Position numbers and translations under genes: made by a program | Notes under the pieces: model-generated | Told to the model about the DNA's origin: nothing | What the model saw: the letters and a program-made list of their open reading frames with translations, nothing else | Databases searched by the model: none | Shown: piece after piece, positions 1 to 64,000 of the stretch | How positions within the stretch are numbered: position 1 is the first letter of the stretch | Layout of the letters: the number at the start of each line of letters is the position of its first letter | Assembly: GCA_965649825.1 (NCBI GenBank) | Contig: OZ287697.1 | Location: 955,635 to 1,019,634 of the forward strand | DNA length: 64,000 nt | Direction of reading: 5' to 3' | Source: Penicillus capitatus | Taxonomy: Eukaryota > Plantae > Chlorophyta

Positions 1-848
1 GGAGTCATCATGAAACAGTAAACAAGCACAATTGCATATCTGCTTTCGATGGAGATTCTGTGCAGATATGGCTTTGTTATATGCTCCATACCCAAGAGCG
101 GGTGCACGATGACAAGAGTCCTCATGCATAAAATGAGCGGGCACAAGGACTGGAATAACACCCGAAATGCGGAATTTGGATTGCATTACTTCAGATCCCT
201 TGAACAAGATGAGAAAACGGTAGGTCGTACACAAGACCCAATTTGACAAGCAGAAGATCTGTATCTTTCTTCTAGGCTTTCCTGAAAAACGCGAGTTTCG
301 TCAGGGCAGCGATTGTCCGTCACCCAATTTCACGCTTGCTGTCAGGTTATCTCGACAAGATTCGCGATAGGAGCGAATATGGCAGAGTCCCAGGGGTACA
401 GGCCTGTATGAAAGGCTGGGAAATAAAAGTGTCGCCTTTCCACAAATTCGTACACTGTCTCACCAAGCTGCATCCGAATCCGGACAAACTCGACTTCCAC
501 TTCCGAATCCAATCAGCTTTCTGCAATTTCCGACGCTCCGAGCTTGACTTCGTTGGCAAGCAAGGCCATCTTCTGCCAGAGATGAAAGAATTTGGAATGT
601 CCCTCAACTTCTGGGAAGAATACGGCGCCGATGGATGGGGAGATGGACACCATGCATTCGGTGAAAAGTCTTACCAGACACGGACCCATGACTCAGCAAA
701 TCAAATCTGGCAGTACTACACTGAAGATCTGATGATGAAAGCCTATCACTACTACAAAGAGGACTTCGATCGATTTGGATTTACCGTAGAGGAGATTCTG
801 GCCACGAAGCCAAAAAAGACTGCAATGAACAATTCGATCAGCTTGTAA
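1..848 (+). CDS. Carbohydrate sulfotransferase (Sulfotransfer_2-type), 5'-partial; introns 18-65 and 220-275
   Basis: Spliced reading GVIMKQ|YGFVICSIPKSGCT (5'-PSB motif) ... KT|AFLKNASFVRAAIVRHPISRLLSGY (3'-PB motif). Introns are GTAAAC..TGCAG and GTAGGT..TCTAG. Same intron positions as the paralog at 22666-24677. Confidence 0.82.
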
Positions 849-2095
849 ACTTGTATTGATGTGCTACATCTTCCTAGTAGAGTCCTGCTAAGCAAGGGGC
901 GTATCGTCCAATGTCGCGCAGATGATGATGTCGACAGAAAAAAACCGTGGTTCAACAAAGAGCTAGAAGTGGAACTCCGCGACGGCAGATTTCTGCGTTT
1001 GCACACGACTGGTATACAATCTGGGAACATAGAAAGCCTGCTTTTTCTACACGAGCCTTGCTTCCCGTTCGTACTTCCAAGTGTGTGCACCTGATCCTCG
1101 TCCTTCGACAGGTTCTTGCGGCCTTGTCCGTGATCCAAAAGAATCACAACACGTGAGGACTGGGGTCCAATTCATTTCCAAAGTCGGACAGTTCTCTTTC
1201 ATACTGTTCCCCATCGGAATGACTTTTTGAGGTTATCGTCTTTGAGCTTCAAAGACCTACAAGCTTAGAGTGCACATAATATGAAAAACCAGGTGTCCGG
1301 CCTTCCTTGTGCAGGTGGAACGTAACAGCGCACTTGGGACATTCTCTTCTTCGGATCCTTGTTCAATTGACTTCTTCTCAGCGGACCTTTTTCGAAGACA
1401 ATCTCTCGCCCGGTAAAAGGTGTGTTATTAGCTAATGATGCTGTTTTAAAGGCCTTTCCTTTACGTATCATAAAAACGACACAGGGTCAACGTCATGGCC
1501 ACACGAAGAGTGGATGTTTGCTGGCTGCTCTGTCGTTCTCCTGTAGAACAGCGCAGCGACTCTCTCCTACAAGAAACGCGCCGGCATAGGAATCCGTGTT
1601 TATCAAAAGGGATCGAATGGTGGCGGCAGACTGAACAAACAGGTGAATGCGACAAGAACGGACTGACCGACTGCCAACAGCGTGCAAAACATGTTCAGGA
1701 GAAATTGCGAACGCGTTTCTTCGAAGAGCGCCCGTCGCATACTCAAGAATTGTCGATCCGGCCGACAGCACTGATTGTGCAGTATACCGCCGTCATTTTC
1801 AGATGTTCTCGCTGATAGATTTAGAACGCGAACGACGAGCAGACAGCATGGATCTCATCAGATTTGCTTTCCGTCCTCGGACAGTATTCCGTGAACTGTT
1901 TGTTTGGTCCATACGTGAGGGTGACGAAGTCCAGCGCTCTGTCAGTATCAGTATCCTTGAACATGACGTCGACCGAGATTGGACGATGCAGTACAACGAT
2001 TAGCCGGGAAACTAAACGCGTTGTTGTCATTCTCAAACGTGCTTTCCGCCGCCAAACGTAAATACTTATCGAAAAGCCACAAAGTCATCTGGAAG

Positions 2096-3300
2096 ATGTG
2101 GCTGAACGCGTCGCGTTTGCTTGTCGTTGCGACGTTCTTTCTCTTCCTCTCCTGTTCCGCGTCGGCATATGTCGATAACGGCGAAAAAGACCCGGAGCTC
2201 GTTCATGAAAGCAGCCGTCTTTCCGGAGTCTCTTCTCCAAAGGAAGACATCGTTCCATTACTTGCTAAGAACGCCGCCGTAAGACAGGAAATATCCTCCG
2301 TCAGCGATTCTCACAGGCTTGATGTGCGAAGGAAACGTTTGTCGGCGGACACAAAACTTACGGCGGCGTCGCCCACAGCCGTCCATGCTGCACGTCGTTT
2401 GGAGATGGTTGCATCGACTGTTTTGTTCGCGGAACGAGGTCGAATGTGATGCACATTCGAATCCAAGACGGCAGGCATAGTGAGTGGGAGGACCTCGGCT
2501 TCGAAATCGCAGACGAGATCGAATGCCTCAACCGTGCCGCCGCCGTCATCGACGTCATTGTGCTGGACGTCAACCATCATCTTGTCCATAACACTTTCTC
2601 CGACGAAAAGTGGAGCGGTTGGGTGTTGAAAGGAGGAATATTGATGGAAGTGCCTTCCTGTGCCGCCCGATCATCGACCTCCATCGCCTGTATGGGGAGA
2701 GCAAGGAACAACGTGGCATATTATACGGGCTTTACCAGCGGGAAATGGTCGTCGTATATTAACATGGGGGGCACCATGTTGCATCCGATTGGGTGTGTGA
2801 CGAGAGACAACGTCAAGATTAACTGTTTCGCCAGTGGAACAAACCTGCACCTGTATAACAGATACTGGTCAAAAGCAGGCTGGCGAGGCTGGCAAGATCT
2901 CGGTGGATCTGTGAAAGGGCGGCCGTCAGTGACGATATGGAATCTGACGGTGGATCGAAGAAGAATCGATGTGTTTTCTTTAGACATTCGCACAAACAGC
3001 GTCATGCAGAAGACATGGGACGGATGGAGATGGCTCAAGTGGGTCGATCTGGGTGGCTACTTTGCCTCCAATCCCGAATGTGTGACGACTGGAGTCGACA
3101 AAATCCACTGCTTCGCCGTCAGCTATGAGTTCTATCTTCACAGGAACGATTACCAAGCAGGATGGTGGAGTGGCTGGACCAGTGTCGAAGTCAAGTGTAT
3201 CGAAACACCGTCTTGTGTCGCTTCAAGCCCGAACGTGGTATCCTGTTATTGTCGGGACTTCAACCTAACCTTGATGGAGAAGGTCTTCGACTACAACTAA
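2096..3300 (+). CDS. Secreted 7-bladed PLL-like beta-propeller lectin-like protein (A1); intron 2279-2331
   Basis: Signal peptide MWLNASRLLVVATFFLFLSCSASA. A 53-nt GTAAGA..AAG intron joins it in frame to W-x-x-L-G-G..P-x-C/V..IDVF repeats. Confidence 0.8.
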
Positions 3301-3775
3301 GATCTGCCCGGTCTGCCAAACAAATGATTTGTCGACCGCCGTCGCTTTTATTCATTGTTCTCACTCAAATCTTCAATCTGTCAAACGAGCAACCATTGTG
3401 TAAGGCTTCTCCGTTTGATTGTGGAATGAATGTCCAGATGGGCCCGGACTTGAACTTTCATCAGGTTCGAGTACTCAACGTCAGCCTTCCTTTGTTCTCC
3501 AGTACTTTAGAACAGAAACCATTGGAGAAGCGACATGTTTTTCCTCGGGCGTTTGCACAAATCGATCAGCCCATCACTGTGACGATGTCCACACTCTTTC
3601 TTCGGAAAGTCACGCCGTACTCTGCAAGTACGTGTCTCTCTCGGATGCGTCGTCCAGTACTTTGTTCGTGTCGTACGCATGAGTCTCAGTTGACACGGCA
3701 ATTCGCATCAGGGCATCGGTCGACCTGCACATTTCTCTCCGACTGTCGTTTGTCTGTCTGTACGCCGAGTGAGAG

Positions 3776-5023
3776 ATGCCACGCGAACACTCTCTTCTAC
3801 TGACGGTCGTCGCCGCTTTGATGACGGCGGCGGTCAAGTCGAGCGCCGTCTCAGCCGGTCTTCCAGAAGCGACTGGATGCAGGCCGAGGGCGGAAGACGC
3901 CGTTGGGGAACTCTCGGAAACCGACGTTTCTGTGGCGACCGTCGGCGGCGAGCCTTGTCTCTATTCGAACGCGGTCGAGGCTAGACCTCCTCGCGAGAAG
4001 TTCAGAAGAATCGGCGGCAGCGCACAGAGCCGACCGTGCTGCACGTCGTGGGGACCGGGCCGCATCGACTGCTTCGTTCAAGGCCCGAAGGCAAACGTGC
4101 TGCACATCCAGGGAGCCGATGGCGAGTGGCAGGACCTGGGCAATATCGTCATCATCGGCGACATCGAATGTGTGAGTCGCGACGTCGGCGACGTCGGCGT
4201 CATCGACGTGTTCGTGCAGGACAGATCCTCCCGTCTGCGCGTCAACACCTACGCGAGGGGTCAGTGGAGTGGCTGGAAGTCCCTGGGTGGGTCGGGGATG
4301 GAGGTCCCCTCCTGCGTGGCGCGGACAAAGAGCATCGTCAACTGCATGTCGAGAAAGATGGACGGTACATATCAACACATCGGATCCGTCAGCGGCGACT
4401 GGATTTTTATCGACAACTTCGGTGACAGGGCCTGGACGCCGATGGCGTGTTCCGCCAAGTCCGCCGGTCACTTCGATTGCTTCGGCGGCGGAGATCACAT
4501 GCATCTGTCGGTGCAGCGATGGAAAGACGACTGGATCGAGTGGGAGGATCTAGGTGTCCAAGCAACTGGCCGACCATCTGTGACAACCTGGAACCAAAAC
4601 AGAATCGACGTGTTTGTTATGTCGGCGGAGAGCAGAGCTGTTCTGCATCTGGCCTTCGATGGCGCTGCTCAGAGACCGGTGGAGGATCTGGGAGGCGTCT
4701 TCGGTTCCGCACCCGAGTGTGTGACACCTGTGGTCGGCATCATCCACTGCTTCGCCGTTGGTGAAGGATCTTATCTCTACAGGAATTCGTTTTACCGGAA
4801 GCAGTGGACGGACTAGATCGAATCCTTTGGCTTCTTCCTGGATCATCCATCCTGTGTCGTCTCGAACGAGCGCGAGATCACGTGTGCTGCCAGAAGATAT
4901 AACAAAGAGGCGGTTTTCATCGCATACGATTTTGCCAGTAGCGAATTTGACCCGGACGTCAGCCCTCGTCGGATGCGCGTCGCGCAGGGAACACCTGTGA
5001 CAATAGTGACTTACTCAAGCTAA
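3776..5023 (+). CDS. PLL-like beta-propeller lectin-like protein (A2) with in-frame TAG at 4814-4816 replacing a conserved Trp
   Basis: Signal peptide and blades 1-6 are open. After QWTD* the frame continues IESFGFFLDHPSCVVSNEREITCAARRYN, homologous to blade 7 of paralogs, to TAA at 5021-5023. Confidence 0.75.
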
Positions 5024-6639
5024 AGACATAGACGACAAAATCGTCTGGTTCTAATACCCCGTCCGAATTTTTATGGCATCACGCCACTTGTCATGGTTTC
5101 CTCGTGCGTGAGGACACTCCTCGAACGGGCATGCATCCACCGCCTCTGTGATCCAAGGCACTCGTCACACGTACGCTTTGATGATGGAGGACATGTCGAG
5201 AATCGAAAAACAATGATAATGAACTTGAGCCAGATTCGGCGCGAACGAAGCAGATAAAGTCACACTCGGATGAAGTGCCAAGAACTCGAGATGTTCCTAC
5301 GCGAATTGTCGCCCTTCAATACCCATGGCGGTAAAGAATTCCTAACCGTAAGCTCTAACAACTGCGAACTCATGCATGCAATCGACAACCATCCCTATCG
5401 TTGCGAAGGAGGTTCGTGGAGATTCTCCATCCGCTGCTCCATGCGGCCGTGAGGCGCCTGGATGGTTATTTGAACGCGCAACAATCGCGATGGTTGTCTT
5501 CGGCGATTCGAGTACCCACCTCCAACGGGACCCGAAGAGCAGAGAGCTTTTGCAAAAATTCCAATAGTGTTACTGTTCCGGTGAGAATAAACATTTATGT
5601 GTTTGACATGACAGGACACAGCGTCGCACAGCAGACGGAATACAATACCGGATACGTCGAAGTTGGACCATTGCAACGCATGCTGCTGGATCGCCCAACA
5701 AAGCCTTCCTTTCTCTAAGACGGTTTTCAATTAGGTAGAGAACGTAGATAGAACAGAAAAAACTTCAAAAGCATCCTTTCCTTTTTTCGATCATACATCG
5801 AATGTCTCCTCGTCGATGGATGGATGCAATACTCATAACGAGCTATATTTCGCCGCCGGGTCTGTCAAGAATCTCTCTTAGCTTAAAGCCGTGGAAGGTC
5901 GTTCAAGTAGTTTTATGACAGACGCATTGCGTGTCGTCAAAGCAGGCTGCAACAAGCGAGAAATGACAGACAAGGCGGAGTTATAAAAGAGAAGCGTCTA
6001 AATATGTTAATTGTGGCGCGGCCGGAAGCGGGCAGCAGTCCTGATGATCTGACGGCGAAGGTAACAGATGTTCCTGTGGGTAATTCATGGGCACGCGTGT
6101 CAGAGTAAAAGCGAAAAAACAGGGTTCTCGTTTTCTTACAAAGAATTTAGCTTTTTATTGTCATCTTATCACCTCGTAAATCCCATCTGTCTCTGTCAGT
6201 CAAACCACAGGCTTTACAGTTCCCCTCGATACGGGCCCGACCAACCTTCTGTATTCAAACAGCTTTAACAAGTAGGGCCCACAATCACCGATTGCCTCCG
6301 AGCTGTCAACGATGTCAGTCACCCTTGTGGCCTTCGCGGATGTATGTTTTTTTCAAAGATGGTAGGTATCGCAAACAATTGCGAATCTTGTTACTATTCG
6401 ATGAGCTCGGTCATCAAAACTGACCAAAATAACAATCACTGTAACTATTGAAGAAGTGACAAGAACTCGACAACCGATAGAAACAAATATGGTGCTTGAA
6501 GCGACGATTCGTCGATGAAGTGAGAGGATAGATCAATGAGGGAGACAGTCGATCTGATCGCCGACGAGAGAACTTGTTTTCTCTGGTGTTGCGTCTGTGC
6601 TTTCTTGTCATGTGCATAAACCGTTCCCCAAAAGTCCTG

Positions 6640-6790
6640 CCTCAGACACGCATGCCCGACTTGGCGAATCAAATCTGGCAGTACTCCACGAATGCTTTCA
6701 TACCAAAGATCGACAAGCAGTTCAAGGAGGCCGTCGCGCTGCTTGGATTTAACATTGAAAAGACTGGCAAAAAGGCAAACAGGACTGTGA
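6640..6790 (+). pseudogene. Sulfotransferase C-terminal fragment
   Basis: QTRMPDLANQIWQYSTNAFIPKIDKQFKEAVALLGFNIE aligns with QTRTHDSANQIWQYYTEDLMMKAYHYYKEDFDRFGFTVE of the gene at 1-848; no PAPS motifs upstream. Confidence 0.6.
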
Positions 6791-7445
6791 AAGACAATTC
6801 GATGGGCTTGCAAATTCGGTACCAATGTTATCCGTTCAATCTAGCGAGTCTTGCGCGTGAGAGGTATCGTTTTCCATTGCGCGACAGTTCAAACAAAGAC
6901 GTGTGCGAACACCAAGATCAAAGAGCAGAGCGGTCGATCGGGCAGGTGACGACATCAAAACAACAGACGCTTCGTGTCTCGTCGAACGCGTGGGGAATCC
7001 CTGCCACAACACCTAGAAAAAGCTCCCGAATCTGAGTTCAAGGATTGTGTACTTCTTCATTTCATACAGAATATTGAAATGGCTGTCTCCGAGAAGGGGG
7101 AAAGACTTGGTTCTCGATCTGCCTGTGAGAGGCGAAAGCACCGTGGTTTGGAGACGAAGAACCAACGCGACGCTTCCGATGACATCGCCGTTAGAGTTCG
7201 GTACTTCCATCGTCGAAGCAGAAGAGACGAACTGCGCCGCTTTCTCTGGCCGACACGACAGCAATCGTCCTGTTCGATCGTCGGCGCACCGCATCTGCAG
7301 CTAATGTTGCAAAAAATGGCACATTAAACTGTTCCACAGTTGTTGGACTGTTGAGTATTTGATGGATTTGGCAGACAGAACTCGGTACCGATAAAAACGA
7401 ATTGCCAACTCATTTGTTTGGCAGACCAATCAAGCAGGCAGAACT

Positions 7446-8713
7446 TCAGGCATACTTGTAGACGACCTCGATCAGCTCTTTGTTGAATCCGCGCATGTAA
7501 CAGGACACTTCGTTTGCATTGGAAACAACACAGGACGGTGTCTCGAGGAACGGCACATATGTGTTGACCCAGCCACCCCACTTTCCATCTGCGTAGTCAT
7601 TCTTGTAGAGATAGGATTTGGCACCGATGGCAAAACAGTGGTTCTTGCCGACACCGGTGGTCACACATTCAGGCGCCGAGTCAAAGACGCCTCCGAGATC
7701 GACCCACTCCTGCCACTTTCCATTGAAGGTCTTCTGCATGACGCTGTTCGTACTAACGCCCAATGTGAAAACGTCGATCCTGTTAGCGTCCCATGTCGTC
7801 ACTGACGGTCGGCCTTTCACCAGACCTTTGAGGTTTTCATAACCGCCCCATCCTGATCCCTGGATCCAGAATCTTTGATAGAGGTTCAAGTTCAATCCGC
7901 TGACGAAGCAGTTGAAATGCGTTGCATCTCTTGCCGAACATCCAATGGGGTTGAACAAGCCCCCTCCCAGGTCATAATACGACGTCCATTTTCCATCAGT
8001 AGCTCCAATGTGATAGCCTCTGTTTGTCGTTCCTCTCAACATGCAGTTGACGATTTTGGGCGTTCGGACGGCACAAGAAGGCACCTCCATCAATCTCCCC
8101 CCTTTGGACTGCCAGCCGTTCCATTTTCCGCCAGAAAACGTGTTGATGTTGAGTCCAATTGCAACGTCCAGCACCAGGACGTCGATGAAGCCGACGTCAC
8201 GACTGACGCATTCTATCTCGTCGACGATCACACCGCCGAGATCCTCCCATTCGCTATAGACTCCGTTGTCAATGGAAATGTGCATGACGTTCGATTTCGG
8301 TGCTCGGATGAAGCAGTCGACGCGGCCAGGTCCCCATGACGTGCAACATGGGCGGCCCTGCGCCTCGCCGCCGAGCATCTTGAACACATCGGTGACGCCT
8401 TTTTCCACGTCGCCGTTGACGTCCTTTAAAATACAGCGCCGTCAGAAAAAAAAATACCTCGGAAAGAACAGACGCACCTGCGGCTTCGCGAAAACATACG
8501 GTAGAAGGTCGTCTTTCTGGCGTGCATGTGCGTCTGCAGCGAGGAATTTAACGTAACTTCGTCCCGAGGCAAAAACTTACGATCGGAGTCTCTGCCGTCA
8601 AGATCTGTTTGCGCCGTCATCTTAGTAGTCGGGATCCAGGACCCGAAAACGCCATTGCAGGCGCACAAAAGCGCTCCCGCGACGATTAGAGTCGAGAGGC
8701 TTGTCGTCTGCAT
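7446..8713 (-). CDS. Secreted 7-bladed PLL-like lectin-like protein (A3); introns ~8580-8534 and 8477-8424
   Basis: Signal peptide MQTTSLSTLIVAGALLCACNG; GTAAGT..TGCAG and GTGCGT..TAAAG introns keep the frame; seven ~45-aa blades countable. Confidence 0.82.
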
Positions 8714-10089
8714 CTTGGCGAGTTTCCAGAAGAAAACACAACCCGCTGTCAAAATTGCGACGAAACGAATGCCAAATCCGGCGACGTTGACCTGCTTTAA
8801 TAGCCTCTGCATTTAGACCATTAAGCCATTCGTTAACTTCAGCGGTGTGAATGGGGTGGCTTCTCCCTGATTTTCTCAGAGAGTCTTCATTTGGTAATGA
8901 CGCAAGGACCTCGTGCGTTCTGTTACTTCGTTCAACAGTGATGCTGCTGTTCATGCCACTTCGGAAAGGAGGTTCTTCAAACGGGTCATTTCGTCGTCTT
9001 CTGCACACTTCGTACTGATGTATCTCCTTGCGTCAGTGAGCCGGTTTGTCGCTGTAGACATATTCGCGCCAAAAGACCACTGGTCGATATCAACAACCAC
9101 TAACTCTCCTCAGTCCGAAGTATTTTTCATTACGACGCAAGGACGATGAATACATCTGTTCAGCATTGTTATAATGCTCATACGGATAGAACGTCATGGT
9201 TCAAAAACGTGAAGATCGAAGCGATTGGTTCGAGGCGATGGCTGCTGCAATGCGCGTCGATAATGTCACCGCAGATGTCGTCGTATCATCTGACACTTCA
9301 AACGCCGTTTCTGGTCTCGAGGGTTGGCAGCTCTTGAATCGTCATCAAAGCCTCGATATCCACAAGGCTCGTCGACACTTCATCGTATGTGGCGACCGGT
9401 CGTTGTGTTGTTTCGGACGTCGAGTAATGCTTCGCCCTCACTGTAAATCTTAATACCAAGGCGTCAGCTTAAGGAGCGAGCAGATTTTTTGTCCAAAATC
9501 GGAATGTCTGCGAAGGGTTCATATCTCTCTGGATTCTCCCTAAGAAAGAGAATCGTTGTTATCGACTTTTCGATAGGCAAGTGCGAAACGGACATTACTG
9601 AAAATGCGAATGCTTGAGACGAGAGCGACATGTATAAAGCACATTTGTACCGCTCCTTCGCCAGGCTTGCGTAAACGCATACACTCTCATTGTTCAAGCG
9701 CGTGTAGCTTGTCCGCGTCGTATCACACAAACAACGTGCGTTGCGGATTCCTACGAACGCGTTTGCCGTTTGTTTTGCGAATCGAAGTATAATGCAACTT
9801 CGTATAGTTGATTCGCTATCGGACTTGAGGCCGCTAAGCGGAGGACAGAGGATCTGCATGCATATGACGGCGTCTTGTCAACAACGCATCTGAAAGCAGA
9901 GGAGCTATTGTCTCAATATCTGCGGACACAACCGAAGCTAACCCTAGACGAGGTCCGACAAAAGAGCGAACCTGTCTACTGTTCGAATGTACGACACAGA
10001 CAACGATAGTTCGTCTATGGACTTGACATTGGTATGAGAGAAGCCTTGTGCTATGAAACGCCTCTGTAAATCTCTAGAAGCGGTATGTA

Positions 10090-10560
10090 AGCAAGACGAC
10101 CCCCTTGCTGAATCTCCTGACTGCGCACGTGATCTCGTCTTCAAGGAAGACAACACAATATGGAGTGTCGACAAGGAATACAAACGACATGGAAGGATGG
10201 TCGGACGGGACTAAACGCACCTACCGTCATCAACTTCTCTACTATATGAATAACCAACCTCTCCAGGTTCAAGTAGAAAACGTGCGAACAAGAACTGTAT
10301 ACGACGTTGGTACTCGGCACCAAGACATCGATGATACCGACATTACGGCGAACGCATTCGAAGTCGTTGACGATGCGCCACCGAGAAGCTCCGATTCTCT
10401 GCAATCGCCATTGTCGTTCGACATATGCAGCACGCTTGATTTCGTCCTCAAGACGAAGCAGTCGACGCGTCGAGGTCCTCGCGACGTGCAGCACGTTCTG
10501 TTGTGTGTCCTGTTCCCTAGTGTCAGAGCGTTCTTGCCTACAGCTTCATCGCGTCAATGT
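10090..10560 (-). pseudogene. Degenerate PLL-like lectin relic (frameshifted, internally deleted)
   Basis: Minus strand gives RTCCTSRGPRRVDCFVLRTKSSVLHMSNDNG / IVNDFECVRRNVGIIDVLV (blades 1-2), then DTPYCVVFLEDEITC (blade 7), in different frames. Confidence 0.7.
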
Positions 10561-11432
10561 CGACGTTGGCGTAAGAAGACGTCGAGAGCGCCTTTTCCGA
10601 CAACATTTTACGGTGCCGCATCGGAAAGCATTTGCGCATTCGTTTCTTCTGTAGAGCCAGCAGCGGGACGCAAACGCGAACGCAAACAGCAGTCACTAAG
10701 CAGAGACATTTCGTCTCGAGGAATCTTTTCCTCTGACGAAGATCGGCAAAAAGCAGCCAGATGACAAAAGACAGAAACAGATGCTACGAGAAGTAAAGAG
10801 ATCTTGTCCGACGCAAGTACCCGACAGAGACGCGATGCGTCGCCTCGCTGCAATCTTCTTACAAGAGGTCTTTGCTGCCAGATCGTTCACACGTGCGTAT
10901 CGATCACCTCTTCAGTCCATGTTCAACCCACAGGATCTTCTTCAGGTGACACTCTGGCTGCACTGCTTGTTTCGAGATTCCCGGTTGCTATATGTCTCTC
11001 GACTAAGAAGCATAACGACTGATTGATTTCGGCCGTCGCCTATTGTATTCCCCCTCGATCATAAGATCTACGTCATGCGATGATCTGCCAAGGCATTGAG
11101 TAGCAACGAATTGCTATTTGTCCGTTCAAGACAGAAAGCGACGCGACGGATGTCGACATCGACACTCTTACCTTCTTATCGTACGCATATAAGTTCGCAC
11201 TGTTCCCTCTACACAAGAATCGCGCCTGTTTTCTCTGTGAGAGTCGTACCGAACAAGCAACGTCCGTATGCTGTGTTCACTCTTAAACAGATCTGCGTCA
11301 AACGGAGGAGAGCAATAGAAAGGAGAAACATCGACCGTGCGTCATGACACTTTGCCCGACAGTCACTGTTTGAAAACGCTCTTTTCCTCTAATCATCATT
11401 CCAAATGGCATATCTGAAGATGCCTTCGCAGA

Positions 11433-12827
11433 TCAAGTGCTCCAGCTATCTTCATCTGTCTCTCTATGGCTTCCTTCAATCTCCCACACAGCTATGTGAG
11501 GATCTTCGGCGCCAGAGTAGAGCTCATGTAGGGCTGCGTTATAACAGCAGCAGTGGACAGTGCTCATGTGTCCCCGCAACACGCACTTCATGTCTCCATT
11601 CTCCACATCGTATACCTGTAATCCCGCCATAGACATAATTGCCTGTCTCCCATCTGGAAAGAATCTCTTACATGCAGAGCGCTGCCGGACGGGAAGAAGA
11701 GGAGCCTTCCATCCTCACTCATACTGAGCTGCCGGTTCCGTATGGAACGATTGAAGGCATTTGGGAACTGCACGAAAAGACGTGTCAAATGCAGTGTATC
11801 CCAGACAATCAGGCAACTGTCTGTCCCTGCTGAGATCAGCAGACGTCCATCGGGACTCTGAACCAGATCCGTGATCATGCCTCGATGAACAGCCCCTTCT
11901 GTGTTGCCCTTCTGTGAAGCTACCTCTTGAGCAGATTGGTGAAGATTGAAGACGTGGAGGCAGCCCGACTGGCGGATATCCCAAAGCCGCAGCTGTCCAT
12001 CCCTGCAACCTGAAGCACCGAGACGTTTGGCGAAGAAGGCCAGGCGCACGGCGACCTGAATAAATCTGAAATTCGTGGTTTCTAGACCAAACGCTTCGTC
12101 GTGCAGCACGTGGGTGGCCATGTAACGTATGGGTACATGCACCCGAGTCCATGTCGCAAATCCGGACGGCTGCATCCTCGCTGCCGATGCAGATAAGACA
12201 GTGCGTGCCCAACGGCGACACAGCCACACTCGAGACGCGTGATCCCATCTCCCATTCCCATGCCACCTGCAATCTGCACACCAACCGTAGGCATCAACGC
12301 TCTCTTGGAGAAGCAGTCCGCCGGGACCTGTTGGCGTCCCACACTTTGACATGCTCATCATAGGATCCAGAAATGAAGATGCCGTTGTCAACGGGGTACC
12401 ATTCCACGCAGGAAACCGGAAGTTGATGAGATCGATGGATCGTGGCGATGGGAGTGTGTACGGATCCTCTGTCATCGCATCGCGATGGAACCTATGTGTC
12501 AACATTCTCATTCTTTCTCACACAAAGCGAGTGACCACATGAGTGTCGTACAGGACAATTGCAGCGTCTTGACGTGCAGCCAGCATTCTGCCGTAGGTTG
12601 ATTGCTCGAGAGCAAGCCACAGTATCGCCGACGGCGTCTCATCGTGTCCTTTCTCACACTTAATCCATTTCGTTTTGCTCAAGGCCAATCCACACAGTCT
12701 ACGTCACATCCTTCGATTCTCACTCTTCCATAAGTGTGACGTTATGCCGTTCGTAAAGAAGATTGGCAAAGACGAGATCGTCACGCACCCCGAGTTCGCG
12801 ATTGTAGATGCCGCGCACGACATTCAT
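11433..12827 (-). CDS. ERCC8: WD40 DNA excision repair protein ERCC8/CSA, multi-exon
   Basis: SCVEWYPVDNGIFISGSYDEHVKVWDAN, CDMDSGACTHTLHGH, DGQLRLWDIRQSG, LRGHMSTVHCC, and C-terminal DEDSWS. The start codon position is inferred. Confidence 0.85.
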
Positions 12828-12871
12828 CTTGGGCAATGGATGCCCATCATCTGCGTCTTCGATTCAGGACG

Positions 12872-14275
12872 ATGTTGGCCGCCGCTTTTTTTCTCTTTCT
12901 CCTCGGCGAGTCTCTCGCAGACCGTTATTTCAACAGCCTCGTGGAGGACTGCATTCCTGTCGCAGATTACCAGAGCGGATTCCTTTTCTTCCCGCAGCGT
13001 TTCCAGCTGGTCGGTGACACTGTGGACAACGGTGTGGAGATCGAAGTGGCAGAAGATTTCACCGTGCGCTACGAAAAAACGTTCAAAGTTGTGCACAATC
13101 TGCGTGTCAACGAGACCTATGTCCTCTATCAGTGCGGCACAGAGGTGCCTGATCTGACAGGGCTGCCCAAAACTGTCAAGGTGTTCGAGATCCCCTTGAC
13201 CTATGTCGCCTTGGCGGATGTGACGTCCAGCAGTTTCCTAGCCGAGCTCGGCGTCATAGATCGCGTCAAAGCAGCCTCGGCTTACGCCACGGAGCCCTGT
13301 CTGCAGAAAGTGACCCGTCGCTGTGGACGTATTGCTCAGGATCCGGCGAGTCTTTTTGCGGATGCCGCTCAGTTGCGCGTCCAGAATCGCAGAGCGGATG
13401 CCGTTTTCGTCTCCGGCGCATCGAATGACAGCAAATCGATCGCCTTCACGGCGACCATGGACCCGGCTGTGCTCAAACGCGCCGAGTGGGTCAAGTTCGT
13501 CTCGCTCTTTTTCAATAAAGAACCCGAAGCAAATCGTTTCTTTGACGCCATCGCCGAAAAGTGGCGTGATTCTGGCATCGCTTCGAACAAAGGCGGCCCG
13601 CGGGTTGCGTGGATCAGCTATCAAGACTACGACGGCCGCCAATTCTTCATCCACTTTGCTCCCTACAAGGTCGACTACATCCGAGCCGCCGGCGGCCGTC
13701 TTCTGGAAACGAAGTCTCTGAAAAAGGCGAACGGTGTGACGCCGACACTCAATGGATATCTCATCGAGTTCGGCAAGCGCCGAGGAGAAGCAGTAGCGCA
13801 ACTCCATGCGATCCTGCGCGATGTCGATGTGGTGATCGACGAAACGTATCAGCCAAACAACACGGCCTACGACATGGATGCGTTCTCCACCATTTTTGGC
13901 TTCGCTAAGGATAGCGATTTTGCTTTTATCACTGAGAAACGCGTCTTTCGCTTGGATGGGATGATCGCCGAGGCGATCGGGGGAGGCGATGTGCTGGATT
14001 GGTACGAAACGGGCGTGGCTCGACCAGATCTCGTGCTCAAAGATCTACAGAAGGCGTTTGGCACAGCGAAGCATCAGGGACATCGACGCACATGGCTCCG
14101 CAATCTCTCCAAAGGCGAAAAGCCGAAGGTGCTGTCACACAAAGACTGTCTCGATTTCAAATGGTGTCATGTACGTCCCGAGGCGATCTGCCCCGCGGTT
14201 CAGGTCAACTGCGTCGGTGATATCGAATACCGCAACGACACAGAACAGTCCTGTCAACCTCTCACATGCAACTGA
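12872..14275 (+). CDS. Secreted periplasmic-binding-protein-like protein, similar to algal cobalamin acquisition protein CBA1
   Basis: Signal peptide MLAAAFFLFLLGESLA; motifs FTVRYEKTFKVV, ETYVLYQCGT, RAEWVKFVSLFFNKE, DVVIDETY, WYETGVARPDLVLKDL typical of BtuF-fold/CBA1-type proteins. Family assignment is from recall. Confidence 0.62.
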   Translation: MLAAAFFLFLLGESLADRYFNSLVEDCIPVADYQSGFLFFPQRFQLVGDTVDNGVEIEVAEDFTVRYEKTFKVVHNLRVNETYVLYQCGTEVPDLTGLPKTVKVFEIPLTYVALADVTSSSFLAELGVIDRVKAASAYATEPCLQKVTRRCGRIAQDPASLFADAAQLRVQNRRADAVFVSGASNDSKSIAFTATMDPAVLKRAEWVKFVSLFFNKEPEANRFFDAIAEKWRDSGIASNKGGPRVAWISYQDYDGRQFFIHFAPYKVDYIRAAGGRLLETKSLKKANGVTPTLNGYLIEFGKRRGEAVAQLHAILRDVDVVIDETYQPNNTAYDMDAFSTIFGFAKDSDFAFITEKRVFRLDGMIAEAIGGGDVLDWYETGVARPDLVLKDLQKAFGTAKHQGHRRTWLRNLSKGEKPKVLSHKDCLDFKWCHVRPEAICPAVQVNCVGDIEYRNDTEQSCQPLTCN

Positions 14276-14560
14276 ACTGTACAAACATCCATTTCATTCT
14301 GCATCATACGCTTCCTCCCTTTGATGTTTTCTCTGTCCTGTCGAGTCGCTATCATCCTAAGACTTGTGGAATTGGCTGTTAGGACAATTTATTCTCACGA
14401 TTGTTAAGTTTATGTTCTCTGAATGATGTGACAGGCAGGATGTCTGCTCGACCAAATGTCTCCTTACAAAAAACTAAGGACGTCGTCGTCGTCCAAACAA
14501 ACGACCACACTTCTGATAAGAATGAGAAAGACAATCAATGCAGGAAAGAGATTTCTGAGA

Positions 14561-15980
14561 TCAAGGCTCAGGTTCAATGGAGTAAGAAACGTAGGGTAAG
14601 GTCTCGCTCTCGACGGATGGACCGAGGGCGCCACCCGTTGGCCCTTCATCCATGCTTGTCCACACTGTAGAACAACACACACGTCACATCATCGCTGGCA
14701 ACCTCGCAGCATCTCACCGTCGTCTCCAAAAGTCTGTAGAATAGTTCGGAGTCTCTTTTCATTCTTCGCACGTGTCTCAATGATCCCTGCTACGAAACTC
14801 GGCGGCAGACCGTAACGCAGGATACTCTCGACGAACAGGCGAATCACCATCGTATGGATCCAGGCGCTAAACACCTGCAACGTCACATCATCGTTTTCTC
14901 ATCTCGTGATGATGTGACCGCTACCGACCTCTCCATACGATGTGGTGCACCATTCTTCGAGCAGCTGCTTCTTGTTGGCTGCATCGGCTTTGATCGCCTC
15001 CAAGTTCTCTTTTTGCGCCTCGGACTGCTCGGCTTCGAAGGTGAAGTCCCGAACTTGATAGCCACGCGATCTCGTGACCGATTTGAAATTATCAACCTCT
15101 TTGGCAAAGATGATCACCGAGACCAACGCAAATTCGTGATCTTCTGAAATCACGTTGGAAGATCTGGGCACCTGATACACCGCCGCCAGACGTCACATCA
15201 TCTCATGAGGTGAAAGGAGAGGGACAGACCACAAAGGGGTTGAGTTTCTCGTAGCATGAGAGCCATTCCTTCACACTAAACTTAGAGATCACAACCAACA
15301 GCGTCGTCAAATAATCTGTCTGCAATATGTGTTCTTCTTTGATCATCCCTATTGCCGTACAGACATATCTGCTAAGTATGTGATGGGACATCTGACGGTT
15401 GGATGATAATATACCTGAGAGATCCTTAACGGCCAAGCTTCCTGCTGTCTTGCGTGCAATGGCACTCAAAGCACCCTTGACATGATTGTACTCTCCCACT
15501 TTGACCTACACCATCCATGTCTGCCACGTTTAGCTGCGGAGAAGTCTGCCTCAGACATGCCTTCATATCATCGTCTATTCTGGCCACCGTTTCTTGAATT
15601 TTCTCGACCGTTTCGCGAAGGGGTCGGTTGGATGGATATTTCGCCTCTTCCCATAAAAACTGCGTTAGGAATTCGTGAACCGTCCTGCCGTCCACCGTGA
15701 GGCCACCCGCGTCGCCACTGGCTGCAGTATCGAGGCGACTAAGCTCCAGGAATTGTCTCCTCAATTTGAGCACAGTGCTTTCGATGAGGGCATTGATTTT
15801 AAGCATGTCGTCTGAGAGGGCAAGAAGTGAATCGAGTGTGCCGACTTTGAGTTTAGGAATCTCGAGACGCGACGCGGGGGACGGCAGAAGCGATTGCGTT
15901 TTGCTGACCAGGTTGGACCATGTCGTATTTTTTTCTTCGGTGGTGGGACCGGACGGAAAGCTCACGAACCAGTAAGGCAT
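14561..15980 (-). CDS. VHA-C: V-type proton ATPase subunit C, multi-exon
   Basis: MPYWFVSFP..IPKLKVGTLDSLLALSDDM, FLWEEAKYP, TAGSLAVKDL, FVESILRYGLPPSF, C-terminal PYVSYSI. Confidence 0.93.
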
Positions 15981-16283
15981 CTCAGCGGACGAATGCAACA
16001 ATGCGGTTGATGAAAATGCATCCACGCATTCCTGAGGGGAACGGACGAACGTGGAGAAACGTCACATCAGAAGCGACATGGAGGCGACGAGGCTGCTGCA
16101 GGAGATGGAGAAGATGCAGGTGAAAGCCACGGCGAAGGATAAGGACAGTGGTGAGATATGTGTTAGGAAGCGTTGCAATTCGCACGGCGCCGATTGGACG
16201 CGTCGGAAGTGAACTTCAGTGGTCATGTGATCACGATGGTCATGAGGGAATCGTCAAGGAGGTGAAGAGAATGCTGATCGGGT

Positions 16284-18010
16284 GTGAGCCTTGACGTACG
16301 AACGAACGTTGACAGATCCCTGAGTGGCTCAAGGGCAACATCACGAGAAGTGGAACGTCGTCGGAGCCGCAGATCTGAACGCTATCCCATACCCGCCATC
16401 GCTTTTTCTGCCTCGGAGGACGTTTTGCTTTTTGATGCTGCACGCAAAGACGATGCGCAGAATTCGATGCGTCATCATCATTCAGAAGACACGGCGGAGA
16501 GCGCACGCGTCGATGATGACGACGACGTTTCGCGACGATCGACATCGGCGCACGAAGATGAAGAAAGAGATGATATTCACGATGAGGAAAGAGGCAGTGC
16601 GATCGTTTCGATCGACGATGGCACAGCGTCTTCGATCGACATCCTAAACGCGCGATCGGTGTTGGATGCATCATCCGAAAGCAATCTTCGCGAGACTGTT
16701 GACGTGGAGATGAAGGCGACAGTCGTTCGCGAGTCATCGTCGGAGACACAAGAGCAAACAGAGGAGCCTCCGAGACAGAAAGACCCGACAGCGATGATCG
16801 TCGACGAGATGTCCTCGTTCGGCAAGAGGGTAGTAGATTGCTCGGTAGCAACCAAGTGCTTGGCATTATTGGACGATCCTCCAGAACGCCATGCGTTTTG
16901 GGAACCGAGTTGTGTGGTGGCTGTCAAAGATCTGCAACATGAGGGGCGCTGTATTCGAGCGACAGGTACTCGTGAAGCCACCGATTTGCGTTCGAGTGTG
17001 ATGGATGCTGAAGAGAGCGAGGCTTTGGAGACGCCATGTCAACGAGAGGCCCCGACCATGGACACCCATCTGGATGTCCATCAACGATATCCGATCCAGA
17101 CGCAATCTCTGCAAGCAGACAACGATGCATCGGATAACGACGATGGTGACGTCGATGCAGGCAGACCTTTCGACAGGCTCGGCCAGTTGCTCACACTTCT
17201 TCGGCGCAAGCAGGTGGAAACGCAGGTGAATGACCTATAACTCGACGGTTTGATCGCCAAACGATCCGTCTCAAAATTTAGCGTTCATTTACGGCATTGG
17301 CAGAAACGATCGATGCCGTTCTCTGCGAAGCGGAGATATCCGGACGCGTCGACGGCGAAGAACGCAGAGATGTCGGACAGGATAGCATTAGAGATGCCTT
17401 ACACACAACGGCTGGGTCATCTAATTGCGAGAGAAACCGAACGGAACGTACAATGAACACCACGGGCGATGGCTATCCATTCGATGGTCCCCTCCCCATC
17501 CACGCCAAAACTCAAAAGCCATGGCCAATACCGTCGTCTTCCATGGATGACGCACCACCATCCATGCATTGCCCTCACAGCAGAGATTCCGATCGAGGCA
17601 CGTCCAAAATCCTCCGCACGCAAAAGGCCACATCACTCAGTAGTGTGGGCTCTGTTCTGAGCGACTTGAGTCGCTACCTAATCACGTCCAAAACTCCCAA
17701 ACAGCGATGGATATCGGCCTTTCTGAAGATCAAGAGGATTCGAGCGCTGAGCGGTGCCCATTGGAACACATTTCGTGCGACAGAGTCTCTGAGGAGAGAG
17801 GATCCCACACAAACAACCGTCAAATCCAACCTCGAGATCTTCCTTTACGGTCTGTTCTCGGGCAACATGTTATCAGATGTGCGATCGACTGTCGCAGGAT
17901 ATAGAGAGAGACAGAATCATCGACAGGCAGCGATCTCAATGCGTCTCCACGTCCGTGCTGTTCGCTTCTCCTATTGTCTCCAAATCCGGTGCCTCTCTGC
18001 CATAGGATAA
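16284..18010 (+). CDS. Hypothetical acidic low-complexity protein (probably multi-exon)
   Basis: Two long consecutive ORFs (318 and 237 aa) with coiled-coil-like and KQRWISAFLKIKRIRAL segments; no family recognised; boundaries uncertain. Confidence 0.4.
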
Positions 18011-18058
18011 CGGCGGCGGAGGACACGGGTGTTCGATCTAGTACGCCTCCATCAGTGT

Positions 18059-18700
18059 TCATCGCCAACGCAACGGCCGAGTTACTTCGATGTCGATGGA
18101 CTCGACGACTGGATCAGTGTGCGGCGGCGTTCTGAACAGCAATGCGTAGAGATCCTCGTTTTTGAACAACGTGTGTGCGATGATATGTGTGAGGTGTTTG
18201 ATTTCGTCGAGTTCGTAGATCGCTGCATCGATCATCGCATCGTGCCATTCGGCACACATCTCCGCCAGTGTGTGACCCTCTACAAAGATCGATCGAATTT
18301 CGAAAAGTGTGCGAGGACACGCGCCTCGACACATCGAAACGAGTCGCATGACGATCCCCGTCAAAATCCACATCTTATGAGGCGTCAAAGCCACGCGCTT
18401 GAAACGACTGCCACCACTCATTGCTCATTGCCCGTCCAACGAGCTTAGGTCTTACTCGAGGGTCTGCACGACCAGATCGATCGTTGCTGCTTGAATGGGA
18501 TTGTACGCAAACTCGGTCAGATCCATGGCATCGGCGATTGCTTTCTTCATGGTATCTGGATTCTCGTCACATCGCATGTACGATTCGATGTCGTTCGGCG
18601 ATAGCGATCGGAGTGGCGCCGCCATGTCGTCGGCAAATCGCTCATGTACAACACAAGGACGCATTCAACAACACAATCGATGATCGTTACATGGTCGATC
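18059..18700 (-). CDS. CFAP119/CCDC189-like (CLAMP domain) flagellar protein, multi-exon; 5' end uncertain
   Basis: AATIDLVVQTLE|..TPHKMWILTGIV..ELDEIKHLTHIIAHTLFKNEDLYALLF resembles the DFY..FAK..FT.EK / FS..DVK.I..Y...YF.HY.LY..VF pattern of CLAMP domains. Confidence 0.5.
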
Positions 18701-19497
18701 CATAACGACGGCCTCGGCGCGTGCGTCAGTATTCATAAGGCGGCTGCATCGTCGGCAACAGTCCAAAGCGTTTCTTAAACGTGATGCGTTCGCGCGAGAG
18801 TTTATCATCCGGCGAGAACTTTGCCGGATGCGCCGAGACGGTCGGGTCGCCTTCAGGCGAGGCACTCTACACACAGAAGCGTCGCACACAGCCGTCGATC
18901 GAAAGGCGCCGTGCCTTCAGGGTATAGACCCGTTGCTCCTGCCCCTTCTCGACGTAGTACTTCAGATACATAGCAGATGCACAGCGGAATGTCCATAACG
19001 CGCATTTTTGGCCACGGGATACGACGTGCCGTTATCCGATTCGATAACCGACTGTGAAAACCACAGAATGAACACTGGGCGGAAGATACCAGACCCATTC
19101 TCCATTTCTTGCCTCGGAAAAACGCTGTCCTCCGTATCAACCACCAAAAGAGTCGCGGCTTTTTACATCTCCGCGCCGTCTGCATCATCTGACCGTGTTT
19201 AGCGCAACTCAAACGCGCATTTTGGTGGTTCCCCGATAACGGCACATTTGCCTTACTAATCGAACGCCCGTTGGCGTAGGAGAGTACGGTTTTGCTGGTC
19301 GCTTGTTGTTCTCTGGTGCTGTGAAGCTGCTGGTTTCAAGATTCTCGAGCCTCGTCATTCTTCAAGGAATCCGTCTCCGATTTTGTCTCCCGTTACAACT
19401 GACCACACCACCAACGCCACGCGCTTCACACTGCGTCCGAGAAACGAACAAGTGGTGACAAACCGATTGCCCACCTTCTGTGACACACCGGCGAAAA

Positions 19498-21039
19498 ATG
19501 TTCGAAAAATTTCCTCAGCTCAAACGTCTGGAGCGACTGTTAACCAAAACACAAGCATTTTCGCCAAGAAAACCAAGATTGTCTGCAAGTGAGGGCCCCT
19601 CCGCTGCAATTCTTGCGACGCGTCGTGCGACGGTGCTCACGGTCGTGTGGACGCAGGTCGTCGGTTCCTTGGCGCTTTGTCCGCAAGACCTGTTGCCGTT
19701 AACCCAGACACAGCTCAAAAGTCTCTGCTTCCGGCAAGATGACTTGGGGCGAACCCTGTGCTCTAGGTCTTGCGTTTGTGAAACCTTCGACAACGTTGAT
19801 GAGACGTGTACTCCCTCTAAGAAACACACGGCAGCAGCTGCCAAGAGTCTCTACGATTCAGATGACTTGCTTGAATTCAAAAATCCAGAAGATGGGTCGA
19901 ATCGGCCGACGAAGAAGAAAAGCCCGTTAGAGCGGAAGAGAAGAACGTGGTAAGTAGTGCCCCCCTCTACATACCCAACCCATCTCACGCGTTTTCTCTT
20001 TAGGACCAACACTATGTGTTCCCCGCGCGATCTGTTGCGATCGAGGAATGTCGCTGGTCCATCGACACCGAAGAATGACGGGTTCGGATCCCAATCGAAA
20101 GGCACCCCGCGGCAAACGGCGGCAAAACGCATTGGCAGACGTGCCATGCATCGACCGATGCAAGAGCAGCCGTCATCCGATGCCCTGAACGTGCTATCCG
20201 ATGAAGAGTGCGAGGAACATGAGAGTGCCGGTTACCAGAAGCGTGTGCGTTATCCTTTGCCGACGATGCCCTTGGCCATCATGGTTCCTGTCGGCCATCT
20301 TCCTGAATACGTTACTCCAGTGGATACGGAGACGGTTCTGTCCAAGACGTCGGAATTCGACGACAACATTGATACCTTGATAGAGACACGCGAACGACTG
20401 GCGACGTCGTATGCTATGTTCGATGATCTCTGCACGTCTTTTCGTGGACCGGAGAATCTCAACCGATTTCTCCATTCCCTTGTGGAGCCGCCACGTTCAG
20501 CAACGGCAACGCCCGAAGTGGATTTTCGTGATGTGACGTCGCCAGGATGGCCATTCCAATCGGCAGCGAAGCAGAGCAAAGGACAACAAGTAAAATGCCA
20601 ACCATAACCGTTCACTCATGGAGACGTACGTCCTTGCTTGGCAGTTGATATCACCGCCGCCTGTAGAGTTTGGAATGAGCGTGGGAAGAAACAACACTTT
20701 ATCACCTCTGTCATCCGATTCCCGTCTTTGCCGACCAACAGTCTCAACTCGGATGAAACAGGTTCAGCCGCCAAACTATCGTTCGACAAGGTACACCTCT
20801 TGACCAGTCGATCGCTGCCTGCTCATCGACATCTGCTGTCACGCTTCAGTATCTTGTCCCCCTCATCGTCCACAGACAGTGCGATGTCCGCCGCCACAAT
20901 GCGTTCGGCAATTGGAAAGCGGAACAGTTCGGTTAATGTTGACAGGAAAATAAATCGGAAGATGAATCGGAGCTGCACTCCCGCTATCATGCCTGTGTCA
21001 GAAGAGGTGCGCCGCCACGATGCACGCCGCCGCCGTTGA
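19498..21039 (+). CDS. Hypothetical multi-exon protein
   Basis: Successive ORFs (19480-19953, 19957-20607, 20638-21039) separated by short GT..AG intervals; no family recognised. Confidence 0.35.
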
Positions 21040-22665
21040 TGTGACAGGAGCGTCTGTGTAGGATGCCAGAGAAGACATGATGCTGCGCGTGCGCCGTGGA
21101 CTACTGAATCTTCCATGGATTGGAGAGGCCACTCCAGATCCCTCCTGTCGTTCAACTCCGTGTCCAACGGACATGCTTGCGTGCTCTTTGAGGTCACCCT
21201 TTGAGAAGAACATATGACCTCCTTAATGCCTTAGCTCTCCCTTCGTCTTTCGATTGTCATTCCTGGCGAAGGGCTATCAGATTCCGTTGCGTCTTTCAGT
21301 ACTTGATCTCTTGTATTTCACATCAATGGGCAGCCCCATTGATTTCCAGTAAAAGATACCCACTAGGGCATCGACCTTTCGCCTTGGTTCTCTGAAGAAA
21401 TTGTGTACAACTCCATGGTCTTTGAGTCTTTAAGTGTTTCTCAGTCTTTATGTGTCTGCATCTTTGAAAAGGGGTGATTTTGCGCTAAATAAAATGCAAA
21501 AGCGTTTGCATATGCAGAAATCTTTTTTCTATGCTCCGGATTCGATGAACTGCTATGAAGCCTACCCCTCCATCTTTCAGCAACCGTTTAAAGATTCGCT
21601 GTTTTCTTCCGGGAGTGCACAGAATTGTGTTGCATCCTCTGTGTGATGTACATTTCGGTGCTGAGGATATTGCAAAGCTTACTTAGCTGGTATGAATGGC
21701 CATTGCTGGGTTTTGCTCTTCTTTTAATGCGTAATGCTGATAGTGCGAGCCATGGAGAACGGGAGGATCCAATAGCCAGGCTTTCTCATCAGGATACTAA
21801 ATGGACCGAACTTAGCACATATGTTTGTTTGTGTGCAAACGTCTCTCTGTTGTGATACCATCAATAGTCGTTCCGCTGAAGTCAAAGGGTTCTTGGATTC
21901 TTCTTGATCACGACAACCTTATCCTCTATTTGACATTTTATTCCGAAAATGCACGGTTCAATAGAAGAATCGTAAGGGGGCTACTCTCAACAGCGCGTTG
22001 AATTTGAAGTGATACATCATGTCGATGTTGCAATGTAAGGCTGACGGACGCGCAAGAGTACTATGGATAAGGATTTTTTATTTCCCTTCCTTCCGCACAG
22101 TCATTCGTGTGCGCTATTGTTTACAGACAGTCTTTGTTGTTGTAACGTTTGTATACGTTAACGGGATCTGAAGCAACAAAGAGAACGCACTCGCTGGATG
22201 ATGCTCGGAAATGTATCAAGGCTCTATGTGTGACGAAAAGCAAGACCGATGGGTGTGAATCCAGTCGGAGACCTGTGTGCGTGATGTCATGGCCCTCTTT
22301 GGCACAACGATGCCTTCCACTGCTGACTGCGGCCAGATAATGTAGTATCGTGATGTGATTCCCAAATGCCTGCCGCCTTCGCTCGCTGCCGTTCTGCTAT
22401 TCTGCTGCGCGATTACGATATCTCTGTCTGCAGAAGATGTGATCGAGAGCTGAGAACAGGAGGCTCTATTGATTGCGACATCAAGACAACGCTAACAAAA
22501 GGTGACAGCATCTGTGTACAACGGCGATCCATGATGGCGAGGTCTATGCCATGGAATGCCGTCGCTACTTGGACACGTACAATACATGCAACTAACTCTC
22601 CACTACAGATATCACAGCATGAATGCACGCATTGTCTGTGCAATGTTATCGATAAAATGATGAAT

Positions 22666-24677
22666 TCAGCGCTTGGAGTGGAGATGGTCTGGCTTCGTGG
22701 CCAGAATCTCCTTCACGGTATATCCAAATCGATCGAAGTCCTCTTTGTAGTAGTGATAGGCTTTCATCATCAGATCTTCAGTGTAGTACTGCCAGATTTG
22801 ATTTGCTGAGTCATGGGTCCGTGTCTGGTAAGACTTTTCACCGAATGCATGGTGTCCATCTCCCCATCCATCGGCGCCGTATTCTTCCCAGAAGTTGAGG
22901 GACGTTCCAAATTCTTTCATCTCTGGCAGAAGATGGCCTTGCTTGCCAACGAAGTCAAGCTCGGAGCGTCGGAAATTGCAGAAAGCTGATTGGATTCGGA
23001 AGTGCTGGTCGAGTTTGTCTGGATTCGGATGCAGCTTGGTGAGACAGTGTACGAATTTGTGGAAAGGTGGTATTTTTATTTTCAAGCCTTTCATACAGGC
23101 CTGTACCCCTGGGACTCTGTGGTACTGGTGCTTCTGGAAGATCTTGTCGAGATAGCCAGACAACAGACGAGAGATTGGATGACGGACGATGACCCCTCGG
23201 ACAAATTTCTGATCGTGTGCAATGGCCTGCCAGATAGACACAGATCGTCTATCGGATAAGATATATGATCTGTCGTACTTTTTTCTCTTTGTAGTTGAGG
23301 TTACCAGCGAATTGCAGTCCTGAGCGTCTCGGGCTCTGATTGATACCCGTTCCTGTCTGATTCCAGTCCTTGTACCCGCTCATTCTACGCATGAGGACTT
23401 TTGTCATCGTGCTCCCGCTCTTGGGTATGGCGCATATGACAAAGCCATATCTACACAGAATCTTCATCGCAAGCAGATTTTGACCTGTGGCTAGTTCACT
23501 GTTTCATGACGACTCCACTGGCGTCCACCTTCATCATTCTTTCCCAGTGCACAGCAGGGTGATCTTTGTCGGCACAGATCCACCGATTTCGCCTGTCGAT
23601 CATGATGCTTGCTCGTTGAACAATATGATCCACATCAGCCGTCACATCATCGACACCCTCTCTGTCCAAGTCGATGACCCTCAGAGGACATGGCCATTGA
23701 AGGCTGCTGCTGCCACGAGCACCCTTTGCAGCAAAGATGGCCCTCGATCCCAACCCTTCCGTCAGCGTCTTGGACAGATCATTAGCAAACTCCACGCATC
23801 CATCACCGTCCAGACAGACGAAGACGTGATCGGATCCCTTGAACGTGCGGTACGCGTAAGCAGACTTGACCGATCTGACCATCTCTGTGAGCAGTGCTCG
23901 GTATTGTGTCGTATTTCCCTCCGTCTTGCGAAACCACGACAAGGGATCCACAGGAATGACATGGAGTCGGGCATCTCCACTCTCGACGCTCGTCCCATTT
24001 AGATGACTCAGCAACTCCTGGTACTTCTGGCATCCGAGGTTGCAGTCACTGTCTGGGCATTGGGCACAGATTTCATCATTTGCCCGGTAGACAGACTCTG
24101 GAGAAAAAAGATGAAACGATGCTGATGTCGAATTCGCGCCACTGACGAACGCATTGCTGTATGATAACGACTGGTCACTGTTCTCCGTTCGCTTCTCCTG
24201 TTTAGTATCTGTCGCTTTCTGTGCAATCTCCGTGTGTTCTTCACTGCGTGTTGGATTCTCTACGGATGCTGGGGCATCTGCGGACACCTCTTCGATATTA
24301 CCCCACTCCTCCTGTGCCGTTTCGTGTCCGCTTGTTACAGCACGTTCCTCGTCGGAAGTTGTTTCGGTCGCCGGACTTTCTTGAATCTCGAGCCTCTCTG
24401 CTGCCGCTGCTCCTTCAGATTTGCTCATCGTTTCAGAGCTGTCCATTTTCCCAGTCGAGCCCTCCTCTCTCGCACTGCTGCTTCGAATGAATGTCGTCTC
24501 GCGATACATTTCCGTTGTCTCTTTTCCTGCTTACAGAATGCTTGTCTCGAAGATCGTTTCCGCACGCAGCATACCTGTTTGTAACTGAGCCGTATAAAAC
24601 AGGAGAATGAGGACGAGAATCACGGCACAGGCGCCGTATTCCTTCCATCCTAATCGGCGCTGGGCGACCCGAGACAT
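22666..24677 (-). CDS. Type II membrane (Golgi) carbohydrate sulfotransferase, 4 exons
   Basis: N-terminal TM (YGACAVILVLILLFY), acidic stem, GVVMKQ|YGFVICAIPKSGST, VRHPISRLLSGYLDK; three ~50-nt GT-AG introns. Confidence 0.85.
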
Positions 24678-24752
24678 GAATTCGATAAGAAAACCGACTG
24701 AATGCTTACACAGTCACATCACCCATCCGTCCTTCTGAACACCTCCACCATC

Positions 24753-26224
24753 TCATTTCGGTCTCTCATCGTTCCATTGAGACAGAAAAGAGCTCCCGTA
24801 ATCGTAAAGGAGCTCCTCTCCGGCTCGGATGTCCCTCCCAGCGAAGATACCCACGCGATAGTCTCCATCAACCAGCAGGTACTTAACATAGCAATTGGGC
24901 TCCGAAGAGTGGTTGGCAAAGCGAAGCTTGTTTCCTCGATGATTTGCATCGATCACCGTCTCGGCCGTCGCACTGAAGAGATAGGATCTGTCTTCGATGT
25001 CGTAGACCCTCCCCCTTCTCTCAGCCTCTTCGTCGCTGATCAGCTCGCCCGTGTACTCGCCTAGGCAGTCCACTGTCTCGTCCCCTCTCTCCGATTGGCG
25101 TGCTTACCGATGAGCTCGTCCTTTTTGACGCTCTCGAGCATGAACGTTCCCCATCCGACGATCTCGGACAGCCCCATCGCCACTCGCTTGTTCCGTCGCA
25201 TCCGAATGCTCATGTTGCGGCAGCAGGACGTCCCGTCGGAACGGCACGAGATGCACACGTCTGGATCGCATTCCCTCGACGCCGCCACGCACGGACACCG
25301 TTGCGTCTCGCAGCGCTGCACGCACTTGCAGCCTTTCCAGGCATTGCCGCACACTCTCTTGAACGTCCGGTGTCCGTTCCAGCAGGCGCAGTACTTGTCG
25401 CAGAAGTTCTTGGACTTGACGCAGGGGCAGGTCGCTGAGCAGTTGGCGCGGCAGGCGCAGGGCAGGTACTGGTGCCAGAGCTCGGACTCCTGGTGACGCA
25501 GACGCTTGGCCACGACAGGCGCGCCCTTTCGGCACCCGACCGAGACCTTCTTCGACACCCTGCGTCTCCTCGGCAGACTCGCCATGCGTTTTGTCCCCAG
25601 TCCGGGATGTCTCTGCAAGTGTCGCCGGATCTGCGAGCAGGTCTTCGTGAAGACGAACTTCTGCAGCTCGCACGGACGCTCGCCGTAGACATCAAGCCCC
25701 TTCACACGATCTCTCCTCGAATGAAACGCCCGTCGACGCTCACCTTCTCGAGAAGGTCGATCTCGTCGCTGTCCCAGCCTCCCTCTCCCCACAGCGTCGA
25801 CGTCTCCACGGCGTCGTTCAGGTAGCACCTGGGACCGCATGGCTGTTCGGGCGCCTCGGCACGCGGCGGCGGCTGCAGTGCCGGCAGCACGCTCGATTCC
25901 GGATGCAGCGAGCAGTTGTAGCGCACACACCTTCGACAGAGCTGCACGACGGCGTCCTGCGCCGCCCGCGGAGCACTCTCCCGACGGAGCCTCTCCTCGA
26001 GCGAAGACGTCTCGACGCCGAGCCTCTCCGAGAGCAGAGGGACGAACGTCGCCGCCTCCCATCCCTCCTCCCGCAATCGGGCCAGGCAGAACTCCCTCCA
26101 CTCGACGTCTCTGGAGTCCCATCGGCGATGGCTCTCCGACTGCACCTCGTCTTCGTCTTCGCTCGCCGGCAGCGTCTCGCCCGTGTCGTCGTCGGTGTAG
26201 AAGAGGCGCTTGTGGTTGTGCACC
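24753..26224 (-). CDS. E(z): Enhancer of zeste (PRC2 H3K27 methyltransferase), 3' part: SANT, CXC and SET domains
   Basis: CXC (QYLPCACRANC..CPCVAASRECDPDVC); SET (GEYTGELISDEEAERRG, GNKLRFANHSSEPNC, GEELLYDY). Confidence 0.93.
26220..26224. repeat. 5-bp target-site duplication GCACC (left; right copy 34774-34778)
   Basis: GCACC|TGTG...CACA|GCACC. Confidence 0.95.
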
Positions 26225-26848
26225 TGTGAAAAAATGGCGCAAATTCTGACAAAACGATGATGGGACGTCTCTGTAATAATGATATTCCTGTCACTTGGCA
26301 CTTGTCGCGTCTTTGGCTGTGCGACGTAACCGTCGCTGCTGAGTCGCAAATAAGTCATGGTGACTGGGAGTGAGTTCCTAAGAAGTTCCTAGGAAACTTC
26401 TAGAAGTTCATAATGAATTACCTGGTTCCAATGGGAACCTCATTGCGAACTCACTCTTGAAGTTCAGCTGATTTTCCTGTCGTCACATCGGGGTCGGAGT
26501 ACTTAAGCAAGGTTTTGACACATAAAAACACCTTTCGTTTAAACATCAAAGTCTACACGTGTGTTCTGAATCGCATACAATCTGTCAAAACATTCGCTGT
26601 CTATTCCCAAAGTTGTAACAAGTCGCCCTTTGCTGCAAAACTGTTTGTGTGGCCTCCGAGCTTTCGTCCATCCTCATCCAATTTCAAGACTTCCGCTGCG
26701 CTTGTGAGATGAGCCAACACGGGGACGACTCCGGCAACAATGCTCCACCTCCACCTCCCGGCCAAGGCGAGGGAGAAATACGTGTCGTCCAAGCCGAGAA
26801 CGTCGAGAGGGAGGTACAGGAGGAGGGTGCCGGAGGGAGTTCTTCACA
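26225..26848 (+). repeat. 5' LTR (624 bp)
   Basis: TGTGAAAAAATGG...GGAGTTCTTCACA; no difference seen versus 34150-34773. Confidence 0.96.
26392..26406. promoter_or_regulatory. Perfect 3-unit heat-shock element in LTR (also 34317-34331)
   Basis: gGAAacTTCtaGAAg = nGAAnnTTCnnGAAn. Confidence 0.5.
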
Positions 26849-29800
26849 TGGTTTCGGAGCGAACGGTCCACCGCCACAGCAGCCTCAAGGGGAAGACCCC
26901 CCTCCCGAATTAAGGGGGATACCTGACGCCGCACTATTACAACACCTTGGTTGGTTACGACAAGAGGCACAAAGGCGCGAGGAGGAAAGACAAGCCGCTG
27001 CCGAACCGGCGGCCGTTCCCCCGGCCCAGGAAGACGCGCCCCCTAGCGAGGACCAACAAGTCATGAGTAGGTTTGAGGAACTTATCTTCGAGAACGCCCG
27101 GGCCTTCAAGCAAAGGCTGACGGACCTCGACCAATGGGGAGGAAGGCAATTGGAGAAGCTGCAAGACTGGTGGACAAGAAGACGAGCCCCGGTCGCCGCC
27201 CGACCTTGGGTGGCCCCGGCGGGCGAACCCGTTGTCGCACCAGAACCGGACGCGCCCCCTCCAGCCGTCAATCCTCGCCCACTCCGTACGTGGGCGCGAT
27301 GGAGGGCAATTTGGTATTCCCGTTTGCACACCCTTCTCCTCTTGGGACTAATCGGGACCGTCGTCGTTCTCACACGAAACAAGGGGCAAACGCCTAAAGA
27401 GCGTTTCGCCGAATACTACGCGGCGTTCAGTGACTTCGAACGTCAACCGGATGGCTGCCCCTGGGGGTCAAAGATGACAACGACGTGGAAATTTAACACG
27501 AAGGGCTGGATATCGGAATGCGTCCCGACAACGGACTTCGCATGGGACGAGCTCCAACTCAACTCGGCATTCACCGCGAGCATGAAGGCGGCGCTGGGGG
27601 CATATGTCGGTCTAGACCCCAAGACGTCGTGGGCCAAGCCAATTGCTGAGCTCTTCGTGGACACGCTAAGTCATGCGCAATCCAATAAGAACTCTGGCTT
27701 GGACGCACAACTCATCCTCCAACTTAGTAAGATGAACCACATGTTTGCACACATGCAGGCAGAACGCAAGCTTTACGAAAGCAAGCGGCCTGCGGAGCTC
27801 GAGGCATTCGCTCTGCCACTGTCCCAGGGGCAGAAGCGTATCGAAGAGACACTGTCCGGGGCGCACCGCATGATGAATCAATTGGCATCTGACGTAACCA
27901 GGGCGGTGCGCGACGAGGCGCTGAGGAGTGGAAAACTGTCCCAGGCACAGCTCGCCGACCTGGAGAAGAGGATCAAGGAAAGCCAGGATGCAAACACTCT
28001 GTCGCTGAGCAAGCAGATGCAAGGAATTGAGGAATCGATGACCCGGCTCAGGCGTCACTGCGACAACGCAAGGAAGCGCTGCGAAGAAGCGCTTGAGCTG
28101 GTCGATAAGGCAAGGCAGGACGGTATCATTGAGAACAATCTCGACACCCAACGCCTAAGGGAGCAGCTCGAGGACACCTTCGAAGACTTTCAGCGCTGGG
28201 GAGCAAAGACCACCGGCAGCCTGTTTTCTGCCTGGCCGTGGCTTCGCAGCGGACTCGGACTGCTCGCCTCGTTTTGCTCCTGGTTACCGTTTTGGGGCTG
28301 GGGCATAGTGATCTTCGTAATGATGTGCGTGGTCGCCGTGCTAGGCGCTCTGCTCAAGAAAACCGTGGATATGATCCACGGAGGACTGAACCTCATGGAA
28401 TCTTTGCAGAAGGCCGTCGAGAAGCTCGTGGAATGGGTGGTCGCCATCTGTGCGCTACCATTCCGACTCATCCGCTGGGTCCTGCGACTGGGCTGGTGGA
28501 CGGTCCGGATGTTTGTGGATAAGTTGGGGCAGGAGTTTGTGCTGGAACGACCAGCCCCGGCCTCCCCGCGACAGCGGAGTCCAAGGACACCACGAGCGGG
28601 CGCCGCCCGAGGGCGACGTAGCCGACGAAGCAGCCAAGGATCGGAGAATCAAGGACGAAGCAGCCAGAGTTCGGGACAAGGACACCAAGAAGAACAAGCC
28701 AGTGAGCCATCTCCGCAACAGGAGAACGGGGGACGAGCTGTCGTTCAAGATCCGTCACCAACCGCACCGAGAATCGAAGAGGTGGCCCAGGTATCGACAA
28801 ACGATCCCGGACCGCGTCAATCCCAAGACCGCACGCCGCCAGCGGGAAGAGTGGCTCCAGAGGTGCCAAGACCTGAAGCCCCTCCAGCGACTCCGCAAAA
28901 CACACCGCCGCCTCCACAAGTTCCACGGGAGGAGGTACCCCGCGAAGAAAGAAGAGGAGGCGGGCGAAGAGGACGAGGAAGACGAGGGGGTCGAGCGCCC
29001 GGAGGCCGAGGGCGCCAGGGACAGCGGTCGGGTGGCTACGCTTCTGACGAAACCCAAGACCGACGTCGGACGGAACCACGACTTGCGTGGGAACTCCGCC
29101 CTGTCAGTGATGGTGAAGACGAGAAGTTGCCACACTCGCGGAGCCCGGCACTGCCGCCGAATTTCGAGGCATATGAAAATATCCTGGACCGACTCCGCCA
29201 ACTGGAAATGGACAGAAGGCCCCTTGCGGCGGCACGTCCGCCGCCTCCGCCGATGGTCCGACCTCCCGCACCGCGCCCGGCGTCACCAATTCCCAGACGG
29301 GCTCCACACGTTGGAGGACCCTCGCTGCAAGTCACACATACGCCAAGACGCCCCAACCAGAGACGCTGTGCAAATTGCAACGCATCTGGACACGTAACTA
29401 ACGAGTGCCCACTCTTCTGGCAGCAAGTGGTTCAGCCTCCGGTCAGTGAGGTTCCGCGACAAGCAGATGAGGGACCAAGCGACAGGCCACCAGTGGCAGC
29501 GGTATGGGACGCCGCCACAAGTCGTGACCCATCGCGGCTCTACTACGTACGCGCCAAGCTGGCCGAGGGGGCTAGTCCCGTTCAGATGCTCGTGGATTCG
29601 GGATCCTCCGTATGCGTAATGCCCACGGAACGCTGCATACAAGGCGGTTGGGAAATCCAGCCCCTCCCGGAGCCAATGGAAGTCCAGGCTTTCAACGGCG
29701 TGGCCACCCAGGTTCGGGGCCGAGTGGGCCTCCCGGTGGACATCGGCGGAGAAACAAGACAGGTGCCATTTCTCGTAGTGGACGGGCCTGAGCACCCAAT

Positions 29801-29924
29801 CGTCGGCGTCAACGCTCTGCGAGATTTCGGCTGGAGTTTGGACTTCGCGGGAAACCGACTCGTGGCCCCGGATGGGCGCTCGGTCATGTGCGCGGCGGTA
29901 CAGGAAGCACACCGCCCAAACTAG
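26709..29924 (+). CDS. Retroelement ORF1: two-TM coiled-coil envelope-like protein + CCHC Zn knuckle + aspartic protease; no recognisable capsid
   Basis: TM1 LHTLLLLGLIGTVVVLT; heptad-rich luminal region; TM2 FWGWGIVIFVMMCVVAVLGALL; CANCNASGHVTNEC; MLVDSGSS. The ATG lies inside the LTR. Confidence 0.85.
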   Translation: MSQHGDDSGNNAPPPPPGQGEGEIRVVQAENVEREVQEEGAGGSSSHGFGANGPPPQQPQGEDPPPELRGIPDAALLQHLGWLRQEAQRREEERQAAAEPAAVPPAQEDAPPSEDQQVMSRFEELIFENARAFKQRLTDLDQWGGRQLEKLQDWWTRRRAPVAARPWVAPAGEPVVAPEPDAPPPAVNPRPLRTWARWRAIWYSRLHTLLLLGLIGTVVVLTRNKGQTPKERFAEYYAAFSDFERQPDGCPWGSKMTTTWKFNTKGWISECVPTTDFAWDELQLNSAFTASMKAALGAYVGLDPKTSWAKPIAELFVDTLSHAQSNKNSGLDAQLILQLSKMNHMFAHMQAERKLYESKRPAELEAFALPLSQGQKRIEETLSGAHRMMNQLASDVTRAVRDEALRSGKLSQAQLADLEKRIKESQDANTLSLSKQMQGIEESMTRLRRHCDNARKRCEEALELVDKARQDGIIENNLDTQRLREQLEDTFEDFQRWGAKTTGSLFSAWPWLRSGLGLLASFCSWLPFWGWGIVIFVMMCVVAVLGALLKKTVDMIHGGLNLMESLQKAVEKLVEWVVAICALPFRLIRWVLRLGWWTVRMFVDKLGQEFVLERPAPASPRQRSPRTPRAGAARGRRSRRSSQGSENQGRSSQSSGQGHQEEQASEPSPQQENGGRAVVQDPSPTAPRIEEVAQVSTNDPGPRQSQDRTPPAGRVAPEVPRPEAPPATPQNTPPPPQVPREEVPREERRGGGRRGRGRRGGRAPGGRGRQGQRSGGYASDETQDRRRTEPRLAWELRPVSDGEDEKLPHSRSPALPPNFEAYENILDRLRQLEMDRRPLAAARPPPPPMVRPPAPRPASPIPRRAPHVGGPSLQVTHTPRRPNQRRCANCNASGHVTNECPLFWQQVVQPPVSEVPRQADEGPSDRPPVAAVWDAATSRDPSRLYYVRAKLAEGASPVQMLVDSGSSVCVMPTERCIQGGWEIQPLPEPMEVQAFNGVATQVRGRVGLPVDIGGETRQVPFLVVDGPEHPIVGVNALRDFGWSLDFAGNRLVAPDGRSVMCAAVQEAHRPN
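26849..26861 (+). other. Primer-binding-site-like sequence
   Basis: TGGTTTCGGAGCG immediately after the LTR CA; resembles the iMet-tRNA PBS TGGTATCAGAGC with two mismatches. Confidence 0.6.
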
Positions 29925-32749
29925 CTGCCCCCTCCAAAAGCCACGGGAGGGGCGGCTTTGTTCGCGTGCACCAGCAGTGGGAAATCAAGGATGGAACCGG
30001 GATCTCAATCACTCCAAAGGGAGTCCAGCTGCAGAGTGGAAAGCCAAGATTCTTGCCGCCGAGAACTTGGGAACGCTGGTACCTCCCGTGGAAGATAGAA
30101 GTAGAAGGCGGCGTCACAATAGCTAGCTGCTTCCAACGGCCGGAAGTTCTGTCTGGAGTAGTGGTGACGTCTGGAGGAATGATACGTTGTGAGGTCTACA
30201 ATACGTCAGAAAGAGTGATCCGGATCACTCCGACGACGCCCCTCGTTTCCTTGCATGGACACGACAGCATCGAGGTAGTCCGGCTGGCCAAGATCAACAC
30301 GGTCGCCGCCGACACTCTCGCTGAGTCCCTGCGAGACGAGCTGGCGAGTCGTTTTCCTGACGTGAGCGACCTGAGCCGACACCCTATTGTGCCCGCAATG
30401 GAGCCCCTCCAAGTCAGAGCCGACGAAGTCTGCTGGACACCACCCAGAGAGCAAGGGTTGCGCACATCGTACAAGACAGAGCAGGTCGCCGACCGACGCA
30501 AGATAGCCGAACAGCTTGAGCACTATGTTCAGCGCGGCTATCTCCGACAGGTCTCCATGGGTGAGCGAGTGGCTCTAAGCCCCCTGTACCCCATCCCAAA
30601 GAAGGATGGGAGCTACAGGTTCACCAACGACTTTCGTTGGTTGAACGCTCACTTCAAGAAACATGGAATGACCCAGATCGACGTCTGGCGGCGGCTGTGG
30701 GATGTAGACCCGGCATGGAGGTACTTTGCGAAGCTGGACCTCAAGGATGGCTTCTTCGCCATCCCGGTGTGCCCAGAACTGCAGACTGCGTTTGCCTTCA
30801 CCTGGCAAGACCGCCGCTACGCCTGGAGACGCCTGCCGCAGGGATGGTCCTGGAGCCCGATCCTCTTCGCTGAGCGCGTTGCCGAGATCGTCCAGGGGCT
30901 CGGTGCGGTGCAATACGCCGATGACCTCCTTGTAGGCGGTGTCACTCCCGAAGAGCTCTGCGACCGCGTCCGTAGCATCTTCGCCCGTTTCCAGGAGTTC
31001 GGGCTCAAGGTCAACCTCGCGAAGACCGAGCTCCTGCGAACGAAAGTCAAGTTCCTGGGGATGGAACTGTCGCATGGGTCGTGGACGCTGACAGACTACT
31101 TCCGCAGTCGCTGGACCCAACTCGGAGAGGTGACGCACTGGAAAGATCTTGAGCGCCTCATCGGAGTGCTCTCCTATCTGAGGCGAACCATTGTGGACCT
31201 CGAGAGATTGATAGCGCCCCTCCGACAGCTGCTAGCAGAAGCCAAGGCAAGAAAACAAGACGGCAAGTGGTGGGACCGAGCCCGACGGGAAGTCTGGGAG
31301 GTGCTTCTGCGAGCCCTCGATCGACAGGTATTGCTCGAACTGCCTGGTCTCCGGACGACGCAATACATTCTCGAGACGGATTGGTCTGGAGAGCACGCGG
31401 GATATCTGCTGTGGGCCAAAGGGCCAAACCACGAGCACCTCGTCGACCTCGGAAGCAAGAGTGTGCCGGAAGTGACTTCATCTTTCCTCGGGGAACTCAA
31501 GGCAATCGTGTGGGCTTGTCAAGCAACAAAGCCGTTGCGAGGGGACTTTCCTTTGCTCATCCGGACGGACAACCAAGCGGTCGCCGAGCAACTGAGCACC
31601 AGCACGCCAAGTCTCAAGGACAAGCGAGTACTGCGCCTACTAGGGTGGCTCCTAGGAAACGAAAACTTCATTGTCGAATTCGTTCCCGGGGCAGAAAACC
31701 AAGGCGCGGACCTCTTATCCAGACCCCGTAAGGGAAAGGGCGCAGCCGAGGTGTCTCAGGCAACGGCGGGCCCGACACGAGGCCAGCTGAGGCAGATCAA
31801 GAAGGCTCACGAAGGGCACTTCAACTGGCAGACAACGCTGAGGAACCTCAAAGCAACGGGAGCAGATTGGCCAGGGATGAGAACACATGTCCGACAGTTC
31901 GTCCAAGGGTGCAGGCAATGTCAGGCCTACGGACGACCCATTCAGCGACCCGTCTGGGGCTCGTGGGATTGCCCCTGCCCCAACGACACGGTCTTTTGTG
32001 ATTTTCTCGGACCCATACAATGGGAAAAGGAGGAAGACAACGTGCACGTGTTTCTCATGATAGACGGATTCAGCCGCTACGTCATGCTCACAGCTTCGGC
32101 AGGGCCGACGGCCGAGGCCGCGAAGGCGGGACTGCGTAAGTGGATATATCACTTCGGGCCCCCTCGCCGGCTCGTGAGTGACCAAGGCGCAGCTTTTGTA
32201 TCCATCGACTTCGAAGAGTATTGCAGCCGGCGCCACGTGGAGATGGCACTGTCTCCTGCCTATGCTCACTGGAGCAATGGAATGGCCGAGCGAGCAATTG
32301 GCACCATCCTGGGTCGAATCCGAAGAGAAGGCCCAAGTGCGCCATGGCCGTCACTCCTCCAACGTATCGAGAAGGCGTATAACGAATCATGGCACTCTGC
32401 GCTTGGATACGCTCCGAGTCTCGTCATGACGGGCAAACGAGCCGATGGTACGCGGCTCCAGAAGGAGGAACTGGACAGGGTCCAAGGAAGAGCATGGAAG
32501 CGTTCGGACGACCAACGGCGGAAGCGAAGAACAAGACACGAGCGGACCATCCCGACGAGAAGAAACCTACGAGTTGGAGACAAGGTCGCAATCATGGTGC
32601 CGCGGCCAGCACATAAGCTAGCGGCCCAGTGGGAGTCGGGATGGCGCGTCCGCGCTATTGTCACTCCACATATCATCGAGGTCGAAACACTGGATGGGCG
32701 GAATCGCCGGTCGTGTCACTCGCACCAGCTACGGCTTCTGCAGATGTGA
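29888..32749 (+). CDS. pol: Retroelement Pol: dUTPase-like - reverse transcriptase - RNase H - integrase
   Basis: RT (YRFTNDFRWLN, KLDLKDGFFAI, LPQG, YADD); RH (LETDWS, ELKAI, TDNQA, ENQGADLLSR); IN (H-H-C-C, CDFLGP, SDQG, NGMAER). Confidence 0.96.
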   Translation: MRGGTGSTPPKLAAPSKSHGRGGFVRVHQQWEIKDGTGISITPKGVQLQSGKPRFLPPRTWERWYLPWKIEVEGGVTIASCFQRPEVLSGVVVTSGGMIRCEVYNTSERVIRITPTTPLVSLHGHDSIEVVRLAKINTVAADTLAESLRDELASRFPDVSDLSRHPIVPAMEPLQVRADEVCWTPPREQGLRTSYKTEQVADRRKIAEQLEHYVQRGYLRQVSMGERVALSPLYPIPKKDGSYRFTNDFRWLNAHFKKHGMTQIDVWRRLWDVDPAWRYFAKLDLKDGFFAIPVCPELQTAFAFTWQDRRYAWRRLPQGWSWSPILFAERVAEIVQGLGAVQYADDLLVGGVTPEELCDRVRSIFARFQEFGLKVNLAKTELLRTKVKFLGMELSHGSWTLTDYFRSRWTQLGEVTHWKDLERLIGVLSYLRRTIVDLERLIAPLRQLLAEAKARKQDGKWWDRARREVWEVLLRALDRQVLLELPGLRTTQYILETDWSGEHAGYLLWAKGPNHEHLVDLGSKSVPEVTSSFLGELKAIVWACQATKPLRGDFPLLIRTDNQAVAEQLSTSTPSLKDKRVLRLLGWLLGNENFIVEFVPGAENQGADLLSRPRKGKGAAEVSQATAGPTRGQLRQIKKAHEGHFNWQTTLRNLKATGADWPGMRTHVRQFVQGCRQCQAYGRPIQRPVWGSWDCPCPNDTVFCDFLGPIQWEKEEDNVHVFLMIDGFSRYVMLTASAGPTAEAAKAGLRKWIYHFGPPRRLVSDQGAAFVSIDFEEYCSRRHVEMALSPAYAHWSNGMAERAIGTILGRIRREGPSAPWPSLLQRIEKAYNESWHSALGYAPSLVMTGKRADGTRLQKEELDRVQGRAWKRSDDQRRKRRTRHERTIPTRRNLRVGDKVAIMVPRPAHKLAAQWESGWRVRAIVTPHIIEVETLDGRNRRSCHSHQLRLLQM
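29915..29960 (+). other. -1 programmed ribosomal frameshift signal (slippery heptamer + H-type pseudoknot)
   Basis: C_CCA_AAC directly before the ORF1 TAG; stem 1 CCCCTCC/GGAGGGG; stem 2 AAAGCC/GGCTTT; the -1 frame is the pol ORF (PKLAAP..). Confidence 0.8.
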
Positions 32750-32978
32750 CGCACTCATTAGGTAATCCGACGGGTTGCTGACGGATACACCTTTGTCTTC
32801 CAAAGTTCATAACGGTTTGCGACGGATGACCAAATGCGTAGGGAAACTCCCGATGGTTGGAAGATAGCTTCCTCCAGCGGAGCGAAGTTCCCGACGGATG
32901 CCATGAACTTTGGGCGAACCATAGGATAACCGCCAGTCAGGGCGCGCGCTGGGCACGTGTCCTCGGAGGTTACGGGGG

Positions 32979-32984
32979 TATAAA
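32979..32984 (+). promoter_or_regulatory. Putative internal TATA box for ORF3
   Basis: TATAAA in GC-rich context 39 nt before the ORF3 ATG; CACGTG at ~32954. Confidence 0.45.
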
Positions 32985-33022
32985 GGGACCGCCCGCACCG
33001 GGATTTCACCATTTGCTCGCTT

Positions 33023-34042
33023 ATGTCTTTCGCAGTACTCAGCTTTTTTGCGCTCGTGTTTACGCTCACTCTCCTGACATTCATTGAATCGTGGCCGGCC
33101 GTAGCCCAGGAATTCGTCGTTGGCCTTTCCGTCTTTGTCGCGTTCCGAGTTCTCGAGGGCGCCTTCGCTCTCATTTTCGAAGCCATGAAGAGGGAAAGAA
33201 GCTCGTCCGCGTCAGAGGGAAACCTGCACCGCCTCACCTGCCTCAGGCGCGTGACCCCAACCCCGTCACCAGACAACCTGGCCCCTACCACGGATCGCAG
33301 CATGGCGGAAATGAGGGCGGCCGAGGTAAGGGAGCAATGTCGTTCCCTGACCCTGGCCGACCTCATAGCCGAGATTGAGCGACGCTGCGCAGAGGGACCC
33401 GGCACACCAGCCACAAGAGGAAGCACCCCTGTCGAAGCCACACGTGGAGGAAACAGCCAAGGCGAAACAAGCCGGCGCAGGAGCGGCCGCGGAAGTCGCG
33501 GGGAGGGCTCGCGGCGAAGGATGCGCAGCCCCTTGCCCCCTCGACCTCCGTCCCCTACCCCTCCGGAATCGCCGCTCCTCTCAGCGCGAGCCCACCCACC
33601 GCCCCTCACCGCCATTTGCCGACCGCCAGGACCGCGATACATTGCCGCAGGGGAGCTCGGGGAGATCAAATTGCCACACCGTTTCCTCATTGACCCCGAG
33701 CTCTCGGGTCACGTGGTCAGCAGAGCGACTGCGGAACTGCTTGGACTCCGTGTCCAGCCTCTCCAAGGGCCCCTCCCGCCAGGAATCGAGGGACGTGTCA
33801 TTCGCAGTGAAGGCGGCACAAGCGTGATAGTGGGCAGCACCGCCGCGAGGGTGAAGATCGGCCCCCACATGGAAGTCTGCAATTTCACCGTCGCGGGAGA
33901 CAAGGTGGAGACGAGGCTGGGGAGAGAGATAATGCAGCCTTTCGACCTGACGCGAGATAGAGTAAATGGAAACCTGTACCAGTCGCAGACAACGAAGGTG
34001 GGGGTTTCGGACCCCCGGGCGCTCATACGCCGTCGCGCCTGA
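33023..34042 (+). CDS. Retroelement ORF3: two N-terminal hydrophobic helices, coiled coil, Arg-rich tract, degenerate retropepsin-like domain
   Basis: MSFAVLSFFALVFTLTLLTF..FVVGLSVFVAFRVLEGAFALIF; HRFLIDPELSGHVVSRATAELLGL..CNFTVA..RLGREIMQPF mirrors the LID(T/S)GA..ILGxDFL layout. Confidence 0.75.
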   Translation: MSFAVLSFFALVFTLTLLTFIESWPAVAQEFVVGLSVFVAFRVLEGAFALIFEAMKRERSSSASEGNLHRLTCLRRVTPTPSPDNLAPTTDRSMAEMRAAEVREQCRSLTLADLIAEIERRCAEGPGTPATRGSTPVEATRGGNSQGETSRRRSGRGSRGEGSRRRMRSPLPPRPPSPTPPESPLLSARAHPPPLTAICRPPGPRYIAAGELGEIKLPHRFLIDPELSGHVVSRATAELLGLRVQPLQGPLPPGIEGRVIRSEGGTSVIVGSTAARVKIGPHMEVCNFTVAGDKVETRLGREIMQPFDLTRDRVNGNLYQSQTTKVGVSDPRALIRRRA

Positions 34043-34149
34043 AGAACCATCTGCTGTCATCAGTATTTCAACTAGGTAGGCTGTGTGGGCTGGTTTTCTT
34101 CTTTGCTCCGCACATCGGAGTTTGCACAACGGGAATGCGGGTGCGCCCA

Positions 34150-34773
34150 TGTGAAAAAATGGCGCAAATTCTGACAAAACGATGATGGGACGTCTCTGTA
34201 ATAATGATATTCCTGTCACTTGGCACTTGTCGCGTCTTTGGCTGTGCGACGTAACCGTCGCTGCTGAGTCGCAAATAAGTCATGGTGACTGGGAGTGAGT
34301 TCCTAAGAAGTTCCTAGGAAACTTCTAGAAGTTCATAATGAATTACCTGGTTCCAATGGGAACCTCATTGCGAACTCACTCTTGAAGTTCAGCTGATTTT
34401 CCTGTCGTCACATCGGGGTCGGAGTACTTAAGCAAGGTTTTGACACATAAAAACACCTTTCGTTTAAACATCAAAGTCTACACGTGTGTTCTGAATCGCA
34501 TACAATCTGTCAAAACATTCGCTGTCTATTCCCAAAGTTGTAACAAGTCGCCCTTTGCTGCAAAACTGTTTGTGTGGCCTCCGAGCTTTCGTCCATCCTC
34601 ATCCAATTTCAAGACTTCCGCTGCGCTTGTGAGATGAGCCAACACGGGGACGACTCCGGCAACAATGCTCCACCTCCACCTCCCGGCCAAGGCGAGGGAG
34701 AAATACGTGTCGTCCAAGCCGAGAACGTCGAGAGGGAGGTACAGGAGGAGGGTGCCGGAGGGAGTTCTTCACA
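34150..34773 (+). repeat. 3' LTR (624 bp)
   Basis: Direct repeat of 26225-26848. Confidence 0.96.
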
Positions 34774-35209
34774 GCACCTTCCGCTGCTGCTGATTGGCCG
34801 ACACGAAACTCCAGCTGGTGTAGACCGGAATGGTCTGACCAGCAGGCAGGATGCGCGCCTTGCGGTACTGAGGCGCGTCGGAGGAAAGGCTGTCGAGCCT
34901 GACCCCGATGCTCCTTCCCGCCTCGAGGCGTTCGGATGGCCCCTTCTGCCTTCGCTTGCGTCGCGATCGCTCGTGGGCGAGGGTGTCCGTTTCGACGTCG
35001 GTCGCCTCGGAGGCGACCCTGTCCGACTGCAGGAGACGGAGCGGAGCGAGCGCGGCCTCCAGCGACTGTCGGTTGCGTCTGAGTTCGGCAGCGGCCTGCG
35101 ACGCACGGGTCTTCTCGAAGACGGCACGCGACTCCTGGTAGCTCTCCTCGAAGCGCTCCTCGAGGCTTCTGCTGCGCGAGGCGTCGTCGCACAGGGTCGC
35201 GTTCATCAT
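34774..35209 (-). CDS. E(z): Enhancer of zeste, 5' part (separated from the rest by the LTR element)
   Basis: IPVYTSWSFVSANQQQRK + VHNHKRLFYTDDDTGETLPASEDE joins across the element and matches the CLF/SWN-type YTTWIFLDRNQ..RRIYYD..GE motif. Confidence 0.85.
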
Positions 35210-35432
35210 CTCGGCGGGGCGTTGCTCAGCTTGTCGTTTGCGAAAGTCGAGTGGACGACCGACAGAACCGTACGTCACATCAAAAGAACCGACATGTTAA
35301 TCGTTCAGCCAAAGTGGAAGCCGTTACGGGTCGAGATAGTTAGGGACGGACTGGTGCGTGCCAGACCGACCGCAAGAGAGGCGGAGGTCAGCTTCTTTGC
35401 GACCCCTCCCGTGCCTCTGCATGCGATCTTCG

Positions 35433-36856
35433 TCAATAGCCACCAGCTTGGAGGACCGTGTCCCTCAGTTCGAAGGCATCCCTCACCAGCCCGCTCTTCA
35501 TGCCCGGCGCCACGAAAAGCCTCTGGGCGATGAAGAGATTCACGTGGAAAGCGATCGGAACGGACAGCCACGAAGGCAACGAATGAACATCGCTGCGGGA
35601 GAAGAGATCGGCGAGCTTGCTTTCCCCGATGATGAATATCGGCTGCAGCATGAAGTAGTAAACGTAGGAATACAAGACCACATCCCAGAGGCACCTAAGA
35701 AGGAAGGATCCGTCAGAGGGGGAAACCCAAGAGACGTCGCGTCTCTTTACCAGCCCAACAGCAGATGCGTCACCGCGCTCAAGGCAAAGGTCGCGGATAT
35801 CGCCATCGATCGGCGCAGGTCCGAGACGCTCTTCCTGTCCCCCGAGCCGCCGTGGCTGTTGCGGACCCATTTGCCTGGAAGGCTCCCAGTGCCTCGCCGA
35901 AGGCATACAGGACAGAGAGACGTACCGTCCATGATGATGTCATAGGACAGAGTGCGAAGGACTTTGCCCGTCGTGATGTTCCACCTGCGCCCCCAGAAGT
36001 CGCGCACCGACGTCGACTGGCAGAATTCTCGTTCGCCACGACGTGACTGCTTGAGAGGGCGTTACCAAGTACGGGTAGTCGAATCCGTCGATGGACGTGA
36101 TGTCGAAGAAAACAAGAGCGATGAACGAAGAGGCGTCCGCAAAGAAAGACGTAAAGAAGTAGCAGGCAGATCCTGCACACTCAAAAGTCACATCGTGCAT
36201 ACTACCACGGAGGGACGCACCGGCGACGATGGAGTTGAAGTACGACATGTCGTTGACATCCGGAGACAGCGCCATCTGGCACAGGATCAGGCAGACTGCA
36301 CGTTCCGATGAGTGGCCTGGACGGACGATGGGAAAGCTGACCTGCTTTCAAGGCGGCGCGAAGGAATAGAAGGATCGCTTGCTTGAGCTTGACCACTCCT
36401 TTGAGTTGATCTCGACCGACGTGCATGAACCATCAGACGACGTGCGTTTCCAGAAGATGCGGCTTACTCTTGGCCGGAAGGACGTGCAGCAGGTAGACGG
36501 CGAAGAAGCGCGCGAGGCCATGCCGTTGTTCGGTGTTCGCCAGTGGCCCGCGATTCAGACACAGCGCCAGCGACTGCCAAGCGTTCGACGCTCGGTACAA
36601 ATGCAGAAACAAGGCAGACGACCTTGTAGGAGGAGAGCCAGGCAAGGTGGTATGCACAGATAAGGCGACCGTATATGTGTATCCCCTGCGCCTCGTAAAG
36701 AAACGGCAGCAAAGCGTTCACGAGAAGGACGGGAAGGAAGCAGACGAAGCGAGCGAGCCCCTCTCTCTGTCGGGCAACGATTCGCCAGGTGTAGCCGGTC
36801 GACAGAACAACGTAGACGGCCGTCAGGGAAACGGTCGAAGAAAAGTCGAGGGCCAT
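35433..36856 (-). CDS. Membrane-bound O-acyltransferase, wax-synthase/MBOAT_2 type, multi-exon
   Basis: ARFVCFLPVLLVNALLP, LAWLSSYK, RDFWGRRWN, ATFALSAVTH, FFMLQP; multiple TM segments. Confidence 0.8.
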
Positions 36857-37501
36857 GACGTCTAGTCTGCCGTAAAGAATGCAGGACCGTCGTCGCGAAG
36901 GCGGTGTTCGTACGGACGGACCTCCGCACGACCTTCATTCGCTGTACGACGGACCGACTCTCCATGTCCGACTTCGACGCGATCCTCTCGGAGTACCTGC
37001 GCCTCAGCGGGTGGCCAGCCCTCTCTGTTCACCGCGCTCTGGACGACGGGCGCCGTGCGTGCAGGTATGTCCCGTCCTCGACGCAGGAACCTTCCGAAGA
37101 AACGGCGCGTCTGCGGGAGAGACTGAAGCACCGCCTGGTCGAGTTGGCGAGCAGACCGGCCAGCGCCAAACCGGCTCACTGACGCAAGGAGATACATCTG
37201 TACGAAGTGTGTAGAAGACGACGAAATGACCCGTTTTAAGAACCTCCTTTCCGAAGGAACAAGAACAGCAGCATCACTGTTGAACGAAGTAACAGAACGC
37301 ACGAGGTCCTTGCGTCAGTACCAAATGAAGACTCTCTGAGAAAATCAGGGAGAAGCCACCCCATTCACACCGCTGAAGTTAACGAATGGCTTAATGGTCT
37401 AAATGCAGAGGCTATTAAAGCAGGTCAACGTCGCCGGATTTGGCATTCGTTTCGTCGCTATTTTGAGAGCGAGTTGTGTTTTCTTCTGGAAACTCGCCAA
37501 G

Positions 37502-38768
37502 ATGCAGACGACAAGCCTCTCGACTCTAATCGTCGTAGCGCTTTTGTGCGCCTGCAATGGCGTTTTCGGGTCCTGGATCCCGACTAGTAAGATGACGGCG
37601 CAAACAGATCTTGACGGCAGAGACTCCGATCGTAAGTTTTTGCCTCGGGACGAAGTTACGTTAAATTCCTCGCTGCAGACGCACATGCACGCCAGAAAGA
37701 CGACCTTCTACCGTATGTTTTCGCGAAGCCACAGGTGCGTATGTTCTTTCCGAGGTATTTTTTTGACGGCGCTGTATTTTAAAGGACGCCAACGGCGACG
37801 TGGATAAAAGCGCCACCGATGTGTTCAAGATGCTCGGCGGCAACGCACAGAGCCGCCCATGTTGCACGTCATGGGGACCTGGCCGCGTCGACTGCTTCAT
37901 CCGAGCACCGAAATCGAACGTCATGCACATTTCCATTGACAACGGAGTCTACAGCGAATGGGAGGATCTCGGCGGTGTGATCGTCGACGAGATCGAATGC
38001 GTCAGTCGCGACGTTGGCCTCATCGACGTCCTGGTGCTGGACGTCGGAATTTCACTCTACGACAAGGTGTTTTCTGATGGAAAATGGAGCGATTGGCAGG
38101 GTAAGGGTGGGAAGTTGATGGAAGTTCCTTCCTGTGCTGTCCGAACGCCCAAAATCGTCAACTGCATGTTGAGAGGAACGACGAACAGAGGCTATCACAT
38201 TGGAGCTACTGATGGCAAATGGACGTCGTACACAGACCTGGCAGGGGGCTTGTTCAGCCCCCTTGGATGTTCGGCAAGAGACGCGAACAACTTCAACTGC
38301 TTCGTCAGCGGAATGAACTTGAACCTTTATCACAGATACTGGATCCAGGGAGTAGGATGGCAGGGCTATGAAAATCTCAAAGGTCTGGTGAAAGGTCAGC
38401 CATCGGTGACGACGTGGGACGCTAACAGGATCGACGTTTTCTCCTTGGGCGTGAGAACGAACAGCGTCATGCAGAAGACATGGATAGGTGGTAAAGGATG
38501 GCAGGAGTGGGTCGATCTGGGAGGCGTCTTCGACTCGGCACCCGAATGTGTGACCACCGGTGTCGGCAAGATCCACTGTTTTGCCATTGGTGACGATTCC
38601 TATCTCTACAAGAACGACTACGCAGATGGAAAGTGGGGTGGCTGGGTCAACACGCACGTGCCGTTCCTCGAGACACCGTCCTGTGTTGTTTCCAATGCAA
38701 ACGAAGTGTCCTGTTACATGCGCGGATTCAACAAAAAGCTGATCGAGGTCGTCTACAAATATGCCTGA
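37502..38768 (+). CDS. Secreted PLL-like lectin-like protein (B3; paralog of A3), 3 exons
   Basis: Same signal peptide, intron structure and seven blades as 7446-8713. Confidence 0.82.
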
Positions 38769-39429
38769 AGTTCTGCCTGCTTGATTGGTCTGCCAAACAA
38801 ATGAGTTGGCAATTCGTTTTTATCTGTGCTGAGTTCTGTCTGCCAAATCCATCAAATACTCAACAGTCCAACAACTGTGGAACAGTTTAATGTGCCATTT
38901 TTTGCGACATTCGCTGCAGATGCGATGCGCCGACGATCGAAGAAAACGATTGCTGTCGTGTCGGCCAGAGAAAGCGGCGCAGTTCGTCTCTTCTGCTTCG
39001 ACGATGGAAGTACCGAACTCTAACGGCGATGTCATCGGAAGCGTCGCGTTGGTTCTTCGTCTCCAAACCACGGTGCTTTCGCCTCTCACAGGCAGATCGA
39101 GAACCAAGTCTTTCCCCCTTCTCGGAGACAGCCATTTCAATATTCTGTATGAAATGAAGAAGTACAGAATCCTTGAACTCAGATTCGGGAACTTTTTCTA
39201 GGTGTTGTGGCAGGGATTCCCCACGCGTTCGACGAGACACGAAGCGTCCGTTATTTTGATGTCGTCACCTGCCCGATCGACCGCTCTGCTCTTTGATCTT
39301 GGTGTTCGCACACGTCTTTGTTTGAACTGTCGCGCAATGGAAAACGATACCTCTCACGCGCAAGACTCGCTAGATTGAACGGATAGCATTGGTACCGAAT
39401 TTGCAAGCCCATCGAATAGTCTTTCACAG

Positions 39430-39575
39430 TCCTGTTTGCCTTTTTGCCAGTCTTTTCAATGTTAAATCCAAGCAGCGCGACGGCCTCCTTGAACTGCTTG
39501 TCGATCTTTGGTATGAAAGCATTCGTGGAGTACTGCCAGATTTGATTCGCCAAGTCAGGCATGCGTGTCTGAGGC
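39430..39575 (-). pseudogene. Sulfotransferase C-terminal fragment (arm B copy)
   Basis: Mirror of 6640-6790. Confidence 0.58.
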
Positions 39576-40650
39576 AGGACTTTTGGGGAACGGTTCATGC
39601 ACATGACAAGAAAGCACAGACGCAACACCAGAGAAAACAAGTTCTCTCGTCGGCGATCAGATCGACTGTCTCCCTCATTGATCTATCCTCTCACTTCATC
39701 GACGAATCGTCGCTTCGAGCACCATATTTGGTTCTATCGGTTGTCGAGTTCTTGTCACTTCTACAATTGTTACAGTGATTGTTATTTTGGTCAGTTTTGA
39801 TGACCGAGCTCATCGAATAACAACAAGACTCACAGTTGTTTGCGATACCTACCATCTTTGAAAAAACATACACCCGCGAAGGCCGCAAGGGTGACTGACA
39901 TCGTTGACAGCTCGGAGGCAATCGGTGATTGTGGCCCCTACTTGTTAAAGCTGTTTGAATACAGAAGGTTGGTCGGGCCCGTGTCGAGGGGAACTGTAAA
40001 GCCTGTGGTTTGACTGACAGAGACAGATGGGATTTACGAGGTGATAAGATGACAATAAAAAGCTAAATTCTTTGTAAGAAAACGAGAACCCTGTTTTTTC
40101 GCTTTTACTCTGACACGCGTGCCCATGAATTACCCACAGGAACATCTGTTACCTTCGCCGTCAGATCATCAGGACTGCTGCCCGCTTCCGGCCGCGCCAC
40201 AATCAACATATTTAGACGCTTCTCTTTTATAACTCCGCCTTGTCTGTCATTTCTCGCTTGTTGCAGCCTGCTTTGACGACACGCAATGCGTCTGTCATAA
40301 AACTACTTGAACGACCTTCCACGGCTTTAAGCTAAGAGAGATTCTTGACAGACCCGGCGGCGAAATATAGCTCGTTATGAGTATTGCATCCATCCATCGA
40401 CGAGGAGACATTCGATGTATGATCGAAAAAAGGAAAGGATGCTTTTGAAGTTTTTTCTGTTCTATCTACGTTCTCTACCTAATTGAAAACCGTCTTAGAG
40501 AAAGGAAGGCTTTGTTGGGCGATCCAGCAGCATGCGTTGCAATGGTCCAACTTCGACGTATCCGGTATTGTATTCCGTCTGCTGTGCGACGCTGTGTCCT
40601 GTCATGTCAAACACATAAATGTTTATTCTCACCGGAACAGTAACGCTATT

Positions 40651-42285
40651 TTTTTAGATTGCTTGCTTTTACAACTTCTTTTTAAGAAGATCAGGAGTGC
40701 GACTGTACACTAAGTGTAGCAAACAGTATTCAATCCGCTAAACAGAGAGACCGGCAGGGGTGAATGAAATGAAAGGTCCAGATCAGGTGTTTCCATGCGG
40801 GAGCCTGGGGAGTCGGACGAACGGGCGGATCGGCAATACCATGTAATCCAGGGTAGCAAACGGGGCCTTGTGTTCTCCCAGGAGTTGCTCGTGAAGTGTC
40901 TTCGAAATGAAGACTTTCAGGTTCTTGCTCGGTGTCCATTCGGGAAGGGGCTGTCCTGAGGTATCGCGCTTCCTACGATTCAATCGATGCGGCGCGGCGA
41001 GGTGCATTTCTTCGAGTTCGGTTGCCGGTATCTTCCAGCGGGCTGCGTTCTGTTCTGCAATGGCGGTGATGGCTGCTTCCGGGTCGATGTCTGTGTCGAC
41101 ATTGCTGATGACTACTGGGATCTTGTCTTTCGTGGGCGATAGGTACGGATTGTTGACTTCGAAGGTTCCAATATCGTCGAGCTCCAGGTCCCAACTGGCA
41201 CCGGCGCATTCTAGGCAGCGGTCGAGCGCTCTCTCAAACTGCTGGATCAGGTCGGAGCGGATTTGCACGTAGTATCTGCCGCCGTGGTCAGAGCGGATGT
41301 CTTCCACATATTCCTTCAAATTCTTGATCTTCAGAGTCCGTTCCAGGCTGATGCCAAGCTGGCGAAAGGACGGACGATCTCCCTTCAGGGTCACTGGGCA
41401 GAGCTGGAAGCTGCGTTCATCGCATCGGATCTGGGCCTTGATCGCGTTAGTTTGTCTCCGGATCTCTCGTGCCTGGGTGGTCCGTTGGCGCTGGGCGGGG
41501 GTCGTGGTCTGGGGCTGCTCTGAGGGCAGGGACTGACGGGCGGCGTCGCGGTACGAGCGTGTGACTTCTCGAACGGTGCTGTCCGCAGAAGGTGTAACGT
41601 GGGTCATAGGAGCTGGGGGTGTTGGAGCAAACGAGACCATGGATTTGTGGAATCCGAGACAGGTTCCCATCTCCCCGAGACGAGTGGAGATTCCCATGAG
41701 CGCTTCTCGGTTTTCAGGTGGAGCTTGTCCAATGGCGTATGCCAGATGAGCCAGCGTAGTGTCGATGTCTTGGGCGAGTGCTTCCAGGAGATCTGATGGG
41801 GTAGCTTTTTCCTTGTACCGGCAGATCTGTGAGAGACAGGAAGACTTAGCGTGCGGGTCAAAGATGGGGCCTTCTGAGGCGAGTAGAAGCGAGGTTCTAG
41901 CGTCCTCGTGGCGTCGGACAAGTCGGAGCTGCACGGCATCTCGCTTTTCATGGGCTGCCAGGTAAGCTCTGATTTTCTCGATGAGCTGTGCGGGGTCCAA
42001 GGTGGCCGCAAGCTGGGTGGAACAGGCTCGGAGTGCAGTGTTGACGAGAATGAGCTCCGCCTTGCTCATCGCCTCGAGTACCTCGGGGGTCTGACGCAGG
42101 TCGCGTCGATACCGAACCGTGTTAGCCGCCTGAGCAACCGCCGTGCGCACTGGGTCAGGGGCGGCGTCAGGAGCTCCAGACTGAGATCCGGAAGGTTGCA
42201 TCGTTCGCTTTTGCGCGTGCAGGCACCGTCGTTCGGCAAGGGTTTTGAAACGGCGAAACGAAAGTGCCGTACGGGATTGCTCTCT
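40651..42285 (-). mobile_element. Non-autonomous LINE derivative (ORF1 only) with 16-bp TSD and short poly(A)
   Basis: TSD GAACAGTAACGCTATT at 40635-40650 and 42286-42301. Arm A has a single empty site (~5563-5578). A-tail and TGTAA signal at the 3' end. Confidence 0.85.
40783..42201 (-). CDS. LINE ORF1 (gag-like) protein, ends just before the usual CCHC knuckles
   Basis: 472 aa; IPVVISNVDTDID..AAITAI and ..LPIRPFVRLPR resemble the pre-C2HC region of I/Jockey/R1-type ORF1. Confidence 0.65.
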   Translation of the reverse strand: MQPSGSQSGAPDAAPDPVRTAVAQAANTVRYRRDLRQTPEVLEAMSKAELILVNTALRACSTQLAATLDPAQLIEKIRAYLAAHEKRDAVQLRLVRRHEDARTSLLLASEGPIFDPHAKSSCLSQICRYKEKATPSDLLEALAQDIDTTLAHLAYAIGQAPPENREALMGISTRLGEMGTCLGFHKSMVSFAPTPPAPMTHVTPSADSTVREVTRSYRDAARQSLPSEQPQTTTPAQRQRTTQAREIRRQTNAIKAQIRCDERSFQLCPVTLKGDRPSFRQLGISLERTLKIKNLKEYVEDIRSDHGGRYYVQIRSDLIQQFERALDRCLECAGASWDLELDDIGTFEVNNPYLSPTKDKIPVVISNVDTDIDPEAAITAIAEQNAARWKIPATELEEMHLAAPHRLNRRKRDTSGQPLPEWTPSKNLKVFISKTLHEQLLGEHKAPFATLDYMVLPIRPFVRLPRLPHGNT

Positions 42286-42840
42286 GAACAGTAACGCTAT
42301 TGGAATTTTTGCAAAAGCTCTCTGCTCTTTGGGTCCCGTTGGAGGTGGGTACTCGAATCGCCGAAGACAACCATCGCGATTGTTGCGCGGTCAAATAACC
42401 ATCCAGGCGCCTCACGGCCGCATAGAGCAGCGGATGGAGAATCTCCACGAACCTCCTTCACAACGATAGGGATGGTTGTCGATTGCATGCATGAGTTCGC
42501 AGTTGTTAGAGCTTACGGTTAGGAATTCTTTACCGCCATGGGTATTGAAGGGCGACAATTCGCGTAGGAACATCTCGAGTTCTTGGCACTTCATCCGAGT
42601 GTGACTTTATCTGCTTCGTTCGCGCCGAATCTGGATTAAGTTCATTATCATTGTTTTTCGATTCTCGACATGTCCTCCATCATCAAAGCGTACGTGTGAC
42701 GAGTGCCTTGGATCACAGAGGCGGTGGATGCATGCCCGTTCGAGGAGTGTCCTCACGCACGAGGAAACCATGACAAGTGGCGTGATGCCATAAAAATTCG
42801 GACGGGGTATTAGAACCAGACGATTTTGTCGTCTATGTCT

Positions 42841-44079
42841 TTAGCTTGAGTAAGTCACTATTGTCACAGGTGTTCCCTGCGCGACTCGCATCCGACGAGG
42901 GCTGACGTCCGGGTCAAATTCGCTACTGGCAAAATCGTATGCGATGAAAACCGCCTCTTTGTTATATCTTCTGGCAGCACACGTGATCTCGCGCTCGTTC
43001 GAGACGACACAGGATGGATGATCCAGGAAGAAGCCAAAGGATTCGATCTAGTCCGTCCACTGCTTCCGGTAAAACGAATTCCTGTAGAGATAAGATCCTT
43101 CACCAACGGCGAAGCAGTGGATGATGCCGACTACAGGTGTCACACACTCGGGTGCGGAACCGAAGACGCCTCCCAGATCCTCCACCGGTCTCTGAGCAGC
43201 GCCATCGAAGGCCAGATGCAGAACAGCTCTGCTCTCCGCCGACATAACAAACACGTCGATTCTGTTTTGGTTCCAGGTTGTCACAGATGGTCGGCCAGTT
43301 GCTTGGACACCTAGATCCTCCCACTCGATCCAGTCGTCTTTCCATCGCTGCACCGACAGGTGCATGTGATCTCCGCCGTTGAAGCAATCGAAGTGACCGG
43401 CGGACTTAGCGGAACACGCCATCGGCGTCCAGGCCCTGTCACCGAAGTTGTCGATAAAAATCTAGTCGCCGCTGACGGATCCGATGTGTTGATATGTACC
43501 GTCCATCTTTCTCGACATGCAGTTGACGATGCTCTTTGTCCGCGCCACGCAGGAGGGGACCTCCATCACCGACCCACCCAGGGACTTCCAGCCACTCCAC
43601 TGACCCCACGCGTAGGTATTGACGCGCAGACGGGAAGATCTGTCCTGCACGAACACGTCGATGACGCCGACGTCGCGACTCACACATTCGATGTCGCCGA
43701 TGATGACGATATTGCCCAGGTCCTGCCACTCGCCATCGGCTCCCTGGATGTGCAGCACGTTTGCCTTCGGGCCTTGAACGAAGCAGTCGATGCGGCCCGG
43801 TCCCCACGACGTGCAGCACGGTCGGCTCTGTGCGCTGCCGCCGATTCTTCTGAATTTCTCGCGAGGAGATCTAGCCTCGACCGCGTTCGAATAGAGACAA
43901 GGCTCGCCGCCGACGGTCGCCACAGAAACGTCGGTTTCCGAGAGTTCCCCAACGGCGTCTTCCGCCCTCGGCCTGCATCCAGTCGCTTCTGGAAGACCGG
44001 CTGAGACGGCGCTCGACTTGACGGCCGCCGTCATCAAAGCGGCGACGACCGTCAGTAGAAGAGAGTGCTCGCGTGGCAT
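42841..44079 (-). pseudogene. PLL-like lectin (B2; paralog of A2) with two in-frame TAGs, both at Trp positions
   Basis: TAG at 43462-43464 (GD*IFID vs GDWIFID in A2) and at 43048-43050 (shared with A2). Confidence 0.75.
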
Positions 44080-44549
44080 CTCTCACTCGGCGTACAGACA
44101 GACAAACGACAGTCGGAGAGAAACGTGCAGGTCAACCGATGCCTTGATGCGAATTGCCGTGTCAACTGAGACTCATGCGTACGACACGAACAAAGTACTG
44201 GACGACGCATCCGAGAGAGACACGTACTTGCAGAGTACGGCGTGACTTTCCGAAGAAAGAGTGTGGACATCGTCACAGTGATGGGCTGATAAATTTGTGC
44301 AAACGCCCGAGAAAAAACATGTCGCTTCTCCGATGGTTTCTGTTCTAAAGTACTGGAGAACAAAGGAAGGCTGACGTCGAGTACTCGAACCTGATGAAAG
44401 TTCAAGTCCTGGCCCATTTGGACAGTCACCAATCAAATGGAGAAGCCTTACACAATGGCTGCTAGTTTGACAGGTTAAAGATTTGAACAGTAACAGCTTG
44501 TAAAAGCGAAGGTGGTTGCCAAATCATGCGTTTGGCAGACCGGCAGATC

Positions 44550-45753
44550 TTAATTGTAGTCGAAGACCATATCCATCAAGGTCAAATTGAAGTCCCGACA
44601 ATAACAGGACACCACGTTCGGGGTCGAAACAACACAAGACGGTGTTTCGATACACTTGACTTCGACACTGGTCCAGCCACTCCACCATCCTGCTTCGTAA
44701 TCGTTCCTGTAGAGATAGAACTCATAGCTGACAGCGAAGCAGTGGATTTTGTCGACTCCAGTCGTTACACATTCGGGATTGGAGGCAAAGTAGCCACCCA
44801 GATCGACCCACACGAGCCATTTCCATCCATCCCATGTCCTCTGTAGGACGCTGTTCGTGCGAATATCCAAGAAAAACACGTCGATTCTTCTTCCATCCGT
44901 GGTCAGATTCCATGTCGTCACTGACGGTCGCCCTTTTACCGTTCCACCGAGATCTGCCCAACCGCCCCAGCCTGCTTTTGACCAGTATTTGGTATACATG
45001 CGCAGGTTACTTCCACTGGTGAAGCAGTCGATGTGAAGTTTGCCTCTCGTCACACATCCAATGGGATGCAATAATTGTCCCCCCATACTAGAAAATGACG
45101 TCCATTTCCCGCCGGAGAGCCCAATGTAGTAAGCCCCGTTGTCCGTTCCCCTCGCCATACAAGCGATGTCGGTAGAGGATTGGGCTGCACATGAAGGCAC
45201 CTCCATCAACCTCCCTCCGTTAAGCACCCAACCGCTCCACTTTTCGTCGGATAAAGTGTTATGGAAAAGACGATGGATGACGTCTAGCACAATGACATCG
45301 ATGACGCCGGCGCCGCGGTTGAGGCATTCGATATCGCCGACGATGACAAAACCGAGGTCCTGCCACTCACTGTGCTCGCCGTCTTGGATCCGGATGTGCA
45401 TCACATTCGACCTCGGTCCGCGAACAAAGCAGTCGATGCGGCCATCTCCCGACGACGTGCAGCATGGACGGCTGTAGGCGACGCCGCCATAAATCATATA
45501 CGAACCGCCAAAAGTTCCCTTTGTACAACAGGCCGTAAGAACTGCTGACGGAGGACCTTGACTGTCTTACGGCAACGTCTTTCGTAAAGAGTGGGACGAT
45601 GTCTTCCTTTGGAGAAGAGACTCCGGAAAGACGGCTGCTTTCATGAACGAGCTCCGCGTCTTCTTCGCCGTTATCGACATACGCCGACGCGGAACAGGAG
45701 AGGAAGAGAAAGAACGTCGCAACGACAAGCAAACGCGACGCGTTCAGCCACAT
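44550..45753 (-). CDS. Secreted PLL-like lectin-like protein (B1; paralog of A1); intron 45570-45519
   Basis: Same signal peptide and intron position as A1; seven blades. Confidence 0.8.
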
Positions 45754-46703
45754 CTTCGAGATGACTTTGTGGTTTTTCGATAAGTATTCACGTTTGGCGG
45801 CGGAAAGCACGTTTGAGAATGACGACAACGCGTTTAGTTTCCCGGCTAATCGTTATACTGCATCGTCCAATCTCGGTCGACGTCATGTTCAAGGATACTG
45901 ATACTGACAGAGCGCTGGACTTCGTCACCCTCACGTATGAACCAAACGAACAGTTCACGGAACACTGTCCGAGGACGGAAAGCAAATCTGCTGAGATCCA
46001 TGCTGTCTGCTCGTCGTTCGCGTACTAAATCTATCAGCGAGAACATCCGATAATGACGACGGTATACTGCACAATCAGTGCTGTCGGCCGGATCGACGAT
46101 TCTTGAGTATGCGACGGGCGCTCTTCGAAGAAACGCGTTCGCAATTTCTCCTAAACATGTTTTGCACGCTGTTGGCAGTCGGTCAGTTCACTCTTGTCGC
46201 ATTCACCTGTTTGTTCCGTCTGCCGCCAACATTCGATCCCTTTTGATAAACACGGATTGTTTTGCCGTGCGTTTCTTGAAGGAAGAGTCGCTGTGCTGTG
46301 TTCTACAGGAGAACAGCACAACGACTTGTTAACGTCAAATTCGCGAGTATTTACGATTTGTCTTATTGAGAGCTATGCATGTCATCGTGCGTCGAGCGCA
46401 AAGTCTCGTCGACAGCCTACTGCGGGCGGCTCTTCGGACGACGACCCAGGACCGTCCAGCATCGGCCTCGTAGACCGCGCCGTTTCCTATTCTCCGTTCG
46501 CTTGTCACATCCCGAGGTCAACCGTCATTTGCAGCCGTTCTTTCACAAATCTTTCAGACACCTTCACGTCTCATCATTCAGATCCTTCCACTCACACACA
46601 CTCCATCCATTTCTCAACAGACATTGATGTGACGTGCAATGACCTGATGCCCGCGCACGACCCATGGACTGTCGAGAGCCGCAGCACAACATCGAGCATC
46701 ATC

Positions 46704-46979
46704 TCATCGACGATGCAACGCATTATGGAGTTTCATAAAGAAATCGTCGATAAACCACATCATGCACGAAAAGATCAGCATGACGATCAGAACAAAGACA
46801 ACAGTACGGACAACACGCTGCGCCGCCGGCCAATGAAATCTCTCCCTCGGAGGAAACCGCAAAAACGATCGAAATGTCTCAGGATCCCCATCTTCCTCCC
46901 TCTTCGGCACCCTCCCTGTCACATTCTCTGCCGAGAGACGTTGCCGTACCGCCATCTCTTTGCCAGCATACCATCCCAC
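46704..46979 (-). CDS. Possible small membrane protein (partial exon)
   Basis: Single hydrophobic stretch VVFVLIVMLIFSCMMWFI; gene model unresolved. Confidence 0.3.
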   Translation of the reverse strand: MGWYAGKEMAVRQRLSAENVTGRVPKREEDGDPETFRSFLRFPPRERFHWPAAQRVVRTVVFVLIVMLIFSCMMWFIDDFFMKLHNALHRR

Positions 46980-47396
46980 CGATCTCTTTCTCCCCTGTCT
47001 TCACCGTCACCTCACGTCTCGTCTGCGTGCAGACCTGACCTTCCACTGCGGGTGCAGCACGCTCCTGCCTGGTGATTGTCTTCCGGCAGGCCATAGCACA
47101 TAGCTGCCGATCTTTGTCGCGAGTAAAGGCATCAGTAAGCGTCGCAGCAGGAGCGGAGTGATAGGATCACAGTGTACGACAATAGCATCACCTTCGCGTA
47201 AAGCATCCGTTAAGGACCATTTGCATCATTGCCTTTGCGGTTCAGACTGGAAGCCATTTGATTTCGTGCGTTTTGTTTTCGAAAATTATTCTACGGACGC
47301 ACGCTTCTCTGCTGAACCACGTAATAAAACTACGCACCGTCGCCAGGACGACCCGTTGAACTGTTTGTCGCATCTGCATCTCCGACCATCAGCATC

Positions 47397-49010
47397 ATGG
47401 AAGAAACCTTAGCGAAGAAAAAACCCAACACCTTGGCGACCGTTGCTGAGAACGAGCCTCCACAAGACAGCGTCGTTCGAAGCGCGGGACAGGAGGAACA
47501 CGACTCGGAAGTGGAGTCCAACAGTGGAAGTGTTGTTGAAAAGGACGCCGCCTCAGCTTCGGGGTCCACGTCATCCGAAGAGCTGTTGTACCTCGACGAG
47601 AGCGTTCCTGTTCCTGCCAAACGCCCATTGGACGCTGTGACGGCGTCTTCGTCGTCGTCGCCGTTTGGAACGGGACGGTCGGCTAAGCTCCCACCGCGAG
47701 TTCCAACGACGACCAATACCGCTGCGACTCTCCCAACCCCGGCGCCCGATTCGGAGGTAGTGGAGGGCGTGTTGCCTTCGCAGCCGTCCATTGTCCGTCG
47801 CATGCAAGAAACGAACAAATTTGACGTGGACCCAAAGGATGCACGCAATCTACTGCCGGGCGTTCTGCTCAATTCTGGAAGCCTTGATTTGGACGGTGTG
47901 ATTGATGGAATGGAAGCGCGTGTGACAGAGAAGAAACGCCAAGAGCAGGAGGCGCTGTTACATCTCCTGCGTCAAAAGGAGCTGGAAAATCTCTACCTCG
48001 CTCAACAGCAGCAACAGCAACAGCAGGAGCTTCTCTTTGCAGCATCGGGGCTGGAATTGCTAACAAGTGCGTTAAACGAGCAATGCCATGTATCGCCTCC
48101 AGGATTTGGGCCATCCCAGTTTCAGCCGCCAACACAGCAACAGCAGCCTCCTCCTTCGCATCACCACCGGCCACAACAGCAGGTGTCTCAGGACATGGCA
48201 CGACATCCTCTGTTGCTTCAGCAGATGCTCGGCCGTCCACGTCACGGTCGAAGCGTGAGTGATCCCACTTTTGCTTTTGCTGGAGCGTTGCAGTCGATGC
48301 CTCCTTCACTTGCTCCTTTTCATCATCCGACCCCTTCTGTCGATCCAGTAACGACGCTGCCTCTGGTGGATCAATCGGATGCTCTGGCATTCCTAAGTCG
48401 CCAAAATCTGCAGCCGCAGCAACAGCAGCCCGATTGGTCCACGCCTGATGTGACGATGCAGCCGAGCTTGGGTGGCAATGCTCTGCTCTCGATACCCCCC
48501 AATCCTGTGCCACCTGAGATGCCAAACGTCGAGACGTCGCCTTCCCAGAGACGACGAAGACACGGTCCGTCCAAATCTGTCGATTTTAATGTTCTCACGA
48601 AACAGAATAAGAACAAAAACAACAACAGTTCCGCGAAGGAACGTCATACACCGTTGTCTCCTTCTACTGGCAACAAAACGACAACCAGAGCTGAAGTGAA
48701 GAAGATGGTCGAGTATCAAGCCAGTCTGGGACGTCCTACCTATGCTCCGTGGTTCAGAGATCGATCGAACCGCAACAGCACTCCCCGAGAGGGAGAGGTT
48801 CCGGGGGATAAGCCATCCGCCCATCATCACCACCGAACTCAGTCTCTGCCTCATGTTCATACCAGTCTGACAACAAATGTGCCAACGACCACGACAACGG
48901 CCGTGACACCAAGATCTCCCGATACGGCGAAGGATTTGCAGCAACCAACGCCAAAGTCCGCCCGTGTCGGGACGGGTGTCTTCTTCCCACGTATGCCAGT
49001 GCCAAACTGA
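47397..49010 (+). CDS. Hypothetical Gln/Pro/Ser-rich disordered protein
   Basis: 537-aa single ORF with polyQ tracts, a short coiled coil and C-terminal GTGVFFP motif. Confidence 0.7.
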   Translation: MEETLAKKKPNTLATVAENEPPQDSVVRSAGQEEHDSEVESNSGSVVEKDAASASGSTSSEELLYLDESVPVPAKRPLDAVTASSSSSPFGTGRSAKLPPRVPTTTNTAATLPTPAPDSEVVEGVLPSQPSIVRRMQETNKFDVDPKDARNLLPGVLLNSGSLDLDGVIDGMEARVTEKKRQEQEALLHLLRQKELENLYLAQQQQQQQQELLFAASGLELLTSALNEQCHVSPPGFGPSQFQPPTQQQQPPPSHHHRPQQQVSQDMARHPLLLQQMLGRPRHGRSVSDPTFAFAGALQSMPPSLAPFHHPTPSVDPVTTLPLVDQSDALAFLSRQNLQPQQQQPDWSTPDVTMQPSLGGNALLSIPPNPVPPEMPNVETSPSQRRRRHGPSKSVDFNVLTKQNKNKNNNSSAKERHTPLSPSTGNKTTTRAEVKKMVEYQASLGRPTYAPWFRDRSNRNSTPREGEVPGDKPSAHHHHRTQSLPHVHTSLTTNVPTTTTTAVTPRSPDTAKDLQQPTPKSARVGTGVFFPRMPVPN

Positions 49011-49675
49011 GGAGACCAGGGGGTGTGTTCGTGGCCAGATCAATAATTGTCTGTTTTGCATGACTTCAAGCATGATTCATTGTTGTGGGTTCTCGGTTTG
49101 TTTGAACGGGTGTCGCTGTGGCCTTGTTTTGTGTGTACCTACCTATCCGTGCTTGCTTGCCTGCATTAAGTATACCGCAGAATCACTTTATAAGATCGAG
49201 TCCTTCGATTCAATGTACGACCATGATTGATTGGAAAGACGGTTCTGTACAGTCTGCAAAACTATCTCTGTCTGAGCAGAAACCAGAGTAGTTGTGAAGG
49301 AAAAGAAGAAGAAGAAGAAGATCTCTTCATGCCACCACTAGAAATTTAATTTTGTGGTTGTTTCGATCGCTAGATGTCATCATTTCTTGTTTTGTTTTCA
49401 ATAAGCCGACTGTCTACACAACAGAACTTTATGAGGACCCCTTTCCTGTTGGAAGACATGTTTCTTTAGCGCTCTTGCATGAACTCGGGAATCATGGAAT
49501 AACCAAAACTGCTAACTGGCAGCGATTTGAGACGAGGGGTAACGGTGGATATATGAATAGCATCACTGTTGTGAACCTTTGATGCACACGGCGACAGTGC
49601 GATGTGTAGTGTTGTTAACCAATTTAAGGTGGTGTTATACAATACCAAGCTTTAACAACTCTGTGACCTGTCACA

Positions 49676-52600
49676 TCACAACAGCCTCTGACCCAGGACA
49701 CGTAAGCGACTGTACACAACAGACAGGATAAGTGACCCGATCAATCCCAGCACGCCCAGATCCAGGACATAGGAGATCTCGGCCACCAGGAGAGGCACGA
49801 GATTGAGGGGCAGGAGTAAAAGCGGCATCAGACGGCTGCCTAACTGATCGTGGATCCAGAGAAATCGCAGAGAAGCCAGGAGAGATGGCGCTGATGCGAT
49901 CAGCCCTCCGAGATTCCGCACGATCCACAAAACCGAATACCCATCGTCGTCTATCACACAAACAAACAATCAGCGAAAGAGCGTGCCTGCGAGAAGCATA
50001 GCACCGAATCCGGGGACAGCACGTGCTTGGAAGACGTCCACGATTTCTGCTAAAGTCGACCACCACAGACAAACCACCAGAGCCGCCAGAACAGGAAAGT
50101 ATCGTCTCTTTTCGGCCAAATCTCGAAACAGAAGAGGATCTTGACTCAGCAGGAGCAGTATGGGAACCACAACAAAGATCCCCACGTCTTTTCCACCTAA
50201 GCGTGCATTGCGTCATATCTATCGATCCATTCCACGTCGTTCATTTCTTCCGTTACCTGTGAAGTAACTGTTGAGACTGAGACAGAGGATAAACGAGAAC
50301 AGAGTGGTGAGGTTTCCTGCGATGGGTGCCCAGCCGAGTCCCTCTGCCGAAAGCCGACGCAGCATCATCCCTCCGGCACCACCCATTCGCATCCTGCCAG
50401 CCACTCGGTCGAACATTTTGGGCGAGATCATAGTACTGAACATCGCACTCAGTCCTCCAGGACTGCAAAAGGCTCGGAATGAGGACGATCCTGACGACAG
50501 GGCGCCTGTGTAGCTGTGCATGCGTGGATCCCATGAGGTGCCAGAAGGACCGGCACTGTGTCCGCCGCCCGTTTTCAAGACATGACTGATTTTCAGCTTC
50601 AATGCAAAGGCAATCAGAAGAGACTGTGCCGCATAGACGGCGAGGACGGCGGATCGTCCTGCTTGTTTTCTCTCTGTCTCCATGAGCCGAGGGGAATCGG
50701 GGAAGAGACGCTGCATGTCGATCGGAACGGGAGGCAATGGCAATTCTGCCTGCAGGAGGAAGGTCACGGGGAACAGAAGGGCCCATGCGGTGAGCAGGAG
50801 TGGCATCCAGGAGACACTGAAGTCAGAGGGATACTGAACAAGCACCAAAAATCCGCATCCCATGATGCACGAGGCAACACAGAGCTTCTGCAGAATCCCT
50901 TGCCCTGCAAAGAGCTCCAATCCCAAGTAACTGCCAACACAGAGGCCACCCAACGCTCCCCACAGAAGTCTGGACTGAACAGAACGCTGGACAGGGGTAT
51001 TGGATGTGATGGCAGCGAGACTGGTCATGATGGCAGCAACGATGAGCCACAGAGGCCAGTGCTCGCGTCGGGTCCATCCCATACCATACATCTCGAGATC
51101 ATCCACTTCGTGATTGGGCACATGTCGTTCATCCCAGAGACGTGGACAGAGTCCAGTCGGGAGTTGAGGACAGGCTGCCATGCCCCGAATAGGCACAGGC
51201 GGTCTCAGAAAACACAGCAGAGCTCCCAAGGCGATCGATAAAATGAAAATGCGCCTGGCCGTTGTTGCATGGAAATAGAATCGATAGATGAGGGGAGCGC
51301 AGCCGATGGAGGCAATCAGAACAAGCGTTCCCAGCAAAAGACCTTCGGGAGGATGGGAGGAGATGAGTGCCTGGATGATATCGAAGATGGCCATGCGACC
51401 GAGTAGAACAGCCAAGATGACCGCTCCAGTTAACAGAATGCCTTTCCAAGCAGGGAGCGGCTCGCGTCCAGGTTTCATCAAGAGAAGGGGAGGCGTGACG
51501 GCCAGAGTGAGTCCCAGACTGGGAAGTACGAGATGTGCTTCTGGTAACAGCAGCATAGGGAGTTTGGAGAGATAGATGCACTGCAGCAGCCATCCAACCG
51601 TCTCCGAAATGAACTCTCGCCCGACCAGTCTACACCAAATCACGTTGGTCGAGCAGCAGATGCGATTGGGGAAAGATGGCTGACTTTTTGGAGAACCAGT
51701 ATCCGGCAATGGATGTGAACAGGATGAGGTAGGCGGGATAGATGGCGGCATCTTCGTCGTGCTCTCCTGCAAACAGCCGTTCCTCCAAGAGCGTCACGCA
51801 AATGGCTTGTAGGCACAGGAAAGCTTCGAGTCCTCTGGTTGTCAACGTGTCGAAGCTGTCGGTGAGGAGCAGTCCAGGAACAACGAGGGCCACAACTCCA
51901 GAGACGCCGATCAGTTGGCAGATGATATGGAGCGAAATGCTTCCGACAGTGATCTCCAGGAACCAGAAGTGGTGCCAGAGGAGCCAACCAAGAGAAGTGA
52001 GCGTCCCAGCACAGAACATGAAGTAATCTCTGAGCATACCGGAATCATAGAAAAGAGCGAAACCGGCAGATCCGAGCAAAGGAGCGACCATCATGAACAA
52101 TGGCAGTCCTACAGAGATGCCGCCGGCACAGGCAGAGAGCACAAGAAAACAGGATCCCATGATGAAGCCCAGCTGACTCTGAAGCCACCCTAAAACACAA
52201 GAACATGCACAGAATACAGCAGATAAGGTTCAGAGGGGCAGGTATTACCTGCAAAGTGTGCACCGATGACCCCCGCTTTGAGAAAGAGAAAGGTCGAGAC
52301 AATGATCCAGTTGTAGGGGAAATCGAGTGGGATGTAGTTGGCGAACGAGTGGAAGATGACGCGACCTTCGAAACCCAAAACGACGATAACCCCTGCGATG
52401 GTGGCAAGGAGAGCACGGACGTATTGTGTGACCAAGGGGCTATCGGACACCCACCACAATCCTCCTAAACAGATTCTCGTAATTTGAGTGCAAAGGGAGA
52501 GAGCAGACGGGGCAAGAGGCAGATGAAGAGGACGGGGAGGGACCAAAGCAGTTGGAGACTCCAGAAATGCTCAGACTGAAAGATGACTTCCAGATGACTT

Positions 52601-53383
52601 GATAGGTACATCAGCGTCGGAAAAACGCAGATCGCTGTCATGGACACCATTCCTTCAAACCTTCCCTGAATCTGACCAGGAGCAGTGCTCATGCCGCCCA
52701 TTCCGGGTCCGCGGACCTAGCGAGACACGATCCTTTTTTGCCAGAATGCACATTCAGTACCGGTTTCTGAAAAGACGTTGGAAGTGGCTGCATGCACAGT
52801 GCATAAATGCAGCATCCGATGATCATGGCCGGAAATGGAACGAGGTCCATTCCGAGGGCCCCTGACAGTCCCCAGCTGTGGATGACCATAGCAACGGGCA
52901 AAGCAGAGGCCACGAGGAGCCGTTCGATCGGCAGGACGAGCTGGGGATGCTGAACGAGCATCCATTTAAACTGCAGAGTGGCCCAAAGGCCAGTCAACAA
53001 CAGCGTCGATCCATTGAGCCCAAGGCTTCCGAAGAGCAACCACAAAGAGCTGCAAAAGAGTCAGGGGCGGGTGTTTGATGTGACAGGTGGGGAACCTGTC
53101 GCGTTGGAAGATGGTCGAGATGATGAAGCCGACGTTGGCGGCGACAAGCGTGATCCACACCGAGGCAAACGCAGCTTCGCGCCAACGCAGGATGTCGACG
53201 GTGTAGGTGAAGATAGCCCCAACCTGTGAGGCAATGGGAAGGGCGGGGTCAGTTGAGGCGGCGTACGAGCAAGATGCCGGAGACAAATTTGCCGGCGTAG
53301 CTGCCGAGAATGATGAGACTTGGCAGCAGCGCAACGGCCACGCGGTCGTTGTACTTGAATGGATTTGGACTGTAGCGTGCCAT
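49676..53383 (-). CDS. NEF1: NO EXINE FORMATION 1-like polytopic membrane protein, multi-exon
   Basis: RYSPNPFKYNDRVAVAL, GLWATLQFKW..ERLL, FEGRVIFHSF, HWPLW, WAPIAGNL match remembered NEF1 blocks (RFSPSTFAYNGRIAIAL, WASLQFKW..ALERLL, EIRVVFRSF, WLPTVGNV). Confidence 0.8.
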
Positions 53384-53860
53384 GGATGACGACAAATACA
53401 ACTGCTGGAAAAGGATTCGGCGCAGTTGTAGACGTCACATCATGATGGGACGTCACAAACGCATAATGCAGTTTCCTGGTGTTTTTCACTTTTACAGCGA
53501 CGCAAGATGCATTGTCTGTTTCTCTGGTGTGCTTTTTTATGCGGTAGAGATGATTAGAAGCGGACAAGCTTGTCATTGAATCAAGTGTGTATCAGGGAGG
53601 CGTCATGTTAAAGGTGTAAATTGTCAGTTTGAACTTCTGTGGAAATTGGACGTCACATCGGGCGGGATGTGCATTCGGTAGTTATTGTATAGATTCGCAC
53701 CATTTTGAATGGTATCGACCTGTCTAGAAGATGCCAATTCACCTACTACACTCACCGCAAGCACGACGCTCTGTTGAAGAGGTAATTTGCGTTTGGTATT
53801 TTGTTTCTTCTCGAGTCTCTATCGCCGACAATCAACCGTCTGCGCTCTCCGAGTGCTGGG

Positions 53861-55057
53861 ATGTGGCCTAAAGATTCTATTCTCTTGTCGACCGTGACCA
53901 TCACTTTGCTGATGGCGACCAGACCGAGTCGCATTTCTGCTCAGTCTACAAGAAGAAACGGATCGATGCAAACGCAGGAAGACGCTAGTGAGGGTGCCTC
54001 GAAGACCAACGCTTCCTCGGCAAGCACTGCTCGCGATTTCTGTTCCATTTCGCACTCGGTCGAGTCCGAACGACTTTGGGAGACAGTAAGAAAGGCAAGG
54101 GTCAGTGCACAGAGCCGACCATGCTGCACGTCATGGGGATATGGTCGAGTCGACTGCTTCATCCGAGGACCGAAATCGAACGTCATGCACATTTCCATTG
54201 ACAAGGGTGTCTACAGCGAATGGGAGGATCTCGGCGGTGTGATCGTCGACGAGATCGAATGCGTCAGTCGTGACGTCGGCATCATCGACGTCCTGGTGCT
54301 GGGCACCAACATTGCACTTTGGGTCAAGACATTCTCCGATGGAAAATGGAGCGACTGGGAGTCGTCGGATGGAAAACTGCTGGAGGTGCCTTGCTGTGTT
54401 GCCCGAACGTCCAAAACCGTCAACTGTGTTTACAGAGGAACGAACAACAAAGGCTACCACATTGAAGCTGTCAATGGCACATGGGGAGAACACGAAGACC
54501 TGGGAGCGAACTTGTTGTTCGGCCCTTTTGGATGTACGTCGCTGCACGAGGACCACTTCACCGGCTTCGCTAGCGGAATGAACTTGAACCTCTTTGAAAG
54601 ATACACGTTTTTCTCGGATGGATGGCCGGACGACTATAGCCCTCGCAACGGTCTGGTGAAAGGTCGCCCATCCGTGACGACGTGGAATACGGACAGAAAG
54701 ACGCCGAACACGAGCCGAATGGACGTTTTCACCTTGGGCGTTAAAACGAACAGCGTCATGCAAAGGACCTTCGATGGGACATGGCACGAATGGATCGATC
54801 TGGGAGGTGTCTTTGATTCGTCACCCGAGTGTGTGACGACTCGTATCGGCAAGATCCACTGTTTTGCCGTCGGTGAAGGATCTTATCTCTACAGTAACGC
54901 ATTAAACGGGACGACATGGACGGGATGGAAGAGGACGTCCTACGGTTACTTCATGGAGACTCCTGCTTGCGTTGTCTCCAACTGTGACGAGATCACGTGC
55001 GCCGCCAGGAGATTTAACCAAAAAGTCATCTTTATTACTAACACCGTGGACGATTGA
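53861..55057 (+). CDS. Secreted PLL-like lectin-like protein (C), single exon
   Basis: Signal peptide MWPKDSILLSTVTITLLMA; seven blades; blade 1 nearly identical to A3/B3. Confidence 0.82.
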   Translation: MWPKDSILLSTVTITLLMATRPSRISAQSTRRNGSMQTQEDASEGASKTNASSASTARDFCSISHSVESERLWETVRKARVSAQSRPCCTSWGYGRVDCFIRGPKSNVMHISIDKGVYSEWEDLGGVIVDEIECVSRDVGIIDVLVLGTNIALWVKTFSDGKWSDWESSDGKLLEVPCCVARTSKTVNCVYRGTNNKGYHIEAVNGTWGEHEDLGANLLFGPFGCTSLHEDHFTGFASGMNLNLFERYTFFSDGWPDDYSPRNGLVKGRPSVTTWNTDRKTPNTSRMDVFTLGVKTNSVMQRTFDGTWHEWIDLGGVFDSSPECVTTRIGKIHCFAVGEGSYLYSNALNGTTWTGWKRTSYGYFMETPACVVSNCDEITCAARRFNQKVIFITNTVDD

Positions 55058-55432
55058 GTCGCCACTTTTACATTTCCTTGCACATATGACTCTTTGAACA
55101 TCCGCCGTTCACAAGTTGTGTAGCCTCTTCTTTGAAGTGTATGTCAGATGAATGAAAGAAACGCCTAATTTGCTTGTATTCTCAAGAAGTGGATAACATT
55201 TGCTTTAAAAAGACTTCGAAGAACCGCAATCGTCGAGCAATGCATCTACCTATGGTAAGAGGATCGTCGTGCAAAAGCGCAGACAATTCTGTTGTATGCG
55301 TCTGTCACAACTATGGGATAATTACTGGGATGAAAAGATAGACGAAGAAACTCGATAAGGCGTCGACAAGGTGTTTTTATTGTTGACTATTCAAAAAGAA
55401 TGCGCGAGTTGTTTGACAGCGTCCATAGTTAA

Positions 55433-55510
55433 TCAGTCACTATGACCACGCAGTTCCCCGCGAGACTCGTATCCGACAAGGCCGACGTCGGGGTCAGGTA
55501 CGCAAGATTG
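55433..55510 (-). pseudogene. Relic of the A2/B2-type lectin 3' tail
   Basis: GACCCCGACGTCGGCCTTGTCGGATACGAGTCTCGCGGGGAAC aligns with GACCCGGACGTCAGCCCTCGTCGGATGCGCGTCGCGCAGGGAAC at ~4950-4992. Confidence 0.55.
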
Positions 55511-56237
55511 TTTAAAAATTTGCTTCTGGACAATAGACCTCCACGCCGAAACCGGATGGTCAACTAACGGATTGGTCTGCCGCTTTGGTTTTACGTAGCG
55601 ATATAGGTATGACAACACGCGATTTCCTTTGCCCGTCCGTAATAGAAGTATTGCTCGTCGCGTCCTCAAACGAATTCTGAGGAATTGTGCATAGTTTTGA
55701 TCAAAGGCGAAGAATCGACCTGTTTTCGTTGTCTGTATTGTGTCTCAAGATAGGTAGCTACTTGGACATCTTTGGATGTCACTGTCGCGTGCCGGCTTGT
55801 CCACACTCACTTCGTTCAAAAGAGATTTCTGGCGTGTTACACAGTTAGTTCCACGTAGCTGTCTAAATGAAAACGGCGTCGTTTGCCGGCATCGAGATGT
55901 AGCTGTTGCTCCGGGTGATCAAGTGAAATCTCTTCAGACGTCTCGAACAGGCTTTGCGGCGGATCTGTTCACACCCATACCGGACAGGATTCATAAAGAG
56001 TCTATTACAAGGCATCGTTAACGATTGCACAGACGTAAATTTCTTTTAAGCGTTTAACAACACAACATCGATATTGGCCAGAATGAAAGACACAGTAGAG
56101 AACAAAAGAGGATCATTTCGGTTGGATGCCAAGAGATACTGTTGGTCGACTCCTGTACAGAAAGGTAGCCGAAATTCCTAAGACCGTTGTTCATTGCGCG
56201 GTCATGTTTCTGATGGTAAACTGGAGAAGGTGCCTCC

Positions 56238-59200
56238 TTAAGATTCAGGGAATACACAACGCAACACACGTGTGTATTGGTATCTGATCCACACGGTCAG
56301 AACGCGCAGCGTCCCAGCAGAAGGACCAATCAGGGTGCCCTCGTCGTACATGCGCAACTTCAAATATTCAACCCAGTAACCCATAAGAACACGAAGAAAA
56401 AGCAATAGTGCGATGATGTTGACAGAACCACAGAAGGCACTAAGCATTGAACGAGTCCATTTCGATGTCAACGTCTTATTCCTCATAGCCACAGTGACGA
56501 GTGTCGTCAGGAGAGATACAAACAGGGAACCAGCTTCGATCTCGTTCAGAGCACTGAAACTTTTGCGATAGGGCTTCACCACGATCTGTGCTTGCGAGGC
56601 AAACGTGATGAATGCACCAGCAGCTACGACGGGCAATTGGCTGTCAAAGCGTTGAGCGCAGAAGACCAGAAAGGCAATGGCGATCTTCCTGATCACGATC
56701 GCAACTTCCCAGTAAGAGCGTTTGCCGAGCTTATAGCTACGGTAGAGAAATCCTGTGGTTTGATAGACCCAGCTTTTGGTACACGTGAGTTGGTCTTGTG
56801 AAGATCCGAGAGCAAGAACAAAGAAAAAGAGCAGTCCGCCGTAGACAATACCGACAAAGGGCCAGATCGAACTCACCAACACCAGATGGTCCTGTTCGAA
56901 GCATTCCAGACTCGTGTCCACTGCCCAGTACCTGATGACTGCTTCCTTCGATTCTTCCGTATCGTACACTTTGACACAGAGGACGGTACTGAGGGCGATT
57001 TTCATGACTGGCACCGAGGTAAGGTACCAGAGGACCATGACGGACAGTAGACATCTCTTCGCCACATAATGTATCGGTTTGCACACCGAAGCGAATACGG
57101 CAACGGACATCCAGAAGAGAGCAAGGATCGTAAAGATCAGGGCGGGAATGACGAAGACAGTGATGAACAGGGCGACGACTGTTCGATGGTGCGATGTTGG
57201 CGCCGATTTCCCTTCCTCGCTCAGGCACATGATCGTGCGCGGGAGGCTTTCGGATGCAAGGCCACCAAGGAACTCTACACGATTTTGCCATACAGCTGTG
57301 AGGATGCAGGTATATCGATCACATACCTAATGCCTCGGCGATATCGAGCAAACTTCCTGTCCAACTGACGTCCGCCGATACGATCAGGACCGTCACTTGA
57401 ATGTAGGATAGCGTGATCTGAAGCAGCAGAACTGATAAGAGAATAGGTTTGGCAAACAGTTTTCCACCTTGAGCATCTCGGCGGCCTTCCACTGTGCCAG
57501 TACTTTGTCGTTGGCTGGCATTCCATCTTCTTGCTCTTGCTCGCGGACGTTTTCGATGTCCGTTTCAGGAGACTGCGAACGCGCTTCTTCTACTCTTTCA
57601 TTGGGTGGAAGAGTAGAGAGTTCAATGCAGGGATACCGTCTTCCGTTACCTCTAAGCGTCGAGCGTCTGCAGACCACCGCATTCAGCGTGCCTCTGATGG
57701 TAATGGCTGACAAGCTAAGCAAAACTGCGGCGGACAAGGATATCAAAAGCACATTGCCAGACGACGTTGGACACTTTTCGCACTTGGACGACAGAGATCT
57801 GCCGTATCCTGCCTTACACGAACCACACAGGGGACCAGAATGACCCTGAACGCAATGACAGATCGCAGGAGATTCCATACAAAGACGGATCAAACTTGCC
57901 TCTTCACACTGTGCCTGTTGGTAGTCCTCGATTTCCTTGTTGCTGATGTTGCAGTTGTAAATGTTCTCTGACATCGCCCGCAGAGTGGTGGTTCTGTTTT
58001 TGCCATCACATGCATGGGTCGTCAGACATCTCTGGATGTGCGGAGAGCACGGCGAACTGTTCCAGTACCTTTCTTTCGGAACGATCACTTTCGTTGTACA
58101 GTTCCCGTTGTCGGGGCATGGCTCACATTCCGTCGCACTGGTGTTAAAATTGTAGCTGGTACTGCTGCAGGGCTCGCAAAATGTGCCATCTCTTAAAGAG
58201 GCTTCGCCAATCGTACAGTTCTGCACAGTGACATTGATCTCTTCCTCTTTTAGAATGTCTTCATCAGAATTGATGAGAACGGTATAGTTTCCAGGCTTCG
58301 CAAATCCAGTCACGTTGAGTTCTGTAGAAGGAGAGCCCAAAAGGATTGTCTGATTTCCCGAGAAGAGGCTGTTTGGAGATGAGATGGTGCTGGAAACCAC
58401 GTGGCCATTCCTTCCCACCGCAGGACCTTGATCAAAACCATCTCGGATCTCCAGACTGATGGAGAGGGGCGATCCGCTTCTGTATATGTACGAGCCATCC
58501 TCCTCTGAACCTGTGATGCCCCTTTCATTGACGGTCACGTTGACTTGTGATGCGAACGAAGCAACGACATGACCATATGTTTCGGCCGTGTTGCCTATCC
58601 ACCATGGACAGATGGTTTTTGTCAGATCGAAGGCTTCTGCCAGTAACAACGATGAATTCTCAGCGCCATCGTCTGTCTCACTGTCACAAATGACACCAAC
58701 GTTCACAGAGCTGCTCGTGAAGATGGCGCCTCCTGCATAATCAGCGCTGTTGTTCACGAACGTCGTGTTCAGCATAGTGACGAGGAAGCAGTCGGAGTGG
58801 CCCTCCGAACAGTTGAGGGGTCCACTGCTGTTTTTTACATACAGGCCACCTGATAAAACATATCGAATGCATCAGAGACCGGCTGCGGATCCTCACCTCC
58901 TAGACGAGCTGTGTTGTCCTGCACGATGGAGTGATCAAGCTGAACTGTGAGCATTGCCGCGTTTACGGATTCGAAGGAGAATCCTCCGCCCGTTGAATTG
59001 GCAGAGCATTCGGTGACGCTGAGATGATCCCCTTTGAAGAGACTGTCGGAGAGGAAAACGGCTCCTCCATTCGTTGCGTTTCCATTCGTCATGTTGGTGT
59101 GCTCCAGATCGACAGAGCTGTTCGAGATGGCTGCGATGAACCCGCCGTCGTCTTCTGCGCTTCCACCACGAAACGTAGAGTTAGAGATATTCAGCCTTGA

Positions 59201-61286
59201 CGAATCGACGGTGAAGAAGGCCCCTCCATTCCTTGAGCACGTGTTGTTTATCATCGTCGCGTAGAAGAACGTTCCATTAGAGGAAGAGCTCTGATGCACG
59301 GCACCGCCGTGGAGAGCAAAGTTGTTTCGGAAGAGAGAATCGTTCACTTGGATCGTGGACTGCTTCAACAGAACGCCACCTCCGTCGTCCCCGGCGCTGT
59401 TGTTTTCCACGCACCATTCACGACTTTCGAGAATGGTATTCTCATCGGCGAAGATGGCTCCTCCACTGTCCTCTGCGCTATTCGACAGGAAGCTGGAATT
59501 CGAGATGTGTGCTCCGATGAATCGCAGGTGCATGGCCCCGCCGTCTTCCTTGGACGTACAATTCTCCATCGTCGAGTTCGCAACTCTGACCGACCCGTCG
59601 AGAGCGAGCAGGCATCCCCCGCGTGTCGCAGTGCCATTCCTCATGATCGACGCGGTGATGTTCACTGTGGTCATCTTCCTTGCGAACAGGATACCGCCAT
59701 CATCAGCCTTGCCGTCGTTGAAAGTGCAGTTGCTGAGGATCGTCGTCGAATTGGTGATGTAGAACGCACCGCCCTCGGTCGCAGCAACGTTGCCAGAGAA
59801 TGAGACATCTGTGAAGTTGACGACGGAAGCCAGCTCCTGAGACACGCCCCCCTCTGTCTGCCTCGTTGTCGAGGAAAACGGAGTTGGCGAGACTGAGATT
59901 CGTCTCGAGTCGCACCCGGAGTCCGCCTGCGTGATCGCCAGCCGAGTTGTTCTTCACGGTCCAGTCGTCTCCGGTAACATTGGAGAACTCTGCATACAAG
60001 CATCCGCCATCGTCGCCCGCTCTGTTCGAATCCAGCCTTGCGGCGGTGATGTTGGCAGTCGCATTGGACAGACGAATCGCCGCTCCGTCGACCACGGAAT
60101 GACACTCTCGCAGCGTCACGTTATGAAGAGTGAGCTTTGAGAGATGTACTCGAAGACATCCTCCGTCATTCGCTTTGCCACGACTGAAGTTCGAGTCTCT
60201 GATGGTCACCAGAGAATGTTCTTCGGCGTCGACGAACCCGCCGAATTCGGCGGCATTGCCCTCCTCGAAGGTGCAGTTATTAATGTGGATCGTTGAGTTG
60301 TCCGACATGAGAGATCCAGCGCTGTGAGCGGCACCGTTTTCAGCGAAGCTGACGTTTTCGAATGTTCCATTGGACTTTGACAAATAGACTGGACTTCCAA
60401 CTGTCGCGCTGATGTTCGTCAGCTTCGAGTGGTTTAGCACCAGCGTGCCGTCTTCGATGCTGAAGATCTGGATCGTGTTGTCGGCCGCTGTCAGCCGAGT
60501 GACGTTAATCTTCGAACGAGGAGGACCCCGAAACGCGGTCGTGGCGTCGGCAGCTTTTCCCGACGACGTGATGTTCTGGACTCTGATGTCGCGCAGCCGA
60601 CTGCTTTGATTGGACGGGAAGACGATGCATGGACCGCTGCAGGTATTGTTCTCGAAACCAAGGTCGAACAGTTCCAAATTTAAGCACGATGATAAGGCCA
60701 CTCGGATGGCGTTGTTCTCGTCGAGGCTGTTATTTAGGAAATCGACATGGTGGAGACGCAGCTGGTCATCTGCACGAGTCGTCGCACAGTCGTCGACGTC
60801 GACTCTGACGATGGCGTCTTCATTGCTGTTCGCTGCAGCGAACAAGGAACGCCTGCGAACACCAAGAGCACTGGCGTCAAGAAAGCATTCTCGGAGACAT
60901 CAAAGGGCATCACCTGCGGAAGCTTCGTCGCGGTCATCATCTTGGCGCAGAGAGCGGCTCTCACTCCGACCTCTTCCAGCCGCAGATGGGCGTTCTTTCT
61001 CTGCAGTCTCGCGCGTCTCGGACGTGAGGGTCGGAGCTGTACTGTGCGAGTGCTTCGTCGGGAACGAGACAGACTCTTTTGCACTAGGCGGTGCAGATGC
61101 CTTTCTTTCTGGGACTGCGGACGGTTCTGAGCTAAGAATCTTTGTAGAAACATAAGTGCTCGAGGCATCTTCTGCCGTTTCTGCGGCCAAAGCTCGGCGG
61201 AGGTGAGACCTCCGACAGACGAACGCGGTCGCACTTGCGGCAAAAACGACGAGCGTCAGCAGCAAACCAAGGAAACGGCGTCGCAT
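56238..61286 (-). CDS. Large receptor-like protein: Pmp-like GGA(I/L)/FxxNxA beta-helix repeats + Cys-rich module + ~7-TM C-terminus, multi-exon
   Basis: Signal peptide MRRRFLGLLLTLVVFAASA; repeats F..N.A..GGA(I/F); CxxC-rich CEPC..CEPCP; YW..DTSLECF, GFLYRSYK..YWE..RK TM bundle. Confidence 0.85.
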
Positions 61287-63187
61287 TTTCGACGAAGAAC
61301 TGAGAGACGGATATCGCAGACGCCTGCAGACCATCTGGCTTTTATAGTCGGGACGAGGCCTGTTGCATGAAATCGCCTGAAGATGAGGTAAGGAATATTC
61401 CTGATGCAGCAGCTACGCAACTGACTCAGCGACCACGCGTCGGTGTGCATGATGCACGCGTGCGTTCCTTGTTCTCCCGACGGGGCAGAGAACTAACGCA
61501 GCGTGCCTCTTCCAGCGTCTGTTCGTCGAGCTGACCCCTGAACGTCTTTTCAGGTCGAGCTGAGCCACACTTGTTGACATGCAGCGAACAACCACAGATC
61601 ATAGTTTGACTCGGGAAGGACCGCGCCGTCCACAGGCTGCGTCCTGGTGACAGTGTCAAAGCAACCGCTGCTATCGCTGTTATAGAACCGTGCTTTGCTA
61701 CCTTGTTTTATCACTTACGTGACGTCGGCGAATCTGTCCTGAGGCTGTGCATTTAGAGTGTCAGCACCGAAGGCACTCGTTCACTCGTTTTAGCCTCGCA
61801 CCACATATACATGTCCACGGTCTTCCTCGAGAGAACGGAAGCAGATTTTTTAAGGAAACAGTGATCAACAGTAGTCCACGGCAAGTATAAGGACACGTGA
61901 AAGCCTATCGCTTCGGAGTTACATCCAACCCGATGCCTTGCCTGAAGATGAGGCAGGTCGACTGCGACTCAAAGCATCCGACGGAGATGTGTCCGTAGGT
62001 ATGCCTTTCGTATGTTTATGCGCGTTCTGCCGTTTTTGACCGGATACACAGTACGATCGCTCGTGGATCAGTGCCTTCTCCTATGCAGCTTGCTCGCACC
62101 ATAAGGAGAACATCAAATTCAGTTAGGGCTGTGGTGCTCCAGGCACCTCGTTATTTATCATTTAGTTCAACAGTTATGGAGTTCGGGTATAGAAAACTGC
62201 ACGGTGGAATACCGCATGGAAGGTGGGGTCTTCTTCCATGCCCTTGGTTCATGCCCCAAATAAATATGCGGTCGTCTGCGTCCATGCTTTGAATAGCTTG
62301 AGACCACTCTTTTTCAGTATCGAGCAAACTTCATGATTTGGTTTCATGAATGTTCGTACCAGACATACATCACGCACGTGCGAGGACCGAAGTGATAGAT
62401 TTGATTTTGGACAAGGTACAGTACAGAGCACAATTTCTATACCTCCGACGGCGGCGAACAACTAAGCCGTTTAGAAAGTCGATGCAGAATCGACAGTAAT
62501 TCTGTGCGTTTCTGGTTAATGGTTTTAAGTACTCTACAGCAACGGGTCATAACTGTGAGCAAGGCACATTCCATGCCAAGACTCTGTATATGCGAGCGAA
62601 GGATTTTACGCAAACGCTTTATGCAGCCGAATGGTCTCGCGTCTCACGCGTTTGTCTGAATGCATGCTCTCCTTGCCGACAATGGTTCTTCAGTTAGCAA
62701 GACTGGGACTGCAAATGAAAGTTTGCAAAAATAGAAACAAATAAACGCAAACGTGGTTTGTCATGCATCTAATGGCCTACATACAGATTGATTGGCTCCT
62801 CCATGGTATCCGAGGACTCTATCCTACACATTTCATTCATTCTTCGCCTTAGTCATTTATGTCTCTGTGCCTGTCGATCGTTGGTCTTGTACTGAACACA
62901 GTCGCGCCTCTGATGTTTAACCTAAAAGGGGCTGCAAGCACGACCAATTATACATGGTCTCCGAGGATCTGTGTCGGCGATTACCTGCCACAGTAGGAGA
63001 ACAGCGAAAAGAATCGTCTGACACCGGCAAAGATACGATTAAACACATCTGTTTAAACTCATGTTTATCGACAATCGAAGTCCTCTTCTGATATCGGATG
63101 TCATTGACGCGACGAAAAGAGGAGGGCGTCGATCTCCTTTTTCATTCCCACCACAAAGAAATACATGTGAAACATAATGTAGCAACT

Positions 63188-64000
63188 TCAGACTTCGGCA
63201 CGACGATAGCGCCGAGCCCTGACAGGTTGACCCCAGCGCATCAAGGTGTTTTTCACAATGATGAATAGGTAATCCATCAGATAAATAACAAGAATCCGAA
63301 AGGCGCCGTGCGACTCTTCGGAAATAATGCCTTCTTTGACCAGCACACTTTTCAGGTAATCGGCTGTGAAATAAACCGCATAAAGAGTGATAAGGTAAAG
63401 GAAGAAAAGAACATTTGTGAAGCACAAAAGAACACTGATCAGCATATGAACCGCATCTGAGACGTGATCGACCCTAAAGAAGATGCTGCAGACGAATGTG
63501 AGAGAAGAGATCAAGATGGAGAGGCTCTCGACGTCATTGAGAGAATCGAACTCTTCGCGATAGGGACGGAACTTCATTTGGAAGTAAAGCGATAGAATAA
63601 GGACGAAGGAAGCAATAACGACTTGGATGTCAAATCCGAGTTTGTAAGAAAAGACAACCACGACGGTGAGGACAGCCTTTCTGAACATGATCACAGACTC
63701 CCAGAAGATGTATCGCTTTCTGAAGGATTGATACATGAAACCGGCGGCTTCGTAGATCCAGCCATCTTTGTAATCTTCCGCAACCTTTTTGGCGACCAGG
63801 CATGCAACGGCTAGTGGAAAGCCAAAGGTGAAGATCACGAGGAATGGCCACGCCAGCAGATAAGCCAGCACGGCATGCGATTCCTTGTAGCACTCGACAC
63901 TAGTGTCCACGACCCAGTAAACTTTTGTTGTGTCATTTGAATCGTGGACTTCAACGCAGTTGAGGATTTGGACAAGTGTCCTGCTGATGGAGATGTAGCT
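63188..64000 (-). CDS. Second Pmp-like/7-TM receptor paralog, C-terminal part (5' beyond window)
   Basis: YWVVDTSVECY, GFMYQSFR..FWESVIMFRK, LNDVESLS parallel the TM region of 56238-57230. Confidence 0.82.
   Translation of the reverse strand, partial: SYISISRTLVQILNCVEVHDSNDTTKVYWVVDTSVECYKESHAVLAYLLAWPFLVIFTFGFPLAVACLVAKKVAEDYKDGWIYEAAGFMYQSFRKRYIFWESVIMFRKAVLTVVVVFSYKLGFDIQVVIASFVLILSLYFQMKFRPYREEFDSLNDVESLSILISSLTFVCSIFFRVDHVSDAVHMLISVLLCFTNVLFFLYLITLYAVYFTADYLKSVLVKEGIISEESHGAFRILVIYLMDYLFIIVKNTLMRWGQPVRARRYRRAEV

Follow-up and report, generated by a model that had tools for sequence, protein, structure and literature searches.

Does an LTR retrotransposon that lies in a coding exon of an E(z) gene act as a new, precisely removable intron, or has it broken the gene? 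The question arises in the 64,000-nucleotide stretch of DNA analysed here (the window), in which an earlier note saw an introner-like strategy by which the element masks its own insertions from the host. Our analysis points to an ordinary recent insertion at E(z), most likely a disrupting allele, and we give this reading a probability of roughly 75%.

By homology, the host gene, which runs on the minus strand, is a genuine E(z)/EZH2 homologue, and the insertion lies in its large first coding exon (Table 1). The gene calls carry a CXC and a SET domain (PF18264 preSET_CXC and PF00856 SET), and the best matches among solved structures are human EZH2 and EZH1 (E = 4e-70), with residues 238-592 aligned and the NHS and ELxxDY motifs included. 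The match to animal EZH2 scores 240 bits, whereas that to Chaetomium Ezh2 scores about 103 bits, a gap that speaks against an ascomycete as the source.

Table 1 Features of the E(z) gene and the inserted element in window coordinates; a slash marks a splice or insertion boundary
Feature	Position	Strand	Details
E(z) exon 3	24753..25060	-	rest of SET domain, ...RFANHSSEPNC...ELLYDY..., stop TGA at 24755-24753
E(z) intron 2, 47 nt	25061..25107	-	TCG/GTAAGC...CTGCCTAG/GC
E(z) exon 2	25108..25699	-	CXC domain and start of SET domain
E(z) intron 1, 44 nt	25700..25743	-	AAG/GTGAGC...GTGTGAAG/GG; position common to homologues P0002, P0003 and L002
E(z) exon 1, downstream of insertion	25744..26219	-	VHNHKRLFYTDDD...DLLEK
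TSD, left copy	26220..26224	.	GCACC on +, GGTGC when read along E(z); the proposed acceptor's CAG ends in the G at 26224
5' LTR	26225..26848	+	624 bp, TGTGAAAAAATGG...GTTCTTCACA; first bases on the minus strand are GCGCCATTTTTTCACA
PBS-like sequence	26849..26866	+	TGGTTTCGGAGCGAACGG, adjoins 5' LTR
ORF1, gag and aspartic protease	27063..29924	+	first post-LTR ATG at 27063; stop-to-stop ORF from 26649
ORF2, pol (reverse transcriptase, RNase H, integrase zinc-binding and core domains)	29888..32749	+	
ORF3, 339 aa	33023..34042	+	downstream of pol; conserved in five related elements
Polypurine-tract-like sequence	34130..34149	+	CGGGAATGCGGGTGCGCCCA, adjoins 3' LTR
3' LTR	34150..34773	+	624 bp; end on the minus strand, TGTGAAGAAC, gives proposed donor from +5 onward
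TSD, right copy	34774..34778	.	reads G(34778)/GTGC on the minus strand, with the final base of the exon and then the proposed donor's GT
E(z) exon 1, upstream of insertion	34779..35209	-	start codon ATG at 35209

The insert at 26225-34773 is an intact, apparently autonomous LTR retrotransposon of Ty3/gypsy order that arrived very recently, and its ORFs run on the plus strand, antisense to E(z), as had been noticed from the first reading. It spans 8,549 bp, with TG..CA ends, a putative PBS, and open gag-protease, reverse transcriptase-RNase H-integrase and ORF3 frames. Its two LTRs are direct repeats (TGTG...CACA) identical at 624/624 positions (0 mismatches), and the whole is framed by a 5-bp TSD at a site that is uninterrupted in a related contig. 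Pfam places gag-asp_proteas in ORF1 and RVT_1, RT_RNaseH_2, Integrase_H2C2 and rve successively in ORF2, which is the Ty3/gypsy domain order; ORF2 is shifted into the -1 frame with respect to ORF1 and overlaps it by 37 nt. Candidates for the PBS and the polypurine tract are TGGTTTCGGAGCGAACGG, downstream of the 5' LTR, and a GGGAATGCGGGTG tract, conserved among relatives, upstream of the 3' LTR; the window contains no tRNA gene. The former sequence also follows the LTR in copy L006, with a near-identical version in L007, and GGGAATGCGGGTGCGCCCA of the polypurine-like tract is kept in relatives L008-L012. The ORF3 product has a hydrophobic N-terminus, a proline-rich middle and a beta-rich C-terminus; its Pfam search returned only Asp_protease_2 at E = 0.088, and its AlphaFold model has a mean pLDDT of 49.7.

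This three-ORF gypsy-type family appears to be previously undescribed, and appears to be active. It has no close named relative among Ty3/gypsy elements, and the gag sequences closest to its own belong to metagenome proteins without a name. The family is low-copy, with two gag sequences (96% identical) in one 90%-identity cluster among 15 billion proteins, and exact-protein look-ups of ORF1 and ORF3 gave matches on one ENA contig only. The sole close second copy is L006 (gag 96%, LTR 85%), and five further relatives are more distant. Scans of JGI metagenomes gave no match, whether the probe was a conserved core of the LTR or the upstream flank together with the TSD.

Across the window as a whole, there was no rRNA, tRNA or Rfam match, and most ORFs are without a Pfam match. 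We also considered germline-limited DNA of the kind that ciliates lose by programmed elimination, and dropped it; GC content is 50-60%, and no feature supported it.

Both junctions proved to be as the earlier note described them. On the minus strand, the donor side reads ...CAGCAGCGGAAG/GTGC/TGTGAAGAACTCC... at 34778/34777 and the acceptor side reads ...GCGCCATTTTTTCACA/G/GTGCACAACCAC... at 26225/26224, with the GT coming from the TSD GGTGC and the CAG from the LTR end and the G that follows it. GT...AG removal of 34777..26224 (8,554 nt) gives ...QQQRK/VHNHKRLFYTDDD... exactly and in phase 0, leaving the coding sequence intact, as at the boundaries of a transposon-derived intron. When the flanks are joined, they form a single open frame, ...SWSFVSANQQQRKVHNHKRLFYTDDDTGETLPASEDED..., a stretch that two homologues in other organisms have conserved. 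Moreover, a related contig (L001, 77-81% nucleotide identity) is uninterrupted across the insertion site. On the E(z) strand, the k-mers GGAAGGTGCTGTGAAGAAC and CATTTTTTCACAGGTGCACAAC represent the occupied junctions and CAGCAGCGGAAGGTGCACAACCACAAG represents the empty site. The 629 nt that a solo LTR with one TSD copy would leave was likewise confirmed by computation.

These junctions also bear on whether the allele exists at all, as an assembler could have misplaced the element into E(z); the perfect identity of the LTRs and the roughly 18x coverage of the source metagenome assembly would fit such an error. However, a misjoin would not make a clean 5-bp TSD around exact TG...CA ends, and the flanks form a conserved frame that matches the uninterrupted relative base for base, which makes an artefact scarcely credible.

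The exact geometry is thus real, yet it is not improbable. Exact GT...AG removal requires a TSD of the form GGTNN, AGGTN, NAGGT or NNAGG, and such TSDs make up 3.1% of the 5-mers in the window and 71/1805 (3.9%) of the E(z) coding positions, GGTNN alone accounting for about 1%. A target-site coincidence of this kind occurs at 3-4% of sites for any TG...CA element with a 5-bp TSD, and alone it is therefore not a sign of adaptation.

An evolved self-masking strategy would give the element a ready-made 3' splice site at the end of U3, along with a preference for, or survival at, GGT targets, so that antisense exonic copies act as introners and solo LTRs become 629-nt introns. In line with this, the antisense pyrimidine run and CACA of the U3 terminus are conserved in 7/7 family members, all three insertions whose host ORF is open to the junction (the window, L010 and L011) are antisense, and LTR-derived introners exist elsewhere (PMC12130899). 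The same pyrimidine-CA motif, however, also marks the opposite end of the LTR when the sense strand is read. What had been called a hard-wired acceptor, the T-tract with CACA, belongs to the terminal inverted repeat of the LTR as one of its arms (5' TGTGAAGAA... / ...TTCTTCACA 3'), and each of the seven family members seen has it at both ends and on both strands. Recognition of the ends by integrase is the ordinary explanation for such a repeat.

The survey of other copies, proposed in the earlier note as a search for a bias toward GGT/ACC target sites, also went against the strategy. The TSDs of six other copies, each read from one junction, are GGCCC, GCCGG, GCCCG, AATCT, CCCGC and GCGTC, and with one junction read per copy, none of these six copies or relatives (0/6) has a TSD that permits exact GT...AG removal on either strand. 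If as few as half of the insertions used GGT/ACC targets, six misses would have a probability of at most 1.6%. Copy L011 lies antisense within a beta-helix repeat ORF and breaks it without the exact GT...AG geometry, the family is low-copy, and no solo LTR was found within the window. The near-identical copies, each forming an intron in a different gene, that mark introners were not found. In addition, the terminal TG of the LTR sets the donor +5 to T and +6 to G at every GGTNN insertion, so that the design itself would impose a poor donor. Self-masking is accordingly very improbable.

Whether the spliceosome nevertheless removes the element together with one TSD copy from some transcripts is a separate matter; the allele would then be a hypomorph with an accidental, leaky intron and without any adaptation of the element. 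This is unlikely, although several features speak for it. The exact phase-0 geometry gives back a conserved peptide, the exonic side of the proposed donor (AAG/GT) is good, and the acceptor is pyrimidine-rich (T6-CACAG). A relative tolerates C at this donor's +4 position, since an orthologue has AAG/GTGCGA as the donor of its own intron 1, and the LTR terminal repeat could pair the two intron ends over about 9 bp. Moreover, an antisense exonic LTR element, 412 in Drosophila vermilion, offers a precedent. By a simple 9-position U1 count the proposed donor, which the earlier note called weak, scores 6/9, the same as the validated intron 2 (TCG/GTAAGC).

Against splicing stands the length. The homology-validated E(z) introns measure 44 and 47 nt, with donors GTGAGC and GTAAGC, and the orthologue intron measures 41 nt; the proposed intron of 8,554 nt has approximately 180 times their length and exceeds what the host spliceosome would be expected to handle, judged by introner family medians of 30-654 nt (PMC9860276). 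The earlier note had itself cautioned about the length. Read in the E(z) sense, the element also contains 54 GT sites whose 9-position U1 match equals or surpasses that of the proposed donor (10 are GTRAG). Counting the proposed acceptor, 23 YAG sites there have a tract at least as rich in pyrimidines. The protein collection contains no transcript-derived protein that spans the junction. The local donor consensus comes from a small sample, namely the two introns validated in E(z), one from an orthologue, and about 10 GTRAG-preselected candidates of 44-56 nt. Among all GT...AG pairs of 38-65 nt that join long open frames, no donor pentamer was enriched, because GC-rich sequence is open in many frames. 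A working intron is thus disfavoured by length, by the T at +5 and by 54 rival donors, and leaky splicing is improbable. More doubtful again is the fuller scenario in which the 8.5-kb gypsy-type element is precisely spliced from the E(z) exon with a TSD donor and an LTR-terminus acceptor, and then shrinks to a 629-nt intron via LTR-LTR recombination, where normal introns are about 45 nt.

We therefore return to an ordinary recent insertion, in which E(z) is most likely inactivated rather than rescued. Antisense integration at a proto-splice-like site, AAG/GTGC, duplicated GGTGC, and with element ends of TG...CA, the GT and AG fall by chance where removal would be exact. In the occupied allele, the frame reads ...QQQRKVL and then meets a TGA within the LTR (AAG GTG CTG TGA), giving a 146-aa product. 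Transcripts reading from the exon into the antisense LTR would thus probably stop two codons on (RKVL*) and yield either an N-terminal fragment of 146 aa or an RNA prone to decay. Similarly, gene callers on an independent ENA contig give E(z) fragments of 146 and 218 aa. With zero differences between the LTRs in 2 x 624 bp, there has been no time for E(z) to decay, and the intact frame is uninformative about tolerance or splicing.

The allele may be visible because its youth has left no time for purging, or else because loss of E(z), heterozygosity or redundancy is tolerated. For the source organism, the protein collection contains neither an empty allele nor a second E(z); a search for the exact product predicted from an intact exon 1 gave no match, although a single substitution or a differing gene call would hide one. 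If E(z) is essential, these absences would favour some form of rescue.

Overall, the locus presents a natural, very young E(z) insertion allele that is useful for annotation and not surprising. If RNA showed precise removal of 8.5 kb in a genome with introns of about 45 nt, the locus would become a striking intron gain from a full-length LTR element, caught in progress. E(z)-type enzymes silence transposons in many unicellular eukaryotes. An improbable variant would be that the insertion knocks down a transposon-silencing enzyme and thereby favours the element's own spread.

With 412 in Drosophila vermilion, the E(z) case shares an antisense LTR retrotransposon in a host-gene exon whose removal by splicing is at issue. 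Removal of 412 reportedly proceeds through cryptic sites within the LTRs, is imprecise and inefficient, and concerns an untranslated exon. The antisense LTR element in the vermilion exon is spliced out at a low level (Fridell, Pret and Searles 1990, Genes Dev 4:559, as cited in PMC4691828). Removal was demonstrated there with RNA, whereas the E(z) case offers an exact TSD-based geometry read from the DNA sequence.

LTR-derived introners and TSD-derived splice sites have already been described (PMC12130899, PMC9860276). [quoted passage not shown] The likeness lies in an element end that serves as acceptor, a TSD that supplies the GT, and an mRNA of unchanged length. However, these introners are short, with family medians of 30-654 nt (PMC9860276), and are mostly non-autonomous DNA transposons in many near-identical copies, all of them annotated introns, whereas the E(z) element is one 8.5-kb autonomous LTR element with the geometry in 0/6 relatives. 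LTR-derived introners make up about 12% of classified introner families and include, in Panicum virgatum, both solo LTRs and autonomous Copia elements (PMC12130899), so that full-length LTR retrotransposons and solo LTRs can act as spliceosomal introns. Membership there is based on multiple intron-forming copies and on annotated or spliced gene models, whereas the E(z) element has been read only as DNA. Its clearest kinship is with Ty3/gypsy elements (Metaviridae), with which it shares TG...CA LTRs, a 5-bp TSD, and gag-protease followed by reverse transcriptase-RNase H-integrase with pol in the -1 frame, and probably also the PBS and the PPT-like tract, and from which it differs by a conserved third ORF after pol.

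The 8,549-bp element is an intact LTR retrotransposon of Ty3/gypsy order whose two LTRs align locally with 0 mismatches over 624 bp; because it lies on the plus strand, it is antisense to E(z). On the minus strand, the upstream junction reads ...CAGCAGCGGAAG/GTGC/TGTGAAGAACTCC... and the downstream junction ...GCGCCATTTTTTCACA/GGTGC/ACAACCAC... (slashes mark boundaries). No second copy or solo LTR was found within the window. Homologues of ORF3 (53–62%) led to five more related elements with pol upstream in each; the family is new, and its kind is already known. In the ORF3 product, a long hydrophobic helix at the N terminus precedes a middle part rich in proline and a C terminus rich in beta structure. 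The product matches an aspartyl protease weakly (E = 0.088), with D-P-E/K/Q at the catalytic motif position by reading of the alignment, and its structure model was too low in quality for use.

Features of the element, the host gene, and the surrounding window
Feature	Position	Strand	Remarks
5' LTR	26225-26848	+	624 bp, TGTG...CACA; local alignment
3' LTR	34150-34773	+	624 bp, TGTG...CACA; local alignment
Target duplication	26220-26224 and 34774-34778		GCACC (+) / GGTGC (-); 5 bases at each flank
Primer-binding-site-like TGGTTTCGGAGCGAACGG			abuts 5' LTR
Conserved GGGAATGCGGGTG tract			abuts 3' LTR, on its upstream side
ORF1	27063-29924	+	from first ATG; retropepsin domain
ORF2	29888-32749	+	-1 frame; order RVT_1, RNase H, Integrase_H2C2, rve
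ORF3	33023-34042	+	no Pfam family
E(z) exon 1	35209..25744	-	contains insertion
E(z) intron 1	25743..25700	-	44 nt, AAG/GTGAGC...GTGTGAAG
E(z) exon 2	25699..25108	-	CXC and start of SET
E(z) intron 2	25107..25061	-	47 nt, TCG/GTAAGC...CTGCCTAG
E(z) exon 3	25060..24753	-	remaining SET including stop
Gene call P0001	25702-26358	-	ATG in antisense 5' LTR
Inverted segmental duplication	1535-9054 and 37161-46314		93-95% identity
Extra segment in right duplication arm	40635-42301		1,651 extra bases
ORF in extra segment	40783-42201	-	472 aa, no Pfam match
Copies of ~1-kb ORF family	2361-3331, 7406-8373, 37835-38808, 44602-45488, 54107-54899, 10306-10507		67-77% identity, no Pfam family
Further inverted repeat pair	1-812 and 22690-23516		83% identity; just downstream of E(z) locus
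Beta-helix ORF	58835-59845	-	Chlamydia-PMP-type repeat

E(z) comprises three exons and two introns, and when the flanks are joined a single open frame runs over the insertion point (...IPVYTSWSFVSANQQQRK/VHNHKRLFYTDDDTGETLPASEDED...). Gene calls from an independent record carry preSET_CXC and SET domains. For the joined product of 602 residues, the matches to human EZH2 and EZH1 have E of about 1e-70 and take in the catalytic NHS and ELxxDY motifs. These matches identify the host gene as a true E(z) homologue. Two homologues of other organisms keep the peptide at the insertion point (44–45% identity; QKVRNQKRLFYTDDDTGETLPASDDED), and the insertion therefore falls within conserved coding sequence.

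In a related organism, contig L001 (77–81% nucleotide identity) matches window positions 37173-34774 and then directly 26223-25956, reading ...CAGCAGCAGCGAAAAGTGCACAACCGAAAACGCC... through the insertion site, which indicates that the insertion is real and derived. Together with the junctions, the identical LTRs, and the duplication, this empty site confirms what the earlier note had described, an LTR element antisense in an E(z) exon with ends that permit exact GT...AG removal. The E(z) copy of L001 is a decayed fragment (1-nt deletion, in-frame TGA, end at window position 25956), a unit repeated 6 kb further along the contig. Between them, the decayed E(z) 5' regions at L001 4033-6690 and 12397-12742 show a frameshift, an in-frame stop, and an internal deletion, and both are without CXC-SET; a 5' piece of E(z) was duplicated and pseudogenised in that organism.

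The segmental duplication brackets a 28-kb segment with E(z) and the element, and the L001 homology starts a few bases from the inner edge of its right arm. A 16-bp direct repeat, GAACAGTAACGCTATT, bounds the extra segment of that arm, and the left arm carries one copy of it, different at one base. Two origins would fit: an insertion that made an unusually long duplication, or loss of the segment from the other arm by a microhomology deletion. The ~1-kb ORF family is lineage-specific, with at least six copies.

ENA contig ERZ25074695:ctg331694_18x (37,459 bp) carries the occupied allele as well. In a homology search of the protein collection, exon 1 matched nothing beyond the window's fragment, both distant homologues, and the decayed pair from the related organism. 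The exact predicted uninterrupted exon 1 product is absent from that collection, both interrupted fragments are present, and JGI metagenome scans gave no matches; as weak negatives, neither an empty allele nor a second E(z) nor a transcript-derived junction was seen in these two sources. The family-bearing contigs of the sample have coverages of 13x, 13x, 15x, 18x, 18x, and 32x, which could reflect haplotigs versus collapsed regions, or several organisms, and given this spread the insertion may be heterozygous. The absence of any difference over 2 x 624 bp of LTR sets a 95% upper bound on its age of roughly 0.2 million years at 1.3e-8 per site per year, a rate quoted for fungal LTR elements (PMC12130899) that may not be the host's. 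Because the insertion is so young, the intact E(z) frame is uninformative on gene function.

Cutting out 34777..26224 (8,554 nt, GT...AG, phase 0) restores the exact empty-site sequence, and we compute the same 629-nt intron that the earlier note predicted for a solo LTR. The proposal of a precise intron thus holds as sequence arithmetic, and chance, length, and the donor speak against anything further. For a TG...CA element with a 5-bp duplication, in either orientation, exact GT...AG ends arise whenever the duplication reads GGTNN, AGGTN, NAGGT, or NNAGG on the gene's strand. Such patterns make up 3.1% of window 5-mers outside the element and occur at 71/1805 E(z) coding positions (3.9%), with GGTNN alone at 1.0–1.2%. 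The geometry is a modest coincidence, and it cannot be counted again as evidence because the window was flagged for it.

In length, the proposed intron exceeds E(z)'s own two introns about 180-fold, and even the solo-LTR version would be more than ten times longer than these. Its donor is AAG/GTGCTG; as the LTR starts with TG, every GGTNN insertion has T at +5 (G/GTNNTG). Both validated E(z) donors (2/2) read GTRAGC, and the ten best candidate introns of the window (44–56 nt) were preselected for GTRAG and so provide no independent donor test. The donor of intron 1 in an orthologue (41 nt) is AAG/GTGCGA, so a relative tolerates C at +4, though with G at +5. In a plain 9-position U1 consensus match the proposed donor scores 6, as does validated intron 2, so this count alone cannot condemn it. 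Read in the E(z) sense, the element also has 54 other GT sites with a score of at least 6, 10 of them GTRAG, and 23 YAG sites with at least 9/12 upstream pyrimidines, the proposed acceptor included. Accidental, leaky splicing of the element would find its ends in place and a donor of acceptable U1 score; given the length and the T at +5, we consider it unlikely.

If unspliced, the frame AAG GTG CTG TGA would end a 146-aa N-terminal E(z) fragment. Gene callers also yield a 218-aa chimera (P0001) whose frame opens in the LTR and continues through what remains of exon 1; if made, it would be missing the N-terminal 144 residues of E(z). An antisense LTR promoter, if one exists, could thereby yield an N-terminally truncated E(z). 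We favor, with a probability of about 0.75, a very recent and probably disruptive insertion, with the GT...AG ends being a by-product of TG...CA termini and a GGTGC target.

The acceptor had been regarded as hard-wired into the LTR for splicing. The U3 terminus is TGTGAA[A/G][A/G]AA in 7/7 family members seen, the U5 terminus in the members seen is (T/A)TCTTCACA, and the two ends form an imperfect terminal inverted repeat, which therefore places a pyrimidine run and CA at the 3' end of either strand. Integrase end recognition predicts such inverted LTR termini, and selection for splicing is unnecessary to explain the motif. Moreover, the worth of the tract for splicing here is doubtful, because validated E(z) introns are without one ahead of the AG (GATCGTGTGAAG and GTGGACTGCCTAG).

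In a collection of about 15 billion proteins, the gag of the window element shares its cluster with just one other, from the copy on L006, a contig of the same sample with the same 18x coverage (gag 96% and LTR 85% identical). On the element's plus strand, the window copy's duplication GCACC gives exact GT...AG ends on the antisense strand. Those of the six other copies, read at one junction each, do not: GGCCC (L006), GCCGG (L008), GCCCG (L009), AATCT (L010), CCCGC (L011), and GCGTC (L012). Chance alone predicts misses in 6/6, and the result excludes a strong GGT/ACC preference (P 1.6% or less at a preference of 50% or more). An antisense beta-helix repeat ORF in L011 (about 250 codons) is open to the LTR edge and on into the LTR, and an antisense 337-aa ORF in L010 stops at the LTR edge, so family members occur in likely exons without the self-masking geometry. 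An evolved self-masking strategy would account for the exact ends in E(z), and in light of these copies and the integrase-type termini it is very improbable.

Two related elements lie apparently antisense inside host ORFs, one for a beta-helix/PMP-like repeat protein (L011 3654-4529) and the other an unknown 337-aa ORF (L010 3779-4792). The element is antisense in 3/3 insertions whose junction is reached by an open host ORF (E(z), L010, L011), too few for a bias call. The window's beta-helix ORF encodes a protein of the type whose gene is interrupted in L011.

The architecture put forward in the earlier note is already published for introners. [quoted passage not shown] LTR retrotransposons make up about 12% of classified introner families, and autonomous Copia copies as well as solo LTRs are among those of Panicum virgatum (PMC12130899). 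For 412 in Drosophila vermilion, splicing of an antisense LTR element from an exon was shown (Fridell et al. 1990, as cited in PMC4691828). The window element differs from introners in copy number and length, whereas it shares their boundary geometry.

Follow-up and report, generated by a model that had tools for sequence, protein, structure and literature searches.

A Ty3/gypsy-order retrotransposon of Penicillus capitatus with a predicted membrane module and no detectable capsid in its Gag

LTR retrotransposons and retroviruses are regarded as sharing the CA fold as the protein that forms their particles, and Gag-Pol normally enters the shell via its capsid domain. In the spherules of positive-strand RNA viruses, such as those made by brome mosaic virus 1a, a membrane compartment houses template and polymerase instead of a capsid core. 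Membrane proteins also have a part in several retroelements. Foamy virus Env is described as having a long N-terminal leader and type II topology and as driving budding, and in the same account it is able to release capsid-less subviral particles (PMC7828637). MLV glyco-Gag is described as a Gag turned into a membrane protein through an upstream start (PMC7764263), and for Env-less LTR elements of the MDG1 group a transmembrane sORF2/FAST-like protein for cell-to-cell transfer is described (PMC11952523). No description of a capsid-less Gag layout with a membrane module was found in the literature searched, nor of an intermediate Gag with a signal-peptide-like start, a coiled coil and a TM ahead of CA.

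The element and its Pol

Positions 26225-34773 of the window, the stretch of 64,000 nucleotides that was analysed, are a young, intact LTR retrotransposon of Ty3/gypsy order, all features of which lie on the plus strand. The 624-bp LTRs (26225..26848 and 34150..34773) begin and end with TG...CA, are identical, and are flanked by the 5-bp target-site duplication GCACC (26220..26224 and 34774..34778), for which the empty site exists in reads: the joint 26219>34774 is present in runs X2 and X3, both from one sample. The primer-binding site TGGTTTCGGAGCG (26849..26861) begins with TGG at 26849, is common to 17 sites in the lineage and is read through as SHGFGA by ORF1, whose start codon lies inside the 5' LTR; a matching tRNA was looked for and not found. 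A purine-rich tract ahead of the 3' LTR (34131..34141) resembles the GGGAAGCG tract of the relatives. An assembly artefact was ruled out, since homologues exist in other records and 2 studies, with 4 runs between them, have the element in their contigs; the best of these runs may be the window's own source. Among the sequencing runs listed as containing the element there is none of RNA. No joints within ORF1 occur in the contigs of 4 runs, contigs being prone to drop rare variants. A single match, at chance level, came from an Rfam scan of the window, and 9 relatives had none; a search of viral contigs for relatives of the element was likewise negative.

Pol (29792..32749) lies downstream of ORF1 in the -1 frame, in keeping with the frameshift of the initial annotation. 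The slippery site C CCA AAC, a stop codon and a hairpin make up a predicted -1 frameshift signal (29915..29955), with a z value for the hairpin of -0.6 in the window element and -1.4 to -3.7 in 4 relatives. An N-terminal domain of about 115 aa is followed by RT, RNase H and integrase, giving the order PR-RT-RH-IN with the catalytic motifs intact (RT YADD at 30914, integrase HHCC and DDE). Pfam places RT at 268-426, an RNase H-like domain at 494-616 and the integrase zinc motif at 668, a spacing that leaves no space after RT; the retroviral tether domain and second RNase H are therefore judged absent. A dUTPase identity of the N-terminal domain is unsupported, with no Pfam match and dCTP deaminase reaching only E 0.7. 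No separate env glycoprotein gene was recognised after pol, where the 339-aa ORF3 (33023..34042) joins two N-terminal hydrophobic segments through a linker to a protease-like C-terminal domain without the catalytic DSG.

ORF1: membrane module and capsid slot

ORF1 (26709..29924) is an open frame of 1071 aa with an N-terminal region, a membrane module, a linker, NC and protease, in which a capsid was not detected. Hydropathy alone (Kyte-Doolittle) was used to call the membrane segments, and it recovered both transmembrane segments that had been annotated, near 27320 and near 28300. The first, residues 206-222 (27324..27374), is a predicted signal anchor with a net charge of +4 on its N-side; it peaks at 2.21 over 17 aa and is short and weak (1.38) in the relative L065. 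The second, residues 529-549 (28293..28355), is a predicted transmembrane helix with KK directly after it and peaks at 2.43 over 21 aa and 3.16 over 17 aa. Behind it follows a further hydrophobic stretch (1.74 in the window element, 1.91 in L066), which as a possible third TM would leave NC-PR on the wrong side of the membrane.

Between the two segments, residues 226-528 would be luminal. Most of this region is a helical domain (residues 226-500, 27384..28208), in which only one of the two annotated cysteine pairs is a general feature: 250/271 and 451/458 are both present in ORF1, while 250/271, a C-x20-C, alone is kept in all 4 of 4 aligned homologues. For the long heptad repeats that had been proposed, a crude custom score at residues 444-471 exceeds every one of 200 shuffles in the window element and in L065 but is matched by 19/200 in L066 and 38/200 in P0108, so that the signal exists in two of the four long modules. 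The suggestion of a class-I-fusogen-like ectodomain is not supported: the N-glycosylated ectodomain of such proteins has no counterpart here, with no sequon N-x-S/T between residues 223 and 528, and no structural match emerged from what is a low-confidence model. This model, of residues 190-620, reached a pLDDT of 49.8 from an alignment of 4 sequences, for which reason the fold searches are not decisive; the best Foldseek matches had E 0.46 in pdb and 0.10 in viral, the best VIA matches (Z 8.2) were generic helical hairpins, and neither a capsid nor a fusion protein was among the matches listed, which at this pLDDT excludes nothing. PPR repeats and coiled coils, which appeared as PDB profile matches of the module, were taken as composition artefacts. 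Of 7994 scored candidates in a word-indexed search with the same residues, P0004 and P0005 alone matched, none of 7999 shorter candidates did, and HMMER retrieved 3 matches (P0004, P0005, P0108) from 1.84 billion proteins.

The remainder of ORF1 agrees with what had been read from it. Residues 585-602 (28461..28514) form its strongest amphipathic helix, the W/R-rich FRLIRWVLRLGWWTVRMF, with a moment of 0.70. The Pro/Arg/Gly linker described as disordered extends over residues 614-886 (28548..29366), of which 11% are hydrophobic and 61% are P/G/R/Q/S. A single CCHC zinc knuckle (residues 887-900, 29367..29408; Pfam zf-CCHC E 0.02) and a retropepsin-type protease with DSG (29526..29903; Pfam E 2e-7) are fused behind it. 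The idea of a membrane protein in the Gag position holds in so far as the module is present, but the slot that houses the capsid in relatives is occupied by the disordered linker.

The absence of a CA domain was upheld by Pfam, a lineage profile and profile-profile comparison, none of which found a capsid in ORF1. Of 6 capsid-bearing relatives scanned with Pfam, L099 alone gave a capsid match, a weak one, and the other 5 gave none, as did L067. Because Pfam overlooks even these capsids, which are judged divergent for this reason, a lineage profile was built. Its CTD part recovers each of 8 capsid-bearing relatives when that relative is withheld (10.8-33.5 bits), and none of 7 module-only ORF1s, the best of which scores -0.9; the element in six frames scores -4.5 and -2.3 bits versus 126.9 and 71 for the held-out L101. 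Comparison of capsid and ORF1 by hhalign gives a probability of 0.1%. The best 75-aa window of the capsid slot has a hydrophobic content of 0.23, versus 0.31-0.41 in 7 real CTDs, and in L001 the slot measures merely 42 aa. As a control, the capsid domain of L089 was modelled at pLDDT 78: among 50 VIA rows the first 16 are without exception capsids (Copia, PEG10, PNMA2 and Arc among them), with Z 9.3 and an rmsd of 3.0 over 84 aa to the Copia capsid, and Arc and HIV CA rank best in Foldseek, yet with E of at least 0.2. On this model, the capsid fold of the lineage matches Copia/Arc capsids.

Relatives, selection and domain exchange

The relatives fall into a graded series: capsid only (L093-L099), membrane module plus capsid (L067, L089), module plus CTD only, that is half a capsid (L090), and module without capsid (L001, L065, L066, L091, L092, P0108 and the window element). 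Wherever both are present, in L067, L089 and L090, the module is N-terminal to the capsid. The first hydrophobic stretch sets in 8-12 residues past the start in L089, L090, L091, L092 and L001, as that of a signal peptide would, and these ORF1 starts appear signal-peptide-like. The short modules of the capsid-bearing L089 and the capsid-less L001 and L091 are weakly homologous (11.6-15.9 bits), and hhalign gives only 1.7% for the long module of the window element against the short module of L001 and L089-L092. The coiled-coil part of L001, L091 and L092 measures about 50-100 aa.

The window element, L066, L091 and L092 each have identical LTR pairs and open ORF1 and Pol. RT-RH has a dN/dS of 0.035 between the window element and L066; between the window element and L065 the helical domain has a dN of 0.136 with dS saturated. 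Such substitution rates show the membrane module and Pol to be evolving under purifying selection, and a decayed pseudo-gag was ruled out by the open frame, the identical LTRs and this selection. Identity to L065 is 78% in the helical domain, 75% in RT and 51% in the protease; identity to P0108 is 19% in the helical domain and 94% in the protease. By these identities the helical domain is conserved at the level of RT and is exchanged among families as env genes are.

Capsid-less elements fall into two separate RT groups (AU p 0.029 and 0.041, the group having been named after the tree was made), which is borderline evidence from the RT tree for two separate capsid losses. The RT group around the window element comprises 26 rows, with ORF1 known for 4 and a capsid in 0 of these 4. 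The lineage stands apart from 5 ordinary outgroup elements with a support of 100/99, in a tree that contains no named Metaviridae. Capsid-only, module-plus-capsid and capsid-less elements reside together in one assembly, G002, which holds 8 capsid-bearing matches; this co-residence means that a capsid could be supplied in trans.

Interpretation and comparison with known systems

The reading preferred here, with a probability of roughly 0.55, is that a capsid-free Gag with a predicted two-pass membrane module tethers NC, protease and Pol, and that a membrane pocket or vesicle replaces the shell. Translation of ORF1 would start within the LTR, with segment 1 inserting the protein into the ER and segment 2 bringing NC-PR back to the cytosol, so that residues 226-528 would remain in the lumen. 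The slippery site and hairpin point to a -1 frameshift that would yield a membrane-bound Gag-Pol. The helical domains may then cluster while the amphipathic helix curves the membrane, the CCHC and the Arg/Gly linker would bind the RNA of the element together with the primer tRNA, and the protease would release RT and integrase for reverse transcription inside the membrane compartment. Historically, a membrane module may first have joined ahead of a normal capsid, which was later trimmed and lost, probably more than once. A more far-reaching version is held tentatively, at somewhat under even odds: an autonomous element without a retroviral capsid, in which one membrane-spanning Gag-Pol makes a lipid-bounded RNA particle that may bud and move between cells or thalli via an exchangeable surface domain, with living relatives keeping each step from capsid to membrane.

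Dependence on a helper is the alternative that survives best, though it is unlikely. The element would provide its own Pol and module and take its capsid from co-resident module-plus-capsid relatives by co-assembly on a shared membrane, as the mixed population of G002 would permit and as the origin of capsid-less groups at least twice beside module-plus-capsid elements might suggest (at the same borderline AU values). However, ORF1 has no capsid domain with which to join a shell, yet Pol is intact and constrained, and all 4 known ORF1s of its RT group are without capsid. Between families, modules either cannot be aligned or are only some 20% alike, a dissimilarity that makes such co-assembly unlikely. 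Somewhat less probable again is a cytosolic helical domain that forms a new, non-CA shell or scaffold, the hydrophobic stretches anchoring it on a surface such as the ER leaflet or a lipid droplet. The missing glycan sequon, the weak segment 1 of L065, the several amphipathic stretches and an RT-like conservation between the window element and L065, as a lattice protein might have, all suit this arrangement; the signal-peptide-like starts of 5 relatives do not, the conserved C-x20-C would fit a luminal disulfide, and the coiled coil of L001, L091 and L092 is small for a shell. An extremely diverged capsid concealed in the helical region is very improbable even given the divergence of lineage capsids and an ORF1 model too poor to rule a fold out, as the lineage profile sees all 8 known capsids and none in ORF1, the module precedes a true capsid in three relatives, and the predicted helices, in a low-confidence model, are 30-59 residues long versus mostly 7-18 in the control capsid model.

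Capsid-less elements that are young, intact and under selection, with neighbours on the tree in which a full or half capsid follows the membrane module, allow a test of whether a protein shell is required for reverse transcription and integration or whether a compartment suffices. The intermediate Gag, with its membrane module ahead of CA, would represent an independent way to an envelope, via fusion to Gag instead of capture of a separate env, and a single polyprotein packaging RNA at a membrane is of interest for vector design.

Among known systems the element is most readily placed beside Ty3/gypsy elements (Metaviridae, such as Ty3-G), with which it shares TG...CA LTRs, a 5-bp TSD, a PBS, CCHC and PR-RT-RH-IN, with RNase H immediately after RT; a comparison of its Pol with Ty3-G Gag-Pol gives E 1e-26, and its relatives bear a true CA. 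It differs from them in having no detectable CA, a membrane module heading Gag, an extra ORF3, and a protease that is encoded ahead of the frameshift, within ORF1. In PDB its RT matches the Pol of foamy virus best (E 6e-35), ahead of Ty3. No sequence match was found between the module and foamy Env, nor a fold match among the rows listed for a model of pLDDT 49.8. As described, foamy Env offers a precedent for particles shaped by a membrane protein on its own, but it has a separate gene beside a Gag that retains its capsid, whereas the membrane protein of the element is fused to NC-PR-Pol. MLV glyco-Gag is, in the account cited, a type II accessory beside a normal Gag, whereas the membrane form of the element is its sole Gag and its NC-PR is predicted to remain cytosolic. 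The sORF2 of MDG1-group elements is described as a short separate ORF that moves capsids, of which this element has none. The spherules of brome mosaic virus, whose proteins are unrelated, offer an analogy for how the element may work.

The element, its host gene and its reading frames

Window 26225-34773 holds a complete LTR retrotransposon whose identical LTRs (624 bp; 26225-26848 and 34150-34773) start with TG and end with CA. GCACC lies on both sides, and contigs of two sequencing runs from one sample (X2 and X3) connect 26219 directly to 34774, which is the empty site. The insertion lies in a minus-strand frame running into CXC and SET domains (Pfam). The interrupted gene (24753-26219 and 34779-35296, minus strand; empty allele in X2/X3), whose motifs we take to indicate an E(z)-type Polycomb methyltransferase, presumably resumes past the 3' LTR. 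Genes of the window have an intron-like structure and include SET, V-ATPase and Chlam_PMP-repeat genes, the last type also adjoining the relative L091. This gene content hints at a siphonous green alga as the host. A large inverted duplication (1582-9054 versus 37161-46267, mostly 85-99% identical) carries a family of repeat-rich genes of about 330 aa, which resemble beta-propeller lectins; the one copy scanned had no Pfam match. A 535-aa ORF (40783-42390, minus strand), present within the duplicated block, missing from its partner and without Pfam match, may belong to a non-LTR element as its ORF1.

The Gag-position protein ORF1 (26709-29924) has its start codon within the 5' LTR, and its frame crosses the primer-binding site. 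The primer site TGGTTTCG(G/C)AGC is common to the lineage (17 sites). An ATG (MVSE...) formed by the final LTR base and the primer site (window 26848-26916) recurs in L067, L088/L089 and L091-L098, and is an open Gag start in 11 of the 17 sites; for the window, L065, L066 and L090 the frame behind this ATG is just 15-38 codons long, and the Gag start lies within the LTR in a different frame. Pol lies in the -1 frame, past the heptamer C CCA AAC and the stop codon of ORF1; relatives have the same heptamer or A AAA AAC. The hairpin after this predicted frameshift site is not significant in the window (z -0.6) and reaches z -2.7 to -3.7 in three of four relatives. Pol follows the Ty3/gypsy order of RT, RNase H and integrase. 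Between frameshift and RT lies a domain of about 115 aa (29948-30292), conserved across 10 aligned elements, for which Pfam gave no match and dCTP deaminase came up at E 0.7 only; a true dUTPase sits between RNase H and integrase in the subclade of P0026 and P0034, relatives of L001.

ORF3 (33023-34042) encodes two hydrophobic segments, a linker and a protease-like domain that lacks DSG and scores 24.8 bits against a lineage protease profile. It resembles a miniature ORF1 whose protease-like part is predicted to be catalytically dead, and it might serve to regulate the protease or as an additional membrane component. Copies also occur at L066 10242-11295 and G003:C1:703861-704314; dN/dS against L066 is 0.14, the L066 copy being frameshifted within the protease-like part.

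Relatives and the search for a capsid

Searching with Pol identified 30 proteins at E <= 1e-40 (7990 candidates scored), whose alignment, used in further scans, located 64 metagenome loci, four of them close, and three genome loci. Further elements were located in the genomes G001-G003, from which 16 stretches were taken. These genomes carry bacterial labels, and the element-bearing stretches are probably eukaryotic contamination; G002 and G003 contain many intact eukaryotic LTR elements, in G003 inside a 6.9-Mb contig. Among the elements listed, ORF1 takes four forms: L093-L099 and L101 carry a capsid and no module; L067 and L089 combine a hydrophobic module with a full capsid; L090 pairs the module with just the C-terminal capsid domain (CTD); and the window, L065, L066, P0108, L001, L091 and L092 have the module without any capsid. 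The capsid-only L094, L095-L099 and L101 have no CCHC knuckle, and L094 has an additional N-terminal domain of about 90 aa. The related element L100 has 715-bp terminal repeats containing an ORF with hydrophobic segments.

Pfam overlooks the capsid in five of six capsid-bearing relatives of one scan and in L067. As it is thus non-informative on capsids in this lineage, eight candidate capsids were aligned as a lineage profile. Their capsid nature was controlled with a structure model of L089 (pLDDT 77.7): in VIA the top 16 of 50 matches were all capsid proteins (Copia Z 9.3, rmsd 3.0, 84 aligned), and in Foldseek the majority of matches shown were Arc, HIV or MLV CA, at E of at least 0.2. Leaving one out at a time, with the near-twins L095/L097 held out jointly, the CTD profile recovered 8/8 capsids at 10.8-33.5 bits; held-out L101, an easy control, scored 126.9 bits (full) and 71 bits (CTD), and an ordinary outgroup Gag 5.1-9.3 bits (CTD).

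None of seven module-only ORF1s exceeded -0.9 bits with the CTD profile, and the six frames of the element reached -4.5 bits (full) and -2.3 bits (CTD). Profile-profile comparison of lineage capsid and ORF1 gave a probability of 0.1%. Between module and knuckle, where relatives carry the capsid, the window protein is 11% hydrophobic, its best 75-residue window scoring 0.23 versus 0.31-0.41 in seven CTDs; in L001 this stretch has 42 residues. The AlphaFold model of ORF1 190-620, with long helices and a hairpin between C250 and C271, is poor (pLDDT 49.8), so fold searches with it decide nothing. Sequence profiles thus detect no capsid in this element of Ty3/gypsy order, and a capsid is very probably absent from ORF1. 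A short linker helix, YENILDRLRQLE (window 29157-29213), is seen again in L066, P0108, L065 and L001; by eye it looks similar to the final helix of the relatives' capsids and is possibly a capsid remnant. That a whole capsid is hidden in ORF1 is highly improbable.

A predicted membrane module as proposed substitute for the capsid

The two hydrophobic segments, amphipathic helix, linker, single CCHC and protease that the initial annotation placed in ORF1 were all found. Its suggestion of a class I fusogen gained nothing specific in its favour, and no N-glycan sequon lies between the two segments. L089-L092 and L001 have a strong, signal-peptide-like hydrophobic stretch (2.2-3.0) starting 8-12 residues past the start; that of L067 is weaker (1.68). 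The coiled coil that follows has a score reached by 0-3 of 200 shuffles in L089, L091, L092 and L001, by 16/200 in L090 and by 91/200 in L067. In most, a Trp-rich stretch, the second hydrophobic segment and the amphipathic helix come after it. The first segment of the window group lies internally and has a net charge of +3 to +6 on its N-side. The weakness of this segment in L065 and a third hydrophobic stretch after the second segment count against a membrane reading, as does the profile-profile probability of 1.7% for homology of the long to the short module, whereas weak matches link the short modules of elements with and without capsid. On balance, the module is likely a membrane protein.

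The most likely mechanism, at a probability of roughly 0.55, is that ORF1 and ORF1-Pol would sit in the ER membrane, exposing NC, protease and Pol to the cytosol, and that clustering together with the amphipathic helix would form a pocket or vesicle replacing the capsid. Borrowing of a capsid from co-resident relatives, which do co-occur in assembly G002, is unlikely, and a cytosolic shell of non-CA type slightly more so.

Lineage history and exchange of the module

The element is real, young and under selection. Identical LTRs with open ORF1 and Pol are found in the window, L066, L091 and L092, and RT-RH dN/dS is 0.035 for window/L066. The RT-RH tree had 21 rows and did not include L094, L097, L102, four outgroups and most proteins without known ORF1. 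One group (96/95) unites the window with L065, L066 and L001, and the capsid-bearing L067 (99/98) and L089 (94/96) attach to it next; L091/L092 stand separate. Placing every capsid-less element in a single clade is rejected (p 0.029 with 21 rows, 0.041 with 20 rows), a borderline result for a group defined after seeing an earlier tree, with ORF1 known for a minority of rows. Capsid-only L093 groups with L090, which has module and CTD, so loss or gain of the module, too, happened repeatedly.

No description of such a lineage was found in the full-text literature searched; subscription journals, Repbase and Dfam lay outside this scope, so the families may already be catalogued with the feature unremarked. 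Copia elements are scarce in Bryopsidales, according to 10.1101/2023.11.22.568388.

For window/L065 the helical domain (dN 0.136, dS saturated) is conserved like RT-RH (78% versus 75% identity) and the protease is 51% identical, while for window/P0108 the helical domain is 19% and the protease 94% identical. Because these identities cross over, the module has been swapped between families as one unit, much as env genes are exchanged as a unit between families.
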